A DNA stretch of 64,000 nucleotides from Somniosus microcephalus (GCA_052327205.1 CM126220.1:29698001-29762000), one strand, 5' to 3'. Positions 1-64,000 are shown, numbered from the stretch's first letter. Notes: generated by a model from the sequence alone, not told the origin. Numbers and translations: made by a program.

Positions 1-603
1 GAACTGCCTGTTGGCTTACTGGGTGCGAGGGGAGGGTAGAAATGCCTTCTATTTTCAGCAGGGTTAGTTTGCACGGTAGTGCCAAAGCAGAACGCCACCT
101 GCTCGCTCTCCAAAGAGCGGAGGGACGCTGCGGAAATGCACTATTTATGTCACTGCAAAACATGTCTCCTGCCACCCAGTCACTGAGTGGCACTGATGGC
201 GGGCATGGCACTTGGGGAGGACCTACCATCCTGCACACTTTCTTTTAAACTCTACGCTTAGATTTTCTGATTGGGTGTAAGCTTGACTGGAAGGTACACA
301 ATTACACGGCCCTCTCCCGCTGCTGTTGGTTGGTCCATAGGAAAGGAGATAAAATTGCTTGCTCGAGCAAAGAAAGCATCAGTTCCTTGCTTTACAAGTC
401 TTATGGACAGCCGGTTGGCTTGTGTTGCTGATGGCGCCAATGGAAATCTGAAGCAATCCTGAATCACAAAAGGTAAATGTGGTTGTGACCTCAGTGGCCA
501 TTGAAGGCTGTATGTCAGGTTGGAACGTGAAGCATATCTCTGTCATAGTATGCCTTGTAAATTGCAGCCGCCACAGTCACTTCTAACAAATGGAGGTGTG
601 AGT

Positions 604-778
604 CAGTGTTCCCGCTAAGCAGCGAGCGTGCGCGACCGCTCAGTAATCTGCAAGGTATCGCGCAGGCCGCTCACAAACTTTTCCATTGTAAATACTGCAA
701 AGGCGCAGAAATTTAAAGGGACCATGCATTGAAATAAACAGGCCGCACACAACAAAGCGCGGCTTAGAGGGGACATTG
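604..778. mobile_element. hAT-type MITE (~175 bp)
   Basis: Imperfect 17-bp terminal inverted repeats (TIRs) CAGTGTTCCCGCTAAGC / GCTTAGAGGGGACATTG. Flanks GTGTGAGT and GTGCATGT fit a decayed 8-bp TSD with reciprocal CpG deamination. Confidence 0.7.
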
Positions 779-1479
779 GTGCATGTGCCACTAGCTGTTG
801 ATTCTGGTGTCAGGGGTTCTGGCGCTTGGTACTGAATGCTTCTGCTGCAGGCTGACTTGCCCAGCAACTCTGCTTTAGTCGTCCTCTTTTGTCTCCATAA
901 CATACAGAGACAGAGGGATTCCCTTGGGAAAAAAAACATTGTGGGACTGGAAAAGTTGGGGGGCGTGGGGAAACACCATAAAACAACAATTGCCATAAAG
1001 GTTCCCGAAAACCTCAGTAAAATTGGAGAAAAAAAACAACGATAAACTGTGGAGGAATGGCCTATTCAGTGAATCTTCTTTATTGGGCTCTTTCAAGATG
1101 CAGCTCTGCCCCAACTGGATGCCTACTTTACAACCCTGGATGCCTACTTTATATGGGGGTGGGAGGTGGTCAATCATTCAATGTAATGCGCACATGAACA
1201 TCAGGAAATTGCATGCATGTCAAAATAACATCATTGTAACTTCATTTAAATAGCACAAAGATGCCCTCGCCTGAAAAAAACAGGAGCCTCCTCTTCCCTT
1301 TCCCCTCCATTAAACTCGCAATCAGAAATTGATGCTCTGTGTAAAATGGGTAGAACATGACCGATCTCCACCCCATCTTTCGAACAGTAACATGCACTTA
1401 ACAACTGAAGGTCACCCCTTCCCGATTGGATAATCCATCCTCGTGTGTCCTGAGTCTTTATCCACTGCAGGGTACAGAC

Positions 1480-1570
1480 AGACGCCAGTGTCTCACCAAA
1501 GTAGTCACACTTCATAAGTCAACAGGCCGTTCGACCGTGGGGAGTACTGATATTCTCCTTATTCACTATC

Positions 1571-1613
<43 letters not shown>

Positions 1614-1800
1614 TCCAGCACGGGATAACTGGATAGCAACCTGGAGCATAAACCTTGGCTGATTTTTCCCCTCCTTAGCCTAAGATCATTGAGGCCCAAT
1701 TGTTGGTGAGGCTCCAATCCTGGCTGCGATCATCTAACGGAACGCAGACCAGAAATAAAACCTGGGAACTTCTGAACTGGATGCTTAGTGCCATACTGGA
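1480..1800 (-). mobile_element. SINE, AmnSINE2-like family, with internal (CA)n expansion at 1573-1611
   Basis: Reverse complement matches the block CAATTGGCCTCAG..GCTAGGGAGGGGAAAAATCAGCCAGGGTT..GCTATCCAG..GCTGGAAAGTGTG that recurs about 11 times in the window. Family name recalled from memory. Confidence 0.6.
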
Positions 1801-2620
1801 CTTACTGGAGTTGCAAAACAAGATTTTCATTCCATCTGCCTGGGTTGGATTCAGTGGTCCGAACCCTTTCCCACCGCACTATAGAAAAGAACTCGAAGGG
1901 CTTGCTCAGCAATTTTTTTTTGTCAGTGAGCTGTTAACGGAACCAGACTGTAAAGAGGATCTTCGGCGGGCACGCTTAATACCTAGTTAACCTACTGCCA
2001 CATTCAACTCCCAGTTCTTCCACTTTTCTCTCAGGGTGAACTGGTCTGTTCCTGACCCACTCACCAGCAATTCATGTGAAAACTATTTAAACATCAGATG
2101 CCCTCCCCAGGAGGCTTCTAAATGCACTCCCTGTTGCTTCCCATCCTGAGCAATGAAAGATGTAATTAGGGGCAGTTTGTCAGTGAGACGCAGATTGCAG
2201 TTTTCATTTTAATGCCCAATTACTGCTGACCTATCAATTATGCTTTTGTAGGATTTAGAAATGTCAACCACACAAACCACTAATCCATCCAAGGCAATAC
2301 TGTACACATGGCCATCTTACCAGAGCCGCAGGATTGCAGTAAAAACATGATTTTATGAAGGTCACAAAGGCAGAGTTTTATTAATGTTTTAGCTGCTGTA
2401 CAGTTATTGCATGTGGGCAGCAGTTCAATAAATCTACGCTCCCTTACAAGCAGTGCTCAAAGCCTTTGTCCAAACCAATTGACATTTTAGTTTGTTTTTT
2501 TCTTTAATAAAATATTTTTTCCTTCCCACTTTTCCTCCTGAAGGTGCTGAATCTTGCTGGTACAGCCACCAGATGTCCTCCAGTACTTTCCTTACCCATG
2601 CTTCAAGTATAGGCCTACAC

Positions 2621-3417
2621 CAGGGGGTGTCAAACCTGTGGTTTAATCCAGCCTGCGGTGCCCTGCGCATAGTGTTGACATGGACACATATCTCCTTGGG
2701 CACTGCTTCTCACGGCCCACCACAGAGATGTGTGGCTGGGCTGAAAGAGGGTGACTGCATGGCAGGGGATTGGGACTCGGGATGGGGTGGGGTGGGGGAG
2801 TTGGGAGCAGTCGGGAGATTGGGGCTTGGGAAAGGGGAGAGAGTGAGGGTGTCAGGGCTGGGGGTTGGGGAAAGGGTGACGGGGGACTGGATTTGGGGAA
2901 TGGGGGCTTGGGAGAGAATGGGAGACTGCTGTATAGGGGTCAGGAGCTGGCTTGGGGAAGAGTCAGAGACTGGGAAATGGGGGCTTAGGGAGAGAAGGAT
3001 ACCAGGGAAATTTGGGTCAGCAATGTGGGATCGAAGGAACGAGATAGACTGTAAAATGGAGGCTGAGAGATTGGGGCTTAGGTGGATGGAAAGAGTGATA
3101 CTCGGGACTTGGGGGTCGGGGGTGATTGGGGCTTGGGCTGGGGGGGTGGTGGTGGGAGAGGAATGGGTTGGGGTGGGGTCCAGCACTCCTGCAAAGCAGG
3201 GAGCAGCAACAAGGTGGTGAGTGTGAACAGCACTGAGGGAGAAGCAGCCAGTGAAGGGGTAAGTGAAACCTGGGGACCTTACTGAAGGCAAACGGTGAAA
3301 GATTGTTTCCACTGATGGGCAAGTGCGGTATCCAAATAACCTTTGCTGAATATGGCCCAAGCCAAGTGCCAGTATGTTGGATCAGGCCCACCATGTATAT
3401 TGAGTTTGACACCACTG
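2621..3417. mobile_element. hAT-type non-autonomous element with G-rich core
   Basis: Ends CAGGGGGTGTCAAAC...GTTTGACACCACTG are typical hAT TIRs. Decayed 8-bp flanks GCCTACAC/GATTACAG. Interior 2760-3200 is G-run-rich. Confidence 0.65.
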
Positions 3418-4240
3418 GATTACAGTGGCTTTTTAAAAATTTACCCCTCCCGCCACCCCCCAATCACAATCAATTACAATGCTGGACACCAGGAATGTTC
3501 CTTGCACCCATCGTTGAAAAGGTACGAATGATGGAAAATACATTGAATGACATCATCCCATTGTTTACATCTTATTATAATATGCCTGTCCATATTTGGG
3601 TGGACATCTAATATGGTAGCGTCACTTTCCAGTGGAAAATTCTGAAAGTGGCATGGTTGATGACGAACTGGTGGAACAGCTCCCCATCCATATTTTCTCC
3701 TCTGCCGACCAAGTTGCTTTGGTTGACTGCTGTAATTGAAGAAGAAAATCTTGTTTGCAAGAGGCTACATGTTCCTCATTTTCTATGTGGAAAGCAAGCA
3801 TCAACTTGAATTTTTCCTAGGATTGCAAGAGAGCACATTGGCGGTGGATCTTTGATGGGACATCCATGTACTGTATTGAAGTTTGACTCTGGACCACCAT
3901 CTCCAGTCAGGCAAGGAGCACTGCTCTCCTCCGGGGAGAGTGCCCTGGAATGCTAAATGGAGTGATCCTCCTCACACCCACCTCGTGCAGCAGCATGTCC
4001 AGCCATCAAACATGGGCTGGGTGCAACGCCATTCCATTTGTGGACTCTTGTGTGCAAAATGGCCCTTGCAGTTGCCTACTAGACTTCAATGCATGTGAAT
4101 TATTTTGAGATGTTTCTGAGATAAGGTGCTATATAAATGCCAGTCTTTCTTTACACTGGTTTATCATTCTGGGGACAAGATTTCCTCTCTCCAGCATATG
4201 TAGCAAAACCTTTATTAGCACATGCTTTACTGAAAGATTT

Positions 4241-5678
4241 ACATAGAAACATAGAAGATAGTAGCAGGAGTAGGCCATTCGGCCCCTCGAGCCTGCTCCG
4301 CCATTTAATGAGATCATGGCTGATCATCCAAATTCAGTACCCTGTCCCTGCTTTCTCCCCACATCCCTTGATCCCTTTAGCCTTAAGAAATATATATAAC
4401 TCCTTCTTGAATATATTTAATTAATTGGCCTCAATCGCCAGTTGTGGCAGAGAATTCCACAGGTTCACCACTATCTGGGTGAAGAAATTCCTCCTCATCT
4501 CTGTCCTAAATGGCTTACCCCTTATCTTTCGGCTGTGACCCCTGGTTCTGGACTCCCCCGCCATCAGGAACATCCTTCCTGCATCTAGTCTGTCTAGTCC
4601 TGTTAGAATTTTGTAAGTTTCAATGAGATCCCCTCTCATTCTTCTAAACTCCAGCAAATATAAGCCCAATCGAACCAATCTCTCGTCATATGTCATTCCT
4701 GCCATCCCAGGTATCAGTCTGGTGAATCTTCGCTGCACTCCCTCCATGGCAAGAACATCCTTCCTCAGATAAGGCGACCAAAACTGCACGCACTGGCCCA
4801 GAAATTCGGGTCCCAACGCGTGAGTACGGACGGAGTACTCACGCGTGGACCCGATGGAAGTGCCGGTTTCTTGCATGCACTACGCATGTGCGGGAAACCG
4901 GCATTTCCGATCCTCTGAACCAAGGGGTTCAGAGGTCGAACGCGTGCGCGCAGGAGTCTGCGTGTGCGCGTTGAACTTCCTCTTTTTTTACAGGTTTGCC
5001 CGTGCGTGAAGGCCTCTACATTTTACACATTATAAAACCAGACATAAGGACTTCATTTTAAAAGGTAAGTGATCAATTAGTTAAATTTAGAACATTTTTT
5101 CCACAGGTTTATTATTTTTAAATACTTTACAGTAAGGTAAGTGTATTTTTAGCCCCGATTTTTTATAAAATTATTTTTTTCAAAAATTTAAATTATTGTT
5201 TAAAATAGTTATTTAATGTTATTTATAGTTGATTTAAATAGTGTGTTTTTTTTTCAAATTTATTTTAAGGTTAAGTACTGTTTTGGGCGCCCGGAGTTTT
5301 CATGAGTTTGACAGTTCTTTCTGTCAAACTCATGAATGGGCTTTTCCCTCCTCCGATTGGTTGCCCAGTGCTCACGTGATCCCAGCCGACGCATCGCACT
5401 AACTACGCCGCTGGATCACGCAAGCACAGCACGCCGGGAACTGGACCGGGCCACAGAGAGGAAATGCACGCAGGCCCAGGCCTCAACTGCCGGCGCGCTA
5501 GGTAAGTGTAGGTCGGGGGCTTGCACCCGCGGGAAGCCCCCGACACGAATTTCTGGGCCAATACTCAAGGTGTGGTCTCACCAAGGCCCTGTACAACTGC
5601 AGCAAGACATCCTTGCTCCTGTACTCGAAACCTCTCGCTATGAAGGCCAACATACCATTTGCCTTCTTAACCGCCTGT
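4241..5678 (-). mobile_element. CR1 (HER1-like) LINE 3' fragment, interrupted by a MITE
   Basis: Encodes the ORF2 C-terminal region CVQFWSPYLRKDVLAMEGVQRRFTRLIPG...RGDLIETYKIL, with 3' UTR stem-loop and TTCTATGT tail at 4241-4260. Homology resumes at 5560. Confidence 0.93.
4795..5559. mobile_element. PIF/Harbinger-type MITE inserted in CR1
   Basis: Perfect 14-bp TIRs GGCCCAGAAATTCG / CGAATTTCTGGGCC and 3-bp TSD ACT/AAT. Removing the insert restores the CR1 sequence seen at about 15301-15330. Confidence 0.85.
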
Positions 5679-8660
5679 CATTTGTCATTTTGTTACAAGT
5701 AGCGCACAGACAGAATCTAGCCTCAGGTTGCTTGCAACCCTGTTTGGATTATGGTGCAAAAAGACAACACACCTTTTTGATGAGTTGCTGTTCACCTCAA
5801 GGATATAAACACAAGCGAGTCCCTGGAACGTGCACGCTTTTGCAGGAGCTGCTCAGTAGCTTCTGGACTATGTCTACAACTCTCTCTTATTAATTTGTGA
5901 CTCGACTCATGTACCACTTGGCCCATCTTGCCTTCAGATAAGATTACATCATTCTAAGTTGCTCAAAGCTCAAGACACCACCTGTCAGCTTCAGAGCTCC
6001 CAGACTGTGGCGGGAGACGTAAATGAGATGTGAGTGCTTGTCTTCACAAGTACTGTCGGAGCAAGCTCTGATTAATTTGATGCATTTTACTTAAGGAAAA
6101 TGAAACCGCTGACCACCCCCCAACCCCCCACACACACACACACATACACACACTTTCTGACGAATGTCTTGTTACAATTGTAGCGGCCTTGTACAAAGTA
6201 CATAAGAATCTCATCTCTAACAAGTCAATAAGAAGCCTGAACAGTGAGAAAAGCGTGAATTTAATTCTAACATTTCCTGGCTCCTTTCCTTTAATGCCAT
6301 TATTATTTCCACAATTCAAGGAAGCCTGAGTTAAGGAATCCTTTCCTGGGGGAGACTTCAAATTAGCGTATTGGGATAGAAGGGTGCTAATTTTAGGCTC
6401 CATTTGGAGAAAAAAAACATGAGTATAGAAATTACCCTGTGAGATAGTGGTATACGAACACTTAACACATTCGTACGACATTACTTTGTCTATTATTTTA
6501 ACAGGAGTGTTACCCATTTAAAACAAACTGCCAAAAGCCTACTTTAAAACAGTAAGCAAAGTGATTTATGTACATGCATTAAGTACACAGTTATTTCTAG
6601 ACTAATATGCTTAATCCCTAGTATTCTGGAAATTAATCAGAGGATTAGGTTTGGTTTTGATTTTTCAATTTGGTGAAGGAATTTCCTGGCGTCGGGCTGC
6701 TCATTGCTCTGCTGCCATATTCAACTGTTGCTGTTACCCCAGACAGCTCAAGGAGACCTTTTTAAATAGGTGCGAGCGGATATCCCATAATTAGCAGCTT
6801 TTCTCAGAGAACTTTTTCTCAGTCAGAAGGCTGTATGTGAGAGGAAAAACAAATCTGTTTGCCCCAATCAGAAAATCTGGATGCATTTTTGAAGTTCCAG
6901 AATTTCATTTTTATGTTTAACAGCAAGACTGACTATTGCTAGAATGTGCCAGACTTTCTGTTCATAAGTCCATGGTTAACTTCACAAATATTGAACCAAT
7001 CATTAAAGTGTGATTCTTAACTTTCTGGGCTACTAACATCCGAGATGTAACAAACGGTGGGGTTGATTTTTCTTGTTGGTTATGCCCTGTGTGAAAATAG
7101 GACAGAGACCTGCAATGCCTCTTTTGAACATTACACAGGCTTAAGGTTGGATGGCGATGGGCGCAGGAATCATAACATTGTAATGGTGTGGCAGTGACAT
7201 TATTATGACTTCTGAATCTTTTTCCAGCTGTCACGCCACTTTGCTAATCTTGCTCACATAAATTTGGCTGTTGACAGTTGTTCGACAGCGTCTTAACATA
7301 AAAAGTTATTTAAAGGGGCAGGCAGCAACTTACAGCTGCAATTTAATTTTAGCTTCTTCAGTTGTGGGTGAGTTTTTTGCAACCCTTTTTTCTTTCTGCA
7401 TAACTGTGTGAGTTATAGGCCTTTGTCGGTGGGCTTTCAGGTTAGTCATTATGACTCCCACTGTACCCCTTCACACATAAGGGGGAAGAAGTTCAACTTA
7501 TGGTTACCCGCTCTGCGTCTGTAAAATGGATGTTAGGCATCCGTATGCTGATTTGCGATCTGTCGTGTTTGATCTAGACGGGAAGAGCGCCGGACTCCAT
7601 GCGGGAGAAGCAGGCCACCACACGTGGAGCCGAGCCGGCAACAGTGAGGAGGAGGCCGCGGTGACGAGGAGGACGGAGCGGCTGAGGGACATCGTGCTCC
7701 CACTGCCACTGGATGCCAAAGAATTGACTTTCTGAACACGGTGATGTAAAAATAGCTGACATGTCCCTACGGGGAGTAAGCATTCCATTGTACTAGTTAC
7801 ATATGGCAAATAAAATTGAATTGAATTGAATAACTGGGGTGATTTTAAGTTGCCTAGGATGCACACCTAAAACAGGCATTTGGCTCCTTAAATATGTAAA
7901 TAATGTCCTACGCTGATTGTAGGACCCCAAATGCAAAATTCAGGTATAAATAGGCAGAGATTGCGTGTGCATGCTCCGGCCAGCTGTACCAGGTCTTGAG
8001 CGGTGTAACCAGCGGTCCTTAAAGAGACTGTTGGTGACTGCCCAAAAAAAGGACCAAAAATGTTTTATTTTTCATTTCTGTGGGCCCAGGAGAAACAGGA
8101 ATGCACGTCCTGGACCCACAAAAAAACTCCAGCCTGCTGCTGGCATGTTTGAGGTCAGCTGATTTCCCCCTCTCCCCGACTGGTGAGCTGCAGTGGTGCA
8201 CTTGGTTGGCACCAGTAGCATTTAAATTAGATCCAAAGCAGAATTTGGCTCAGGCCTCAGGCTGGCACAGACTCCTCTGACTGTGCCCGCTTTGAGTGCA
8301 AGTTGAATTTCTCCCCCTAGGTGTTCCTATGAAAAACCACTTTATTTGCGTTACTTGGAGGATGAAGATGGAAGGGAAGCCAAGTTATATTACAGAAGGA
8401 TAGCTCCTACCTGTCATTACCCTTCCAATCACATGTATCAGTCGCGGTATGCAATTAACTCACGCCCGGTCATTGCGATGCAGGCACCACATTAAATTCG
8501 CGCTGCTCATTGGCTGCACACATCAGCAGGGGGCCCGATATCGTGAGTGGCTAGCGTTGCTTAAAGGCAGCCTGCACCTCTTAAAGAGGAGGTGCATTGT
8601 GGTTGCAAGAAGTGGTGGGAGTCGTTTGAAAACTGAATCTGTGGTGTGATGCTTTGAGGA

Positions 8661-8892
8661 ATGGCTGAACATACAAGAGAGCGAGCACCAAAATTTTCTG
8701 ACTATGCACTGCAGGTCTTGGTGCAGGACAAGGAGAGACATCCTGTATCCACAGGGGGCCAGGAGGCCCTCCAGACATATGCTCAGGAGGCAGTTGAAAG
8801 AAGTAACGGTGGCGGTCAATGCCAGGAGTGTAGCTCCAAGAACATGGATGCAGTGCAAGAAAAAGTTTAATGATCTGACACGCGTTGTCAAG
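8661..8892 (+). pseudogene. Harbinger transposon Myb/SANT-like gene remnant (frameshifted)
   Basis: ERAPKFSDYALQVLV / RRDILYPQGARRP...EVTVAVNARSVAPRTWMQCKKKFNDL resembles the trihelix/Myb-like domain. Ends at a donor site AAG|GTGAGT. Confidence 0.8.
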
Positions 8893-9069
8893 GTGAGTCA
8901 ATCTTCAAATGGCATATCCTACCAACTGCACCACTAGCCTCATCCACTGCTCTGTTCACTATACCCCATCGCCCACCTACCAACAATCTCTATCAATCAA
9001 TACTCAACCCTTCAATTCATATCCTTTACCTCACCCTCACACACTTAGCACTGTGGCAAGCCTCACACT

Positions 9070-9905
9070 CACAGCTTGCACACACTGGCAGCCATTCAAC
9101 CTTGACAGCCATGGGCAATGCTGTCCTTGCCCTGTTTTTCAGGCTGCACCTGTTGCTGCAGCAGTTGGCAGATTTCAGTCACAACCTCTTTTGTGAAGTG
9201 AAGACGTCTCATGCATTGGTCCTTGCTGAAGTTTAGGGAAGAGAATTGCTCCCTGAAGCCCCACTGCAGATATGGCCTCCTGTTGAATGCCCTTCTCCCC
9301 ATCCTCCTCCTCCCTCTTCTAGCAGCTTGTCCTGCTCTGCGTGGCCTCTCTTCATTTCCCAGTCATGCTCAATCCCCAGAGGAAACCCTACCAGGCTACC
9401 CATGTCTGGAAGTAAATTCTTTCAGCACAAGATTTCAAATGACCAAAATGCTACTTCAAGACCATCCACACCACTCCCTGTAGAGTATTCAAACTTTAGC
9501 CAAGTATAGAAAAGCTGCAAAACCACGTACAATTGCACCAGCAGCCAGAAGAAATAATCCAGCAATTAACCTGTAGATAGTTCATGATCCCTTTAAATAG
9601 CGTTGGTGGGAGGGTCCTTCATTCCATTTAATGTCGTATTCAGCTGTGCGAGGTTAAGACGGGACGTTGGCTGGAGTGTGGAGTTTGAAAATGGCAGCGC
9701 TGGCATCAAATCAACATTGCGCACTGATTTGCGTCATCATCTCGCTGCTCTACATGTTGCAGGCGGTCGTTAGGTGCACGCGCAAACCCCTTTACCAAGA
9801 TGGCAACCTGCGCATTTTCCATCGGCACTTGGACCCCATTTTCGAGCCTTTTGTGACGGTGTAGCACCTAAAAAACAGGCGCTAGATGGCCCAATTTAGC
9901 CCCCT
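9070..9905 (-). mobile_element. Harbinger transposase 5' remnant plus upstream region and probable element end
   Basis: RRPY..FREQFSSLNFSKDQCMRRLHFTKEVVTEICQLLQ resembles a HARBI1-type transposase N-terminus. It is convergent with the Myb remnant, with a GGGGCTAAATTGGGCC end at about 9888-9903. Confidence 0.7.
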
Positions 9906-11354
9906 AGGTGTTGCCCAAGGAACAATGCATGTACACCTGCTGATCTGCAGCCCAGCAGACCCCAATGGCAGCACTGGCATTTTTGAAGCTCCTATCAGTG
10001 ACTCTATCCATTTGATCACTTGGCGTATCTAAGAAGGAGCTGACAGTGGCGCTCAGGGATATTCATGAGAGATGCTAAGACTGCCATTAGGTTTCCTTCC
10101 GTGGGGTCTCTGGTGTTGTCATGCTGTCCAAGGTGGACCGCATGGTATCTGGAATTGTCTACACCAACCGTAATGTGACGAAAGCAGGTTGGTACACTCC
10201 CCGCAGTGACTCCAGCAATCTTTCATACGCAGAAAGCATCCTATTTTTTTAAAAGCTGGGCTCCAGAGATCAGAATCTTGTCCTCATCAGCTGTGGATGG
10301 AAGCAATCTCACCCTCCAGCCAATGCTTGCTGTGCCTCTTGTGCCAACACCACCTGCTCCAGCTCATTTGTGCTCTGTGGTTTCACCGAGTGCACTGTTC
10401 ACGAGCTCATAATTGCTGCTCGAGCCTGAGAAAAGACATGCTTCATATTGCTGCACAGCGCAGCTGAGAGAATCATACAAATGCACGCTGGAAGATTCTC
10501 CGCATTGCACACACTCAGGCGCCAGTATTTTGGGAATTGCCGGCACAGATGTAGGTGTTACCTCTCTTCAGCTGACAGAGTAATAGCTCTCAGAACAGTA
10601 TCAGCTTCAGCCCTGTTTGTCAGAAGGTTGAGCTCTCTGAGTATATATGTTAACAAAACATACTGAAAAATACAAAAGACAATTTTATAGGTAAATTTAA
10701 TCTTGTTATTGTAAAAAATAAAGTCTCTATTATGTCCCAATCTTATTTTCAACATGTTTTTACCTATGTATAGCTTGTCAGGCTAAAAAAAATAGTGGTG
10801 GAAAAAGTTTTGAAAAAAGATTTTTGAGCGGCGATACATCACATTGGGGTTTTTACCTGTGCTTTTGGGGGATCAGATGTACAGTTCCACCCATTTCTCC
10901 ATGATAATTGTTTGAGGGAGGGTGTCTTGAGGTTGGGGACCTCAAAGGGGGCAGAGTTCTGTGATTTGAGCGCAATACATAGTGTTGGGATGTGATATCT
11001 GGTGGGTTTAAATGGAGTCGTTCCTGGAGTCTGGCATCGCTGGGGTGGGTGAGGGTGTGTGTTGGGGGTGAAGGAATGTTGAAAAAAAATTGTAAAAGAT
11101 CTGCTTTGAGATAGTGAAGTAAATGTTTTGAATAACCAGACCGCTGCTTTAATAAATGTAAATTGCATTTATAAACAACTTCTAGTACATATATTTTTTA
11201 CATATCAAAGATTAACTCAAAACATTCAAAAGTTCATGCTTTACATTGTTCTCATGTAGGTCCTAGGTTATGGAAGTGGAAAAAGATGGCATTTTCCAAT
11301 GAAAGAGCTTAGAAAAAAGTTCATAAGGGTTCTGCTCAAAATCGGTGAATCAAG

Positions 11355-11620
11355 GTGGCATTAAATGGAAAATTAGAGACGCGTGCAATAAGGGCACAGC
11401 AGTTATCACGGGTGACTTTAATCTACATATAGATTGGGCTAACCAAATTAGTAACAATACTGTGGAGGATGAATTCCTGGAGTGTATACGAGATGGTTTC
11501 CTGGACCAACATGTCAAGGAACCAACTAGAGATCAGGCCATCTTAGACTGGGTATTATGTAATGAGAAAGGATTAATTAGCAATCTTGTTGTGCGAGGCC
11601 CCTTGGGTCGGAGCAATCAT
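11355..11620 (+). mobile_element. CR1 LINE APE-endonuclease fragment
   Basis: VITGDFNLHIDW...FLECIRDGFLDQHVKEPTRDQAILDWVLCN...PLGRSNH contains the APE GDFN and SDH-equivalent motifs. Confidence 0.9.
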
Positions 11621-12255
11621 AAGAACATAAGAACATAAGAAATAGGAGCAGGAGTAGGCCAATCGGCCCCTCGAGCCTGCTCCGCCATTCAATGAGATCA
11701 TGGCTGATCTGATCCTAACCGCCAATCTACTATCACAGAACCATCTCCTGAATCTAACAGAATTAGACACACGAAATAGGAGCAGGATCAGGCTACACGG
11801 CCCCTGGGCCCGCTCCGCTACCCACAGGGCCATGTCCGATCCGAACCTAGACTCATGTCCAAATTCCTGCCCGCTCCCCGTAACCCTTAATTCCCTTTAC
11901 TTCTAGGAAACTGTCTATTTCTGTTTTAAATTTATGTAATGATGTAGCTTCTACAGCTTTTTGGGGCAGCATATTCCATGGACCTACCACCCTCTGAGTG
12001 AAGTAGTTCCTCCTCATCTCAGTTTTGAAAGAGCAGCCCCTTATTCTAAGACTATGCCCCCTAGTTCTAGTTTCACCCATCATCGGGAACATCCTCCCCG
12101 CATCCACCCGATCCAACCCCTTCACAATCTTATATGTTTCAATAAGATCGCCTCTCATTCTTCTGAACTCCAATGAGTAGAGTCCCAATCTACTCAACCT
12201 CTCCTCATATGTCCATCCCCTCATCCCCGGGATCAACCGAGTGAACCTTCTTTGA
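11618..12255 (-). mobile_element. CR1 LINE 3' fragment with duplicated 3' UTR
   Basis: ORF 11853-12236 is a CR1 ORF2 C-terminus, with a (TTCTTATG)n tail at 11618-11642. Confidence 0.92.
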
Positions 12256-12332
12256 TAGATCTCATTGAATGGCGGAGCAGGTTCGAGGGGCCGAATGGCC
12301 TACTCCTGCTCCTATCTTCTATGTTTCTATGT
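12256..12332 (+). mobile_element. CR1 3' UTR and tail fragment
   Basis: ATCTCATTGAATGGCGGAGCAGG...CCTACTCCTGCTCCTATCTTCTATGTTTCTATGT, the same tail as the other CR1 copies. Confidence 0.85.
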
Positions 12333-13249
12333 TGAGAGCTTTTTGATTGGTTCCTGGAAAATAAATAATTTTTGTTTCTCTTTTGACTGCCTCTGTATAA
12401 ACCAATCTTTACGTAACCAATGATTGTTTCAAGTTCTCTGTATTAACAAAAGTACAGGTTACTGTACCAACCCACTCCTCCCTATCTGTCTGTCTTTCTC
12501 TGTCACTAATGCAGCGTGTCTCTGAAGTCAAAAATAATATGGACCTGATAGTTTTTTTTCAGAAACATCACTTCAAAAATCTTTGATTACATTGGCTATC
12601 ATATTTGGGTTGGTTTGCTGGCATATTTATGTGGTGTACTTTGTATGGATTTGCTGGTGTATGTTGGATGGGTTTTTGGGTGTATTTTGTGTCACTTTGC
12701 TGGTACATATTGGGAGCGTTTGCTGGTGTGTATTGGGTGGATATGCTGGTGTGTATTAGTTGGTTGGTTGGTGCACATTAAATGAGTTTTCTAGTGCATT
12801 TTGTGTCACGGTGCTGGTGCATATTACAAAGTTAGAGGAGGAAGAAAATAACAAGCTTTCCCATTTTTTAATTTAATTTAGTCAAAAATGTTATGTATAG
12901 TGCACAATTTGCATTAAGTGTGAGAAGTGGATGCATATTGAACTTTTCTCTCGCATTCCTGCCCCTCAATTTGTATACTAAACCAACGTTAGATTCCAAA
13001 GTTATAGTGAGTAGAATACGAGAACAGATAGGGGACTTTTCTTAAATCTCTAAAGCCCCAGTAATTCATTATTAGATTGTATCTCGCATGCACCAAGGAA
13101 AAGAAAGGGGGAGGGAGGTGAAAGGTAATTGCTTTTTATTTTAATCATGAAACAAATGGACTCAATACTTGGCTACAGCACGTCTTGAATAGTTAAGGAG
13201 CTCACACACACAGGTGATATTAGACTTCACACAAGATGGTAGTGCAATT

Positions 13250-13535
13250 TGCTTCTCTTAACCCTCGCCTGTTAGCTCATGTTGGGCTACAGTACCACCA
13301 GTGCTCCTGTATGTCTTCCAAATAGCCATTCTTCAAATGTGATCATGGACAGCGAGTATTGCAGGGCAGAGACCATCACAGCTGAATCTGTCTTCATTTG
13401 ACATCTTTTTGTAGCACCCTACTGCTGCCCCAACTAAAACTAGCTAACTTTATAATAATATAAGTGATTGAACCTGGCACCTTCCTGAGCTGCATTATTT
13501 AAGTACCACACTGAACAGATTTACCAACTGAGCTA
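13250..13535 (-). mobile_element. AmnSINE2-like SINE, decayed
   Basis: CAAATAGCCATTCTTCA..TGTGA.. and GTAGCACCCTACTGCTGCCCC..AGCTAACT match the reverse complement of the recurring SINE. Confidence 0.55.
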
Positions 13536-13549
13536 TCAAGTGAGATTTT

Positions 13550-14286
13550 GGGCTGGATTTTCTCAGTGGAGACGAGTTGAAGGCTGGACTGCTGCTTGTT
13601 GTGTCAATGTCCCGCCTCCATCATCGTCTGACCAACCAGAGGGATTTTCCCCTGATTGACCTTGTTAAGCCCTCCCTGCAGGCTCAGCAGGCCAATTAGG
13701 GAGAAAGTCACTGACAGAGCATGTCAACGCCAGACATGCTATCTGTCAAGACTTCTTGAAAGAAGAAATGTCAGCATTTGACAGCTCTGTGAAGCTGTCA
13801 AACACTGACATTCTCTGTAGTTTGATGAGTCCTTGTGTTCAGGACTCATCAAACCTTTCAACTTTGTTGATTTCAGATGGCTGTTGGTTTGGAGGATCCA
13901 ACAGCCAGTCTGTGAAATCTACAAGGAGGATGTCGGGTCTCCCGATCCAGGGTGGATGAAGGCTGTAGGAAGAAAACATGGTAAGTGCACATTTTTTAAC
14001 ACTTATCAATCACTGTACATACTTACCACTCCACACTTGCACCCATCACTCACCTCTACATCTTACTTCCAGGTGCCTCTGACCCCCGCAGACCTCCTTC
14101 ACGTCTCCTCCAACCCATGAACAAAAATGTTCTCCGAGGTCGGGAAGCCTTCACCTGTGAAGGTAAAATGGCCCCAATCCTTTTTCTGCCTGTTAACTAC
14201 GTATTGCCATCCGCCCCCACTTTCTGCTACTTTACTGGCAGTCCCGCCTCCATGCCCGCCTCCTTGGGGCTGAGAAAATCCAGCCC
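13550..14286. mobile_element. Non-autonomous DNA transposon (Harbinger-like)
   Basis: Perfect 17-bp TIRs GGGCTGGATTTTCTCAG / CTGAGAAAATCCAGCCC. No TSD is evident. Confidence 0.75.
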
Positions 14287-14409
14287 ACAGAGTCCATTTG
14301 TTCTCAGCCTGGCAATACTCACTGTCCATGATGACACTTGAAGAATGGCTATTCTATTCTGTGGTGTGTGATGTCACCAACCAATAGTTGCTATTCTTTA
14401 AAATGATAC

Positions 14410-14740
14410 AGCACAGAAGGAGGCCATTCGGCCCTTCGAGCCTGCTCCGCCATTCAACGAGATCATGGCTGATCATCCAAACCCTAGCACCCGGTCCCTA
14501 CACCGACAGCCATCCCACCCAAGCCCTATCCCCGTAACCCCGTAACCCCACGTATTTAATCCCCCCTAACACTAAGAGTCAATTTTTTATCATGGCCAAT
14601 CAACCTAACCCGCACATCTTTGGACTGTGGGAGGAAACCGGAGCACCCGGAGAAAACCCACGCAAACACGGGGAGAATGTGCAAACTCCACACAGACAGT
14701 CACCCGAGGCCGGATTTGAACCCGGGTCCCTGGCGCTGTG
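14410..14740 (-). mobile_element. HE1-type V-SINE
   Basis: The minus strand has a B-box GGTTCAAATCC, the V-domain TGTGTGGAGTTTGCACATTCTCCCCGTG..GGGTGCTCCGGTTTCCTCCCACAGTCCAAAGA, and a CR1-derived 3' tail. Confidence 0.85.
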
Positions 14741-16050
14741 ACTTTTGAAAGTTATTATTGAATCTGCTTCCACCACCCTTTCAGTCAGTGCATTCCAGAT
14801 CATAACAACTCACTTTGTAATAAAAAATGTCCTCATGTCGCCTCTGGTTCTTTTGCCAATTACCTTAAATCTGTGTCCTCTGGTTACCGACCCTTCTGCC
14901 ACTGGAAACAGTTTCTCCTTATTTACTCGAACAAAACCTTTCATGATTTTGAACATCCCTATCAAACCTCCTCTTAACCTTCTCTGGTCAAAGGAGAACA
15001 ACCCCAGTTTCTCGGGTCTCTCCATGTAACTGAAGTCTCTCATTCCCTCATCGAGTAATGCGAGGTTATCCACTTTGGTGGCAAAAACAGGAAGGCAGAT
15101 TATTATCTGAATGGCAATAGATTGGGAGAAGGGGAAGTGCAACGAGACCTGGGTGTCCTTGTGCACCAGTCGCTGAAGGTAAGCATGCAGGTGCAGCAGG
15201 CGGTTAAGAAGGCAAATGGCATGTTGGCCTTCGTAGCGAGAGGGTTTGAGTACAGGAACAAGGATGTCTTGCTGCAGTTGTACAGGGCCTTGGTGAGACC
15301 ACACCTTGAGTATTGTGTGCAGTTTTGGTCACCTTATCTGAGGAAGGATGTTCTTGCCATGGAAGGAGTTCAGCGAAGATTCACCAGGCTGATACCTGGG
15401 ATGGCAGGAATTACGTATGAGGAGAGATTGGGTCGATTGGGCTTATACTCGCTGGAGTTTAGAAGAATTAGAGGGGATCTCATTGAAACTTATAAAATTC
15501 TGACAGGACTGGACAGACTAGATGCAGGAAGGATGTTCCCGATGGTCGGGGAGTCCAGAACCAGGGGTCACAGTCTAAGGATAAGTGGTAGGCCATTTAG
15601 GATAGAGATGAGGAGGAATTTCTTCACCCAGAGAGTGGTGAGCCTGTGGAATTCTCTACCACAGAAGACAGTTGAGGCCAATACATTAAATATATTCAAG
15701 AAGGAGTTAGATATATTTCTTAAGGCTAAAGGGATCAAGGGATATGGGGAGAAAGCAGAGACAGGGTACTGAATTTGGATGATCAGCCATGATCGCATTG
15801 AATGGTGGAGCAGGCTCGAGGGGCCGAATGGCCTACTCCTGCTCCTATCTTCTATGTTTCTATGTTAAATCTCCTCTGCACCCTCTCTAAGACCTTGACG
15901 TCCTTCCTAAAGTGCGGTGCCCAGAATTGGCCACAATACTCCAGCTGGGACCGAACCAGTGTTTTATAAAGGTTTCACATAACTTCCTTGCTTTTGTACC
16001 CTGTGCCTCTATTTATAAAGCCAAGGATCCTGTAGGCCTTTTTAACAGCC
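14741..16050 (-). mobile_element. Older CR1 fragment, split by a younger CR1 insertion
   Basis: 14741-15045 encodes KLGLFSFDQRRLRGGLIG..KLFPVAEGSVTRGHRFKV. The same element continues at 15866-16050. Confidence 0.8.
15050..15865 (+). mobile_element. Young CR1 LINE 3' fragment
   Basis: Uninterrupted 216-aa ORF2 C-terminus (QRDLGVLV..LYRALVRPHLEYCVQFWSP..) with intact 3' UTR and TTCTATGT tail. Confidence 0.95.
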
Positions 16051-16949
16051 TTTGCTCACTGTTGTCATTCACTGAAAAATCTGCCACTGGGTAATAAACA
16101 AAATTACTTTCTGTTTCCTCAGCCTTCCATGGTGTGGTACAAATATATAATGGATCCAATTCAATATAACACCCTGAACTGTCAAATCTTCATCTTATCA
16201 TGGTACCGGCCCCACTGCTAACCACAGACAATCCTGCTGACCTCAGTGAAACAGTCGGGAGAGTGCTGTGATAATAAGGTTAGTTAGAATTAGATGGGAC
16301 TCTTATTATTTTTTGATTTTTACACAGTTTAGATTTTGCAATACTCTGCTGCAGGTGTCACTGGCTCTTGTTTTACCTTCAACCAAGTTGGTTAAAGAGG
16401 GCAGAGGTGCTCCCTGGAACAACGTGGTGAGCAGTTGAGTAGTGCAGGCAAAATCATGTTTTGTAAATGTCAAATATATAGTAACAATCACAGCAATTCT
16501 GGTGTAATTGTATGGCCTTCTTGTTTGTTCAGCAGAGTAAAGCTACATTCTATATAACTATATATATATCGGACCTGAGCCATTCTATACTTTTCCATAT
16601 TTTCCCCCTCTTTTCCATTTCTCGCTATCCCTCTCTGACCGCTCTCTCCTGTCGTCATGCCTCCTTTCATCTCTCCTCTCTCGGATACTCTGCCCTTCCA
16701 AATCCCTACCCCAATCCTTCATTACTCTTCGACCTTCCTACTCTCCTGCCGCCATCCCAGGCTTGACTCCCTCCTAGATAAGCCTGCAGCTTCCCTCTGT
16801 GCCTCTACTGGCATCCTACGAAGGGCCCATTGAGGCACTCGTCACTGCTGCCTTACGAGCAGCAACCCCAATTGTCCCATCCTACTCTCTCACCGACCTA
16901 CTCGCCCAGCGCACCCACTGAGGGCAAATCTTGCCAATCTCCTCCCCAT

Positions 16950-17760
16950 CTAACTCCCCCCCTCCCCCCAGCGCTGACCCTTTGGATGCTGGCAGTGGGG
17001 CAGCCATCACCGACCCTCTCCGCATCTCCCGCTAGAATGTCGTCACTTGTGAACAAGGCCCTTGCCATCCGGGAGCTTACCGTGGATGATTGCATCGACA
17101 TCATGGCCCTGACGGAAACTTGGTTGGGGGGTGATGACACCTTACCCTTAAATGAGCGTCCCTGCCTGGCTATACCTTCCACCACTTGCCCTGCTCAGAC
17201 CGCTGTGGTGACAGTGTGGCTCTCATCACCCAGTTACACCTTGGTCTGTCGCCTTACCCCTCCGGCACTTTCTCCTCCTTTGAGCATCTCACCTTATTCC
17301 ACCCCTCTCACCTCCCATTTAAAATTCTTGTTCTCTACCGCCCACCCAAGTACCATAAAAATTTTATTACTGAGATATCTTCACTGATCTCTCCCTCAGC
17401 CTCTGCACTGAATGACTTCTCATCCTCAGTGATTTCAACCTCCATCTCAATGCATCTGAGTTCACTAGCCTCCTATCCACCTTTAATCTCTCCCTCCATG
17501 TAAAATCCCCAACCCATATTCACGGCCACCACCTCGACCTTGCCATCTCCCTTGGCCTCTCTACTCTCATCGTGTCAATCGCAGATAAGGCCATCTCTGA
17601 CCACTTCCTTGTATTGCTACCCACACCCCCCCCCCCACCGCCCACCACCCCCCCCCAACCGTACTTCCTCCTGTGTCCGCCCCTGGAAAAAACTCTCTCC
17701 CAACTCTCTTACAACTGCACTTATGAAATCAGAACTGTCCAGCCTTTGACCCTCCATTCA
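16950..17760 (+). mobile_element. L2-type LINE APE-endonuclease fragment (frameshifted)
   Basis: SLVNKALAIRELTVDDCIDIMALTETWL, ILVLYRPPK and AISDHFLV motifs. Confidence 0.85.
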
Positions 17761-17761
17761 C

Positions 17762-18725
17762 CATTTATTTATATAGCGCCTTTAACGTAGTAAAACGTCC
17801 CATGGCGCTTCACAGGAGTATTAAAAGACAAAAAAAAATGGACACTGAGCCACATAAGGGTAAATTAGGGCAGGTGACCAAAAGCTTGGTCAAAGAGGTA
17901 GGTTTTAAGGAGCGTCTTAAAGGAGGAAAGAGAGGTAGCGAGGCGGAGAGGTTTAGGCAGGGAGCGCAGATATCTCGGGGGGTTGAGGGGCTGAAGAAGA
18001 TTACAGAGATAGGGAGGGGCGAGGCCATGGAGGGATTTGAAAACAAGGATGAGAATTTTGAAATCAAGGCGTTGCTTAACCAGGAGCCAATGTAGGTCAG
18101 CGAGCACAGGGGTGATAGATGAACGGTACTTGGTGCGAGTTAGGACACGAGCAGCCGAGTTTGGATGACCTCAGGTTTACGTAGGGGAGGCCAGCCAGGA
18201 GTGCATTGGAATAGTCAAGTCCAGAGGTAACAAAGGCATGGATGAGGGTTTCAGCAGTGGATGAGCTGAGGCAAGGGTGGAGAAGGGCGATGTTACGGAG
18301 GTGGAAATAGGCATTCTTAGTTATACTGCAGATATCTGGTTGGAAGCTCATTTCAGGGTCAAATATGACACCAAGCTTGCGAACAGTGTGGTTCAGCCTC
18401 AGACAGATGTTAGGGAGAGGGATGGGAGTCAATGGCTAGGGAACGGAGTTTGTGGCAGGGACCGAAAACAATGGCTTCGGTCTTCCCAATATTTAATTGA
18501 AAAAAATTTCTGCTCATCCAGAACTGGATGTCAGACAAGCAGTCTGACAATTTAGAGACCGTGGAGGGGTTGAGAGAAGAGGTAGTGAGGTAGAGCTGGA
18601 TGTCACCAGCCTACATGTGGAAACTGACGCTGTGTTTTCAGATGATGTCACCAAGGGGCAACATGTAGATGAGAAATAGGAGGGGGCCAAGGATAGATCC
18701 TTGGGGGACTCCAGAGGTAACGAGG
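17762..18725 (-). mobile_element. L2-type LINE RT/C-terminal 3' fragment
   Basis: VRKLGVIFDPEMSF..AETLIHAFVTSGLDYSNALLAG and LHWLLVKQRLDFKILILVFKSLHGLAPPYL..FKTLLKTYLF, with L2 tail GGCGCTATATAAAT. Confidence 0.92.
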
Positions 18726-18729
18726 TAAG

Positions 18730-18930
18730 GTAATTCAGCAAGATAAGGCTTACTCACTATGTAACTGTGTAGAGTTCTGGTTTATTCAGCAAGGTAAGGG
18801 TTACTCACTATGTAACAGTGTAAAGTTCTGATTTATTCAGTACGTTAAGGGTTGTTCATTGTATAACTGTACTGGGTTTTTTCTTCAGCAAGATAAGATC
18901 TACTCACTGTGTAACTGTAATGATTTCCTA
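18730..18930. repeat. ~51-bp degenerate tandem repeat, about 4 copies
   Basis: ATTCAGCAAG(A/G)TAAGG..TACTCACTATGTAACTGTGTA recurs at 18733, 18784 and beyond. Confidence 0.7.
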
Positions 18931-19716
18931 TTCATTAAGCAAAGCAAATTTGTGTGTAAGATTAACTGAATTGGTAGCAATTCTCGCCGGGAATTTCCTG
19001 GGGGTTCTACCAATTGACTACTCACTATGTAACTGTGTAGAGTGGAGTGTCGACAGAACCCTGTTTTCACAGTTTAGTGCGGGTTTTGGTCAAACTTCTG
19101 CTGAAGAACAGACAGTGTGGTTTGTTCAGCTAAAGATATGACAGATAATTATATTTGAGTTTTGAGTGTCAGTTACGAAAATCCAAACAAGCCATGACAA
19201 GTGGTGAAAGGATATATAAATGGCAGGATCTGTTTTACAAGCTGAGTTCATCGAAGATAATTGAACTGATTGGAATCTTCACAGGAAAAGATGTGTCTGA
19301 TTACAGGAAAGAAAAGTACTAGGTATACAGAAAAGTTAAGAAGAATAGTTTAGAATTAGATAGCGACTCTTATTTGAGGAGTTAGTTAATAGACTTCCTA
19401 CTGTAAACAGATAATTGTTATATATCATTATTGGATTATTTGCTAGTTCATTTATTTAACAAATTTGCACAATAATTTAAACTAAAAAAAAAGCCTGATG
19501 TGATGCTCTACCACTTTCAAAGACTGGGGAGAGACCTATGGAGGCATTGGATAAATTCCAGCAGCTTAAAAATAATGAAGCTATAACTCCACTTTCTTGG
19601 CTGTTTCCAGATTCACTATAACTCGTCTCTGTAAATGGTTGGCTTTTACCAAGTCCAAAACAGGATTGAGCCCTGATGCTTTGTTGATGAAAGTTCTTTG
19701 AAAAATCTTAATTAAT

Positions 19717-19895
19717 GGGCGGAACTTTCAACTTCTGTGATGGCATAAAAATTGTGATAGCGGTTTTGCCACCCACCCAGCCTAAATTTTCTTTCTTTTG
19801 CCTTCAATGGAAAGCAAAACTGGTTGGGGTGTATAATGGGCAACTGGTTCACTGCCGCCTATTTTATGCCCTCACCAAAGTTGAAAGTTCTGCCC
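19717..19895. mobile_element. Harbinger-type MITE
   Basis: TIRs GGGCGGAACTTTCAACT / AGTTGAAAGTTCTGCCC, extended imperfect inverted repeat, and exact AAT TSD. Confidence 0.85.
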
Positions 19896-20959
19896 AATGT
19901 GTCTATTCAGTAGAAGTGGAAAATTATGGATCTATATTTTAAAAACCACATTGTGTGGTATCTAGTTTTCATTTAGGTATTTTCGGACAGTCCATTCAGA
20001 AATCATGCTGTCTTAGCTATAATCAATGGGTTGCCATAACCAGCCCATAATTGGATGCGTCCTGCTCAAGATGGGCCATTGGCATAGTTGTTTATCACAC
20101 CACCACATTGTTCTGTGGAGCTGTTGGGCGCATCTTCATGTTTGAAATTCCTCCTGCAGGAATTCCAGTCAAGTCATGAGGAGAGACAGTTAGAGCATGA
20201 AGGAGAAGATAGATAGTGGGGAAAGTCAAAGGATAGCAGAGAATAAGTCAACGGGGGTGAGAACATGGGGGCAAGGAGGGCAGAGATTTGTTCACATCAA
20301 TGTCCTGGCAGACAGCATTGGCAGAGCCTGGCAATGATGGTGGTCAGATCAGGAAATCACACGTGGGCTGCAAAGATAGAAAACTGCATATGGCATGCAA
20401 AGTTGCAACAAGCGGATGTGCACAGTAAACCATCTATTTCATTTAGCCTTATATACCAAACTATGATACCAACAGACAAAGCAATTGTCAAAATAGTTTC
20501 CTCCATTATCGGTGTTTTAACATCTATACCTAAGGCATGTTCATTAAATAACATTTAAATCAATTAACATTTTGAATTCCAGCTCTTTGTTCATATCTTC
20601 AGGGATTTTTTAAGTTAACAAAGGAGGTTTTGTTGTTAGCCAAGGTCTCAGCCACGCATTTTAAATGAGGTGGAAACCTGATCGTCTGAGGTCGCCTCTC
20701 ATGCACATGAACTGTCTGCAACACACGTTAAAAGAACAGTTTTGTCCAGAGCTGGGCCAGTGATCACATGATACTTAAACAGCATTCATTATAAATGACA
20801 GAGCAGAGTTAATGGGATCCATTACCACATATAAAGAGGCTGCTAGCTTTTTATTAGGAGTTGATATGTCAGAACTATACAGTTTAAATTTTAAATATAA
20901 GAAAACAGAGAAAGAAGAGCCAGTTCCCTTGATGGTTTAATGCAATGAGAAATTGACCT

Positions 20960-21120
20960 ATATAGCCCAGAAGGGATCCAGGTTTAACTCACTGTCTGTG
21001 CTGAGCTAACGGTCACCAGCCAGGACAGCAGTAGGAGCTACGATTGACCTCAGTGTCCCTTGGCTAGGGAAAGGGAAAAAAATATCCAAGGTTCTTGCTC
21101 CTGATTGTGACATACAGGGA
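20960..21120 (+). mobile_element. AmnSINE2-like SINE fragment
   Basis: GTCTGTGCTGAGCTA..CAGCCAGGACAGCAGTAGGAGCTACGATTGACCTCAGTG..GGCTAGGGA. Confidence 0.6.
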
Positions 21121-21762
21121 TTTTTATGTCAGTACTTCATGCACTTTTTTTAAAGAATTAAAATGAAAGATGTACTTTTTCACCCATATTCAATATGGAG
21201 GACCACCGATGCTTTGTCTGTGGAAATGCATCGAGTGGCTTTATTGAGAAACCAATTAAGTCAAAGTTGTTCTGGTAGCTGGAACAGTTTATTTGAAATG
21301 TTAATGTATGCAGATTGACAGACAATGGAGTAGAACAACTCTATTCATTTAGAATACTGAGCTATTAGGGTAATCCATTATAGAGGCAAAATTCCATCTA
21401 GGGGCATTGTATATAGAAGATGGCAAATATCCAGACATTAATACTTTATCTCGCAACATTTAAGATTTGTTAAACTCCCAGTTTGTTTGTTTACTTGCGA
21501 ACAAATGGCTGAAACATAAAGAAGTCCATTGGCACAAGTCAGACCTCAGGCTTTAGTTCTGTTAAAGACATTGAACTACATGGGTGAACTGGAATTCATG
21601 TCACCTATGTACAACATCTCATCCTGAACATGTACGAAGAGGCTGACCCCTAATTGTTTCATCCAAAAGACCAGATACTTGTCAAATCCTGTAAGAAACC
21701 CCTTTTTATAAATTGGGTATTAAGCCCTTGTGGTCTGATTCTAGTTTCATTGCTTTTTAAGT

Positions 21763-22015
21763 CTTCTTCTTCTTCTTCTTAGGCAGTCCCTCAGAACCAA
21801 GGATGACTTGCTTCCACATTAAAAATGAGTTCTCAGGTGACTGGTGAGTCCAATGCGGGACCTACAGTCTCTGTCACAGGTGGGGCAGACGGTGGTTGAA
21901 GGGGCGGGTGGGTGGGGTGCTTGGGTTGACGTGTGCTCCTTGCGCTGCCTGCGCTTGGCTTCCACTTGCTCCCGGCGAAGAGACTCAAGGTGTTCGGCAC
22001 CTTCCCGGATGCTTC
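21763..22015 (-). mobile_element. RTE-clade LINE 3' end
   Basis: C-terminal zinc-finger-like CPTCDRDCRSRIGLTSHLRTH, then a short 3' UTR ending GGGACTGCCT(AAG)n. Confidence 0.8.
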
Positions 22016-22631
22016 TCAATACTTTTTATCTTGCAGTGTTTTTTTGCTTCCAGTTAACCATTAAATAAATCTGACAAAAGTGGTTTTATCCTGAATGCAT
22101 TGGTATGATGATATTTTCTACTTCTGAAAAGGATGGGAGAACTTGGTGGACCTCCCATGCTTTACCCAGTGAGCAATTAGGGGTTAATTGTTGAAGCTAG
22201 ATTCGGTATTCCATAAACACCACATAAACAGACATACATTTCTGTTCCTAGGAGACCAGGTGCTGTAAATACACCATCTAGCCGTGAACACAGGACGAAA
22301 GTGTTGGGGAAAAGCCTGAATTGTGATTCTGTTTATCCTGTGACTCTTGCTGGAAATTCAGTTCAGGTGAGGGCAAGGTCAGCTGCGAGGCATCTCATGA
22401 TGGGCATCCTGCTGATGCTTGTTGTCCAGGCTCACAAATGAAGAATGATCACTTAGGCAAAGTATTGGAGGTGGCTGCCACCCATGGAATTGCAATCTGG
22501 CATGGATGTTGACTTTCAGGAAAAGAGGGAAAATAAACAAGGAAGAAAATTGTAGGAAAAAAATGGAATAACCTGGAGAGCTAGTATTCAGGCTATCTCT
22601 TGCTACCTTATATGACTTTTTATATAACGAT

Positions 22632-23101
22632 GGCATAGTGGTTGTGTTACTGGTCTAGTAATCCAGAAGCCTGGCTAATGACCCGGAGACATGATTTCAA
22701 ATCCCACCACGGCAGCTGGGGAATTTAAATTTAGTTAATTAAATAAATCTGGAATAAAAAGCTAGTATCAGTAATGGTGACCATAAAATTATTTGATTGT
22801 CGTAAAAACCCATCTGGTTCACTAATGTCATTTAGGGAAGGAAACCTGCCGTGATACCCGGTCTGCCCTATACGTGACTCCAGACCCACAGCAATGTGGG
22901 TGACTCTTAACTGCCGCTCTGAAATGGCCTAGCAAGCCTCACTTAATTGTACCAAGCTACTATGAAAAAGACCTTCACCATACGAACTGCAGTGGTTCAA
23001 GAAGATGGCTCACCTACCACCTTCTCAAGGACAATTAGGGATGGGCAATAAATGCTGGCCTTGCCAACGATGCACACATCCAATTAATTAATAAAAAAAA
23101 A
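22632..23101 (+). mobile_element. tRNA-derived SINE (common fish/shark family)
   Basis: A-box-like GGCATAGTGG, B-box-like GATTTCAAATCCC, core GGTTCACTAATGTC..TAGGGAAGGAAA..GTGACTCCAGACCCACAGCAATGTGG, and an A-rich tail. Confidence 0.75.
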
Positions 23102-23799
23102 GCTGTAACACGCTGATAGCAATATAAGGTGATAAGTGTAAGCAATATCCCATTCAGAGCCACAGTAGAGCTTACTGCCACCATTCATCTCACAATGGCC
23201 TCAAACCACTTTTATCATAATGTAAACCCAGCTGATCTCTGATTAAGATGTTGGTGTATCACTCATTGATGTGACAGTCTGTTACACAATGCTGAGCAGT
23301 ACTGTCAGTGAAAACAATTTATTTAGCGTCAGAATAGTTTAAATACATCATGATGTAAAATCAAAATGTTGCATGTTTGTAATTGGACACCGGACATTTG
23401 TGCAAGCGGGACATAGCTTGAAACTAAATGGAGAGAGACAAAGAAGATGGTGGTACAAAGCATGATTGATAAAGCAGCTTCACGGGGTAGGTCTGGGCAT
23501 AGCATCTACTTGCTTTTAACATTTCACAAAATATTATGTTGAAAATACTGAGGGAGATGACATAGTAGAGGTACTAACCATAATTTTCTATAATTCTTTG
23601 GAAACAAGTACAAGAGTTGCAAATAAAACGCCCCTGTTCATGAAAGGAGAAAGGTCTTTGCCTCAAGAGTTTTTGGATGCTACATTTTTCATTGCTGCGA
23701 CAATAATTTTGAAAATGGTCATTCCAATGGGGATTCCACTAACTTGTATTATTTGGAGGGTGACGAAGAGAATGAAAGGAAGGATATAAGGCAGATCAG

Positions 23800-24570
23800 A
23801 AGGAACTGCCTGCATCTGCCCTTACCAAACACGCAGAGGCGTACCTACTTGGAATGTCGGAAGGAACCTACCTTTCAGGCTCTGTTTCACTCATGAAATA
23901 GTGATAGAATTATGTCAAAACCTAACCTTCAGCCAACCTCCAACGCAGAGATGGCAGTGTCAATTGTGGTCACAGCCCTGAACTTTTATGCAGGTGGCTC
24001 ATTCCAAACATCAGCCAATGTCAGTCAATTTGCACCTCACCAATGTACCAAGCAGATGACCGATGCTTTATTTCACTTTCACCATGGGCAGACAGTAGCA
24101 GAATGAGAGGGGTGTGCAATTTTCTCAGGATAGCAGGATTCTCCATGGCTTAATTAATGGGATTATGTGGGGGAACCCACAGGTTTCTCAGGCAGCAATC
24201 GCGATGCCTTCATTTTAAGGCAACGCACAGTGCCAGGATTATTGGAATGTGAAGAAAGACAGCCTGGTTGGTTTCTAGGAGAGCAAGGCCACCATCTTCA
24301 GCCCTGGTTCCTGACACTATTGAGATAGCTACAAACAGCAGCTTAGTGAAGATATAATGAAGCTCATGCAGCCACCAGGATCATTACCAGATATGCTTCA
24401 GAGGCCTGGACAGATTGGAGGCACCTTACAATACAGTCCCGCTAGAGTCTCCAAGATCATCATAGTCTTTTGCATGCTCAGCAACTTTGTCATCCGAAGA
24501 AGCGTGAGAATGGAGCTGGTGGAGGAAGAAAGTACGTCTCCCAGCTGTCAAACAGAGAAAGATGAAGATG
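23800..24570 (+). pseudogene. Decayed Harbinger (HARBI1-like) transposase
   Basis: Fragments VTALNFYAGGSFQ..VSQ..HQC..TDALF and GGTLQYSPARVSKIIIVFCMLSNF plus an acidic tail, with multiple frameshifts. Confidence 0.8.
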
Positions 24571-24571
24571 A

Positions 24572-25225
24572 CGCCTACTTCCACTACCTTAACATCGCCC
24601 GACTCTGCCTCTGCCCCAGCTCATCTGCTACTGAAACCTTCATCTATTCCTTTCTTACCTCTAGACTTGTCTATTCCAACGCTCCCCTGGCTGGCCTCCC
24701 ATCTTCCACCCTCCATAAACTTGAGCTCATTCAAACCTCTGCTGCCCGGATCCAAACTCGCGCCAAGTCCTGTTCACCAAACACCCCTGTGCTCACTGAC
24801 CTACAATTGTCTCCTGGTCCAGCAACGCTTTGATTTTGAAATTCTCATCCTTGTTTTCAAATCCCTCCATGGCCTCGCCCCCTCCCTATCTCTGTAACCT
24901 ACAACCCTCCGAGATCTCTGCGCTCCTCTAATTCTGGCCTCTTGCGCATCGCGAATTTTAATCGCTCCATCATTGGTCGTGCCTTCAGCTACCGCGGCCC
25001 TAAGCTCTGGAATTACCTCCCTAAACATCTCCACTTCTCTAACTCTCTCTCCTCCTTTAAGACACTCCTTAAAACCTACGCCTTTGACCAAGCTTTTGGT
25101 CATCTGCTCTAATATCTGCTTATGTGGCTCAGTGTCAGATTTTGTTTGATAACGCTCCTGTGAAATGCCTTGGGATACAGTCTTACTAGGTTAAAGGCGT
25201 TCTATAAATTCAAGTTGTTGTTGCT
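24572..25225 (+). mobile_element. L2-type LINE 3' fragment
   Basis: AYFHYLNIARL..TETFIYSFLTSRLVYSNA.. and FEILILVFKSLHGLAP, with tail ending TATAAATTCAAGTTGTTGTTG. Confidence 0.9.
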
Positions 25226-26635
25226 GATGAAGGGTCAGTAGAGATTCCTACTGAATCACTATTGCAGACATCAAGTGCCACACCTCAGGGTCTCCCTGGC
25301 AATACCTTCACCTAAGTGCTCCATTCATTCAATGCAGCAACAGTTCTCTGCATGTGCATAATGCAAGGGCCAACATACAAGGCATTTTGATGCAGAGCTT
25401 CAGATGTCTGGGTGTGGTGAATCTAACCTAGTGCTCCTTCTAGTTACTCCCCAAAGTAATTGAGGTGGCTTGCTGCTGGTGTCTATTATAAGCCTCCTGT
25501 GATTGAGGTGGCCCGATAGCTACTTGTGCTGGGTCATAAGATGGTCCCATAATTGGCTCTGTTGCATGTGCTGTGATGCTATTTATTTTCTGGCACATCT
25601 ACTACCATTTGAGCATGGCGGCTGAAGAGGTCGAATGTGATGCCACCTTGAGAGGCAACAGCCTCACCTGTGCCCATTCTAATCATGCCCCTATTGCTGG
25701 GCACGGCGTCACTCACCTGACCTGGGGGCAAATCTCAAGGCAGCAATGAGGGCAGAGAAATCCTGCAATAATTGCTCTATGCATTGGATTACCCAGCATC
25801 TTGAAATCACACAAGATAGCCTTGGAGATTGGAATCCAATGACTCTATTGCACTCTGAGCATTCACGAGAGATACCACAACTGGGCTTAGGATTTCTGTC
25901 ACTTGGGGCTTGACTACAGATGGTCCTGGAGTTGCCAAATGCTCTATGGTGCACTACAGTCCTGATAAGCAGTCATTCTTGACTGCACAAGTGACCTCTT
26001 CCACAGTTGCCCTCAGACCTTGCATGTGCTTGGCAAATATTCTAATGACTGCAGAAAATGTTGATGCTCAGGTAATATTCTTCTTTTAAATGGATCCCAA
26101 GGCTCTGCAGCTGATGAAGGACATCAGCTTGCCCTTCAGCTACCAAGTTCCATCTCCTCTTCTGCCATCACTACCATCCCCTGGCCAGTCGTGCTCTTAT
26201 GTAGAGCTCACCTCAAACTGACTATCTCCTAGGGTGGATGTGCCTGTGTGGTGCTTTCTATGAGTGGAGTGGGTGTGCTGAGTGCTGTTCAGTGCTGGCT
26301 TCATGGACGCCACTGGGGTTTGGGGAGTCTTCTTCAGAAACACCTGTAGGAACAGAATAAAAGTTAGAATGGTGACCCTTGAAACATGGCCTCCATTTAG
26401 GAACTCAGCATTTGATAGGTAGGAATGATGTATGCAACCTTTCATTCTTCTGCTCAGCATTTTGATTTGGTGACATTTCATGGTTCGGGATATTACTTCA
26501 TGCAGCTCTCTCATTTAGGTCTTCACTCAAAGCCATTTTGATTATCTTTACTTCTCTTTTACCCCATAGCCCAGGGCATTACATCCACTGTGCTGGGAGC
26601 ATTATGTCCCATCAGTTAATCAATCTGCACATGAA

Positions 26636-27180
26636 CACATAAGGACATAATAACTAGGAGCAGGAGTAGGCCAATTGGCCCTTCGAGCCTGCTCCGTCAT
26701 TCAATAAGATCATGGCTGATTTTCTACCTCAACTCCATCTTCCCGCACTATCCCCATATCCCTTGATTCCCTTAATATCCAAAAATCTATCGATCTCTGT
26801 CTTGAATATACTCAATGACTGAGCCTCCACAGCCCTCTGGGGTAGAGAATTCCAAAGATTCACCATCCTTTGAATGAAGAAATTTCTCCTCATCTCAGTC
26901 CTAAATGGCCGACCCCTTATTCTGAGACTGTGACCCCTGGTTCTAGACTCTTCAGCCAGGGGAAACATCCTCCCAGCATCTACCCTGTCAGGCCCTGTAA
27001 GAATTTTGTATGTTTCAATGAGATCACCTCTCATTCTTCTAAACTCTAGAGAATATAGGCCTAGTCTACTCAATCTCTCCTCATAGGGCAATTCCCCCCC
27101 ATCCCAGGAATCAGTCTGGTGAACCTTCGTTGCACACCCTCTAAGGCAAGTATGGCCTTCTTTAGGTAAGGAGACCACTC
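26636..27180 (-). mobile_element. CR1 LINE 3' fragment
   Basis: YEERLSRLGLYSLEFRRMRGDLIETYKIL...GIKGYG followed by the CR1 3' UTR. Confidence 0.92.
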
Positions 27181-27254
27181 ATTGCTCCATAAGGTACATT
27201 TAGTTCATGTTTTCTTTGATTGCAATCATATATCCTTGATTTATTGGTTTACGT

Positions 27255-27570
27255 TAAGTTAGCTGGCATCAGCCAGGACAGCAGTTGGGGCACTACATTT
27301 GGCCTGAGTGACCCTGGGCTAAGAAGGGGGGTTATCAGCTTTGCCTTAATTGTTATCTATTCACACCTGATTGAAGTGGATGTCAGCTGAGGAGAGGATC
27401 AGTCTTGGCTATGATACCCTCATGATCAACTAGGCTGCCAACATCCACCGTCAAGGCTCATACATGCAGAATGGCCACTTGTGTGAGGTACCAGAAGGTC
27501 AACAGCAACCGTGGAAGACAATTCCCAGCAGCAGTCAGCAACTTCAGGACAGCAGGGGGGAGAAAAAACG
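27255..27570 (+). mobile_element. AmnSINE2-like SINE
   Basis: AGTTAGCTGGCATCAGCCAGGACAGCAG..GGCTCATACATGCAGAATGGCCACTTG..AGTCAGCAACTTCAGGA. Confidence 0.65.
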
Positions 27571-28669
27571 AAGGTGGGAATTCATCACATGCAAGTTGCT
27601 AATGAATTTGGATTTGAGTCTTAGGGCTCAGGGGGTTAAACCCCGACACACTGCATCTCCCCTATTATGTTCTATTCTTATGTTTAACAATTACACACTT
27701 ATACCTAGGCTCTGTTTGAAAAAGAAAAATCCAGGGTTAACTCTGAGGTCAGACGAGCAGGGCCATTGATTTACAGTGGCCTAGTTATTCAAATTCCATT
27801 TGTATTACATAAGATGTTGCGATTTTTACCAGTGTTTTTGGGGGATTGAATGCTGTGATTCTGTCCATTTACCCATGAAAGCCATAATTCCGTGGGCTTG
27901 CTGATGAGTAATCTGGATGCTGATTGGCTGGAGCAATGAATGACATCTGCTCCGAGAGCTGGAATGTTCATCACACACCTGGCACAATACGAGGTTTACT
28001 CAAAGCTCTGGTTCATGTCGAATTCCTTGTCCTGCTGGGATTTTGTTTTACTGCTTGATGATTTCTGAGGAACCATCCTGGATGGCTTCAGTTTATTGCT
28101 ATTTTCCCAGCTGTTCTTTCCAGGAAGAGAAGTGAACAGCAGTGAAACTGTATTAAACCCACTGCCTATGACTTGCCAGGCGTCCTGCAGTAATATAAGG
28201 TGTAGGTGTTGATGCTGCCACTTCTCCATGATGAATGTGAGAGACAGCGCACTCACGAGGATGCCAGCGTGAGTGATGTGTGCAGTTCCCTCTCACAAGG
28301 ACAGTAGTGATTCAATGTCACCACTGCAAACTCTCTGTTTTAAAAATTCATCTTCTGTTGTTTTGCTTTGGTTTAAAAAAAGTACAGACAGGGATACATG
28401 GTAGATAGGACACAGTGGGATCTGAGGGGTGGGGGGGGGGCGTAATTTGTTCCTTATTACTGGGGTCTGAACACTCAGGAGTGTAACTCACTGCAGGGAA
28501 ACTAAAAATCATAATTTAATATTATAATTGAATAACAGCATACTGAGTTACTTACCTATCTGTTGAGACTGTGACTTTCTCTTGCCACCTGGAACTATGG
28601 AAGAGTGGAAACAGAAGAGTCTCAGTCAAGTGTTTTGCCCATATCTCGCCTGCTAGCTCACTTATGAGT

Positions 28670-28955
28670 TGCTGAGCCATGCAAGAAGATCCCAGGTTTC
28701 ATTCCCACACTCTCCTGAGTTAGCTGACCTCAGCCAGGACAGTAGTTGGGGTTCCAGTGACCTGTGGCTAGGGAGGGAGAAAATAAAAGTGGCCAGGGTT
28801 CCTAGCCCTGATTATAATTCCATGACTTCAACTGGAGAGGATAGAATTGGGCTCAACTGTGGGGCTTCCCATTGTTGAGTAGCCTTCTAGGCTTATACTG
28901 GTGAGGAATTGGAGGGGCACCCACCATATATGAAACTCCAACTCCAGCAAGGGTT
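28670..28955 (+). mobile_element. AmnSINE2-like SINE, decayed
   Basis: CTGAGTTAGCTGACCTCAGCCAGGACAG..GGCTAGGGAGGGAG..GCCAGGGTTCC. Confidence 0.55.
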
Positions 28956-28986
28956 AGCTCCTTTATTTGTGGTGAGAAGAACATTT

Positions 28987-29566
28987 TGTGTGTGTATGTG
29001 TGTCTGTGTCTGTGTGTGTGTCTGTGCGTGTGTCTGTGTCTGTGTCTGTGCGTATGTCTGTGCGTGTGTCTGTGCGNNNNNNNNNNNNNNNNNNNNNNNN
29101 NNNNNNNNNNNNNNNNNNNNNNNNNNNNNNNNNNNNNNNNNNNNNNNNNNNNNNNNNNNNNNNNNNNNNNNNNNNNNNNNNNNNNNNNNNNNNNNNNNNN
29201 NNNNNNNNNNNNNNNNNNNNNNNNNNNNNNNNNNNNNNNNNNNNNNNNNNNNNNNNNNNNNNNNNNNNNNNNNNNNNNNNNNNNNNNNNNNNNNNNNNNN
29301 NNNNNNNNNNNNNNNNNNNNNNNNNNNNNNNNNNNNNNNNNNNNNNNNNNNNNNNNNNNNNGTGTGTCNNNNNNNNNNNNNNNNNNNNNNNNNNNNNNNN
29401 NNNNNNNNNNNNNNNNNNNNNNNNNNNNNNNNNNNNNNNNNNNNNNNNNNNNNNNNNNNNNNNNNNNNNNNNNNNNNNNNNNNNNNNNNNNNNNNNNNNN
29501 NNNNNNNNNNNNNNNNNNNNNNNNNNNNNNNNNNNNNNNNNNNNNNNNNNNNNNNNNNNNNNNNNN
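28987..29566. other. Compound (GT)-rich microsatellite running into assembly gaps (N 29077-29361 and 29369-29566)
   Basis: Directly visible; a 7-bp GTGTGTC island lies between the two N runs. Confidence 0.95.
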
Positions 29567-29799
29567 TCAGATCTGTAAATGTGGCTAAAATTGAGGAATC
29601 ACTGCACAGGAAGCAAGGTGCAAAATTCTACACCTAGCTCCCCATCAGAACTGTTTTTAAATGACATGTAAACCATTCTGTGAGTCACTTTTCAACATGT
29701 GACATTCCACATATGATGGATCATTAAACGCTGCCTGTGCTGTACTGTTGCAATTGAACCCCCCCCCCCCTCAAATAATTACAAATGAAGAAAGCCTTT

Positions 29800-31140
29800 C
29801 ATCCATCTAAAGACATCATGTTTCCCCATTCCTGCATCCAATTGTTGCTCAGGTGAGTCCAGGTTTGCCTCCAGTTATCCATCTGCAAGTTTATTCCAAA
29901 TGTTGATCAATTTGTGCGAAGAGGAATTTTCTGATATCAGTCCAAAAATGACCTTTTACTAGTTTGAACCTATGTCCCCCTAGTTTCTCATAGTTTAATT
30001 TAAAGTAATAGTCTGGGTTATCTTTTTATACATCCTTAACAACCCTAAATAACTGTTTAAGATCACCTCCCAGATGCCTCCTTTCTAGATTGAAAAGTAC
30101 AAGTTTGTCCAGTCTTTCCTCAGAACTCAATCCCCTGACACTGGGAATCGGCCTCGTGGCTTCTCAGCGCTGCCTCTGGTGCTGTAATGTCTGTCTTGTT
30201 CCTTGGTGACCAGAACTTGATGCCGTATAAGGTTTGATCACCACCTGCTCTGACTTATATTCCACTGTGTTGATGATGCAATTCAACATCCCATTGGTTT
30301 TGTCGAGTTGCTGCTCTGCTTTTGGTTGGACATGTTTAGCATTGAGTTGACTGAGACTCCTAAATCTCTTTCAGACTCATTCAGCGCCATTTGTGGAGTA
30401 GGTGTTGTCTATTTTTCCTTTCTCTGTGTAGCACTTTACACTTTAAATTTACTGCATTAATTTAATCTGCCCATTGTTCTGCCCACGTACACATCTTGTC
30501 CAGCTCATTCTACACGTTCTGAGCTCCCTCTTCTGATCCCATTGCCCCTCCTCGGCTTGTATCATCTGCAAATTTGCCCACTTCCCCTTGAGTTTCTGAA
30601 TCCAAAGTCACCAAGCATGGAGGCACCCAATCAGTATTTACCAACTCCGCACTGACATAACCCTTACTCGTTGTTTTTCTATTCTTTGGCCAGTTTCTTA
30701 TCAATTCCCAGGGATAACCCTGAACCCCCCACAGCTTTGAGTTAATAATTAGTCGCCTTTCCTGTGGAACTTTGCCAAAAGCTGGGTTGTCACTTCCTCA
30801 GTGGAGGAGGTTGGTTCGGCAGATTCTTCCCCCTGCTAAATCCAGGCTGACTGCTGTCGACTGGGTTATTGCTGTACAGATGATCCTCAAATATACTTCG
30901 AATAATCAATTCCATTATTTTACACGAAATGGAAGTAATGGGTCTGTAACAGACAGCGCTGTTTTTGTGAATGTGGGCTCCACATTAGCCTGTTTACAAT
31001 CTACTCGGTCCGCGTTCATTGACATTCTCATAATGATTGTCAGTGCCTCACGAATCTCCTCCCTAGTCTCTCAGCACTGTGGGATAAATACGATCTATCT
31101 CTGGGGAATTATTTATTTTGAGCCCATTTAGGTTGATTTG
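29800..31140 (-). mobile_element. Ancient, heavily decayed CR1 RT region
   Basis: The minus strand retains KFADDT (about 30560-30578) and other CR1-like fragments, with many stops and indels. Confidence 0.7.
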
Positions 31141-33599
31141 TTAACCAAATAGTGATATATTGGTGTGGGCTGAAGGTTTTTTTTTAATCGGGCACATGTG
31201 GATCACCGGTGGCAGCTGCACCAGCTTCTGAGTGACAAACTACTCCAGGAAGTTGTGCTATTAGTAACATCCCCCCTGCCCAGCAAGAGGGCTTTAAAAA
31301 TGTCCCTTTAAAAGATGCCTGGGTGCGACAACTGAGTAAAGTTGCGGGAACTCCCAAGAACGACACCTTCAACTCGTGAAAACAAAGACGGTGAAGCATC
31401 ATCTTCTTGGTGCCACCCCGTGATTTTTCGTTCTCTATTTTTTTTATTCCGCCTTCACAAATGTCCACGGAAAAATAGCGTTTCAACAACATCACAGCCG
31501 CACTCCTTCTCCGGATTGTTCCAACCAACGCCACAAGATGGCAATGTCCACGTGTGCAAACCTTCACATCCGTGTCCAAACCACAAAGAACCAGCGCTTT
31601 GTGTGTGTGAGAGAGAGAGAAAGAGAGAGAGAGGGGGGAGGGGGGAGGGAGGGAGAGAGAGAGGGGGGGAGGGAGAGAGGGGGGGGGAGGGAGAGAAAAC
31701 GGCGTCTGTACTCAGGAACAGAGATATATATTATGTCCTGTAATTGTCGCCCGGCTAAAGATACGCAGAAATATACAAGTATTGATGTTTTATTACATTT
31801 CTTGAGCAAGGTCCCAAGCCATATTCTAGGGTTGGCGCCCTAATAGTGACTGGAATGCTTCAGGTAATCGCGGCGAAGGACAATTCAGAATGAATGGGGA
31901 ATTAAGAACTTTGATCGAGAGGCAGGAATTGCGGTTAAACTTCTCAGAATGAGGGAGCTGTTTTATAATAAATACTAAATAATAAAAATTCTAATTTTAG
32001 CGACTTACAACCTGTGATACATAAAAACACAGCCTGACTGTTTATTTTTGTATTGTTTTGATAATATATTTATCTATAAATATTATTTCATAAAATATAT
32101 TTCTTCAGCACCAGCCCCAGAAGAGTATTTTAAGCCATTCTATACTTTATTAAACTTTAAGCACTAAATAAATGAGGGGGAAAAAATGATTCATGTCTGT
32201 CTCCCCCCCCCCCCCCGCTCCCTTTCGGAAAGATTTCACGTTGTTCTCTTTCTCTCTCCTAGATCACAATGCAAATTCGTTCAAACCTCTCCCAGCCTGT
32301 CACATCCTAACTAATAATTTCAGTGTCGAAGTTCATTTCGACGATGTTACTCAATACCTAAAAACATCACCACGCGGATGGCTCACATGAAAACTAATTA
32401 CACAGAATCAATATTTAATCACTAGCGCCAGCTTCTTGCATTCCATAAGAGCCAGAGCACAGATTCTTAAAAAAAAAATCCACTGCAATACATTAATCCC
32501 CCTCTGCCTCCCGCACTCGGACACTGTGCGGGTCATTTTAACTCACATTTCGAAACTTTTTTAAAAAAAATATCGGTTTTGTTTTCCAGCCAGGGTGAAA
32601 CTGACTTGAAATTAACACGTAATGTAAGGAATTGATTGTGCAAAAATAATAATAACAACAGGACAGACCTGGGAGTATTTAAAATCGCGCGACTATGTTA
32701 TTCTGTTATATTAATAGCTGGAATGATTGACTTGAAGCCGATCCTTTTGGCGTTGATATCCTCGGTGTGTGTAAGTTCCACGATTCCCAATGAAGCCGCT
32801 CTGTGTGTGTCTCTCTCTCCGAGGGGGATCGGGTTGCTGGTGAGGAAGAGGAGCCCTTTCCTTGTGTCTAATTGCGGGATGAATTTCAACCCCCCGCCAC
32901 TCCGCGCCCAGATCACATAAAGGTTTAAACATTTTAACTCGAGATTATTGGCATAAATATTTCATAAAGTGAGGAGGAGATATTAAATTGCACTATTGAT
33001 TTTAGCATCACAACAGAATTACATTCGTTGGCCCCCCGAAGACTAATTGGGTTGTTTAAGGAGGCACTGCCGGTGCTCCAGTCTTTCACCCGTACAGTTA
33101 CATTTATCGGGGTTTTTTTTGCTTCGTGAACACCATCGGAATGAAATGTGGAAAAGGTCGGGGGAAGGTTTGGGATAACTTGAATAAACTGAGACAGAGA
33201 AGATAGTAAGTACATTGACTGGATGCCCCTCTCTCTTTCTGAGAGAACATCGTTAGTAATTCCTGGGGAAAAGTGCGACAATATCAATGCCTCCCGACAT
33301 CATTTGATTCGCTACTTTACAACTCCATGGGAAACGGGACAGACAGAAGAAAATCGAACATTTCTGCTTTGTGTTGTTGCAAACCGGACTGATATCAGAG
33401 CGGACTGATCAGCTAAACTGTCAGCTACAAGAATCAACCCTTCCCTTTCTCGAAGTAATCCTTAACTTCCTTCACAAACAGATCTCGAAAAATATTGTAA
33501 CTTGGCAGAGTTGCTTCTATTTAAAACGCCACCCCAGCGTGAATGCAGTTGCAAAATAATTTTCTAACTGCAGCTGATTTATAAATGCATAGAGATAAG

Positions 33600-34624
33600 C
33601 CCTCGCTTATCAATTAGACCCCCGCTCTGGGTCCGACATGGACTTTGGAGTCCCCTCTCTCTTTTTCTCTTTCTCTCTTCCCTTTTTGTGCATTTTCCTC
33701 TTTGTCTTTCTCTTTTTTTAAGGGGGCCACTTCAGTCCACCTTAACTCTAAGCCCCGCCTTCTGGCCAGGAGCATGCGTAGCAATGATTGGTGGAGGAAT
33801 AATGGCTGAAATTGATTGCAGATACCAGTATGCAAACTTGTTGCTGGCTTTCCGGGGGATGAGATCAGGCTGTGTTCCTCTCGCCAGCACCAGTGATCGA
33901 GACAGAGAGAGAGAGAGAGAGAGAGGCGCACAGACAGACAGAGAACAGAGACAGTGCTAACCTTCTACTCACTCACATGTGTTGGATCAAGCTTTGTTTT
34001 AAAAAAAAAGGGAACGAGAATTGCAACTAAAATATTCCGGCCAGGATTGTTTGCTTCTGGAGATCTCAAGTCAGTGGATGGATGCAAGTTTGGAGCCAGT
34101 GTAAGCGGGCAACGCGTGCAGTGTCCGAGTGCCTTCTGCCAAATCTCATCCCATCGCGTCTCTCTGGACTATCGCTGGACACTAGAAAAAAGACTCCAAA
34201 CCCCCCTTCCTGATTATAACAGCGCTGGGAGATTTCATTGTCTTCCCCAAGAGGAGCGACAGTGAGAGGAAATTAAGAATAAATAATAAAACCCCAAGAA
34301 ATATATTTTTTTTAACAAAAATCAACAGAACAAAAAAAATGATGATATGAAGGCTGAAGTGACATTGTAGAGAGTGGAATCACAATGTGATCCTGGCAGG
34401 GTGAGTTTCTCTGCAAACCTTGCTCATTGTGTTTATTATTGGACTTGAGATACTGAAGCAACCGGATTCTTTATTTTTTTTTCTATTTACTTTTATTGTT
34501 TATTTTGATTTGTTTTTTTTTAAAACCCTGTAAATATTATTTTGATTTCCTGTCTTTGCGATTGAGAAGATCAGCTCCAGGGGGCTCGGCTGTCATGCCG
34601 TATTGATCGGGGGCTTTGGGAAGT
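33600..34624 (+). promoter_or_regulatory. MN1: Probable MN1 proximal promoter and 5' UTR
   Basis: TE-free region directly upstream of the CDS, with inverted CCAAT (ATTGG, about 33787), GC-box-like CCCCGCC (about 33753) and a (GA)n tract at 33901-33950. The TSS cannot be determined from sequence. Confidence 0.45.
34595..34606 (+). promoter_or_regulatory. Upstream ORF ATG CCG TAT TGA (M-P-Y-stop)
   Basis: Seen directly. It ends 18 nt before the MN1 ATG, with context gtcATGc. Confidence 0.6.
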
Positions 34625-37600
34625 ATGTTCGGGCTGGATCAGTTCAGCAGGAGCAGTGGCCAAGGAGGAGAGAGAAACTTCGGCCAGTCCGCCCTGGGGA
34701 TGTCGGGGCACTACAAAAGCCCGAGTTTCCCCAGCGGGAGTGGCAACACCATGGGCGAACAGGGCATCAACCCCCTGAGCGAGCCCCCAATGCTGGCGAT
34801 GGGCATGAGCCCGGCGCTGGGAGGCGAGCCGTACGCTTTCCACAGTCGGGGACACTCGGAGCTGCACGGAGCCGGGGCCATGCAACAACAGCCGCCGCCT
34901 CCCCAGCCTCAGCCTCAGCCCCAGCCCCAGCCGCCTCCTCCTCCTCCTCCTCCACCACCTCCTCCTCCTCCCCAGCCCCAGCCCCAGCCTCAGCCCCAGC
35001 CGGCGCACGGCTACTTCCCCAACGGGCACCATCACCACCACCCGCACGCCCACCACCACTTCAGCGGCAGCTTCTGCGGATCTGACCCCGGCCCTTCCTG
35101 TCTGCACGGGGACCGCCTCCTGGGCACTGCCGGCTACAGCGGCAACCCCCTGAGTGGACAGCCGCAAGCTTTTGGAGAAAGTTACGATCCCATGGCCGAG
35201 AGTCAAGGAGGAGGAGGAGGGGGAGGCGAAGCTTTCGGACAGCCACAGCCGCAACAGCAGCAGCAGCAGCCGCCACCGGGGAGATCAGGTAACCTGACGG
35301 AATACCACCAACACCATACCCCGGCATCTAACCACACACCTTGCCTTCCTCTGGACCAATCTCCCAACCGAGCTGCCTCTTTTCACGGACTTCCAGCCTC
35401 TTCCTCATCCGATGCACATGCACTGGAGCAGAGACGTTTGCAGAACCAGCCCCCAGTGGATTCAATGGAATACAACTACCCGAATGATCCCCCTTCGGGG
35501 CCCTTTGACTTGCCCGTGTTTTCCCCTTCGGAATCCAGTGCCCAGCTCCCTCACTATGGCACCGGCAGGCAGGTGCCCAGCAGTAACTTTCCTGCCAATC
35601 CTGCCATGCCCAGGACGCCAGGCCTGATGAGCATGGGCAAAGTCCACCCTCAGCAACAGCATGGTGTGTTTTACGAAAGGTTTGGGAATGCTCGAAAGAT
35701 GTCTGTGGGCATGGAGCCTGGGGTCGCTGCCAGGAATCCTTTAATGCCGCAACAGGCAGGTTTGCTTGCTCGACAGAACTCTTGTCCCCCAGCGATACCT
35801 AGGCAACAGCAAGCAGAGGCCGGGGCTCCTAACTCCAGTCTGCAGGACAATGGGGCAATGATGCAGAATCAGCATGCTCCTTTTGAATACCCAATTCAAA
35901 GATTAGAGAACAGAAATATGCATCCTTACAGCGAGCCTATGTTCAACATTCAACAGCAGCCCAACCAGAGACTACAGCATTTTGACGCTCCATATCTCAA
36001 TGTGGCAAAGCGGCCAAGGTTTGACTTTGCAAATAACCACAATGTAGACAATTGTGCTACTTGGAGTAGTAACAGTATGCATAACGCTAGCTTGGAAAAC
36101 CATTTATCGCCCTCTGCATACTCTGGTCTTCCCAATGAGTTTTCGCCGCCTGGTCCAGAGGCCTTTCCCCCAGGGCCACCTCTGCAGCATCCAGGGACAG
36201 ACCAACAATCCCTGCAGCAGCGTCAAAACATGCTGATGATGTTTAAGCAAATGGTATCGAGGAACCAGCGGCACAGAATGAGGCAACCTGATCTCCAGCA
36301 TCTAGGTCACCATGGAGACGTCAATCAAAACAGCATGGTGCACAGCAACCAAGTGGGAAATATGTCACAGCCAAACTTTGAGAGGGAAAGCGGCGGGAGG
36401 ATGCCGAATTTTGATCCCCAGAATCCACAGATGGGTCAGGAAAACTCCTGGTTTCCAGGCCCCCACCCACCAGGAGATATGCTTCAGAGAAGGATGGCTG
36501 GAACTGCTGTGCCCCCTGAAGGGAGCCCCCATGAATCTGTCCAGATGAACTTACAGCAGAATGGGTCAAGTATGCTGTTTAGGCCAGGTGGGAACGGACT
36601 AGGTATACAAGAGCCAATGAGAATGCCAGGCGACGGACATGTACAGGGGTTGCACTCTCCTGGGATGCACTCTCAATTTGGCAATAACATGGGCAATGTC
36701 ACTCAGATGCAGTCTCCCAGTGGGGGCATGGGCCTCCCCAACACTACAACTGATAGAAGACCTGGGCCTGACTTCCCAGGTCCCCAAATGGGCGGACAAC
36801 CGGGCTTTCCGTTTGGGGGACCAAACCGACCGGCAAACCCACACAACAATCCCCCTGGAGTACCTCCATCTCCCGGTAGCTACCCACCCCAGTCCGAATT
36901 TCAGCCCAACCAGCGTCCCTCAATGAGTAAGATCGGGTCCCTTTCGCTGGGCTCCTTCAGCAAGCCTGGTGCAAAGGATACTACCATTTATGGACAGAGC
37001 TGCCTGGCTGCCCTCTCTACGGCCTGTCAGAACATGATCGCCAGTTTGGGGGCTCCAAACCTCAATGTCACATTTAACAAAAAGAATCAGAATGAAGGGA
37101 AACGTAAACTGAGTCAAACCGAGCAGGACAACAGCAGCGGCGGGCCAAACAGTGGAGGTGGAGGTGGGAGTGTTGGCGGCGCCTCCGCTGGGAGCAACGG
37201 CAACGGGTCGGAGTATTTCCAGAGCAACACTCCTCAAAATAGCCAGATGGGCGTCTCTGGCAACGGGAGCGGCAAGCTGGCCACACCTGCAGCCCAGAAC
37301 AGCACACAGGGGCAGAACCAGCCGTCCCAACCCGAGTGCAACCTGTCCCCAAACTATGGCTTGGAGGCGGTCCCAAGTGAAGGCAAAGGACAGACGGGGA
37401 GAGGGAGAGGGAGGAGAAAAAGGGACAGTGGCCACGTCAGCCCAGGGAACTTCTTTGACAAATATTCCGCTGAGAATGTGAATCCGGTGGTCAGTCCAGG
37501 GCAACAGGGTCAGTCTACACATGCTGGAGATCGAGGTGGGACCCCGCAGGATAAGTCCCTCACTTCTCCATCATGGGCGAAAGGGAATGACCTCCTACTC

Positions 37601-38306
37601 CCTGACCAACCTGACCTCATGTCCTCCCTCGACAGTGGGATTCAAAGTGTGACAAAATCAGATGGCAGCTCACCTCAAGTCGACTTTTCCGACGATGTCA
37701 GCAACAACTATGGGAACGAAGACGAGGTGTCTTCCAGCTCTGACAACAATATATCCAAGCCCAGCCGGTTAGTGACCAGCTCCCCCAAACTGCAGCGAGC
37801 TGACCACGGGCTGATGAGCAGCCAGAAACAGATGGGTCACGGCATGCTCAATGCACACCCTAACAGCAACACTACCTCCAACGCAGGGCCTGTCACTGAC
37901 AGCTTTGGGCTTAGCAGCACCGGGAGTGGGCACCCGGGCACACCAGGCATGGAGCAGGTTCGCACTCCAACCAGCACGTCAACACAGGACGAGGTCCACC
38001 CGCTGGAGATCCTGCAAGCACAGATTCAGCTACAGCGGCAACAGTTTAGCATATCAGAAGACCAGCCCCTTGCCATGAAGAACAAAAAAGCTGAATGCGC
38101 CGGCCAGAATGGGGACACAGAACTGGCCGCTTGTGTCACGGACAATAGTAAAGCTGCCATCAGCACTATAGACATTGAGTCATTGATGGCAGAGCATAAC
38201 TCTACCTGGTACATGCCTAACGACAAGGCCATGATGGATCCACAGGATGAAGACAAGCAAATGGCACCGTGGGAAAAGGCCAAGCCTGCAAGTACCAACA
38301 AAGAAG
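34625..38306 (+). CDS. MN1: MN1 transcriptional co-regulator (meningioma 1), coding exon 1
   Basis: Starts MFGLDQF and contains MN1 blocks [103 protein letters not shown] and APWEKAKP. Donor site AAAGAAG|GTAACT, phase 1. Confidence 0.97.
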
Positions 38307-40169
38307 GTAACTTTCTTGTTTCTCCTTTACATGGATCTACATACCACACAATAATTTGCTAAGTCGGCAATTTGTTTGGTGAGAGCTTTTGAGGTTCTGA
38401 TAATTTCCCATTTGGGGAAGGTGGTTACAGGACACCCGGATGAGTTCTGAAAGGTAACTGTGCCCGTAACCAGAAAGTGGCTGTGGAGAGGAGAAGGAAG
38501 AGGGTTTATCATGTTAGTGAGGTGTGATCACACTTTCAGGTTGAAGGACAATAATAATTGTAATAACGTGAAGCCAATGTTTTGTTTTATTTAAATGGGG
38601 AAGGTCCTCAAGCTGGTGGGTTCATTTCCGTCAGGTTCTACTGCTTATTGGGCAAGAGTGTAAAGACCATTACAGAGTTTCTTACAAACTCAACCAATTC
38701 GATTCATCTACGAACAAAAACATTACTTCACCTGTTACTGAAATCCTTTAAAAGCAAATGTTTACAATAAAAAAAGTGAATTTTCCGTATGAAATGAAAT
38801 TGAATGGGAGTTTGTAAGGCATGTTATAAATATAGGAACGCGAGGGAGCAGCTCGGTGTTGTACCGAGAGGGTCTGCCGATCTCTTATTCCCCCAGCGTT
38901 GTTTGTGAGCTTTCCACCTACAACATTGATTAAATTAACCCTTCAGCGATTGCCCCAGTGGTTTTTGCATCAAATCCCAAGGCCAGAAGGGGTTGCTTGA
39001 AATGGGTCTTGAGTTACCTGATCGATGCTCCTGCACACATCCTGCACACTTACATATTCATTAGAAATTCTCCGAATGCTATTGGCGCGGATGCTGTGTG
39101 AGGGGCGAGGGGTGCAAGGGACTGCCGGGGCTCGAAGGGTTACTGTTAATCAGCTGAGCTCACAAGTTTAAACTGGGCTAACATTATGTTTATCCTCGGA
39201 TAAGGCCTAAGGTTTGAAGCTGTTCATTTAAGTTCAAGGCACTCACTGTAAAAACGATTCATTCAGTCTTTCCCAAGAGTTGCTCCCGTTGGGATTAATA
39301 TATCATGACATTCTACTCCACCTTTTTTTTGTTAAAGTTTGTTTTCTAATTTAATAAATGTTTGAGAAAAAAAATCTTATGTTGGAAACTGAAACTGCGT
39401 TGGCTTGTTGAGTTTTTTTCGTTTTATTTCTCAAAAATATTCACTTTCCTCGGTTTGAAGCCGACCACCTTCAGCTTGTCAGCGAAACTACACAACAGGT
39501 TCTTGCAGCTGTGTGCTATTTGCTTGACTTAGTTCCCAGCTCACATCTGTAGTTTGCCTGCCTCTCTCCGAATACATAGACATGTCGGCCTGCCTCTGCT
39601 TCTCATACAGATATGGGGGGTGGGGGGAGCCGTAGAAGTTTGGAACAGAGAGACAAGCATAATTTGATAGCCACAATCCGAATGGCATTCCTGCTTCTGT
39701 GTGGAAGTGTAAAGGTAGTCTTGCAGATAGTTCCTTTGTTCTATTTAATACTCAGCCCAGAAGGGTTGGGATCTGGAGCTGGCGTGTTTAACATGCAAGG
39801 CTTGTGTTGACGAGAAGCGCATCAGCATTCTCCGAGCTTCGCGCCGGCAAGGACATAAATTGGTTTGTTGAGAATCTTCTTTCCATTTTTAAATGTAGTT
39901 GCACGGCGTCCTTCCTGGCCCTTCATGTTCACAACAGTTAAGGCCAACTGGATCAATAGCTAGTTAGCAGGATTCCTGTACAGCTGCCTCCTTGGTGTGG
40001 CTGAGGAATGTATTTGAAATAAAGCTTCATCATGTGAACTTACTGACCTGTAACATTCACTATTGACGAACTGCTTTGTTTATGTGTTTCCCCGGTTTAA
40101 CACACTCTCTCTGACACACTCACAAACACAAACACTTACACAAACTCAGAGATGCACCCACGTCGATAC

Positions 40170-41480
40170 ACCCTGAGACACAAATACTCACAGACGCATA
40201 TTCAAATACACATCCATTTACACATACTAACAGGTACACATACATACACCCTCTGACACACATACTCACAGACACACATTCAAATATACATCCATTCACA
40301 CATACTAACAGGTACACATACATACACCCTCTGACACACATCCTCACAGACACACATTCAAATATACATCCATTCACACATACTAACAGGTACATATACA
40401 TACACCCTCTGACACACATCCTCACAGACACACATTCAAATATACATCCATTCACACATACTAACAGGTACACATACATACACCCTCTGACACACATACT
40501 CACAGACACACATTCAAATATACATCCATTCACACATACTAACAGGTACACATACATACACCCTCTGACACACATCCTCACAGACACACATTCAAATATA
40601 CATCCATTCACACATACTAACAGGTACATATACATACACCCTCTGACACACATACTCACAGACACACATTCAAATATACATCCATTCACACATACTAACA
40701 GGTACACATACATACACCCTCTGACACACATCCTCACAGACACACATTCAAATATACATCCATTCACACATACTAACAGGTACATATACATACACCCTCT
40801 GACACACATCCTCACAGACACACATTCAAATATACATCCATTCACACATACTAACAGGTACACATACATACACCCTCTGACACACATACTCACAGACACA
40901 CATTCAAATATACATCCATTCACACATACTAACAGGTTCACATATATACACCCTCAGACACACATACTCACAGACACACATTCAAATACACACCCATTCA
41001 CACATACTAACAGATACATACATACACCCTCAGACACACATACTCACAGACACACATTCAAATATACATCCATTCACACATACTAACAGATACACATATA
41101 TACACCCTCAGACACACATACTCACAGACACACATTCAAATACACACCCATTCACACATACTAACAGGTACACATACATACACCCTCAGACACACATACT
41201 CACAGACACACATTCAAAAACACATGCATTCACACATACTAACAGGTACACATATATACACCCTCAGACACACAGACACACATTCAAATACACATCCATT
41301 CACACATACTAACAGGTACATACATACACCCTCAGACACACATACTCACAGACACACATTCAAATACACATCCATTCACACATACTAACAGATACACACA
41401 TACACCCTCAGACACACATACTCACAGACACACATTCAAATACACACCCATTCACACATACTAACAGATACACATTACAC
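40170..41480. repeat. 78-bp CA-rich minisatellite, about 17 copies
   Basis: CAAATATACATCC recurs at 40281, 40359, 40437 and onward (period 78). The 3' units are more diverged. Confidence 0.93.
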
Positions 41481-43059
41481 ACATAATCACAGATATACAT
41501 ACACACTCAGACACGAATATTAACCCAGACACGCACCTATCCGTACACATTCAAACACCCACAATGACAATGCACTCAGATAAACACAGACGCATACAGT
41601 CACACGCATTTCACAGCGACACTGACACACAACTCAGACACACATATTCACACTCAGGCATCCGCACTGTCCCACACTCAAGTGCTCTGTACTTCTTCAG
41701 TTCCCCCCCCTTCTATCCTACTCCAGAGATGTGTCATGCTGCCCAAGCACGGGTACATTGACGTGCTAAAAATATTTTCTAAATAATAAAACAAAGCATC
41801 AGTGCTTTACCAGAACCACTGTGAAGATGTTATCATGCTGTGAGCGGGCGCTCGCACTTGGGGAAGGTTTTTTTTCTGAATTAAGTATTTGGGGATTTTA
41901 ATAGAAGAATATTCATTGAAAAGTTGGTATCGTAAACGCATTAAATAAAAGTTGATTTCCGTATAACCAGTGAATGGCCCTGGGAAGCGCTGGTCGTGTT
42001 ATTGTCCTTTCAGCTCAGTCCCAGTTGCGTTTACCTTGTGCTTTGCATGAGGAGCTGTACATTTCTATATGAGAGTGTAATGGATATTTTCGAAACGATT
42101 GACATTGCCAGCAAGCAGGCAGGGGACAATACAATCAATAGTACAATATATGGTGTGACGTTTCCATCAAAATCCAAACGGACTCGGCTTTATATTAAAG
42201 GCTTTGCTGTTCAATTGGGAGTCAAAATGATCTCTTAGACACTTAGAACAAACTACAAAACACTCGTTAAAAAAAACCCCACCCTCTTATCAAAAGTCAC
42301 ACAGAAAGCGACCAGGGTCCTGGTGTTTCTTTTGCAGCTGCCGATTCTAACCAGGCTACATTTGCTGATCTGGTGCTTACCACATGCCCGCACCTGTTTT
42401 GCGGAAAGGTTGCCCACTTTACTCGCTAACTCCCTTCCCAAACTTCTCCCAAAACATTCAGATGTATTCGAGCTGAAAATGTCGAAAGATTTCACTATCT
42501 ATTAATCAGAGTGTACAATCTTTGCAGGAGACTTGTTACTTGTGTAGGAGATTGCTGATTTGGTCGAACGGACAGCATTCTGTATACGTCGCGATAGAAT
42601 TGGGAATAATTGGGGAATGTTTCTGTCTGGATTCTTGCTTTGTGTGGCTTAGGAGTTGTGTTGTGTCTGGATTCTGTACTCGGTACAATAGGAGTGAATG
42701 GACAGGCAGTCCGACCCGCTGTGATCCGATGCTGAGATAGGCTCTGTGTTTATCTGCAGCAACTGTATGACTTCGCCATTGTCATTTTTCTGTACAGTTT
42801 GCTGGAACTGGAAAGACACTCAGTGTCTGCACAGTGTGATAGCCACAGTTTGTCAGGTGGTGTAGGATTCAGAGTGTGATAGATGGCATTCATAGAGTTC
42901 TATAATGTGTTATTAGAGTGTTATATTCGGTGTTAACCGCAGTGTCAGATTCAGTAACCTGATTCAATTTATTGTCAAATTCAGAGTATATTGTAGTGTG
43001 GTATAGTTTACTAATTGATGATATTAGGAGTACACGGCTGTGTGATTTAGTTCTCAGAG

Positions 43060-43518
43060 TGTAATATTCCAGATGTGATATTTGGAGTATACTGTAAGGT
43101 GTTGTAGTTTAGTAATAGTGAGGCTGGGGTACTGTACACAGATGTGTGATTTAGTTTACAGTATTATTCAGTGTGATATTCCAGGTGTGATATTTGGAGT
43201 ATACTGTAAGGTGTTGTAGTTTAGTAATAGTGAGGCTGGGGTACTGTACACTGATGTGTGATTTAGTTTACAGTAGTATTCAGTGTGATATTCCAGGTGT
43301 GATATTTGGAGTATACTGTAAGGTGTTGTAGTTTAGTAATAGTGAGGCTGGGGCACTGTACACTGATGTGTGATTTCGTTTACAGTAGTATTCAGTATGA
43401 TATTCGGAGTATACTGTAATGTGCTGTAGTTTAGTTATAGTGAGGCTGGTGTACTCTACACTAATGTGTGATTTAGTTTACAGTAGTATTCAGTGTGATA
43501 TTCCAGGTGTGATATTCC
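43060..43518. repeat. 112-bp tandem repeat, about 4 copies
   Basis: TTTGGAGTAT at 43081, 43193 and 43305. The fourth copy has a deletion. Confidence 0.9.
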
Positions 43519-46500
43519 GCAACGGTTGATTTTTTGTTTCGAGTAATGGAGTGATGGGAAACACATCTGTTTCTCAGGAACTGAAACATTCCTGGAGTCC
43601 TCCGAGGGGTAACCCTTTCAATACTGCCAGACTTTAACCTTAAAAGTTGCCTCAGTGCTAGACAGTGTCTAGGGAATGGGCTCCGGGCAAACCTACAGTA
43701 ATAAAAGGAGTATGGAAACAAGTGGGAACTGCGAGAGGAGCAAAGAGCAGATACACAGAGAAATGAATCTTATTAGAACAAAACATTTAATTATTAAAAT
43801 AGAGTTCTGGTGTTTGGGATTTTGCAGACATCCCTCGTTGGGTTAGCAGATTGCAGGAAATAATGTGAATTAAACATTTGGGGGATATGCATAGGGTTTT
43901 AGATTTAACCTGCACCCAGAATCTCTCCCAACAACCGGGACGTGAGAACCGAGATCCACGTCAGCTTTTTCATCGACTTTAGTTTTAATAACCTGAAAAT
44001 TCCCCATAGTAGCGGCAGTAATCCCCGTGAATTTCTGGTTTCAAATTTCTCTTTGAATAATGGCCTGGATCGGCTATCAGTTAACAGGATTTCTGATTAA
44101 AACATGACTAGTAACTTACTGCTTCTAACATTCATGAATTTATCTGGTCATTTCGAAGTGACATAATCAGGCGGTTCTGTAGATTTAAATATTATGACCT
44201 TTTTTGGTAATTGAATTCAGGGTTGGGGTTTTCCACGGAGTCGCTGCTTTCCTGGGTATTGTGTGCTGAGGTTGAGCGGCGAGCCTTTTAATCAACTTTA
44301 TATATAGTTTAAAATCAGAGGAATCTTCACATTACCTGCAATGAAATCGATGAATTTCTTGTGTTAAACCTAATGAGAGGAAGACCAATATAAAACAGTT
44401 TCCTGCACGTTGCTGCGTTTTCGGAATGTATCGATGTGAAAAGGCAGCAGGGATAGGTAAAGGAGCGCTTACTTTGTGTGGGCGCTCGGTTCCCGCTGGG
44501 AGCAATTGTTGGAATGTAACTGGACCGGGCTGAGTCCTGAGCCTCTGTGTCTTCAGGAACCGGGTTCGAGGCCGCCTCTCCCGTGACGCGTTTATCCGTG
44601 TCAGGGAGCGCGGGGCTCGGGGCTGCTCCCTGTCAGGACCCTCGCCTTCTCCTTCACACACCGTCGAAGAGTGCTCATTAGCAGCGATAGTCGCTCATTC
44701 TGGCTTAAATGCAAGATGTTCGGGTGTATCTCACCCCTAAACTAACTCAGCGCCGTCTGTGAAGAGGTGGTCTGCAATTTGGAACTCTGAGCTTAATGTC
44801 ACTCTCACATTTCGCCATTGTGTGTGTGTGTGTGTATATATGTAATGTGTTTGTGCGTGACTGTGTATGTATGTGCGTGTATGAGTGACCGTGCGATATA
44901 TGCCCCCAACACAGATGCAAACACACGCATTTACACACACACACACACACATCCTATTCGTAAACATGCACACACACGACACGCTCCCTTTCTCTCACCC
45001 ACTCCGCTCTCGTTTATGGGGCTAATATTTCACGGTGTGAATTCAAATACTGGAGTGGGGAATGGTCTCGGACTGGCGACGCTCTCTGCTTCCGTGTGGG
45101 AGCTGAGGCGAACACACATTGAAAGTACCAAACCCTTTCACTTCTCTTAGCTGGGTAACCTCACCTTTGCATTCCATCTCCGGTAAATATTTATTTAATA
45201 GTAATTATTTCCCCTAGTAGTTGTGTATTTTTAACTTGCCTTAAACTCGAATTCAATGCGATTGCAATCTGTACAAACTACAATGCGATCGAACAATTTA
45301 CACAACTCAAACAATTGAGACTGGGAAAGAGTGCAAGAAACAGCGGAATCGCGATAGTGTTTGAGGGGAGAGACGGTACTGGTTGAGACAAACAAGTTGT
45401 TCCTGAGCGACACAGGAATGAAACCTTTATAGCCCACTTCACAAAATAGTAATCATTAAATAGAGATGGGAATAAGAGCGTGTTCAGCTTTATATTAAAT
45501 ACCTTTTCATCTATTGAGCGGTTTCTGTAAAGGAGAGCCCAAGAAATGGTCTGTGGGGATATTTGATTTTCTGTGCAATAAGGGACTATTCATCTGCAGA
45601 AGTTGTTTGCAGCCACTCTGAGCTTGATACAGGTTTTGCTGATCATTTGTGTCAGCGTGTTTGGCTCTCTGTTAGATTCTCTAATTAATTTGGTTCACAC
45701 CGATGGTCACTTTAAAAACAAAAAATGCAAAGCTTATGTAATTAAACTCTGTCAATTTCCATCTATTCATGTTGCAAACGGCTCATAAAGGCTTCGGGTA
45801 TTTCCATCACTTGTTTACTGCTAACAGAATGGGATCATGAATGGCATTTATTTAAATAAGTAAATAAATAAATATACAGTCTGATCTGCCTGGAGTAGAA
45901 TGTGTGAGGTGCTATGTTGGCGAAGTGATTCTTTCAGTTCTCGGATGAGCTCCTCTCTTGGTTTCTCCCTCTCTTGTAATGTGGATATTAAATCAGACCT
46001 AACTATAGTTTGAAAACTTCCCTACTCAATTTGCACAGTTGGATTTTCGTCGAATTTCCAAGTGCTGTCACTAAGGTGCTACTATCAGAAAAGACACGTC
46101 TGTTTAATTAAAATATTATAAATGTGTACACTACCGCATTAAAATTACATTGTGCAAAGATTAGCATCTAAATGCTTTATACATTTGTATGCAGTTCCTT
46201 TATCTGCTGCTTTAATCGAGGCATTAACCCCTTTCAAATAAATGAAAAGAAATGGTGACACCGCCAACAAAATACTGCAACAAGGGGTTTCATAGAGGTG
46301 CATGAAACATTCCTACCCTAATCTTCACACCGCATAATACAAGGTCTGCATCATGCTATTAGTATGAATATATATTTTAAAATATTGCTTTTGTCTTTAA
46401 TTTAATCTAAATGCAGTAAGAAACCCCCTCCTCCCCTCCAGCCCAATGTGATATGAGATCCTGTCAATCAAACGCACGTCCCAATCAGACATGGTCAGTG

Positions 46501-46769
46501 GTAAGTCTGAGAGAGAATAGAAGAATTATTAAGAACAGGGAAGTCTCAACAGGCCCATCCCTTTTTTATATAGATCAACCCACCTACACACTTTTCACCA
46601 TGTTCCTTAATCCCTTTTCGTTCTGGAAACACATCCAACTGTTTATACTATCTTCTTTAGTGCCCTTCAGTGATAATTCATTCTACAACTCTATTAACCT
46701 ATGTGTGAAAAAAGTTTTGTGGGAATTTTCTGCTTACTCCTAACTTGCTCATTTTTTTTACAAGTGTCA

Positions 46770-47195
46770 TCAGTGGCTCAGTTCGTAGCACTCTGGCCTC
46801 TGAGTCAGCAGGTTGTGGTTGAGCACATACATCTAGGCTGACACTCCAGTGCAGTGCTGAGGGAGTGCTGCACTGTCGGAGGTGCTGTCTTTTGGATGTG
46901 ACGTTAAGCCGAGGCCCCGTCTGCTCTCTCAAGTGGACGTAAAAGATCCTATGGCATTATTTTGAAGAAGAGCAGGGGAGTTTTCCCCAGTGTCCTGACC
47001 AATATTTATCCCTCAATCAACATCACTAAAACAGATTATCTGGTCATTATCACATTGCTGTTTGTGGGAGCTTGCTGTGCGCAATTTGGCTGCTGCAGTG
47101 ACTACACTCCAAAAAGTACTTCATTGGCCGTGAAGTACTTTGGGACATCCGGTGGTCATAAAAGGCGCTATATAAATGCAAGTCTTCTTTCTTCT
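46770..47195 (+). mobile_element. DeuSINE (SacSINE1-like)
   Basis: Partly deleted tRNA-like head GTGGCTCAGTTCGTAGCAC, Deu domain GGTGCTGTCTTTTGGATGTGACGTTAAGCCGAGG..GTAAAAGATCCTATGGCA..GAAGAAGAGCAGGGGAG, and L2-like tail AGGCGCTATATAAATGCAAGTC. Confidence 0.85.
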
Positions 47196-47249
47196 TTTGT
47201 GAACTCTTTACCTGGATCAGTAACATCAGTTTCCCTTGTAACCGTAAAT

Positions 47250-47495
47250 CATAGAGTCACAGAATCTTACAGCACAGAAGGAAGCCCATCTTTGAGAGAG
47301 CTATCCAATTAATCCCACTCCCCCTGCTCTTTCCCCAGAGCCCTGCAAATGTTTCCTTTTCAAGTATTTATCCAATTCCCTTTTGAAAGTTACTATTGAA
47401 TTTGCTTCCACCACCCTTTCAGGCAGCGCAATCCAGATCATAACAACTCGCTGCGTAAATAAATCCTCTTCATTTCCCCTCTGGTTCTTTTGCCC
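47250..47495 (-). mobile_element. CR1 3' fragment (older subfamily)
   Basis: FTQRVVMIWIALPERVVEANSIVTFKRELDKYL. Confidence 0.85.
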
Positions 47496-48419
47496 GAACT
47501 CTGATTCCATCACCTCACCATTTCTTTTACAGGAAGCTGACCTACGCTTGGATTTTTAATCAAAAAAATAATGTTGATTTCCCCCCCCCCCCCACTCTTG
47601 GGCTGTTTCTCCTCAATGCTTGGTCGAAGTGAGCGTAAGAGCTGCCAGCATGAGGAACTGCTTGGGGTTAAGGGGCAACCCGTGCCCTGCTGGCTGGCAG
47701 TGCGATGCCTTCGTGCACTGATATCCTGTGCCACCAGACCACCCGATCCTGACACTTCTAATCCTAACTGCACACCGTCAGGAAAACAGGGATCAAGTTG
47801 CTTTGCAGATGGGAGATCAATGATCACAGCCCCTAATACTGCTGCCCATCACCTGTAACTAATGCAAAATAGCACATCTGGCAAAAGTAGGGGGGCTCAT
47901 TTCTTTAAATTCTATTTTCTTAGTCTATAGATTTTTTCCAAACTTAAAACTGGTGTGGTAGGTTAAAGTAAGATTTTAAATGTCATTCTCAACACCACTG
48001 CTATATTGGTGACTTGGGGCTGATAATGACACCTCTGTCAGGACTGTATTTCTGGGCTGGATATCTTGTTTCAGTCTTAGCTGAGGAAGGCTGCAGTGAA
48101 GGTGTTAATTGCTCCCGCCATAAGTAGCTCGCTTATTACAGAGCAATTAAATTAGTGCTTTATTTGGAATTATTTTGAAACCAATGCATTCTTAACGTAG
48201 TGAAATAAATGAAATCCCGGTTCAAAAATATAATAATCTCCACCTGTTGCTTTCTATGCCCTGGGAGGCCAAGAATCATGCAAGGGTTTAAGGGTCAATA
48301 GAGACAGTGGGATGGGATGGGGGCTGTTGGCAATTGTTGGAAGAGTTTAATGTGTTGAGATTAAACATGGCTTTAAAAGACTTCCCGAAGGCTCGGTGAG
48401 TTCATTCTGGGAGCTAGCT

Positions 48420-48715
48420 GAGCTGTACGGATCAAGAGGGTCCCAGGTCTTATCCCCTCGGTGTTGAGGTAGCTGAAGTCAGCTGGGTTGGTAAGGGCCT
48501 ACAATTTGCCTCAGCATCACTGGGCCAGGGCACTTGCTCCTGACTGCAGTCCAGTAATCCCTGCTGGAAAATGTATGCGATGAGGAGAAGATCATCAGTG
48601 AAACCTTCCGTGTCTCCTACCCCTGCAGTCAAAATAGCCCGCTGAAACTCACCAACATATGAAGAACAGCCATTTGGGTGAGGTGCTGGAAAGGTGGTGA
48701 GCTACCCCAGCAAAA
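48420..48715 (+). mobile_element. AmnSINE2-like SINE
   Basis: GGTCCCAGGT..GAGGTAGCTGA..CTACAATTTGCCTCAG..CCCTGCTGGAAA..ATGAAGAACAGCCATTTGGGTGAGG. Confidence 0.6.
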
Positions 48716-49103
48716 TTCAACGCCATAAGAAGAGGTGGAGAGAAATTTCGGGGGGAAACAAAATCAGTCACGTGCCATTTATTAGATTGGGGAAAAAAAC
48801 AGTGAACTGTGTTTCTGAGAGCACAGCAAGTGTGATTCACTGCTGTCACACTCGGTTTCAATGACTATTTTGAGATGTGGGTCATTTTTACTCCACCATG
48901 TCAGCAGTGTATGAGTGCAACAGTGAGGACATCACCAGGTCTCCTTTGCTCATGAATAGTATACACGGGTAAGTGTGACATGGTTAATATGTTTAGGAGT
49001 GAGGAATGTCACTTATATTGTGTCCGCCCGTCGTGGGGACAGGTAGACCCGCCACAAGCACAGTCAGCCCTATTGCAGACTCTGTCACTCCTCTGTCAAT
49101 CTG

Positions 49104-49287
49104 GGGGTAATTTTCAACTTCTCTGCCTGGGTAGTAATCTGGCGGAGCGGGTCACCCGCCCGTTGCGAAACCTGCCCGACTTTCCTTGTCTTGATTTGAA
49201 GGGAACGACAATCGGGTGGTTTCTATAAATGGGTGGCTGATTGGCAACACCAGATTACTGCCCAGGCGGCAAGTTGAAACACTACCC
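49104..49287. mobile_element. Harbinger-type palindromic MITE
   Basis: GGGGTAATTTTCAACTT..CCTGGGTAGTAATCTGG / CCAGATTACTGCCCAGG..AAGTTGAAACACTACCC, with a possible CTG TSD. Confidence 0.7.
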
Positions 49288-49481
49288 CTGTCTGTCCAGT
49301 TAAGGACACAGTGACCTAGATTTTCTGGTCACCATTATTTTAACACCTGCTGGAACCCATTTATTTTAATTAACTTACCGCTGACGTTAAAATAACAATT
49401 ATTGGAAAATCTAGGCTTGTCAGTGCTATCACAGACACAGTCAGTCCTGTTAAAGACACTGTCAGTCATATTACGAATACA

Positions 49482-50165
49482 GTCAGCCCTCTTACAGACA
49501 CTGTCAGTCCTATCATGGACACTGTCATGTTACGGATACAGACAGCCCTCTTACAGACACTGTCCGTCCTATCATGGACACTGTCATGTTATGGATACAG
49601 ACAGCCCTCTTACAGACACTGTCAGTCCTATCATGGACACTGTCATGTTATGGATACAGACAGCCCTCTTACAGACACTGTCCGTCCTATCATGGACACT
49701 GTCATGTTATGGATACAGACAGCCCTCTTACAGACACTGTCAGTCCTATCATGGACACTGTCATGTTATGGATACAGACAGCCCTCTTACAGACACTGTC
49801 CGTCCTATCATGGACACTGTCATGTTATGGATACAGACAGCCCTCTTACAGACACTGTTAGTCCTATCATGGACACTGTCATGTTATGGATACAGACAGC
49901 CCTCTTACAGACACTGTTAGTCCTATCATGGACACTGTCATGTTATGGATACAGACAGCCCTCTTACAGACACTGTTAGCCCTATCATGGACACTGTCAT
50001 GTTATGGATACAGACAGCCCACTTACAGACACTGTCCGTCCTATCATGGACACTGTCATGTTATGGATACAGACAGCCCTCTTACAGACACTGTTAGTCC
50101 TATCATGGACACTGTCATGTTACGGATACAGACAGCCCTCTTACAGACACTGTCAGTCATGTCAT
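49482..50165. repeat. 59-bp minisatellite, about 11-12 copies, with diverged ~20-mer flanks
   Basis: Unit GACAGCCCTCTTACAGACACTGTCAGTCCTATCATGGACACTGTCATGTTATGGATACA. Confidence 0.93.
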
Positions 50166-50629
50166 GAACACTTGTCAGTCATGTTACGGATACAGTCAGT
50201 CCTATTATGGGCACCACCAGTCATATTACGGATACAGTCAGTCCTGTCACGGACTATTTCTTTGCTGATTATGACCTAATATTTGTACTTTATCTAACAG
50301 CGATGTAAGTGGTTTTGCTTCACATGGACACTGTAGTTACTACATAAATGCAGTCAGAAACTGGACTCTGGGCCCAACCTGACACCTGTACAAAGTGGCA
50401 TGAGACGCTGTGGAGGAGGTAGTCTCACTCTGCTTTACTCTGGAGTTAGCTGTGGAGCTTGACACTCTATTTATATACTTTATATAAGTTTAATGTCAGT
50501 GCATAGCTGGAACTGCCTCCACTTTCCTGGATATGTGGAAGGATTCAGCGATTGAGGTCACATTAACTTTAAACAGAAGCAAGGAAAATTAAAACTGCTG
50601 GAAAACATAGTTTTGGCTTTTCCAAATGG

Positions 50630-50990
50630 TTCAATGGACAGCTATACTACCTGGTATGGTACTAAGTCTTACATATCAGGAAAATCACAGATTCCATCCC
50701 TGGTCTGCACTGAGTTAACAAACCTCAGCCAGAGTGGTGGTACGGGTGTTACAATTGGCCTCAGCTCTTTAGATTAGTGAGGGTTCTTGCTCCTGATCAC
50801 TATCCGATGACCCCTGGTGGAAAGTGTGTATGTGGGGTGGTTGATGGAGGACTGGTTTGTGATACCACATGGTCAAATAGCCTGCCGACATTCATTGAGC
50901 TCCAACAGGAAACATGATCATTTGGGCAAAGTAGTGGAGGGTGGCTGGCACCTGTAGAACCAAGAGGCAGCACCTTCAGGAGAGGAGTGA
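50630..50990 (+). mobile_element. AmnSINE2-like SINE, near full length
   Basis: GGTTCAATGGA..TGGTACTAAG..CCCTGGTCTGCACTGAGTTA..ACAATTGGCCTCAG..GACCCCTGGTGGAAAGTGTG..AATAGCCTGCCGACA. Confidence 0.65.
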
Positions 50991-51190
50991 TCCCAGTGAG
51001 AGTCAGTGCCTTCAGGAGAGGAGAGATCCCAGTGAGAGTCAGTGCCTTCAGGAGAGGAGAGATCCCAGTGAGAGTCAGTGCCTTCAGGAGAGGAGAGATC
51101 CCAATGAGAGTCAGTGCCTTCAGGAGAGGAGAGATCCCAGTGCTTTCAGGAGAGGACACAGGGAGATTCACTGCTTTCAGGAGAGGATGG
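50972..51190. repeat. 36-bp minisatellite derived from the SINE 3' end
   Basis: Unit CCCAGTGAGAGTCAGTGCCTTCAGGAGAGGAGAGAT, about 4 full copies plus partials. Confidence 0.9.
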
Positions 51191-51519
51191 AAAATAATTG
51201 GAGTGGATTAAAAGGAACTGTCTGAACACAAATATATGCTGGAGTAGCTGCTAATTTTAACAGATGAAATGCTACAAACACGACCAGTGCCTGAGTCTCA
51301 TAACTCAGTTAGAAAAACTCTCTCACTGCAATCAACTGTTCTGGTCATTGTTGTATGTTTATAGTATCTATGACTAGCATGTTCGGAATACCATTATAGT
51401 CGTGTTTCTGCTTTTAAACTAGTGATGAGTAATTGCTGAGTACAAATATTAATGTTGGATTTGATTGGTGCAGTTATTGCCAACTCTACGAAACTCTGAA
51501 TATGATACATTGGATAATG

Positions 51520-52245
51520 GTTTGTGTCTGCACTAGCATGCCTGTCCATCTGCCTGTGTCTGTTGTTCTGTCTCTGTCTTGCAACATCCGTCTGTCTGTC
51601 TGTGTTTTTTATCTGTTTCTGTCTATCTGTGTCCACCTTATCCATCTATTTGTACCTGTGTGTATGTGTTTGTCTGTGTATCTGTGTCCTTCTGTTTGTA
51701 TCAGTCTGTCTTCATTTGTCTTTCTGCATGTGTCTGTTTGGGTCTGTCTGCATCTGTGTCCATCTGTGTCTGCGACTGTCTCTGTCCGTCTATTTGTGCC
51801 CATCTGTCTATGTTCAACTGTCCATCTTTCTTTGTTCATCTGTCTCTGCCCGTCTCTCTGTGTCCATCCGCCTTGGCCTGAATATATGTGTCTATCTGCC
51901 TATGATCGACTACCTGTATCTGACTGCCTGTATTTGTCTGGCTATTTGTGTCGCTCTATGTGTCTGTCTATCTTTGTTCGTCTAACTGTGTCTGTTTATT
52001 TATGTCCATTTATCTATGTCCATCTATCTGTGTCTATCTATCTGTCTGTCTTTGTTTGCCTATCTGCTCCTGTCTCTCTCTCTGTCTCTCTGTATCTGGC
52101 TATCTATCTGTCCATCTTTCTTTGCCTATATGTGCCTGTCTCTCTCCGTCTCTCTGTATCTGTCTAACTGTGTCTGTCTGTCTTTGTTTGCCTATGTGTG
52201 TCTGTCTCTCTGTATCTGTCTCTCTCTCTCTGTCTATCTGTCTAG
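51520..52245. repeat. Low-complexity TCTG/TGTC/TATC-rich tract
   Basis: Degenerate microsatellite-like composition, A-poor on the + strand. Confidence 0.85.
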
Positions 52246-52656
52246 CCCGGATTTTCCAATCGGTGTTATCTTAATGTCGGTGTTAACCTGTTAAAAATCT
52301 ACATCTCTGTCTGTATATTTGGTCATTTATGTCTGTTGGCACTCTGGTATATTTTATTTGACAGGCTGGTGGATGGAATGATTTTTTGAAAAGTTTGCTT
52401 CCATTAGAGCTGCTTGGTGTGTCCATCGGTTGTGTGTTGTGTGCCCTATTTGACATTCAGCAACGGGTGTAAAAAGCTTTGTGTGTTGTGCTGCTCACAG
52501 CAGGCATGTTTCTGGCATCACCTTCACTGCGCCACTTTCCTACTGCCGCGTGGGAAGGTTTATGTTATGTTACTGATTCCAGGCTAGGCTGATGCCAGCA
52601 CAGTCTGATGGTGACTCCTTCAAGGTGTTCCCAAATGTGACATCTCTCATTCAGGA

Positions 52657-52872
52657 ATAACAACAGAAAAAGCTGGAAAAACTCAGCAGGCCAGGCAACA
52701 TCCGAGGAGAGAGAAACAGAGTTAACGTTTCAGGTCGAAGACCCTTCTTCAGAAGAGTTTCAACCTGAAATGTTATCTCTGTTTCTCTCTCCACGGATGT
52801 TGCCTGGCCTGCTGAGTTTTTCCAGCTTTTTCTGTTGTTATTTCAGATTTCCAGCATCCGCAGTATTTTGCT
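52657..52872 (+). mobile_element. Palindromic Penelope-like non-autonomous insertion (copy 1)
   Basis: About 84-bp inverted arms plus a 3' extension, with 15-bp TSD ATCTCTCATTCAGGA (52642-52656 and 52873-52887). The minus strand has CTGAAGA-agggtcttcgacct-GAAACGTT. Confidence 0.85.
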
Positions 52873-53094
52873 ATCTCTCATTCAGGATTGGCTTCCTTGG
52901 TAAAAGAATTCAAACGTTTCCTGAGAGCAGGTAACTCTCTTATCTGTGGCAGGGAATAATTTGCGGCTTGGTGTTGAAAAAAAATCCGTAAAGATGTAAA
53001 TCCTTATCAGGCAGCTCTTGTCACATGTTCTATTTTGCTGCTTTGACAGCAAATGTGTGGGAACAAGGCGTGGAGTTTATTTCTTCCCCCCCCC

Positions 53095-53420
53095 CACCCC
53101 TCCGCCCCATCTCCTGAAGGTACTGACTGATCCTGAGAATGCCAAGTGGGCATTCTTCATGTGTGAGCCTAGGCAGTAAATGTCAGCAGGCTCTTTGACT
53201 GTGGAGACCATCACAGCCAGCTCAATCCTGTCCTCACCCAATCTCCACACAGAAATATTTTCCAGAGGACACTTTGGATCGCAACCGGGAATAGGAACCC
53301 CAGAAGCAATGGGAACATTTGTAGTGACCCCCTGCTGCTCACCTGGCTGAGATCACCGAACTCCGTGCAGACCAGGGAGCATCTGGGTCGGTGTGCTTCA
53401 ATACCATGCTGGGCAGTTCA
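53095..53420 (-). mobile_element. AmnSINE2-like SINE
   Basis: TCTCCTGAAGG..CTGACT..CCAAGTGGGCATTCTTCATGTGTGAGCCTAG..CCTGGCTGAGATCA..CAGACCAGGGA. Confidence 0.65.
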
Positions 53421-53973
53421 AATACAACGCAGCAATCAGGACATCTTTCACTTGCCTCCTTCTCCATTTTCTTTCATACTCTGTTTTTCCTGATTCTGAG
53501 TGTGCACCCTAGAACCTGATCAATGCTAGAATTCGGTACAAGAGTTACTTCTGTGGTGTGTAAGGCCCCCTGTTCCACTCCCCATTCTCCCACGAGTGTG
53601 CTCTTTACTTGCAAGGAACCACATAAGACATTGGATATCTCCTCTCACCTGGGAGTGTTAGTGGAGACTTGGAAATGTTTATGGAAATCAAAGCATCTCC
53701 TCAGCTGATAGCTCTGGTTACGAGTAAGGACCATTGTCTATTTAAAACCATCGATCCGAGGAGCTACACACTGATTCCAAATTGGGGTGACGGGGTAACG
53801 TGTGACCTAGTCCCAGGCCTTTGTTGAGTTGGGAGAGATCAGGAACCGAGTCCAACAGTTAGAAAAGAAGAGGGAGGAGAGAAAGCTCAGCATGCAGCCA
53901 AGTCCCTGACATCAGGGGGCAAACCAACCTTGAACCCATCCTACAGATCTGACAGTGGGGCAGGGTATTGGAG

Positions 53974-54216
53974 TAGGGTCACCAAAGCTCCAGGAGTATC
54001 CCGGAGTCTCCCAGAATTAAAAAATAATCTCCTGGACACTGCTACGAGCAGCCCAGGAGGAAAATCATAGGGGCATTAAAACTAATTGTGTCTTTATTAG
54101 TTATAAAAATATTGGAGATGGGGAAAAGAGGCTGTTTGACTGGGCGGGGCCGTTGAAGGCGTGAGGTCATGTGATGGAACCTCCAGGAATACCCCCAACC
54201 AGAGTTGGCAACCCTA
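53974..54216. mobile_element. hAT MITE (TAGGGTTGCCA family)
   Basis: TAGGGTCACCA...TTGGCAACCCTA with flanks ATTGGAG/ATTGGAA. It is an inverted relative of 60099-60422. Confidence 0.75.
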
Positions 54217-55887
54217 ATTGGAATGGGCATTGAGAGTCAAATAGTCATTTTAAAATGGGGTCGACAAAGAGAGAAACAAAGCCACTTGAGTTGTGTGATG
54301 ATTATAAACTTATAGAACTTGAAAATGCGTAGAGCAGCAAAGATCGTGCCTTTGTTGTGAGTGCTTTGTAGTGATTGCATTTCTAGAGAAAGAAATGGCT
54401 GTCGCAGTCTCTTAAACAGCTAAATTCCATCGGGCAAGTTGGTGATTTGAGGTATTGTGTGATTTGAAGGGGGGAAAGAAAGGACTTTTTTTTCCCCTTT
54501 TCCCGCCACAATTGACCCTGGGTTATATCTTCCCATTCAGCCTCAGCTTGCCTGAGATGGGAAAGGAAGGGTAGGGAGGGCAGGGCCTCTTTCAGAAGCA
54601 GCCAAGTAGAAAGACTAGTTTCTGTAGGCTGTTGGTATCCAATCAGCTCAGAATATGCAGCTGGAACAACCGGTTTATTTGTTAAAAGGAAAAAAAAACT
54701 CAAACCCAGATAAAACGAAAGGCCCAATTCTTGACTCTGATTGTTTAAGGACGTGGTGTATTTCCATTTTGTTGCCATTCAAGGCTATAGCTTGGAAAGT
54801 GAATGGATTGCACATATTCTGAGAGGGGGCAGAGAGAGAGAGAGAGAGAGAGACAGATCAGGGTCTCATGCTTGGCTAGCCATTGAGAGCGGTCGTCTTC
54901 ATACAGGGCTCATGCTGTGTTCGGTGGATGGAACTCGGGCAGTCGTGCAGCAGTTGCTCACAGTTTGTCAGCACGCTCCAGTAGGTGAAAGGGACAAGCC
55001 CGGAGGCTGCGGCAGATATTCAAACTCTGCCCTGTCACTTAAAATCTCCCAGTTGTGCTTAACTACAGTGTACATCTGATTCTCAGGAGCGACCCTCGGC
55101 AGATTGCAATTTCAAATAACTTTCCAGCACAGAAGGAAAGGAAACAACGACAAAAAAAACCCACGCATAATATCACGCAGTAAAACAGACCATGTCTCCC
55201 TGAAGTAAAGCCACTACTTGTGGTTTCTGTTGGAAGGATTCCTGGTTGTGTTTTAAATCCTTAGAGTTTGGTGCTTCTTTTAAAGTCCTTATGATACTGT
55301 ATGAAAGCAGTCAAGGCATATGTTAAAGTGAGAGGCAAACCCATCTTTGTTTTTTAGGAAGAAGATGAAGAGTGTGAGGTATTAAGTTTAGATGCACTCC
55401 TGGAGGCTGGCCAACAAAGGGACCAAATCTTACATGCTCAATTTCACTGATTGTAACTACCTGATAAGTGAAGATTCTAATGAAACGAATTGAAAAATAA
55501 AATTGAATAATGCATTGTTGCTCTGCTCTTGCTCAATTTAATTATTTTTATGTAGGGCGGGGATGGGAATTAGATTTCACACTTGACTGTTTTTGCAGCA
55601 CTGGAATATGTGCATCCAGCATTTAAAAGGCCCATTTCTTTCTCTTTGTTGTCTGTGACTCCCCCTCCCCCTTACTTTCCCTAGTTTGGAGAAGGAAAAG
55701 CGGAACACTTTCGCAATTTCAACTCATGCAGCCTAGATTTTTTTTGTGAAAATGATCTTTCCAGTTTGCTCCCTCCCCACCCCAACCCCCTCAACCCCCG
55801 AGATACTAACTCACCTTGTGGTGTGTTTCCACTGGCATTACCACCCTCCATTACTTCACGCAAGTGGCCAATCTAATTGAAGTCTAG

Positions 55888-56278
55888 ACAACAACAACTT
55901 GCATTTATATAGCACCTTTAATGCAGTAAAATTTCTGAAGGTGCTTCACAGGAGCGATTATCCTCCCAACTTTGACACCGAGCCACATAAGGAGATATTT
56001 GGACAGGTGACCAAAAGCTTGGTCAATGAGGTTGGTTTTAAGGAGCACTTTAAAAGAGGAAAGAGGGAGGCGGGGAGGTTTGGGGAGGGAAGTCCAGAGC
56101 TCAGGGTCTAGGCAGCTGAAGGCACGGCCGCCAATGGTGGAGCGATTAAAATCGGGGATGCGCAAGAGGCCAGAATTAAAGGAATGCAGAGATCTTCAGC
56201 GTGTAGGGCTGGAGGAGGTTACAGACTTAGGAAGGGGCGAGGCCATGGAGGGATTTGAAAACAAGGATGAGAATTTAA
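55888..56278 (-). mobile_element. L2-type LINE 3' end
   Basis: RSTIGGRAFS...FKVLLKTNLIDQAF, with the same tail as 17762-18725 and 24572-25225. Confidence 0.88.
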
Positions 56279-56520
56279 ACATTTTAAAGACAGTGAGTGT
56301 CAGCTGTGGACTCGGGGTCAGCCACGAGAGAGCTGCCCGGTTTGGAATTTTGAAAACACTTCCATAGCTGCTGGTATTTCAGACTTTTGCTTAAAAGTGC
56401 CCTGGTGAATCGACCTTTAAGATTCTAGTCCTCGCTTTCAAATTCTTCCATGGCATCACCTCGCCTCACTTCTGTGATCTTGTCCAGCCAGATATCCCAA
56501 CACCTGCCCTCTGCTCCGAC

Positions 56521-57049
56521 ATCTGAGGAAGGGTGTTCTTGCCATGGAGGGAGTGCAGCGAAGATTCACCAGACTGATACCTAGGATGGCAGGAATGACG
56601 TATGAGGAGGGATTGGGTCGATTGGGCTTATACTCGCAGGAATTTAGAAGAATGAGAGGGGATCTCATCAAAACTTATAAAATTCTAACAGGACTACACA
56701 GACTAGATGCAGGAAGGATGTTCCCGATGGTCGGGGAGTCCAGAACCAGGGGTCACAGTCTAAAGATAAGGGGTAAGCCATTTAGGACAAAGATGAGGAG
56801 GAATTTCTTCACCCAGAGAGTGGTGAACCTGTGGAATTCTCTACCACAGAAGGCAGTTGAGGCCAATTCATTAAATATATTCAAGAAGGAGTTAGATATA
56901 TTTCTTAAGGCTAAAGGGATCAAGGGATATGGGGAGAAGGCAGGGACGGGGTACTGAATTTGGATGATCAGCCATGATCTCATTGAATGGTGGAGCAGGC
57001 TTGAGGGGCCGAATGGCCTACTCCTGCTCCTGTCTTCTATGTTTCTATG
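56521..57049 (+). mobile_element. Young CR1 3' fragment
   Basis: Near-identical to 15336-15865, with a GACATC duplication at 56518-56523 and 57049-57054. Confidence 0.93.
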
Positions 57050-57499
57050 ACATCACCTTACTCTTTGTTCCTCGTTCCCTTCTTGCACCACTGGTGGGTA
57101 CTTGTTCAGTAATTTCCTTCTTCACCAGTGGCATATTTTCTGTTTTTGATAAATACCATAACTTAATTTGCATTGGAATAACCCAACTCCTTGGAAAATA
57201 CCACACATAGTATGTGGTCATTCTTTCTTTAGGCAAAAATAGCAACTGTGCGGCTCTTTTGGTCTTTCGTCTCTGCCCAAAGTGGGGAGTTTCCTGCCTT
57301 TAAAGAAATTTAACATGAAAGAAATATTTTGATTCTGCTCCTGGAGCTTGTGTACGTACTGTATGATGAGTACATGGCGACATTGCAATGGATATGCATG
57401 TGCAGTACGATTTATGTGTGCATATCATCATGTATATGCACGTACAGCATGATCTGTACATGTGCACATTGCTATGTATATATGCACACAGTACAATCT

Positions 57500-57830
57500 C
57501 TGTGTGCACAGTGCCGTGTATGTGTGCATACAGTATGATCATGTGTGTGTGCACAGTGTTGTGCATGTGTGCATACAGTATGATCATGTGTGTGTGCACA
57601 GTGTCATGTATGTGTGCATACAGTATGATCATGTGTGTGTGCACAGTGTTGTGCATGTGTGCATACAGTATGATCATGTGTGTGTGCACAGTGTCATGTA
57701 TGTGTGCATACAGTATGATCATGTGTGTGTGCACAGTGTTGTGCATGTGTGCATACAGTATGATCATGTGTGTGTGCACAGTGTTGTGCATGTGTGCATA
57801 CAGTATGATCATGTGTGTGCATAGTGTCAT
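57500..57830. repeat. 45-bp minisatellite, about 7 copies, alternating variants
   Basis: CAGTATGATC at 57531, 57576, 57621 and onward. Confidence 0.9.
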
Positions 57831-58295
57831 ATATGTGCATATAGGGAGCAATCCATGCCCATGCACAGCCCTGTGTATGTGTATATACAGAATGATCAAA
57901 TAAGATGGTTGTGTTGTGCGGACAGTAGGGTTCATGTATATGCAACCAAGCAGCAGCTGATAATTTTAGAATGGAGCTAGAGTTTAACTTGCTTGTTCCA
58001 ATTTTAAATCATTTTAAGAACAACTTCAGTTGTCCTTGTTTGTCACTTTCTTAGGAGTGCCTCAGTATTATTGACGAGAGTCTGTGTTCAGTGCCACTGA
58101 TGCCATCATGCTTTATGGTTGTACTTGCCAGTCTAGTCATTCAGTACGTCTGCTGATGTCCTTGTAGATGCACTGCAGATTTCTTGGTGCAGAATCTGAC
58201 GTGTTATTAGTAATGACGCTGCTTCTTTTTCTCAACTAAACTACTTTTCAATCGCAAATGTTGATAGGTTAAGAAAAAGGTTTCTGTGAGTGCGG

Positions 58296-58452
58296 GGGGT
58301 GAAGGGTACTTGGGGTGAGGGTACTGGGGTGAGGGTACTAGGGGTGAGGGTGCTAGGGGTGAGGGTGCTAGGGGTGAGGATACTAGGGGTGAGGATACTA
58401 GGGGTGAGGTTACTAGGGGTGAGGATACTAGGGGTGAGGTTACTAGGGGTGA
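58296..58452. repeat. 15-bp G-rich tandem repeat (GGGGTGAGG.TACTA)
   Basis: About 10 copies directly visible. Confidence 0.9.
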
Positions 58453-58719
58453 GCAGTGCCATAGCTCGCTCAGGTACATTCCCTGGAGTGAGGGAAACAT
58501 GGGCCTTAGTTTGGCTGTGTTGATGTAGGAGTTGAACTATGGAGGTGAGGGGTGGAGGAGGAAAGAAAATTTAAGGATGGGGTCAAATTGTGTTGCTTGT
58601 ACACAACCCCAAGAAGATCTTTACAGCTAGGGAGGGGAATAGTTGGACAATAGATAACGAAAGGTGGAGTGATGATTTAACCAGTGTGAGTATATCCTAT
58701 AAACTTGATATATTTTTAG

Positions 58720-59056
58720 ATTCAATCCTTGGGCTGTGTTGAGTTAATTGGTCTCACCAGGCACGTGGAGGTGCTGCAACTCGCCCCAGAACCCCTGGGC
58801 TAGGGGCAATGTCAACAAATAAGCCGATTGCTATTCAGTGACCTCCCTCTGGAAAGTGTATGGGTGTGGATGTTGGGTGAGGTCAAGATCAGGTTTGGCT
58901 ATGATGGCTCCTGGTGGTGGAATAGCTTGCTGACAGTCACTGTCCAGGCTCACACATAATGAACGGCTACTTGGGTGAGGTTCTACATGGTGGCTAATGC
59001 TCCTGGGACCTCACCCCAGGAAGATTCAGCAACATCAGGAGATGAGGGGAGGAAAT
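58720..59056 (+). mobile_element. AmnSINE2-like SINE
   Basis: CTGTGTTGAGTTA..CCCCTGGGCTAGGG..CTGGAAAGTG..GGGTGAGGTCAAGATC..GGCTCACACA..CACCCCAGG. Confidence 0.65.
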
Positions 59057-60098
59057 GGGTGGAAGAGAGACTTGATACATTCACGTTGTAGCTGTTAAAG
59101 GCTGTGGTGGCTCACGATTTAATTGCGAGTGGCCTTGTAATGGGATGCGCTGCTTGTTTTGGGGCGGGAAGGGGGGGTGGGGTGATGGAGGAGTATAGCT
59201 CTGATGACACGTCTGACCGCCCTCTTTATTTTTTTTAGATGCCGTTCTCCACGAGGACAGCTGACACAATGTTGCGATAAAGCAAACGTGTTACTTGTAG
59301 TCTGTAGCTGGGCAGTTGGCGTGCGCATGGGCTGAAAAAAAACGTAAAGCTGTTCGAGGTGTTCAGCGTGACATCGGCGCGCGAGCGCGCGAAAAAAGCA
59401 CGGTGCGTATTTCTAAACAGGATGTGTTGTGCTGATATCAGTCGAGCTGAATGTTGATTAGTCATTTCATTGTGCAGCAGATCACTAAAAGTATCAAGTT
59501 GATCAAGCAATAGAAATACCATACAGTGCAACTCAGAGATACACGCACTTTGTTGGAACAGCCACCATTTTGGGTAACAGGACTCTGTTTTCCCGCTCCT
59601 CGTAAATGTTTACATTAACCTACAATAATGTACTATCTCCTAGGACAGGAGGATAAGTTTTTGTCAGGGGTCACAATCCTGATCTACGTCTTGCTTAGGA
59701 CCCAATCTCAAGAATGCTCCAAACGCTTCACAATTTTGTGATAGGACATAGGTCTTAGTCTGTCAACCCCTCACGCGGTAGTTCCTAATCTCAGTCATGG
59801 CACTGGAGACAGTTGGCAAGTGGAGGCCAGGCACTCCTTTCCCACCCACCCCCTCTGCCCCCCAAATTAGGATAAAACTGCCACACCAATACCTCTGTAG
59901 TTCTATTTTAATAGGGTACTTTCACTTTCTGCATGGAAGCTGGGATGACCCTACCTCCTAATAACATTCCCTTACTTTGCTTTGCCGGAGAACAAGAATG
60001 GGGCATTGCACCGAAGCCCAGCTTGCAGTTGGGTAGGTTGCGAATGCAGATCCAAATGCCCATGGAGCATTGAACCAGCCGAGGGCCACAGATGAAGG

Positions 60099-60422
60099 TA
60101 GGGTTGCCAACTCTGATTGGATGTGTTCCACGAGGTTTCATCATATGACCTCCTGCCTCCAACTGTCCTGCCCCCATGCTCCCAACCATTGGTTACCCGA
60201 CATGTCCATTCACACCACGCCCCGCCTTCCCACGCCAACTGTGAAGCAAACAGACTCTTTGTTACCTGATCGGATGATTCTTGACCATCAGTCAAACAAC
60301 CTTTTAACCCGTCTCAGATTTTTTTTACGCCTCTTTGTTCTGGTTTGCTCGCAGCCAGTGTCCAGGAGATTACTCTTGAATTCCTGGAGACTCCAAGACA
60401 ATCCAGGAGGGTTGGCAACCTA
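60099..60422. mobile_element. hAT MITE (TAGGGTTGCCA family)
   Basis: TIRs TAGGGTTGCCAAC / GTTGGCAACCTA with a perfect 8-bp TSD GATGAAGG. Confidence 0.9.
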
Positions 60423-61714
60423 GATGAAGGGGCAGTGGCCTGCATATGGTTCTCGTGTCATGTTAGGAGCTCCACTGTCCTATTGTTTGCTGTGGTGCAC
60501 TGCATGTTGTTATTTTGATACATTTCTACATTTACTGAATCTGAAAGTATGTTGTCTCGCGAAAGTAGAGCTTAAAAAAATATATAGGTTGCCACCATTA
60601 AAGTGCTCCATTGGGGTGATTCCGCAACCCTATTCTCGCAGGGAGCGTGGGGTCAGTGATAGAGCTACAACTCTGTAACTCTGATTCTTCAAGCCACATT
60701 CCCTCTGAGCGCAACTTGATGTTTGACGTTGGGAGTGTGGGATCGCAGAATCACCCTTTGCATACTGTCCCTTCAGAGTTACAGGTGCGTTAGTGTAACG
60801 GACACCCTTGTAGTCCCAAGATGTTCTGACACTTGAGGTTCTGCTGTCATCAAACAGTCAGGTACAGAAATGAATGGGAGACGGGAACTCCTTTTGTCAG
60901 TCAGTGATCGCTATTCCTATTACTACACACCTCCTCAAGTTCGTGAGTTGATCTATTAGGAGAGCAGTGGGTCAGAGCTGAGTCCTGTCGTTACCTGTCT
61001 AACACATAATCTCACGAGTGGCTTATGGTGCTAAATATAAAGCCTCAAAGCTATTTTGGTATTTTATTCCTTGTTTTGCATCTCCTGGACCCCAGTTTGG
61101 TTGGGCAGGTTGACATCTTTTTAAAGAAATTAACTGTGGGAATCCCCTTACCATCTGAAACCTCTGCACATGGTAGTGCTGGGGGCAGAGAGTGGGATTA
61201 TATTCTTTGACAGAAAAATTGCACTTTTCCGGTTGTTTCAAGATAGTGCAAAGATGAAAGATGTGGTTGATTAAAGGAGGTGGTATCTCTTTCTTCTGGC
61301 CTTAAATAGACTAGAGAATAATTTGTGTCAATTTTGTCTCATCATTTCCAGTTAAAAAAAACTTTGCTGAGGCTCCGTGTAAAATTGGGCTTATCTCACA
61401 ATGAGTAATGTTAGTGGTGTTCGAAATAAAGCCGGCGATGAGCCTTATCATTTCACCTGGAGGGCTGCACCTTATTTTATTCCAAATAAGCACTGACTGG
61501 TGGAGGGTAGTCTTCCACAGGCAGTGGTAGGCCCTGGCTACTTTGCTCAAGTGCCATTTTTCATGTGTGCGTGCAGCGAGTGTCGATAGACAATTCCAGC
61601 ATGAGATGTCCCGACCAAACCCAACCCTGCCAGCGGCTGACATGCACACACGATCAGGAGTGGGGAACTCTGGCAGATTATTACCCTGCTTAGCTCAGGC
61701 GTGCTTATATAAAC

Positions 61715-61860
61715 TAGACACAAAAGGCATCAAGGGGTATGGGGAGAGAGTGGGAATATGGTATTGAGATCGAGTATCAGCCATGATCATATTGAATGGC
61801 GGAGCGGGCTCGAAGGGCCGAATGGCCGACTCCTGCTCCTATTTTCCTATGTTTCTATGT
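61715..61860 (+). mobile_element. CR1 3' tail fragment
   Basis: KGIKGYGERVGIWY-stop, then the CR1 3' UTR and TTTCTATGT tail. Confidence 0.85.
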
Positions 61861-61979
61861 AGCCGCTCCATTGCTGCACCAACTGATATTCACAAACTCA
61901 GCAAAGAGTTCTGCACATAACAACAGAAAATGCTGGAAAAACTCAGCAGGCCAGGCAACATCCGTGGAGAGAGAAATAG

Positions 61980-62015
61980 AGTCAACGTTTCAGGTCGAAA
62001 CCCTTCGTCAGGACT
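61980..62015 (-). ncRNA. Minimal type-I hammerhead ribozyme motif
   Basis: AGUC-CUGACGA-AGGGU UUCG ACCU-GAAA-CGU-U-GACU: stem I AGUC/GACU, stem II hairpin, and palindromic ACGU stem III. Confidence 0.75.
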
Positions 62016-62130
62016 GGACGTTCTTGAAGAAGTTCTGCTCTTCGACGGGATCTCCGTTTGGCTCTTCAACCTTGTTCATCTTCATTGCTTTCAGTTTCCC
62101 TTCTCGTGTTTGATCAGGTATCTGTCAAGC

Positions 62131-62166
62131 AGTCCTGATGAAGGGTTTCGACCTGAAATGTTGACT
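62131..62166 (+). ncRNA. Minimal type-I hammerhead ribozyme motif (CpG-decayed stem III)
   Basis: AGUC-CUGAUGA-AGGGU UUCG ACCU-GAAA-UGU-U-GACU. Confidence 0.65.
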
Positions 62167-63656
62167 CTATTTCTCTCTCCATGGATGTTTCCTGGCCAGC
62201 TGAGTTTTTCCAGCATTTTCTGTTGTTATTTCGGATTTCCAGCATCTGCAGTATTTTGCTATCGTAAAAGAGTTCTGCACCCTTTGGATGTGGAATTTCC
62301 GGAGAATTGAACTGAATGGAAATCCATTCTCTGTAACCTTGCGTTCACAAGAAGAGAAACAGAATAAAATGATCATACTAAAGCAAAAAAAAAAACCCAA
62401 ATGATCTGCAGTGTGTGACCATTTACAGATACTAAAATGATGCAATAATGATTCTCCACCCCAAGAGCTGACAGAATCAGAATCATGTAACTGAATGGTA
62501 TGCTTGCTGTGTCTTTAGGGTCAAGCTAAGTGTACTTCACTGAAGTGGAGACGTGGGAGATGAATTTTTTTTGGGCGGTGGTCAAAATGGGCGATTTTGA
62601 ATCAGCAGCCTGGTTTTACACTCCGCCCGACTGTCTTTGAACAGATGAGGTTGCCGATTGGCTATCGCCCGCTCCGCGCTAGCGCCCCAGACGGATTTCA
62701 CCCCCGGGGTGTCTTTTTGAGTGTTGTGTGTACCGTGTGGTATGAAACGAACAACTGCGCAAATAAAAATGGACTTGACTCGCCCTGTTCAGACGGCAAG
62801 GCCCACGTGCCTTTAAGAAAGCGAATCCTTTGACGTCATCACTTTAAGCTTTTTGGCCAAAATTGATGCTTTAAAAAAACAGACCTCTTGCTGCTTGTTT
62901 CTTCATGTCAGGGTGATTTACCTCATGTGAAGAAAAACAACAAATGCTAAAATCTGACCTTTTGCTGAAGAGAATTCTAAAATGTTTCCCTTGCCCCGTA
63001 CGTGCTGTGAGTGACACCCCTCCCAAGGGGGAATTCTACAACGTCCGAGGGTTCCAGCGTTGCAAGAGGAGTGGACCCAATTGGACAGAGATGGGAATAC
63101 TGTACTTGTGGAAACCAACTTCAGGGTGACAACAGCAGAATGACGACCAATAAGTAAAAATGTTACAAATTCAGCATCAGAGAAGAAAATATAAGTCTCA
63201 TCATCACAGAGAAACACTGAAGGAAGGCTTAAACTTATTTGAATCTGATCTGTTTGGTCACCTCTGGATATAATTGATGGGCCATTCACTTAAAGTAACT
63301 CCACTTGCCCATCTAAATTATTCACAACTAACAGGTGATGATAATTCCTTACTCAAATTATAATTCTCCGGCCTGTAATTTCTTGGTTGGAGTTTAGTCA
63401 CTCCATTGATGTTGTCACATTCTGCTGTTCAACTCATGACATCACCGAGCAGAACAGTTCCTGTGAAAAGGAGGGGTTGTCCACCACAGACGGTTGAACC
63501 CTACAGTTTTACGGAGGAGCGTTTACAGGGGCGGCTGTTGGATCGAGGATTTGCTTTAGGTCAAGGAGAAAAATCTGATTGTTTTTGAAATAGAGAAAGC
63601 GAAATGATCCTTAATCCAGAAAACTAAAACTTATTCTGTTTATTAACCCTTTCCAG

Positions 63657-63838
63657 CCCACGAGCTTTCCCAGAACAAGGCTTCATCAGTCCAGACTGGC
63701 AGCCATTTGCAGTGCCTGTCGGTCCACTGCACAGACGACCTTACTGACTCTAAAGGCCGGAGCCCCATGCAAACTTGGAGATCTTTGCATTCGGACATCT
63801 CTAATCGATTTGGGACATTCGTGGCTGCTTTGACCTGA
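63657..63838 (+). CDS. MN1: MN1 coding exon 2 (C-terminus)
   Basis: TTCCAG|CC CAC GAG... translates (A)[59 protein letters not shown]-stop, the conserved MN1 C-terminus. Confidence 0.97.
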
Positions 63839-63906
63839 ACAGAGATGAATTTTCTTTTGATTTCTCTATTATTTTTGTTGTTTTCCTCCTCTCGGCTGCT
63901 GCAGTG

Positions 63907-63932
63907 TGACAGACAGACAGACAGACAGACAG
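63907..63932. repeat. (GACA)n microsatellite in MN1 3' UTR
   Basis: Directly visible; an AATAAA follows at 63945-63950. Confidence 0.85.
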
Positions 63933-64000
63933 AACATCAAAACAAATAAAAGCTATAGTCACGAAAGGATCCGGGCCCCCTGCCGGCACTGTGGCTCAGT

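Follow-up and report, generated by a model that had tools for sequence, protein, structure and literature searches.

Two hairpin inserts in MN1 intron 1 of Somniosus microcephalus as short, 5'-truncated insertions of an autonomous Penelope-like element

Two hairpin inserts within intron 1 of MN1

The window analysed here, a 64,000-nucleotide stretch of the Somniosus microcephalus genome (GCA_052327205.1 CM126220.1:29698001-29762000), harbours two small hairpin inserts of 216 bp (copy 1) and 350 bp (copy 2). The host gene was identified as MN1 by homology, in that a frame at 34607-38359 has 95% identity over residues 780-1235 to a Heptranchias perlo protein named MN1, the last 60 residues of which are an exact match to 63656-63835; a Pfam scan of 68 of the 239 window frames, conducted for the host gene, gave no match. 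Exon 1 ends at 38306 and exon 2 begins near 63656, and both inserts reside in intron 1 in sense orientation. In the features below, positions in the Penelope-like element (PLE) are numbered with the tail end as 0, and the ORF-start fragment is given in positive unit positions.

38307..63656, + strand: host context, MN1 intron 1 by homology to MN1, containing both inserts
52642..52656, + strand: left TSD of copy 1, exact 15-bp repeat
52657..52752, - strand: inverted arm of copy 1, untailed PLE 3' end, -131 to -36/-37
52752-52724, - strand: hammerhead core in the inverted arm of copy 1, 5' strand of stem I lost
52752..52872, + strand: direct arm of copy 1, tailed PLE 3' end, about -126 to -6
52842-52872, + strand: tail of copy 1, part of the direct arm
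52873..52887, + strand: right TSD of copy 1, exact 15-bp repeat
61903..61916, + strand: left TSD of copy 2, exact 14-bp repeat
61917..62016, - strand: inverted arm of copy 2, untailed PLE 3' end, -136 to -37
62011-61984, - strand: complete minimal hammerhead core in the inverted arm of copy 2, predicted cut after GUU at 61984
62017..62022, no strand: filler of copy 2, 6 bases between the arms, no reference position matched
62023..62129, + strand: PLE ORF-start fragment of copy 2, unit +44 to +155, 93% identity, rejoined to -136
62130..62266, + strand: direct arm of copy 2, tailed PLE 3' end, -136 to 0
62135-62162, + strand: hammerhead core in the direct arm of copy 2
62230-62266, + strand: tail of copy 2, 37 nt
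62267..62280, + strand: right TSD of copy 2, exact 14-bp repeat

These coordinates, the exact repeats and the intronic position agree with the first-pass annotation, which had described two same-orientation intronic elements of 216 and 350 bp with perfect 15- and 14-bp TSDs. Its hairpins of 84-100 bp were measured as arms of 89 nt with 93% complementarity in copy 1 and of 100 nt with 95% complementarity in copy 2, and the common, one-sided 3' extension it had reported is present in both inserts (52842-52872 and 62230-62266). The minus-strand hammerhead core of copy 1 was likewise located, though the centre that had been considered deleted is instead the junction of two truncated arms, which meet over approximately 3 nt of microhomology, as read from the sequence. 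The TSDs of the two inserts exceed chance expectation, a TSD of at least 9 bp having been observed in 1 of 299 mismatched-flank controls.

Relationship to an autonomous PLE

With the exception of the 6 filler bases, all of the sequence of copies 1 and 2 mapped to an autonomous Neptune-type PLE of the same genome, with a unit of 3151 bp and a single 977-aa frame encoding RT and GIY-YIG domains. A search of the shark's own genome (6.45 Gb) with copy 2 retrieved 4099 candidates, 40 of which were scored; at many loci the right arm runs upstream into a long body, and at one (L007) the middle of copy 2 runs into the RT. Searches with the RT retrieved 24,017 candidates, and 10 of the 150 scored matches lay in open frames of 977-978 aa, three of these within a 3151-bp tandem (L060/L061). 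The Penelope-like origin that had been proposed was thus borne out, and an autonomous RT plus GIY-YIG element with the same ends, suggested as a check, was found in these 977-978 aa frames. In element order, copy 2 reads as -136 to -37 inverted, the 6 filler bases, +44 to +155 and -136 to 0, and copy 1 as -131 to -36 inverted followed by a direct arm that starts near -126 and ends in the tail. Features expected of PLEs were also found, namely partial tandems, an inverted 5'-truncated copy, a 30-40 bp tail and a variable TSD.

Pfam assigned RVT_1 to residues 500-627 (E 1.6e-6, 28.4 bits, below the curated cut-off of 29.6) and GIY-YIG to residues 880-914 (E 0.0015, 19.2 bits, below the curated cut-off of 22.6). 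The DKG motif, and CxxC within the GIY-YIG motif, were each present in all 18 long frames, and a CX4CxxC linker in 16 of them, one further frame having a substitution and another not being parsed. A CX2-5CxxC linker between the RT and nuclease is absent in Penelope and Poseidon according to the cited section of PMC8557442, and its presence here therefore leaves Neptune or Nematis. From the linker and the vertebrate distribution given in the cited part of bioRxiv 10.64898/2026.07.22.740005, we infer that the clade is Neptune rather than Nematis. Protein searches retrieved 1161 relatives at E<=1e-20, with PF00078 in most among the matches listed; the best named relative was a Chiloscyllium punctatum sequence (70%, across 61% of the length). 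The window arms are approximately 87% identical to an intact young subfamily and 91-97% identical to an older ORF-bearing copy, the direct arm of copy 2 being 96% identical to the 3' end of the ORF-bearing copy L023. The intact frames belonged to the younger subfamily, and extension of 17 loci uncovered none from the subfamily of the window arms.

A continuous series of truncated insertions

One 36-mer from the arm had 15,762 exact matches in the genome, and its reversed control had none. An unselected set of 89 insertions was drawn from the first 100 listed matches of this 36-mer (contig 1, 1.9-29.9 Mb), comprising 30 loci and 60 regions, after four overlapping or duplicate entries (L096, L100, L106 and L107) were dropped and 5 matches left out. 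These insertions ranged in length from 72 to >2200 bp, with a median of 375 bp. Exact TSDs of 9-17 bp flanked 42 of the 87 complete insertions, upholding the view that retro-insertion had given rise to long, variable TSDs, and the other 45 had none of at least 9 bp.

Hairpins of up to 231 bp accounted for 12 of the 89 insertions, and their arm end points were all different. The centre of copy 1 had a single match in 6.45 Gb, copy 1 itself, and the internal junction of copy 2 was unique among the 55 junction loci described below. The unique centres and the continuous length series argue that copies 1 and 2 are independent truncated insertions and not members of a palindromic family; they are the short end of a continuous 5'-truncated series rather than a non-coding family.

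Two 3' ends and the pairing of arms

The 3' ends of the insertions clustered either at 0 to -8 (tailed) or at -28 to -45 (untailed). Single-arm insertions were divided between the two ends (32 tailed, 30 untailed and 1 other). Amongst 26 inverted insertions, 23 combined a tailed with an untailed arm and none had two arms alike (p=4.4e-5 against 0.5); the remaining 3 were ambiguous, in one case owing to a tail split by a later insertion. The same pairing, with 15-bp TSDs, was also found around insertions of 3.4-6.4 kb with long frames (L066, L067 and L075). This strict one-tailed, one-untailed arrangement argues that both cut ends likely served as primers, each at a site of its own. It also bears on the identical start base from which the two inserts had been said to begin: the observation stands, as both begin with one common 14-mer (at 52657 and 61917), but as the start point of a family it does not, since it corresponds to the untailed 3' end of the PLE. 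Because two RT start sites bound the tail in vitro, this position may be regarded as the start site of the untailed cDNA.

The untailed arm had the longer 5' reach in 13 of the 23 pairs, the tailed arm in 8 and neither in 2, a split that is approximate, the coordinates of long arms being drawn from two different reference systems; in those 13 pairs neither arm can be a fold-back copy of the other. Arm divergence was 0.055 within a locus and 0.086 across loci (28 pairs, p=3.7e-5), and of four young pairs, three were closer to their partner than to other copies, L051 being no closer. Such within-locus likeness fits one source RNA, and also gene conversion.

Contigs of four sequencing runs were aligned with L063:1400-2700, and loose ends were seen at 1941-1945 and 1973 in three runs, from other organisms. 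These correspond to about -38 to -34 and -6, and cannot show RNA ends. One contig over the same interval contained a joint that "goes back 160", which is too weak to use.

5' ends and the hammerhead motif

The 5' ends of 27 out of 117 arms fell at -137 to -121, and it is this pile-up that accounts for the many copies of 100-230 bp. Hammerhead cleavage was rejected as the cause of truncation, as 2 of the 117 ends lay at the predicted cut (-104/-103). The sequence at -135 resembles an initiator. In Penelope, the promoter sits within the pseudo-LTR (PMC2377424). A rival explanation for the pile-up near -135 is slipping at a U-rich tract, instead of an RNA start.

As had been annotated, copy 2 has a hammerhead core on each strand (+ 62135-62162 and - 62011-61984), whilst the direct arm of copy 1 lacks the first half of the core. 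The motif was parsed in 73 of 101 arms, with C3-G8 in 23, U3-A8 in 43, a mixed pair in 5 and another in 2; A9 was present in 70, and the stem I pair was C-G in 38, U-A in 12 and U-G in 16, though all of these counts track a few subfamilies and are not independent events. N17 was U in 59 of the 73 parsed arms, but C in 26 of the 28 arms of the young set. The minimal hammerhead is conserved among copies with compensatory changes, including the C3-G8/U3-A8 alternation, and the conservation of the core that had been anticipated was confirmed. CG occupied 15.2/16.2 in 61 of the 73 arms. The + core of copy 2 has AUGU rather than ACGU at stem III.

Minimal motifs of this type reportedly cleave as dimers (Lunse et al. 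2017). In copy 2, the two cores are predicted to pair with the opposite arm, their mean probabilities of being unpaired amounting to 0.001 and 0.10; whichever way the insert is transcribed, its sequence places the antisense arm in the lead. Cores on opposite strands, each paired to the other arm, would not act as a dimer in one transcript. Hammerhead activity at copies 1 and 2 is unlikely, because the cores of copy 2 would be buried in the hairpin and that of copy 1 is without stem I. Rfam returned no hammerhead model in 50 matches at E<=10 over 52000-63000, giving just weak miRNA-like matches.

Junctions between the ORF start and the 3' UTR

The middle of copy 2 belongs to a wider class, in which the ORF start is followed by the hammerhead core. 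Genome searches for this pattern returned 198 matches, 33 with a gap of <=90 and 165 with a gap of 91-330, the latter pattern permitting one letter more, compared with 0 and 9 matches for an anchor 92 nt deeper in the ORF. The class accounts for 3 of the 89 unselected insertions. Sixty loci were fetched, and the removal of 5 that were overlapping or duplicate left 55, in which there were 56 distinct junctions with a variable UTR side. The ORF side lay at +112 to +187 in 54, +112 being the lower limit set by the search pattern, and at +138 to +141 in 20. One junction was common to two loci, L122 and L125. In 26 of the 55 loci the sequence continued through +1 to the tail, and where a junction was present twice, in both arms or in tandem, the two were identical in all 10 such loci. 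TSDs of at least 9 bp were found at 18 of the 55 loci.

None of the junctions analysed was located at the hammerhead cut. Splicing was considered as a source and rejected, as a donor-like sequence near +143 and an acceptor-like sequence at -134 are visible, yet joined by no analysed junction. The class suggests circular or multimeric templates that would be formed anew, rarely amplified and closed away from the hammerhead cut. For copy 2, a jump from a linear 5' end fits at least as well as a circle, because it has the junction a single time and its second arm also ends at -136.

Proposed mechanism and alternative explanations

It is highly probable that the autonomous Neptune-type PLE gave rise to both inserts, as short, head-to-head insertions with 5' truncation, and that two cut ends each primed reverse transcription. 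The features on which this model draws directly are the sequence origin, the two 3' ends, the tailed and untailed arms, the variable TSDs and the unique junctions. Cuts by the GIY-YIG nuclease would fall on the two DNA strands, offset by 14-15 bp, and the RNA would offer two start sites some 35 nt apart, one for the reverse transcription primed by each end. Both cDNAs may then stop early, often near -135, a candidate RNA 5' end or U-rich slip site, and be joined head to head via microhomology or filler bases, with gap filling producing the TSD. The tailed cDNA of copy 2 would have reached -136, shifted to +155 of the same RNA by a template jump or on a circular RNA, and continued to +44. The hammerheads would be passengers from the pseudo-LTR.

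The first-pass annotation had envisaged a family in its own right, non-coding, palindromic and retrozyme-like, that starts at a fixed point and is mobilised in trans. The common ends and hairpin shape accord with this, as do the 12 short hairpins among the 89 unselected insertions and the ORF-start junction that L122 and L125 share. However, those 12 hairpins vary in their arm end points, the centre of copy 1 matches itself alone in the genome, 56 different junctions occur across 55 loci, full-length copies are flanked by the same ends, and the hammerhead cores are buried; with the parts mapping to an autonomous element and lengths running from 72 to >2200 bp, this reading is very improbable and already largely refuted. 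The retrozyme-like character did not hold for the window copies and survives only for the class of ORF-start-to-3' UTR junctions, copy 2 included. An even more distant prospect is a DNA MITE with terminal inverted repeats, for which the inserts have the inverted arms, short length and lack of coding capacity; this candidate was refuted by the unique interiors, not common to copies, and by TSDs that vary from 9 to 17 bp instead of having the fixed short length of a MITE, and the tail is moreover one-sided and the sequence wholly PLE-derived.

Self-priming or fold-back of a single cDNA, as advanced for rotifer PLEs in the cited part of PMC3846280, would also yield a hairpin, and it could explain why the arms have source variants in common, the short microhomology at the centre of copy 1 and the 8 of 23 pairs with the longer tailed arm. 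We consider it improbable. The untailed arm has extra 5' sequence, and the tailed arm the tail, in copy 1 as well as in 13 of the 23 pairs; each arm there has sequence that the other lacks, therefore neither could template the other. Less improbable, though still doubtful, is that the template of copy 2 was a covalently closed RNA circle, approximately 290 nt long (-136 to +155) and one of many arising anew from transcripts of the PLE. The excess of pattern matches over the deeper ORF anchor (198 against 0 and 9), the identity of repeated junctions in 10 of 10 loci and the extension of 26 of the 55 loci beyond one turn into the tail all fit circles, but the junction of copy 2 is single and its other arm halts exactly at -136, as at a linear RNA end. 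Furthermore, 10 loci have their joint no more than about 14 nt from the core; the +138-141 hot spot serves 1 of these, and no repeat of the junction was seen in any. The hammerhead cut coincides with no junction.

A broader proposal joins two-ended priming by one complex on one RNA with an element that sheds circles of 250-500 nt, amounting to hundreds of independent births of retrozyme precursors recorded in this genome, and we offer it tentatively, at somewhat less than even confidence. One complex would give one target end the tail site and the other end the site 35 nt upstream. On the circles, 3' sides would focus at +138 to +141, closure would fall away from the hammerhead cut, and one to approximately 2.5 turns would be copied.

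Comparison with known systems

Inverted ends and tails have been published before, as have PLE hammerheads, and both the element class and the shape of the insertion are known; comparisons here refer to the cited sections of each source. Insertions of endonuclease-containing PLEs are described as 5'-truncated, as forming partial tandems and as bearing TSDs, with an inverted, 5'-truncated copy at their 5' end, and a tail of 30-40 bp is optional on one side (Craig et al. 2021, PMC8557442; Arkhipova et al. 2013, PMC3846280). The shark insertions are alike in shape and in their one-sided tail, which is treated qualitatively in those papers and was counted here (23 of 26, none alike). Self-priming is favoured there, whereas the shark arm lengths argue for two priming events, and the rotifer TSDs are 8-10 bp (PMC3846280), compared with up to 17 bp in the shark.

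For the Anolis Poseidon PLE in vitro, both strands are cut and extended, two internal start sites bound the tail, RNA downstream of the start sites is required, and the hammerhead lies upstream of them with no RNA ends at its cut (Frangieh et al. 2024, PMC11167929). The shark PLE is similar in having two 3' ends that bound the tail, though it is of another clade, with the linker motif present. No strand difference in start site is reported in that in vitro work, in contrast to the strict pairing in the shark genome, and the ORF-start-to-3' UTR junctions found in the shark are unreported there.

Metazoan PLE minimal hammerheads have an extra base after A9, a palindromic 15.2-16.2 and U3-A8 in place of C3-G8, dual motifs lie 100-700 bp apart on opposite strands, and most motifs sit in truncated copies (Cervera and de la Pena 2014, PMC4209133). 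The shark motif matches these, inclusive of the U3-A8 variant and the dual opposite-strand motifs; sharks are unnamed in the cited section, and the circles proposed in it close at the hammerhead cut, which none of the analysed shark junctions does. Non-LTR retrozymes of animals have 250-400 nt units, a type I hammerhead, kinship with PLE pseudo-LTRs and long TSDs (Cervera and de la Pena 2020, PMC7229834; bioRxiv 10.64898/2026.07.22.740005), and occur in one sampled chondrichthyan genome with a mean consensus of 363 bp (Li et al., bioRxiv 10.64898/2026.07.22.740005). Those retrozymes are amplified head-to-tail families, whereas copies 1 and 2 are not amplified head-to-tail units, being head-to-head and unique, and the shark mini-units are almost all single events of up to about 2.5 turns, with 1 of 56 junctions common to two loci. 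PLEs were detected in all species of one survey, including the elephant shark (PMC4350176). Our search, confined to the literature, retrieved no account of this shark family, of its junctions with their hot spot or of strict, counted pairing between arms, and none of the PLE papers listed used the term "twin priming".

Implications for PLE biology

As a family claim, the window inserts are ordinary truncated copies of a known retrotransposon class. Two genome-wide patterns go further than the published work, these being the strict arm pairing and the repeated ORF-start-to-3' UTR junctions. The PLE integration cycle is called undefined in the cited sections of these papers, and the shark genome offers more than 15,000 ends and intact young copies with which to approach it. 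For annotation, hairpins of this type are prone to be taken for MITEs or miRNA precursors. With its mapped hot spot, the junction class provides a path by which a PLE could give rise to a retrozyme, and the strict tailed and untailed pairing yields a prediction accessible to the existing in vitro assay. Two-ended priming, if true, would explain the tails, the inverted pseudo-LTRs and the long TSDs together.

Host gene and surrounding repeats

The two truncated hairpin inserts, copy 1 (52657-52872) and copy 2 (61917-62266), lie in intron 1 of MN1, a two-exon gene with long Pro/Gln runs near the start of exon 1 and an exon 2 protein identical to two named shark MN1 sequences. A second interspersed repeat, presumably the 3' end of a CR1-type shark LINE, is also present in the window, its copies ending with short tandem repeats, and a similar insertion splits the Penelope-like element (PLE) tail at another locus of the genome, L095. 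Features of the window are as follows:

34607-38306 and about 63656-63838, MN1 exons 1 and 2
4238-4792, 15314-15868, 56521-57049, 61723-61860, plus others, interspersed repeat
40010-41321, 49347-50295, 57451-57864, 58296-58475, minisatellites of MN1 intron 1 (periods 78, 59, 45 and 15 bp)
29077-29361 and 29369-29566, runs of N, distant from the inserts

Full-length units, subfamilies and target sites

Three PLE units of 3151 bp each were found in tandem at L060/L061 (G000:C10:142776500-142792999); these were near-identical to one another, and every one of them retained an open 977-aa frame. Across loci L080-L199 several pseudo-LTR subfamilies were distinguished, differing at hammerhead positions 3 and 8, in stem I and in loop II, and 25 of the 28 arms from the young intact PLE set had a U3-G8 wobble. 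The target-site duplications had an AT content of 62%, relative to a background of 52%. Stop-free frames adjoin PLE ends in L022 (2-860) and L023 (minus strand), and we take these to resemble fragments of LTR-element integrase and gag.

Mini-units with a repeated junction

At 10 loci, a single insertion contained the same ORF-start-to-3'UTR junction, the class to which copy 2 belongs, twice, forming mini-units of approximately 290-420 nt:

L127, L211, L223, L226, tandem arrangement
L111, L115, L124, L214, L218, junction on both arms
L125, further locus

Junctions of this class had a hot spot at +138 to +141 of the unit, on their ORF side. Among the 55 junction loci compared, the sole junction common to two was that at position 1550 of both L122 and L125, which are located on different contigs. 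This junction occurs twice in L125, and L125 could be a source.
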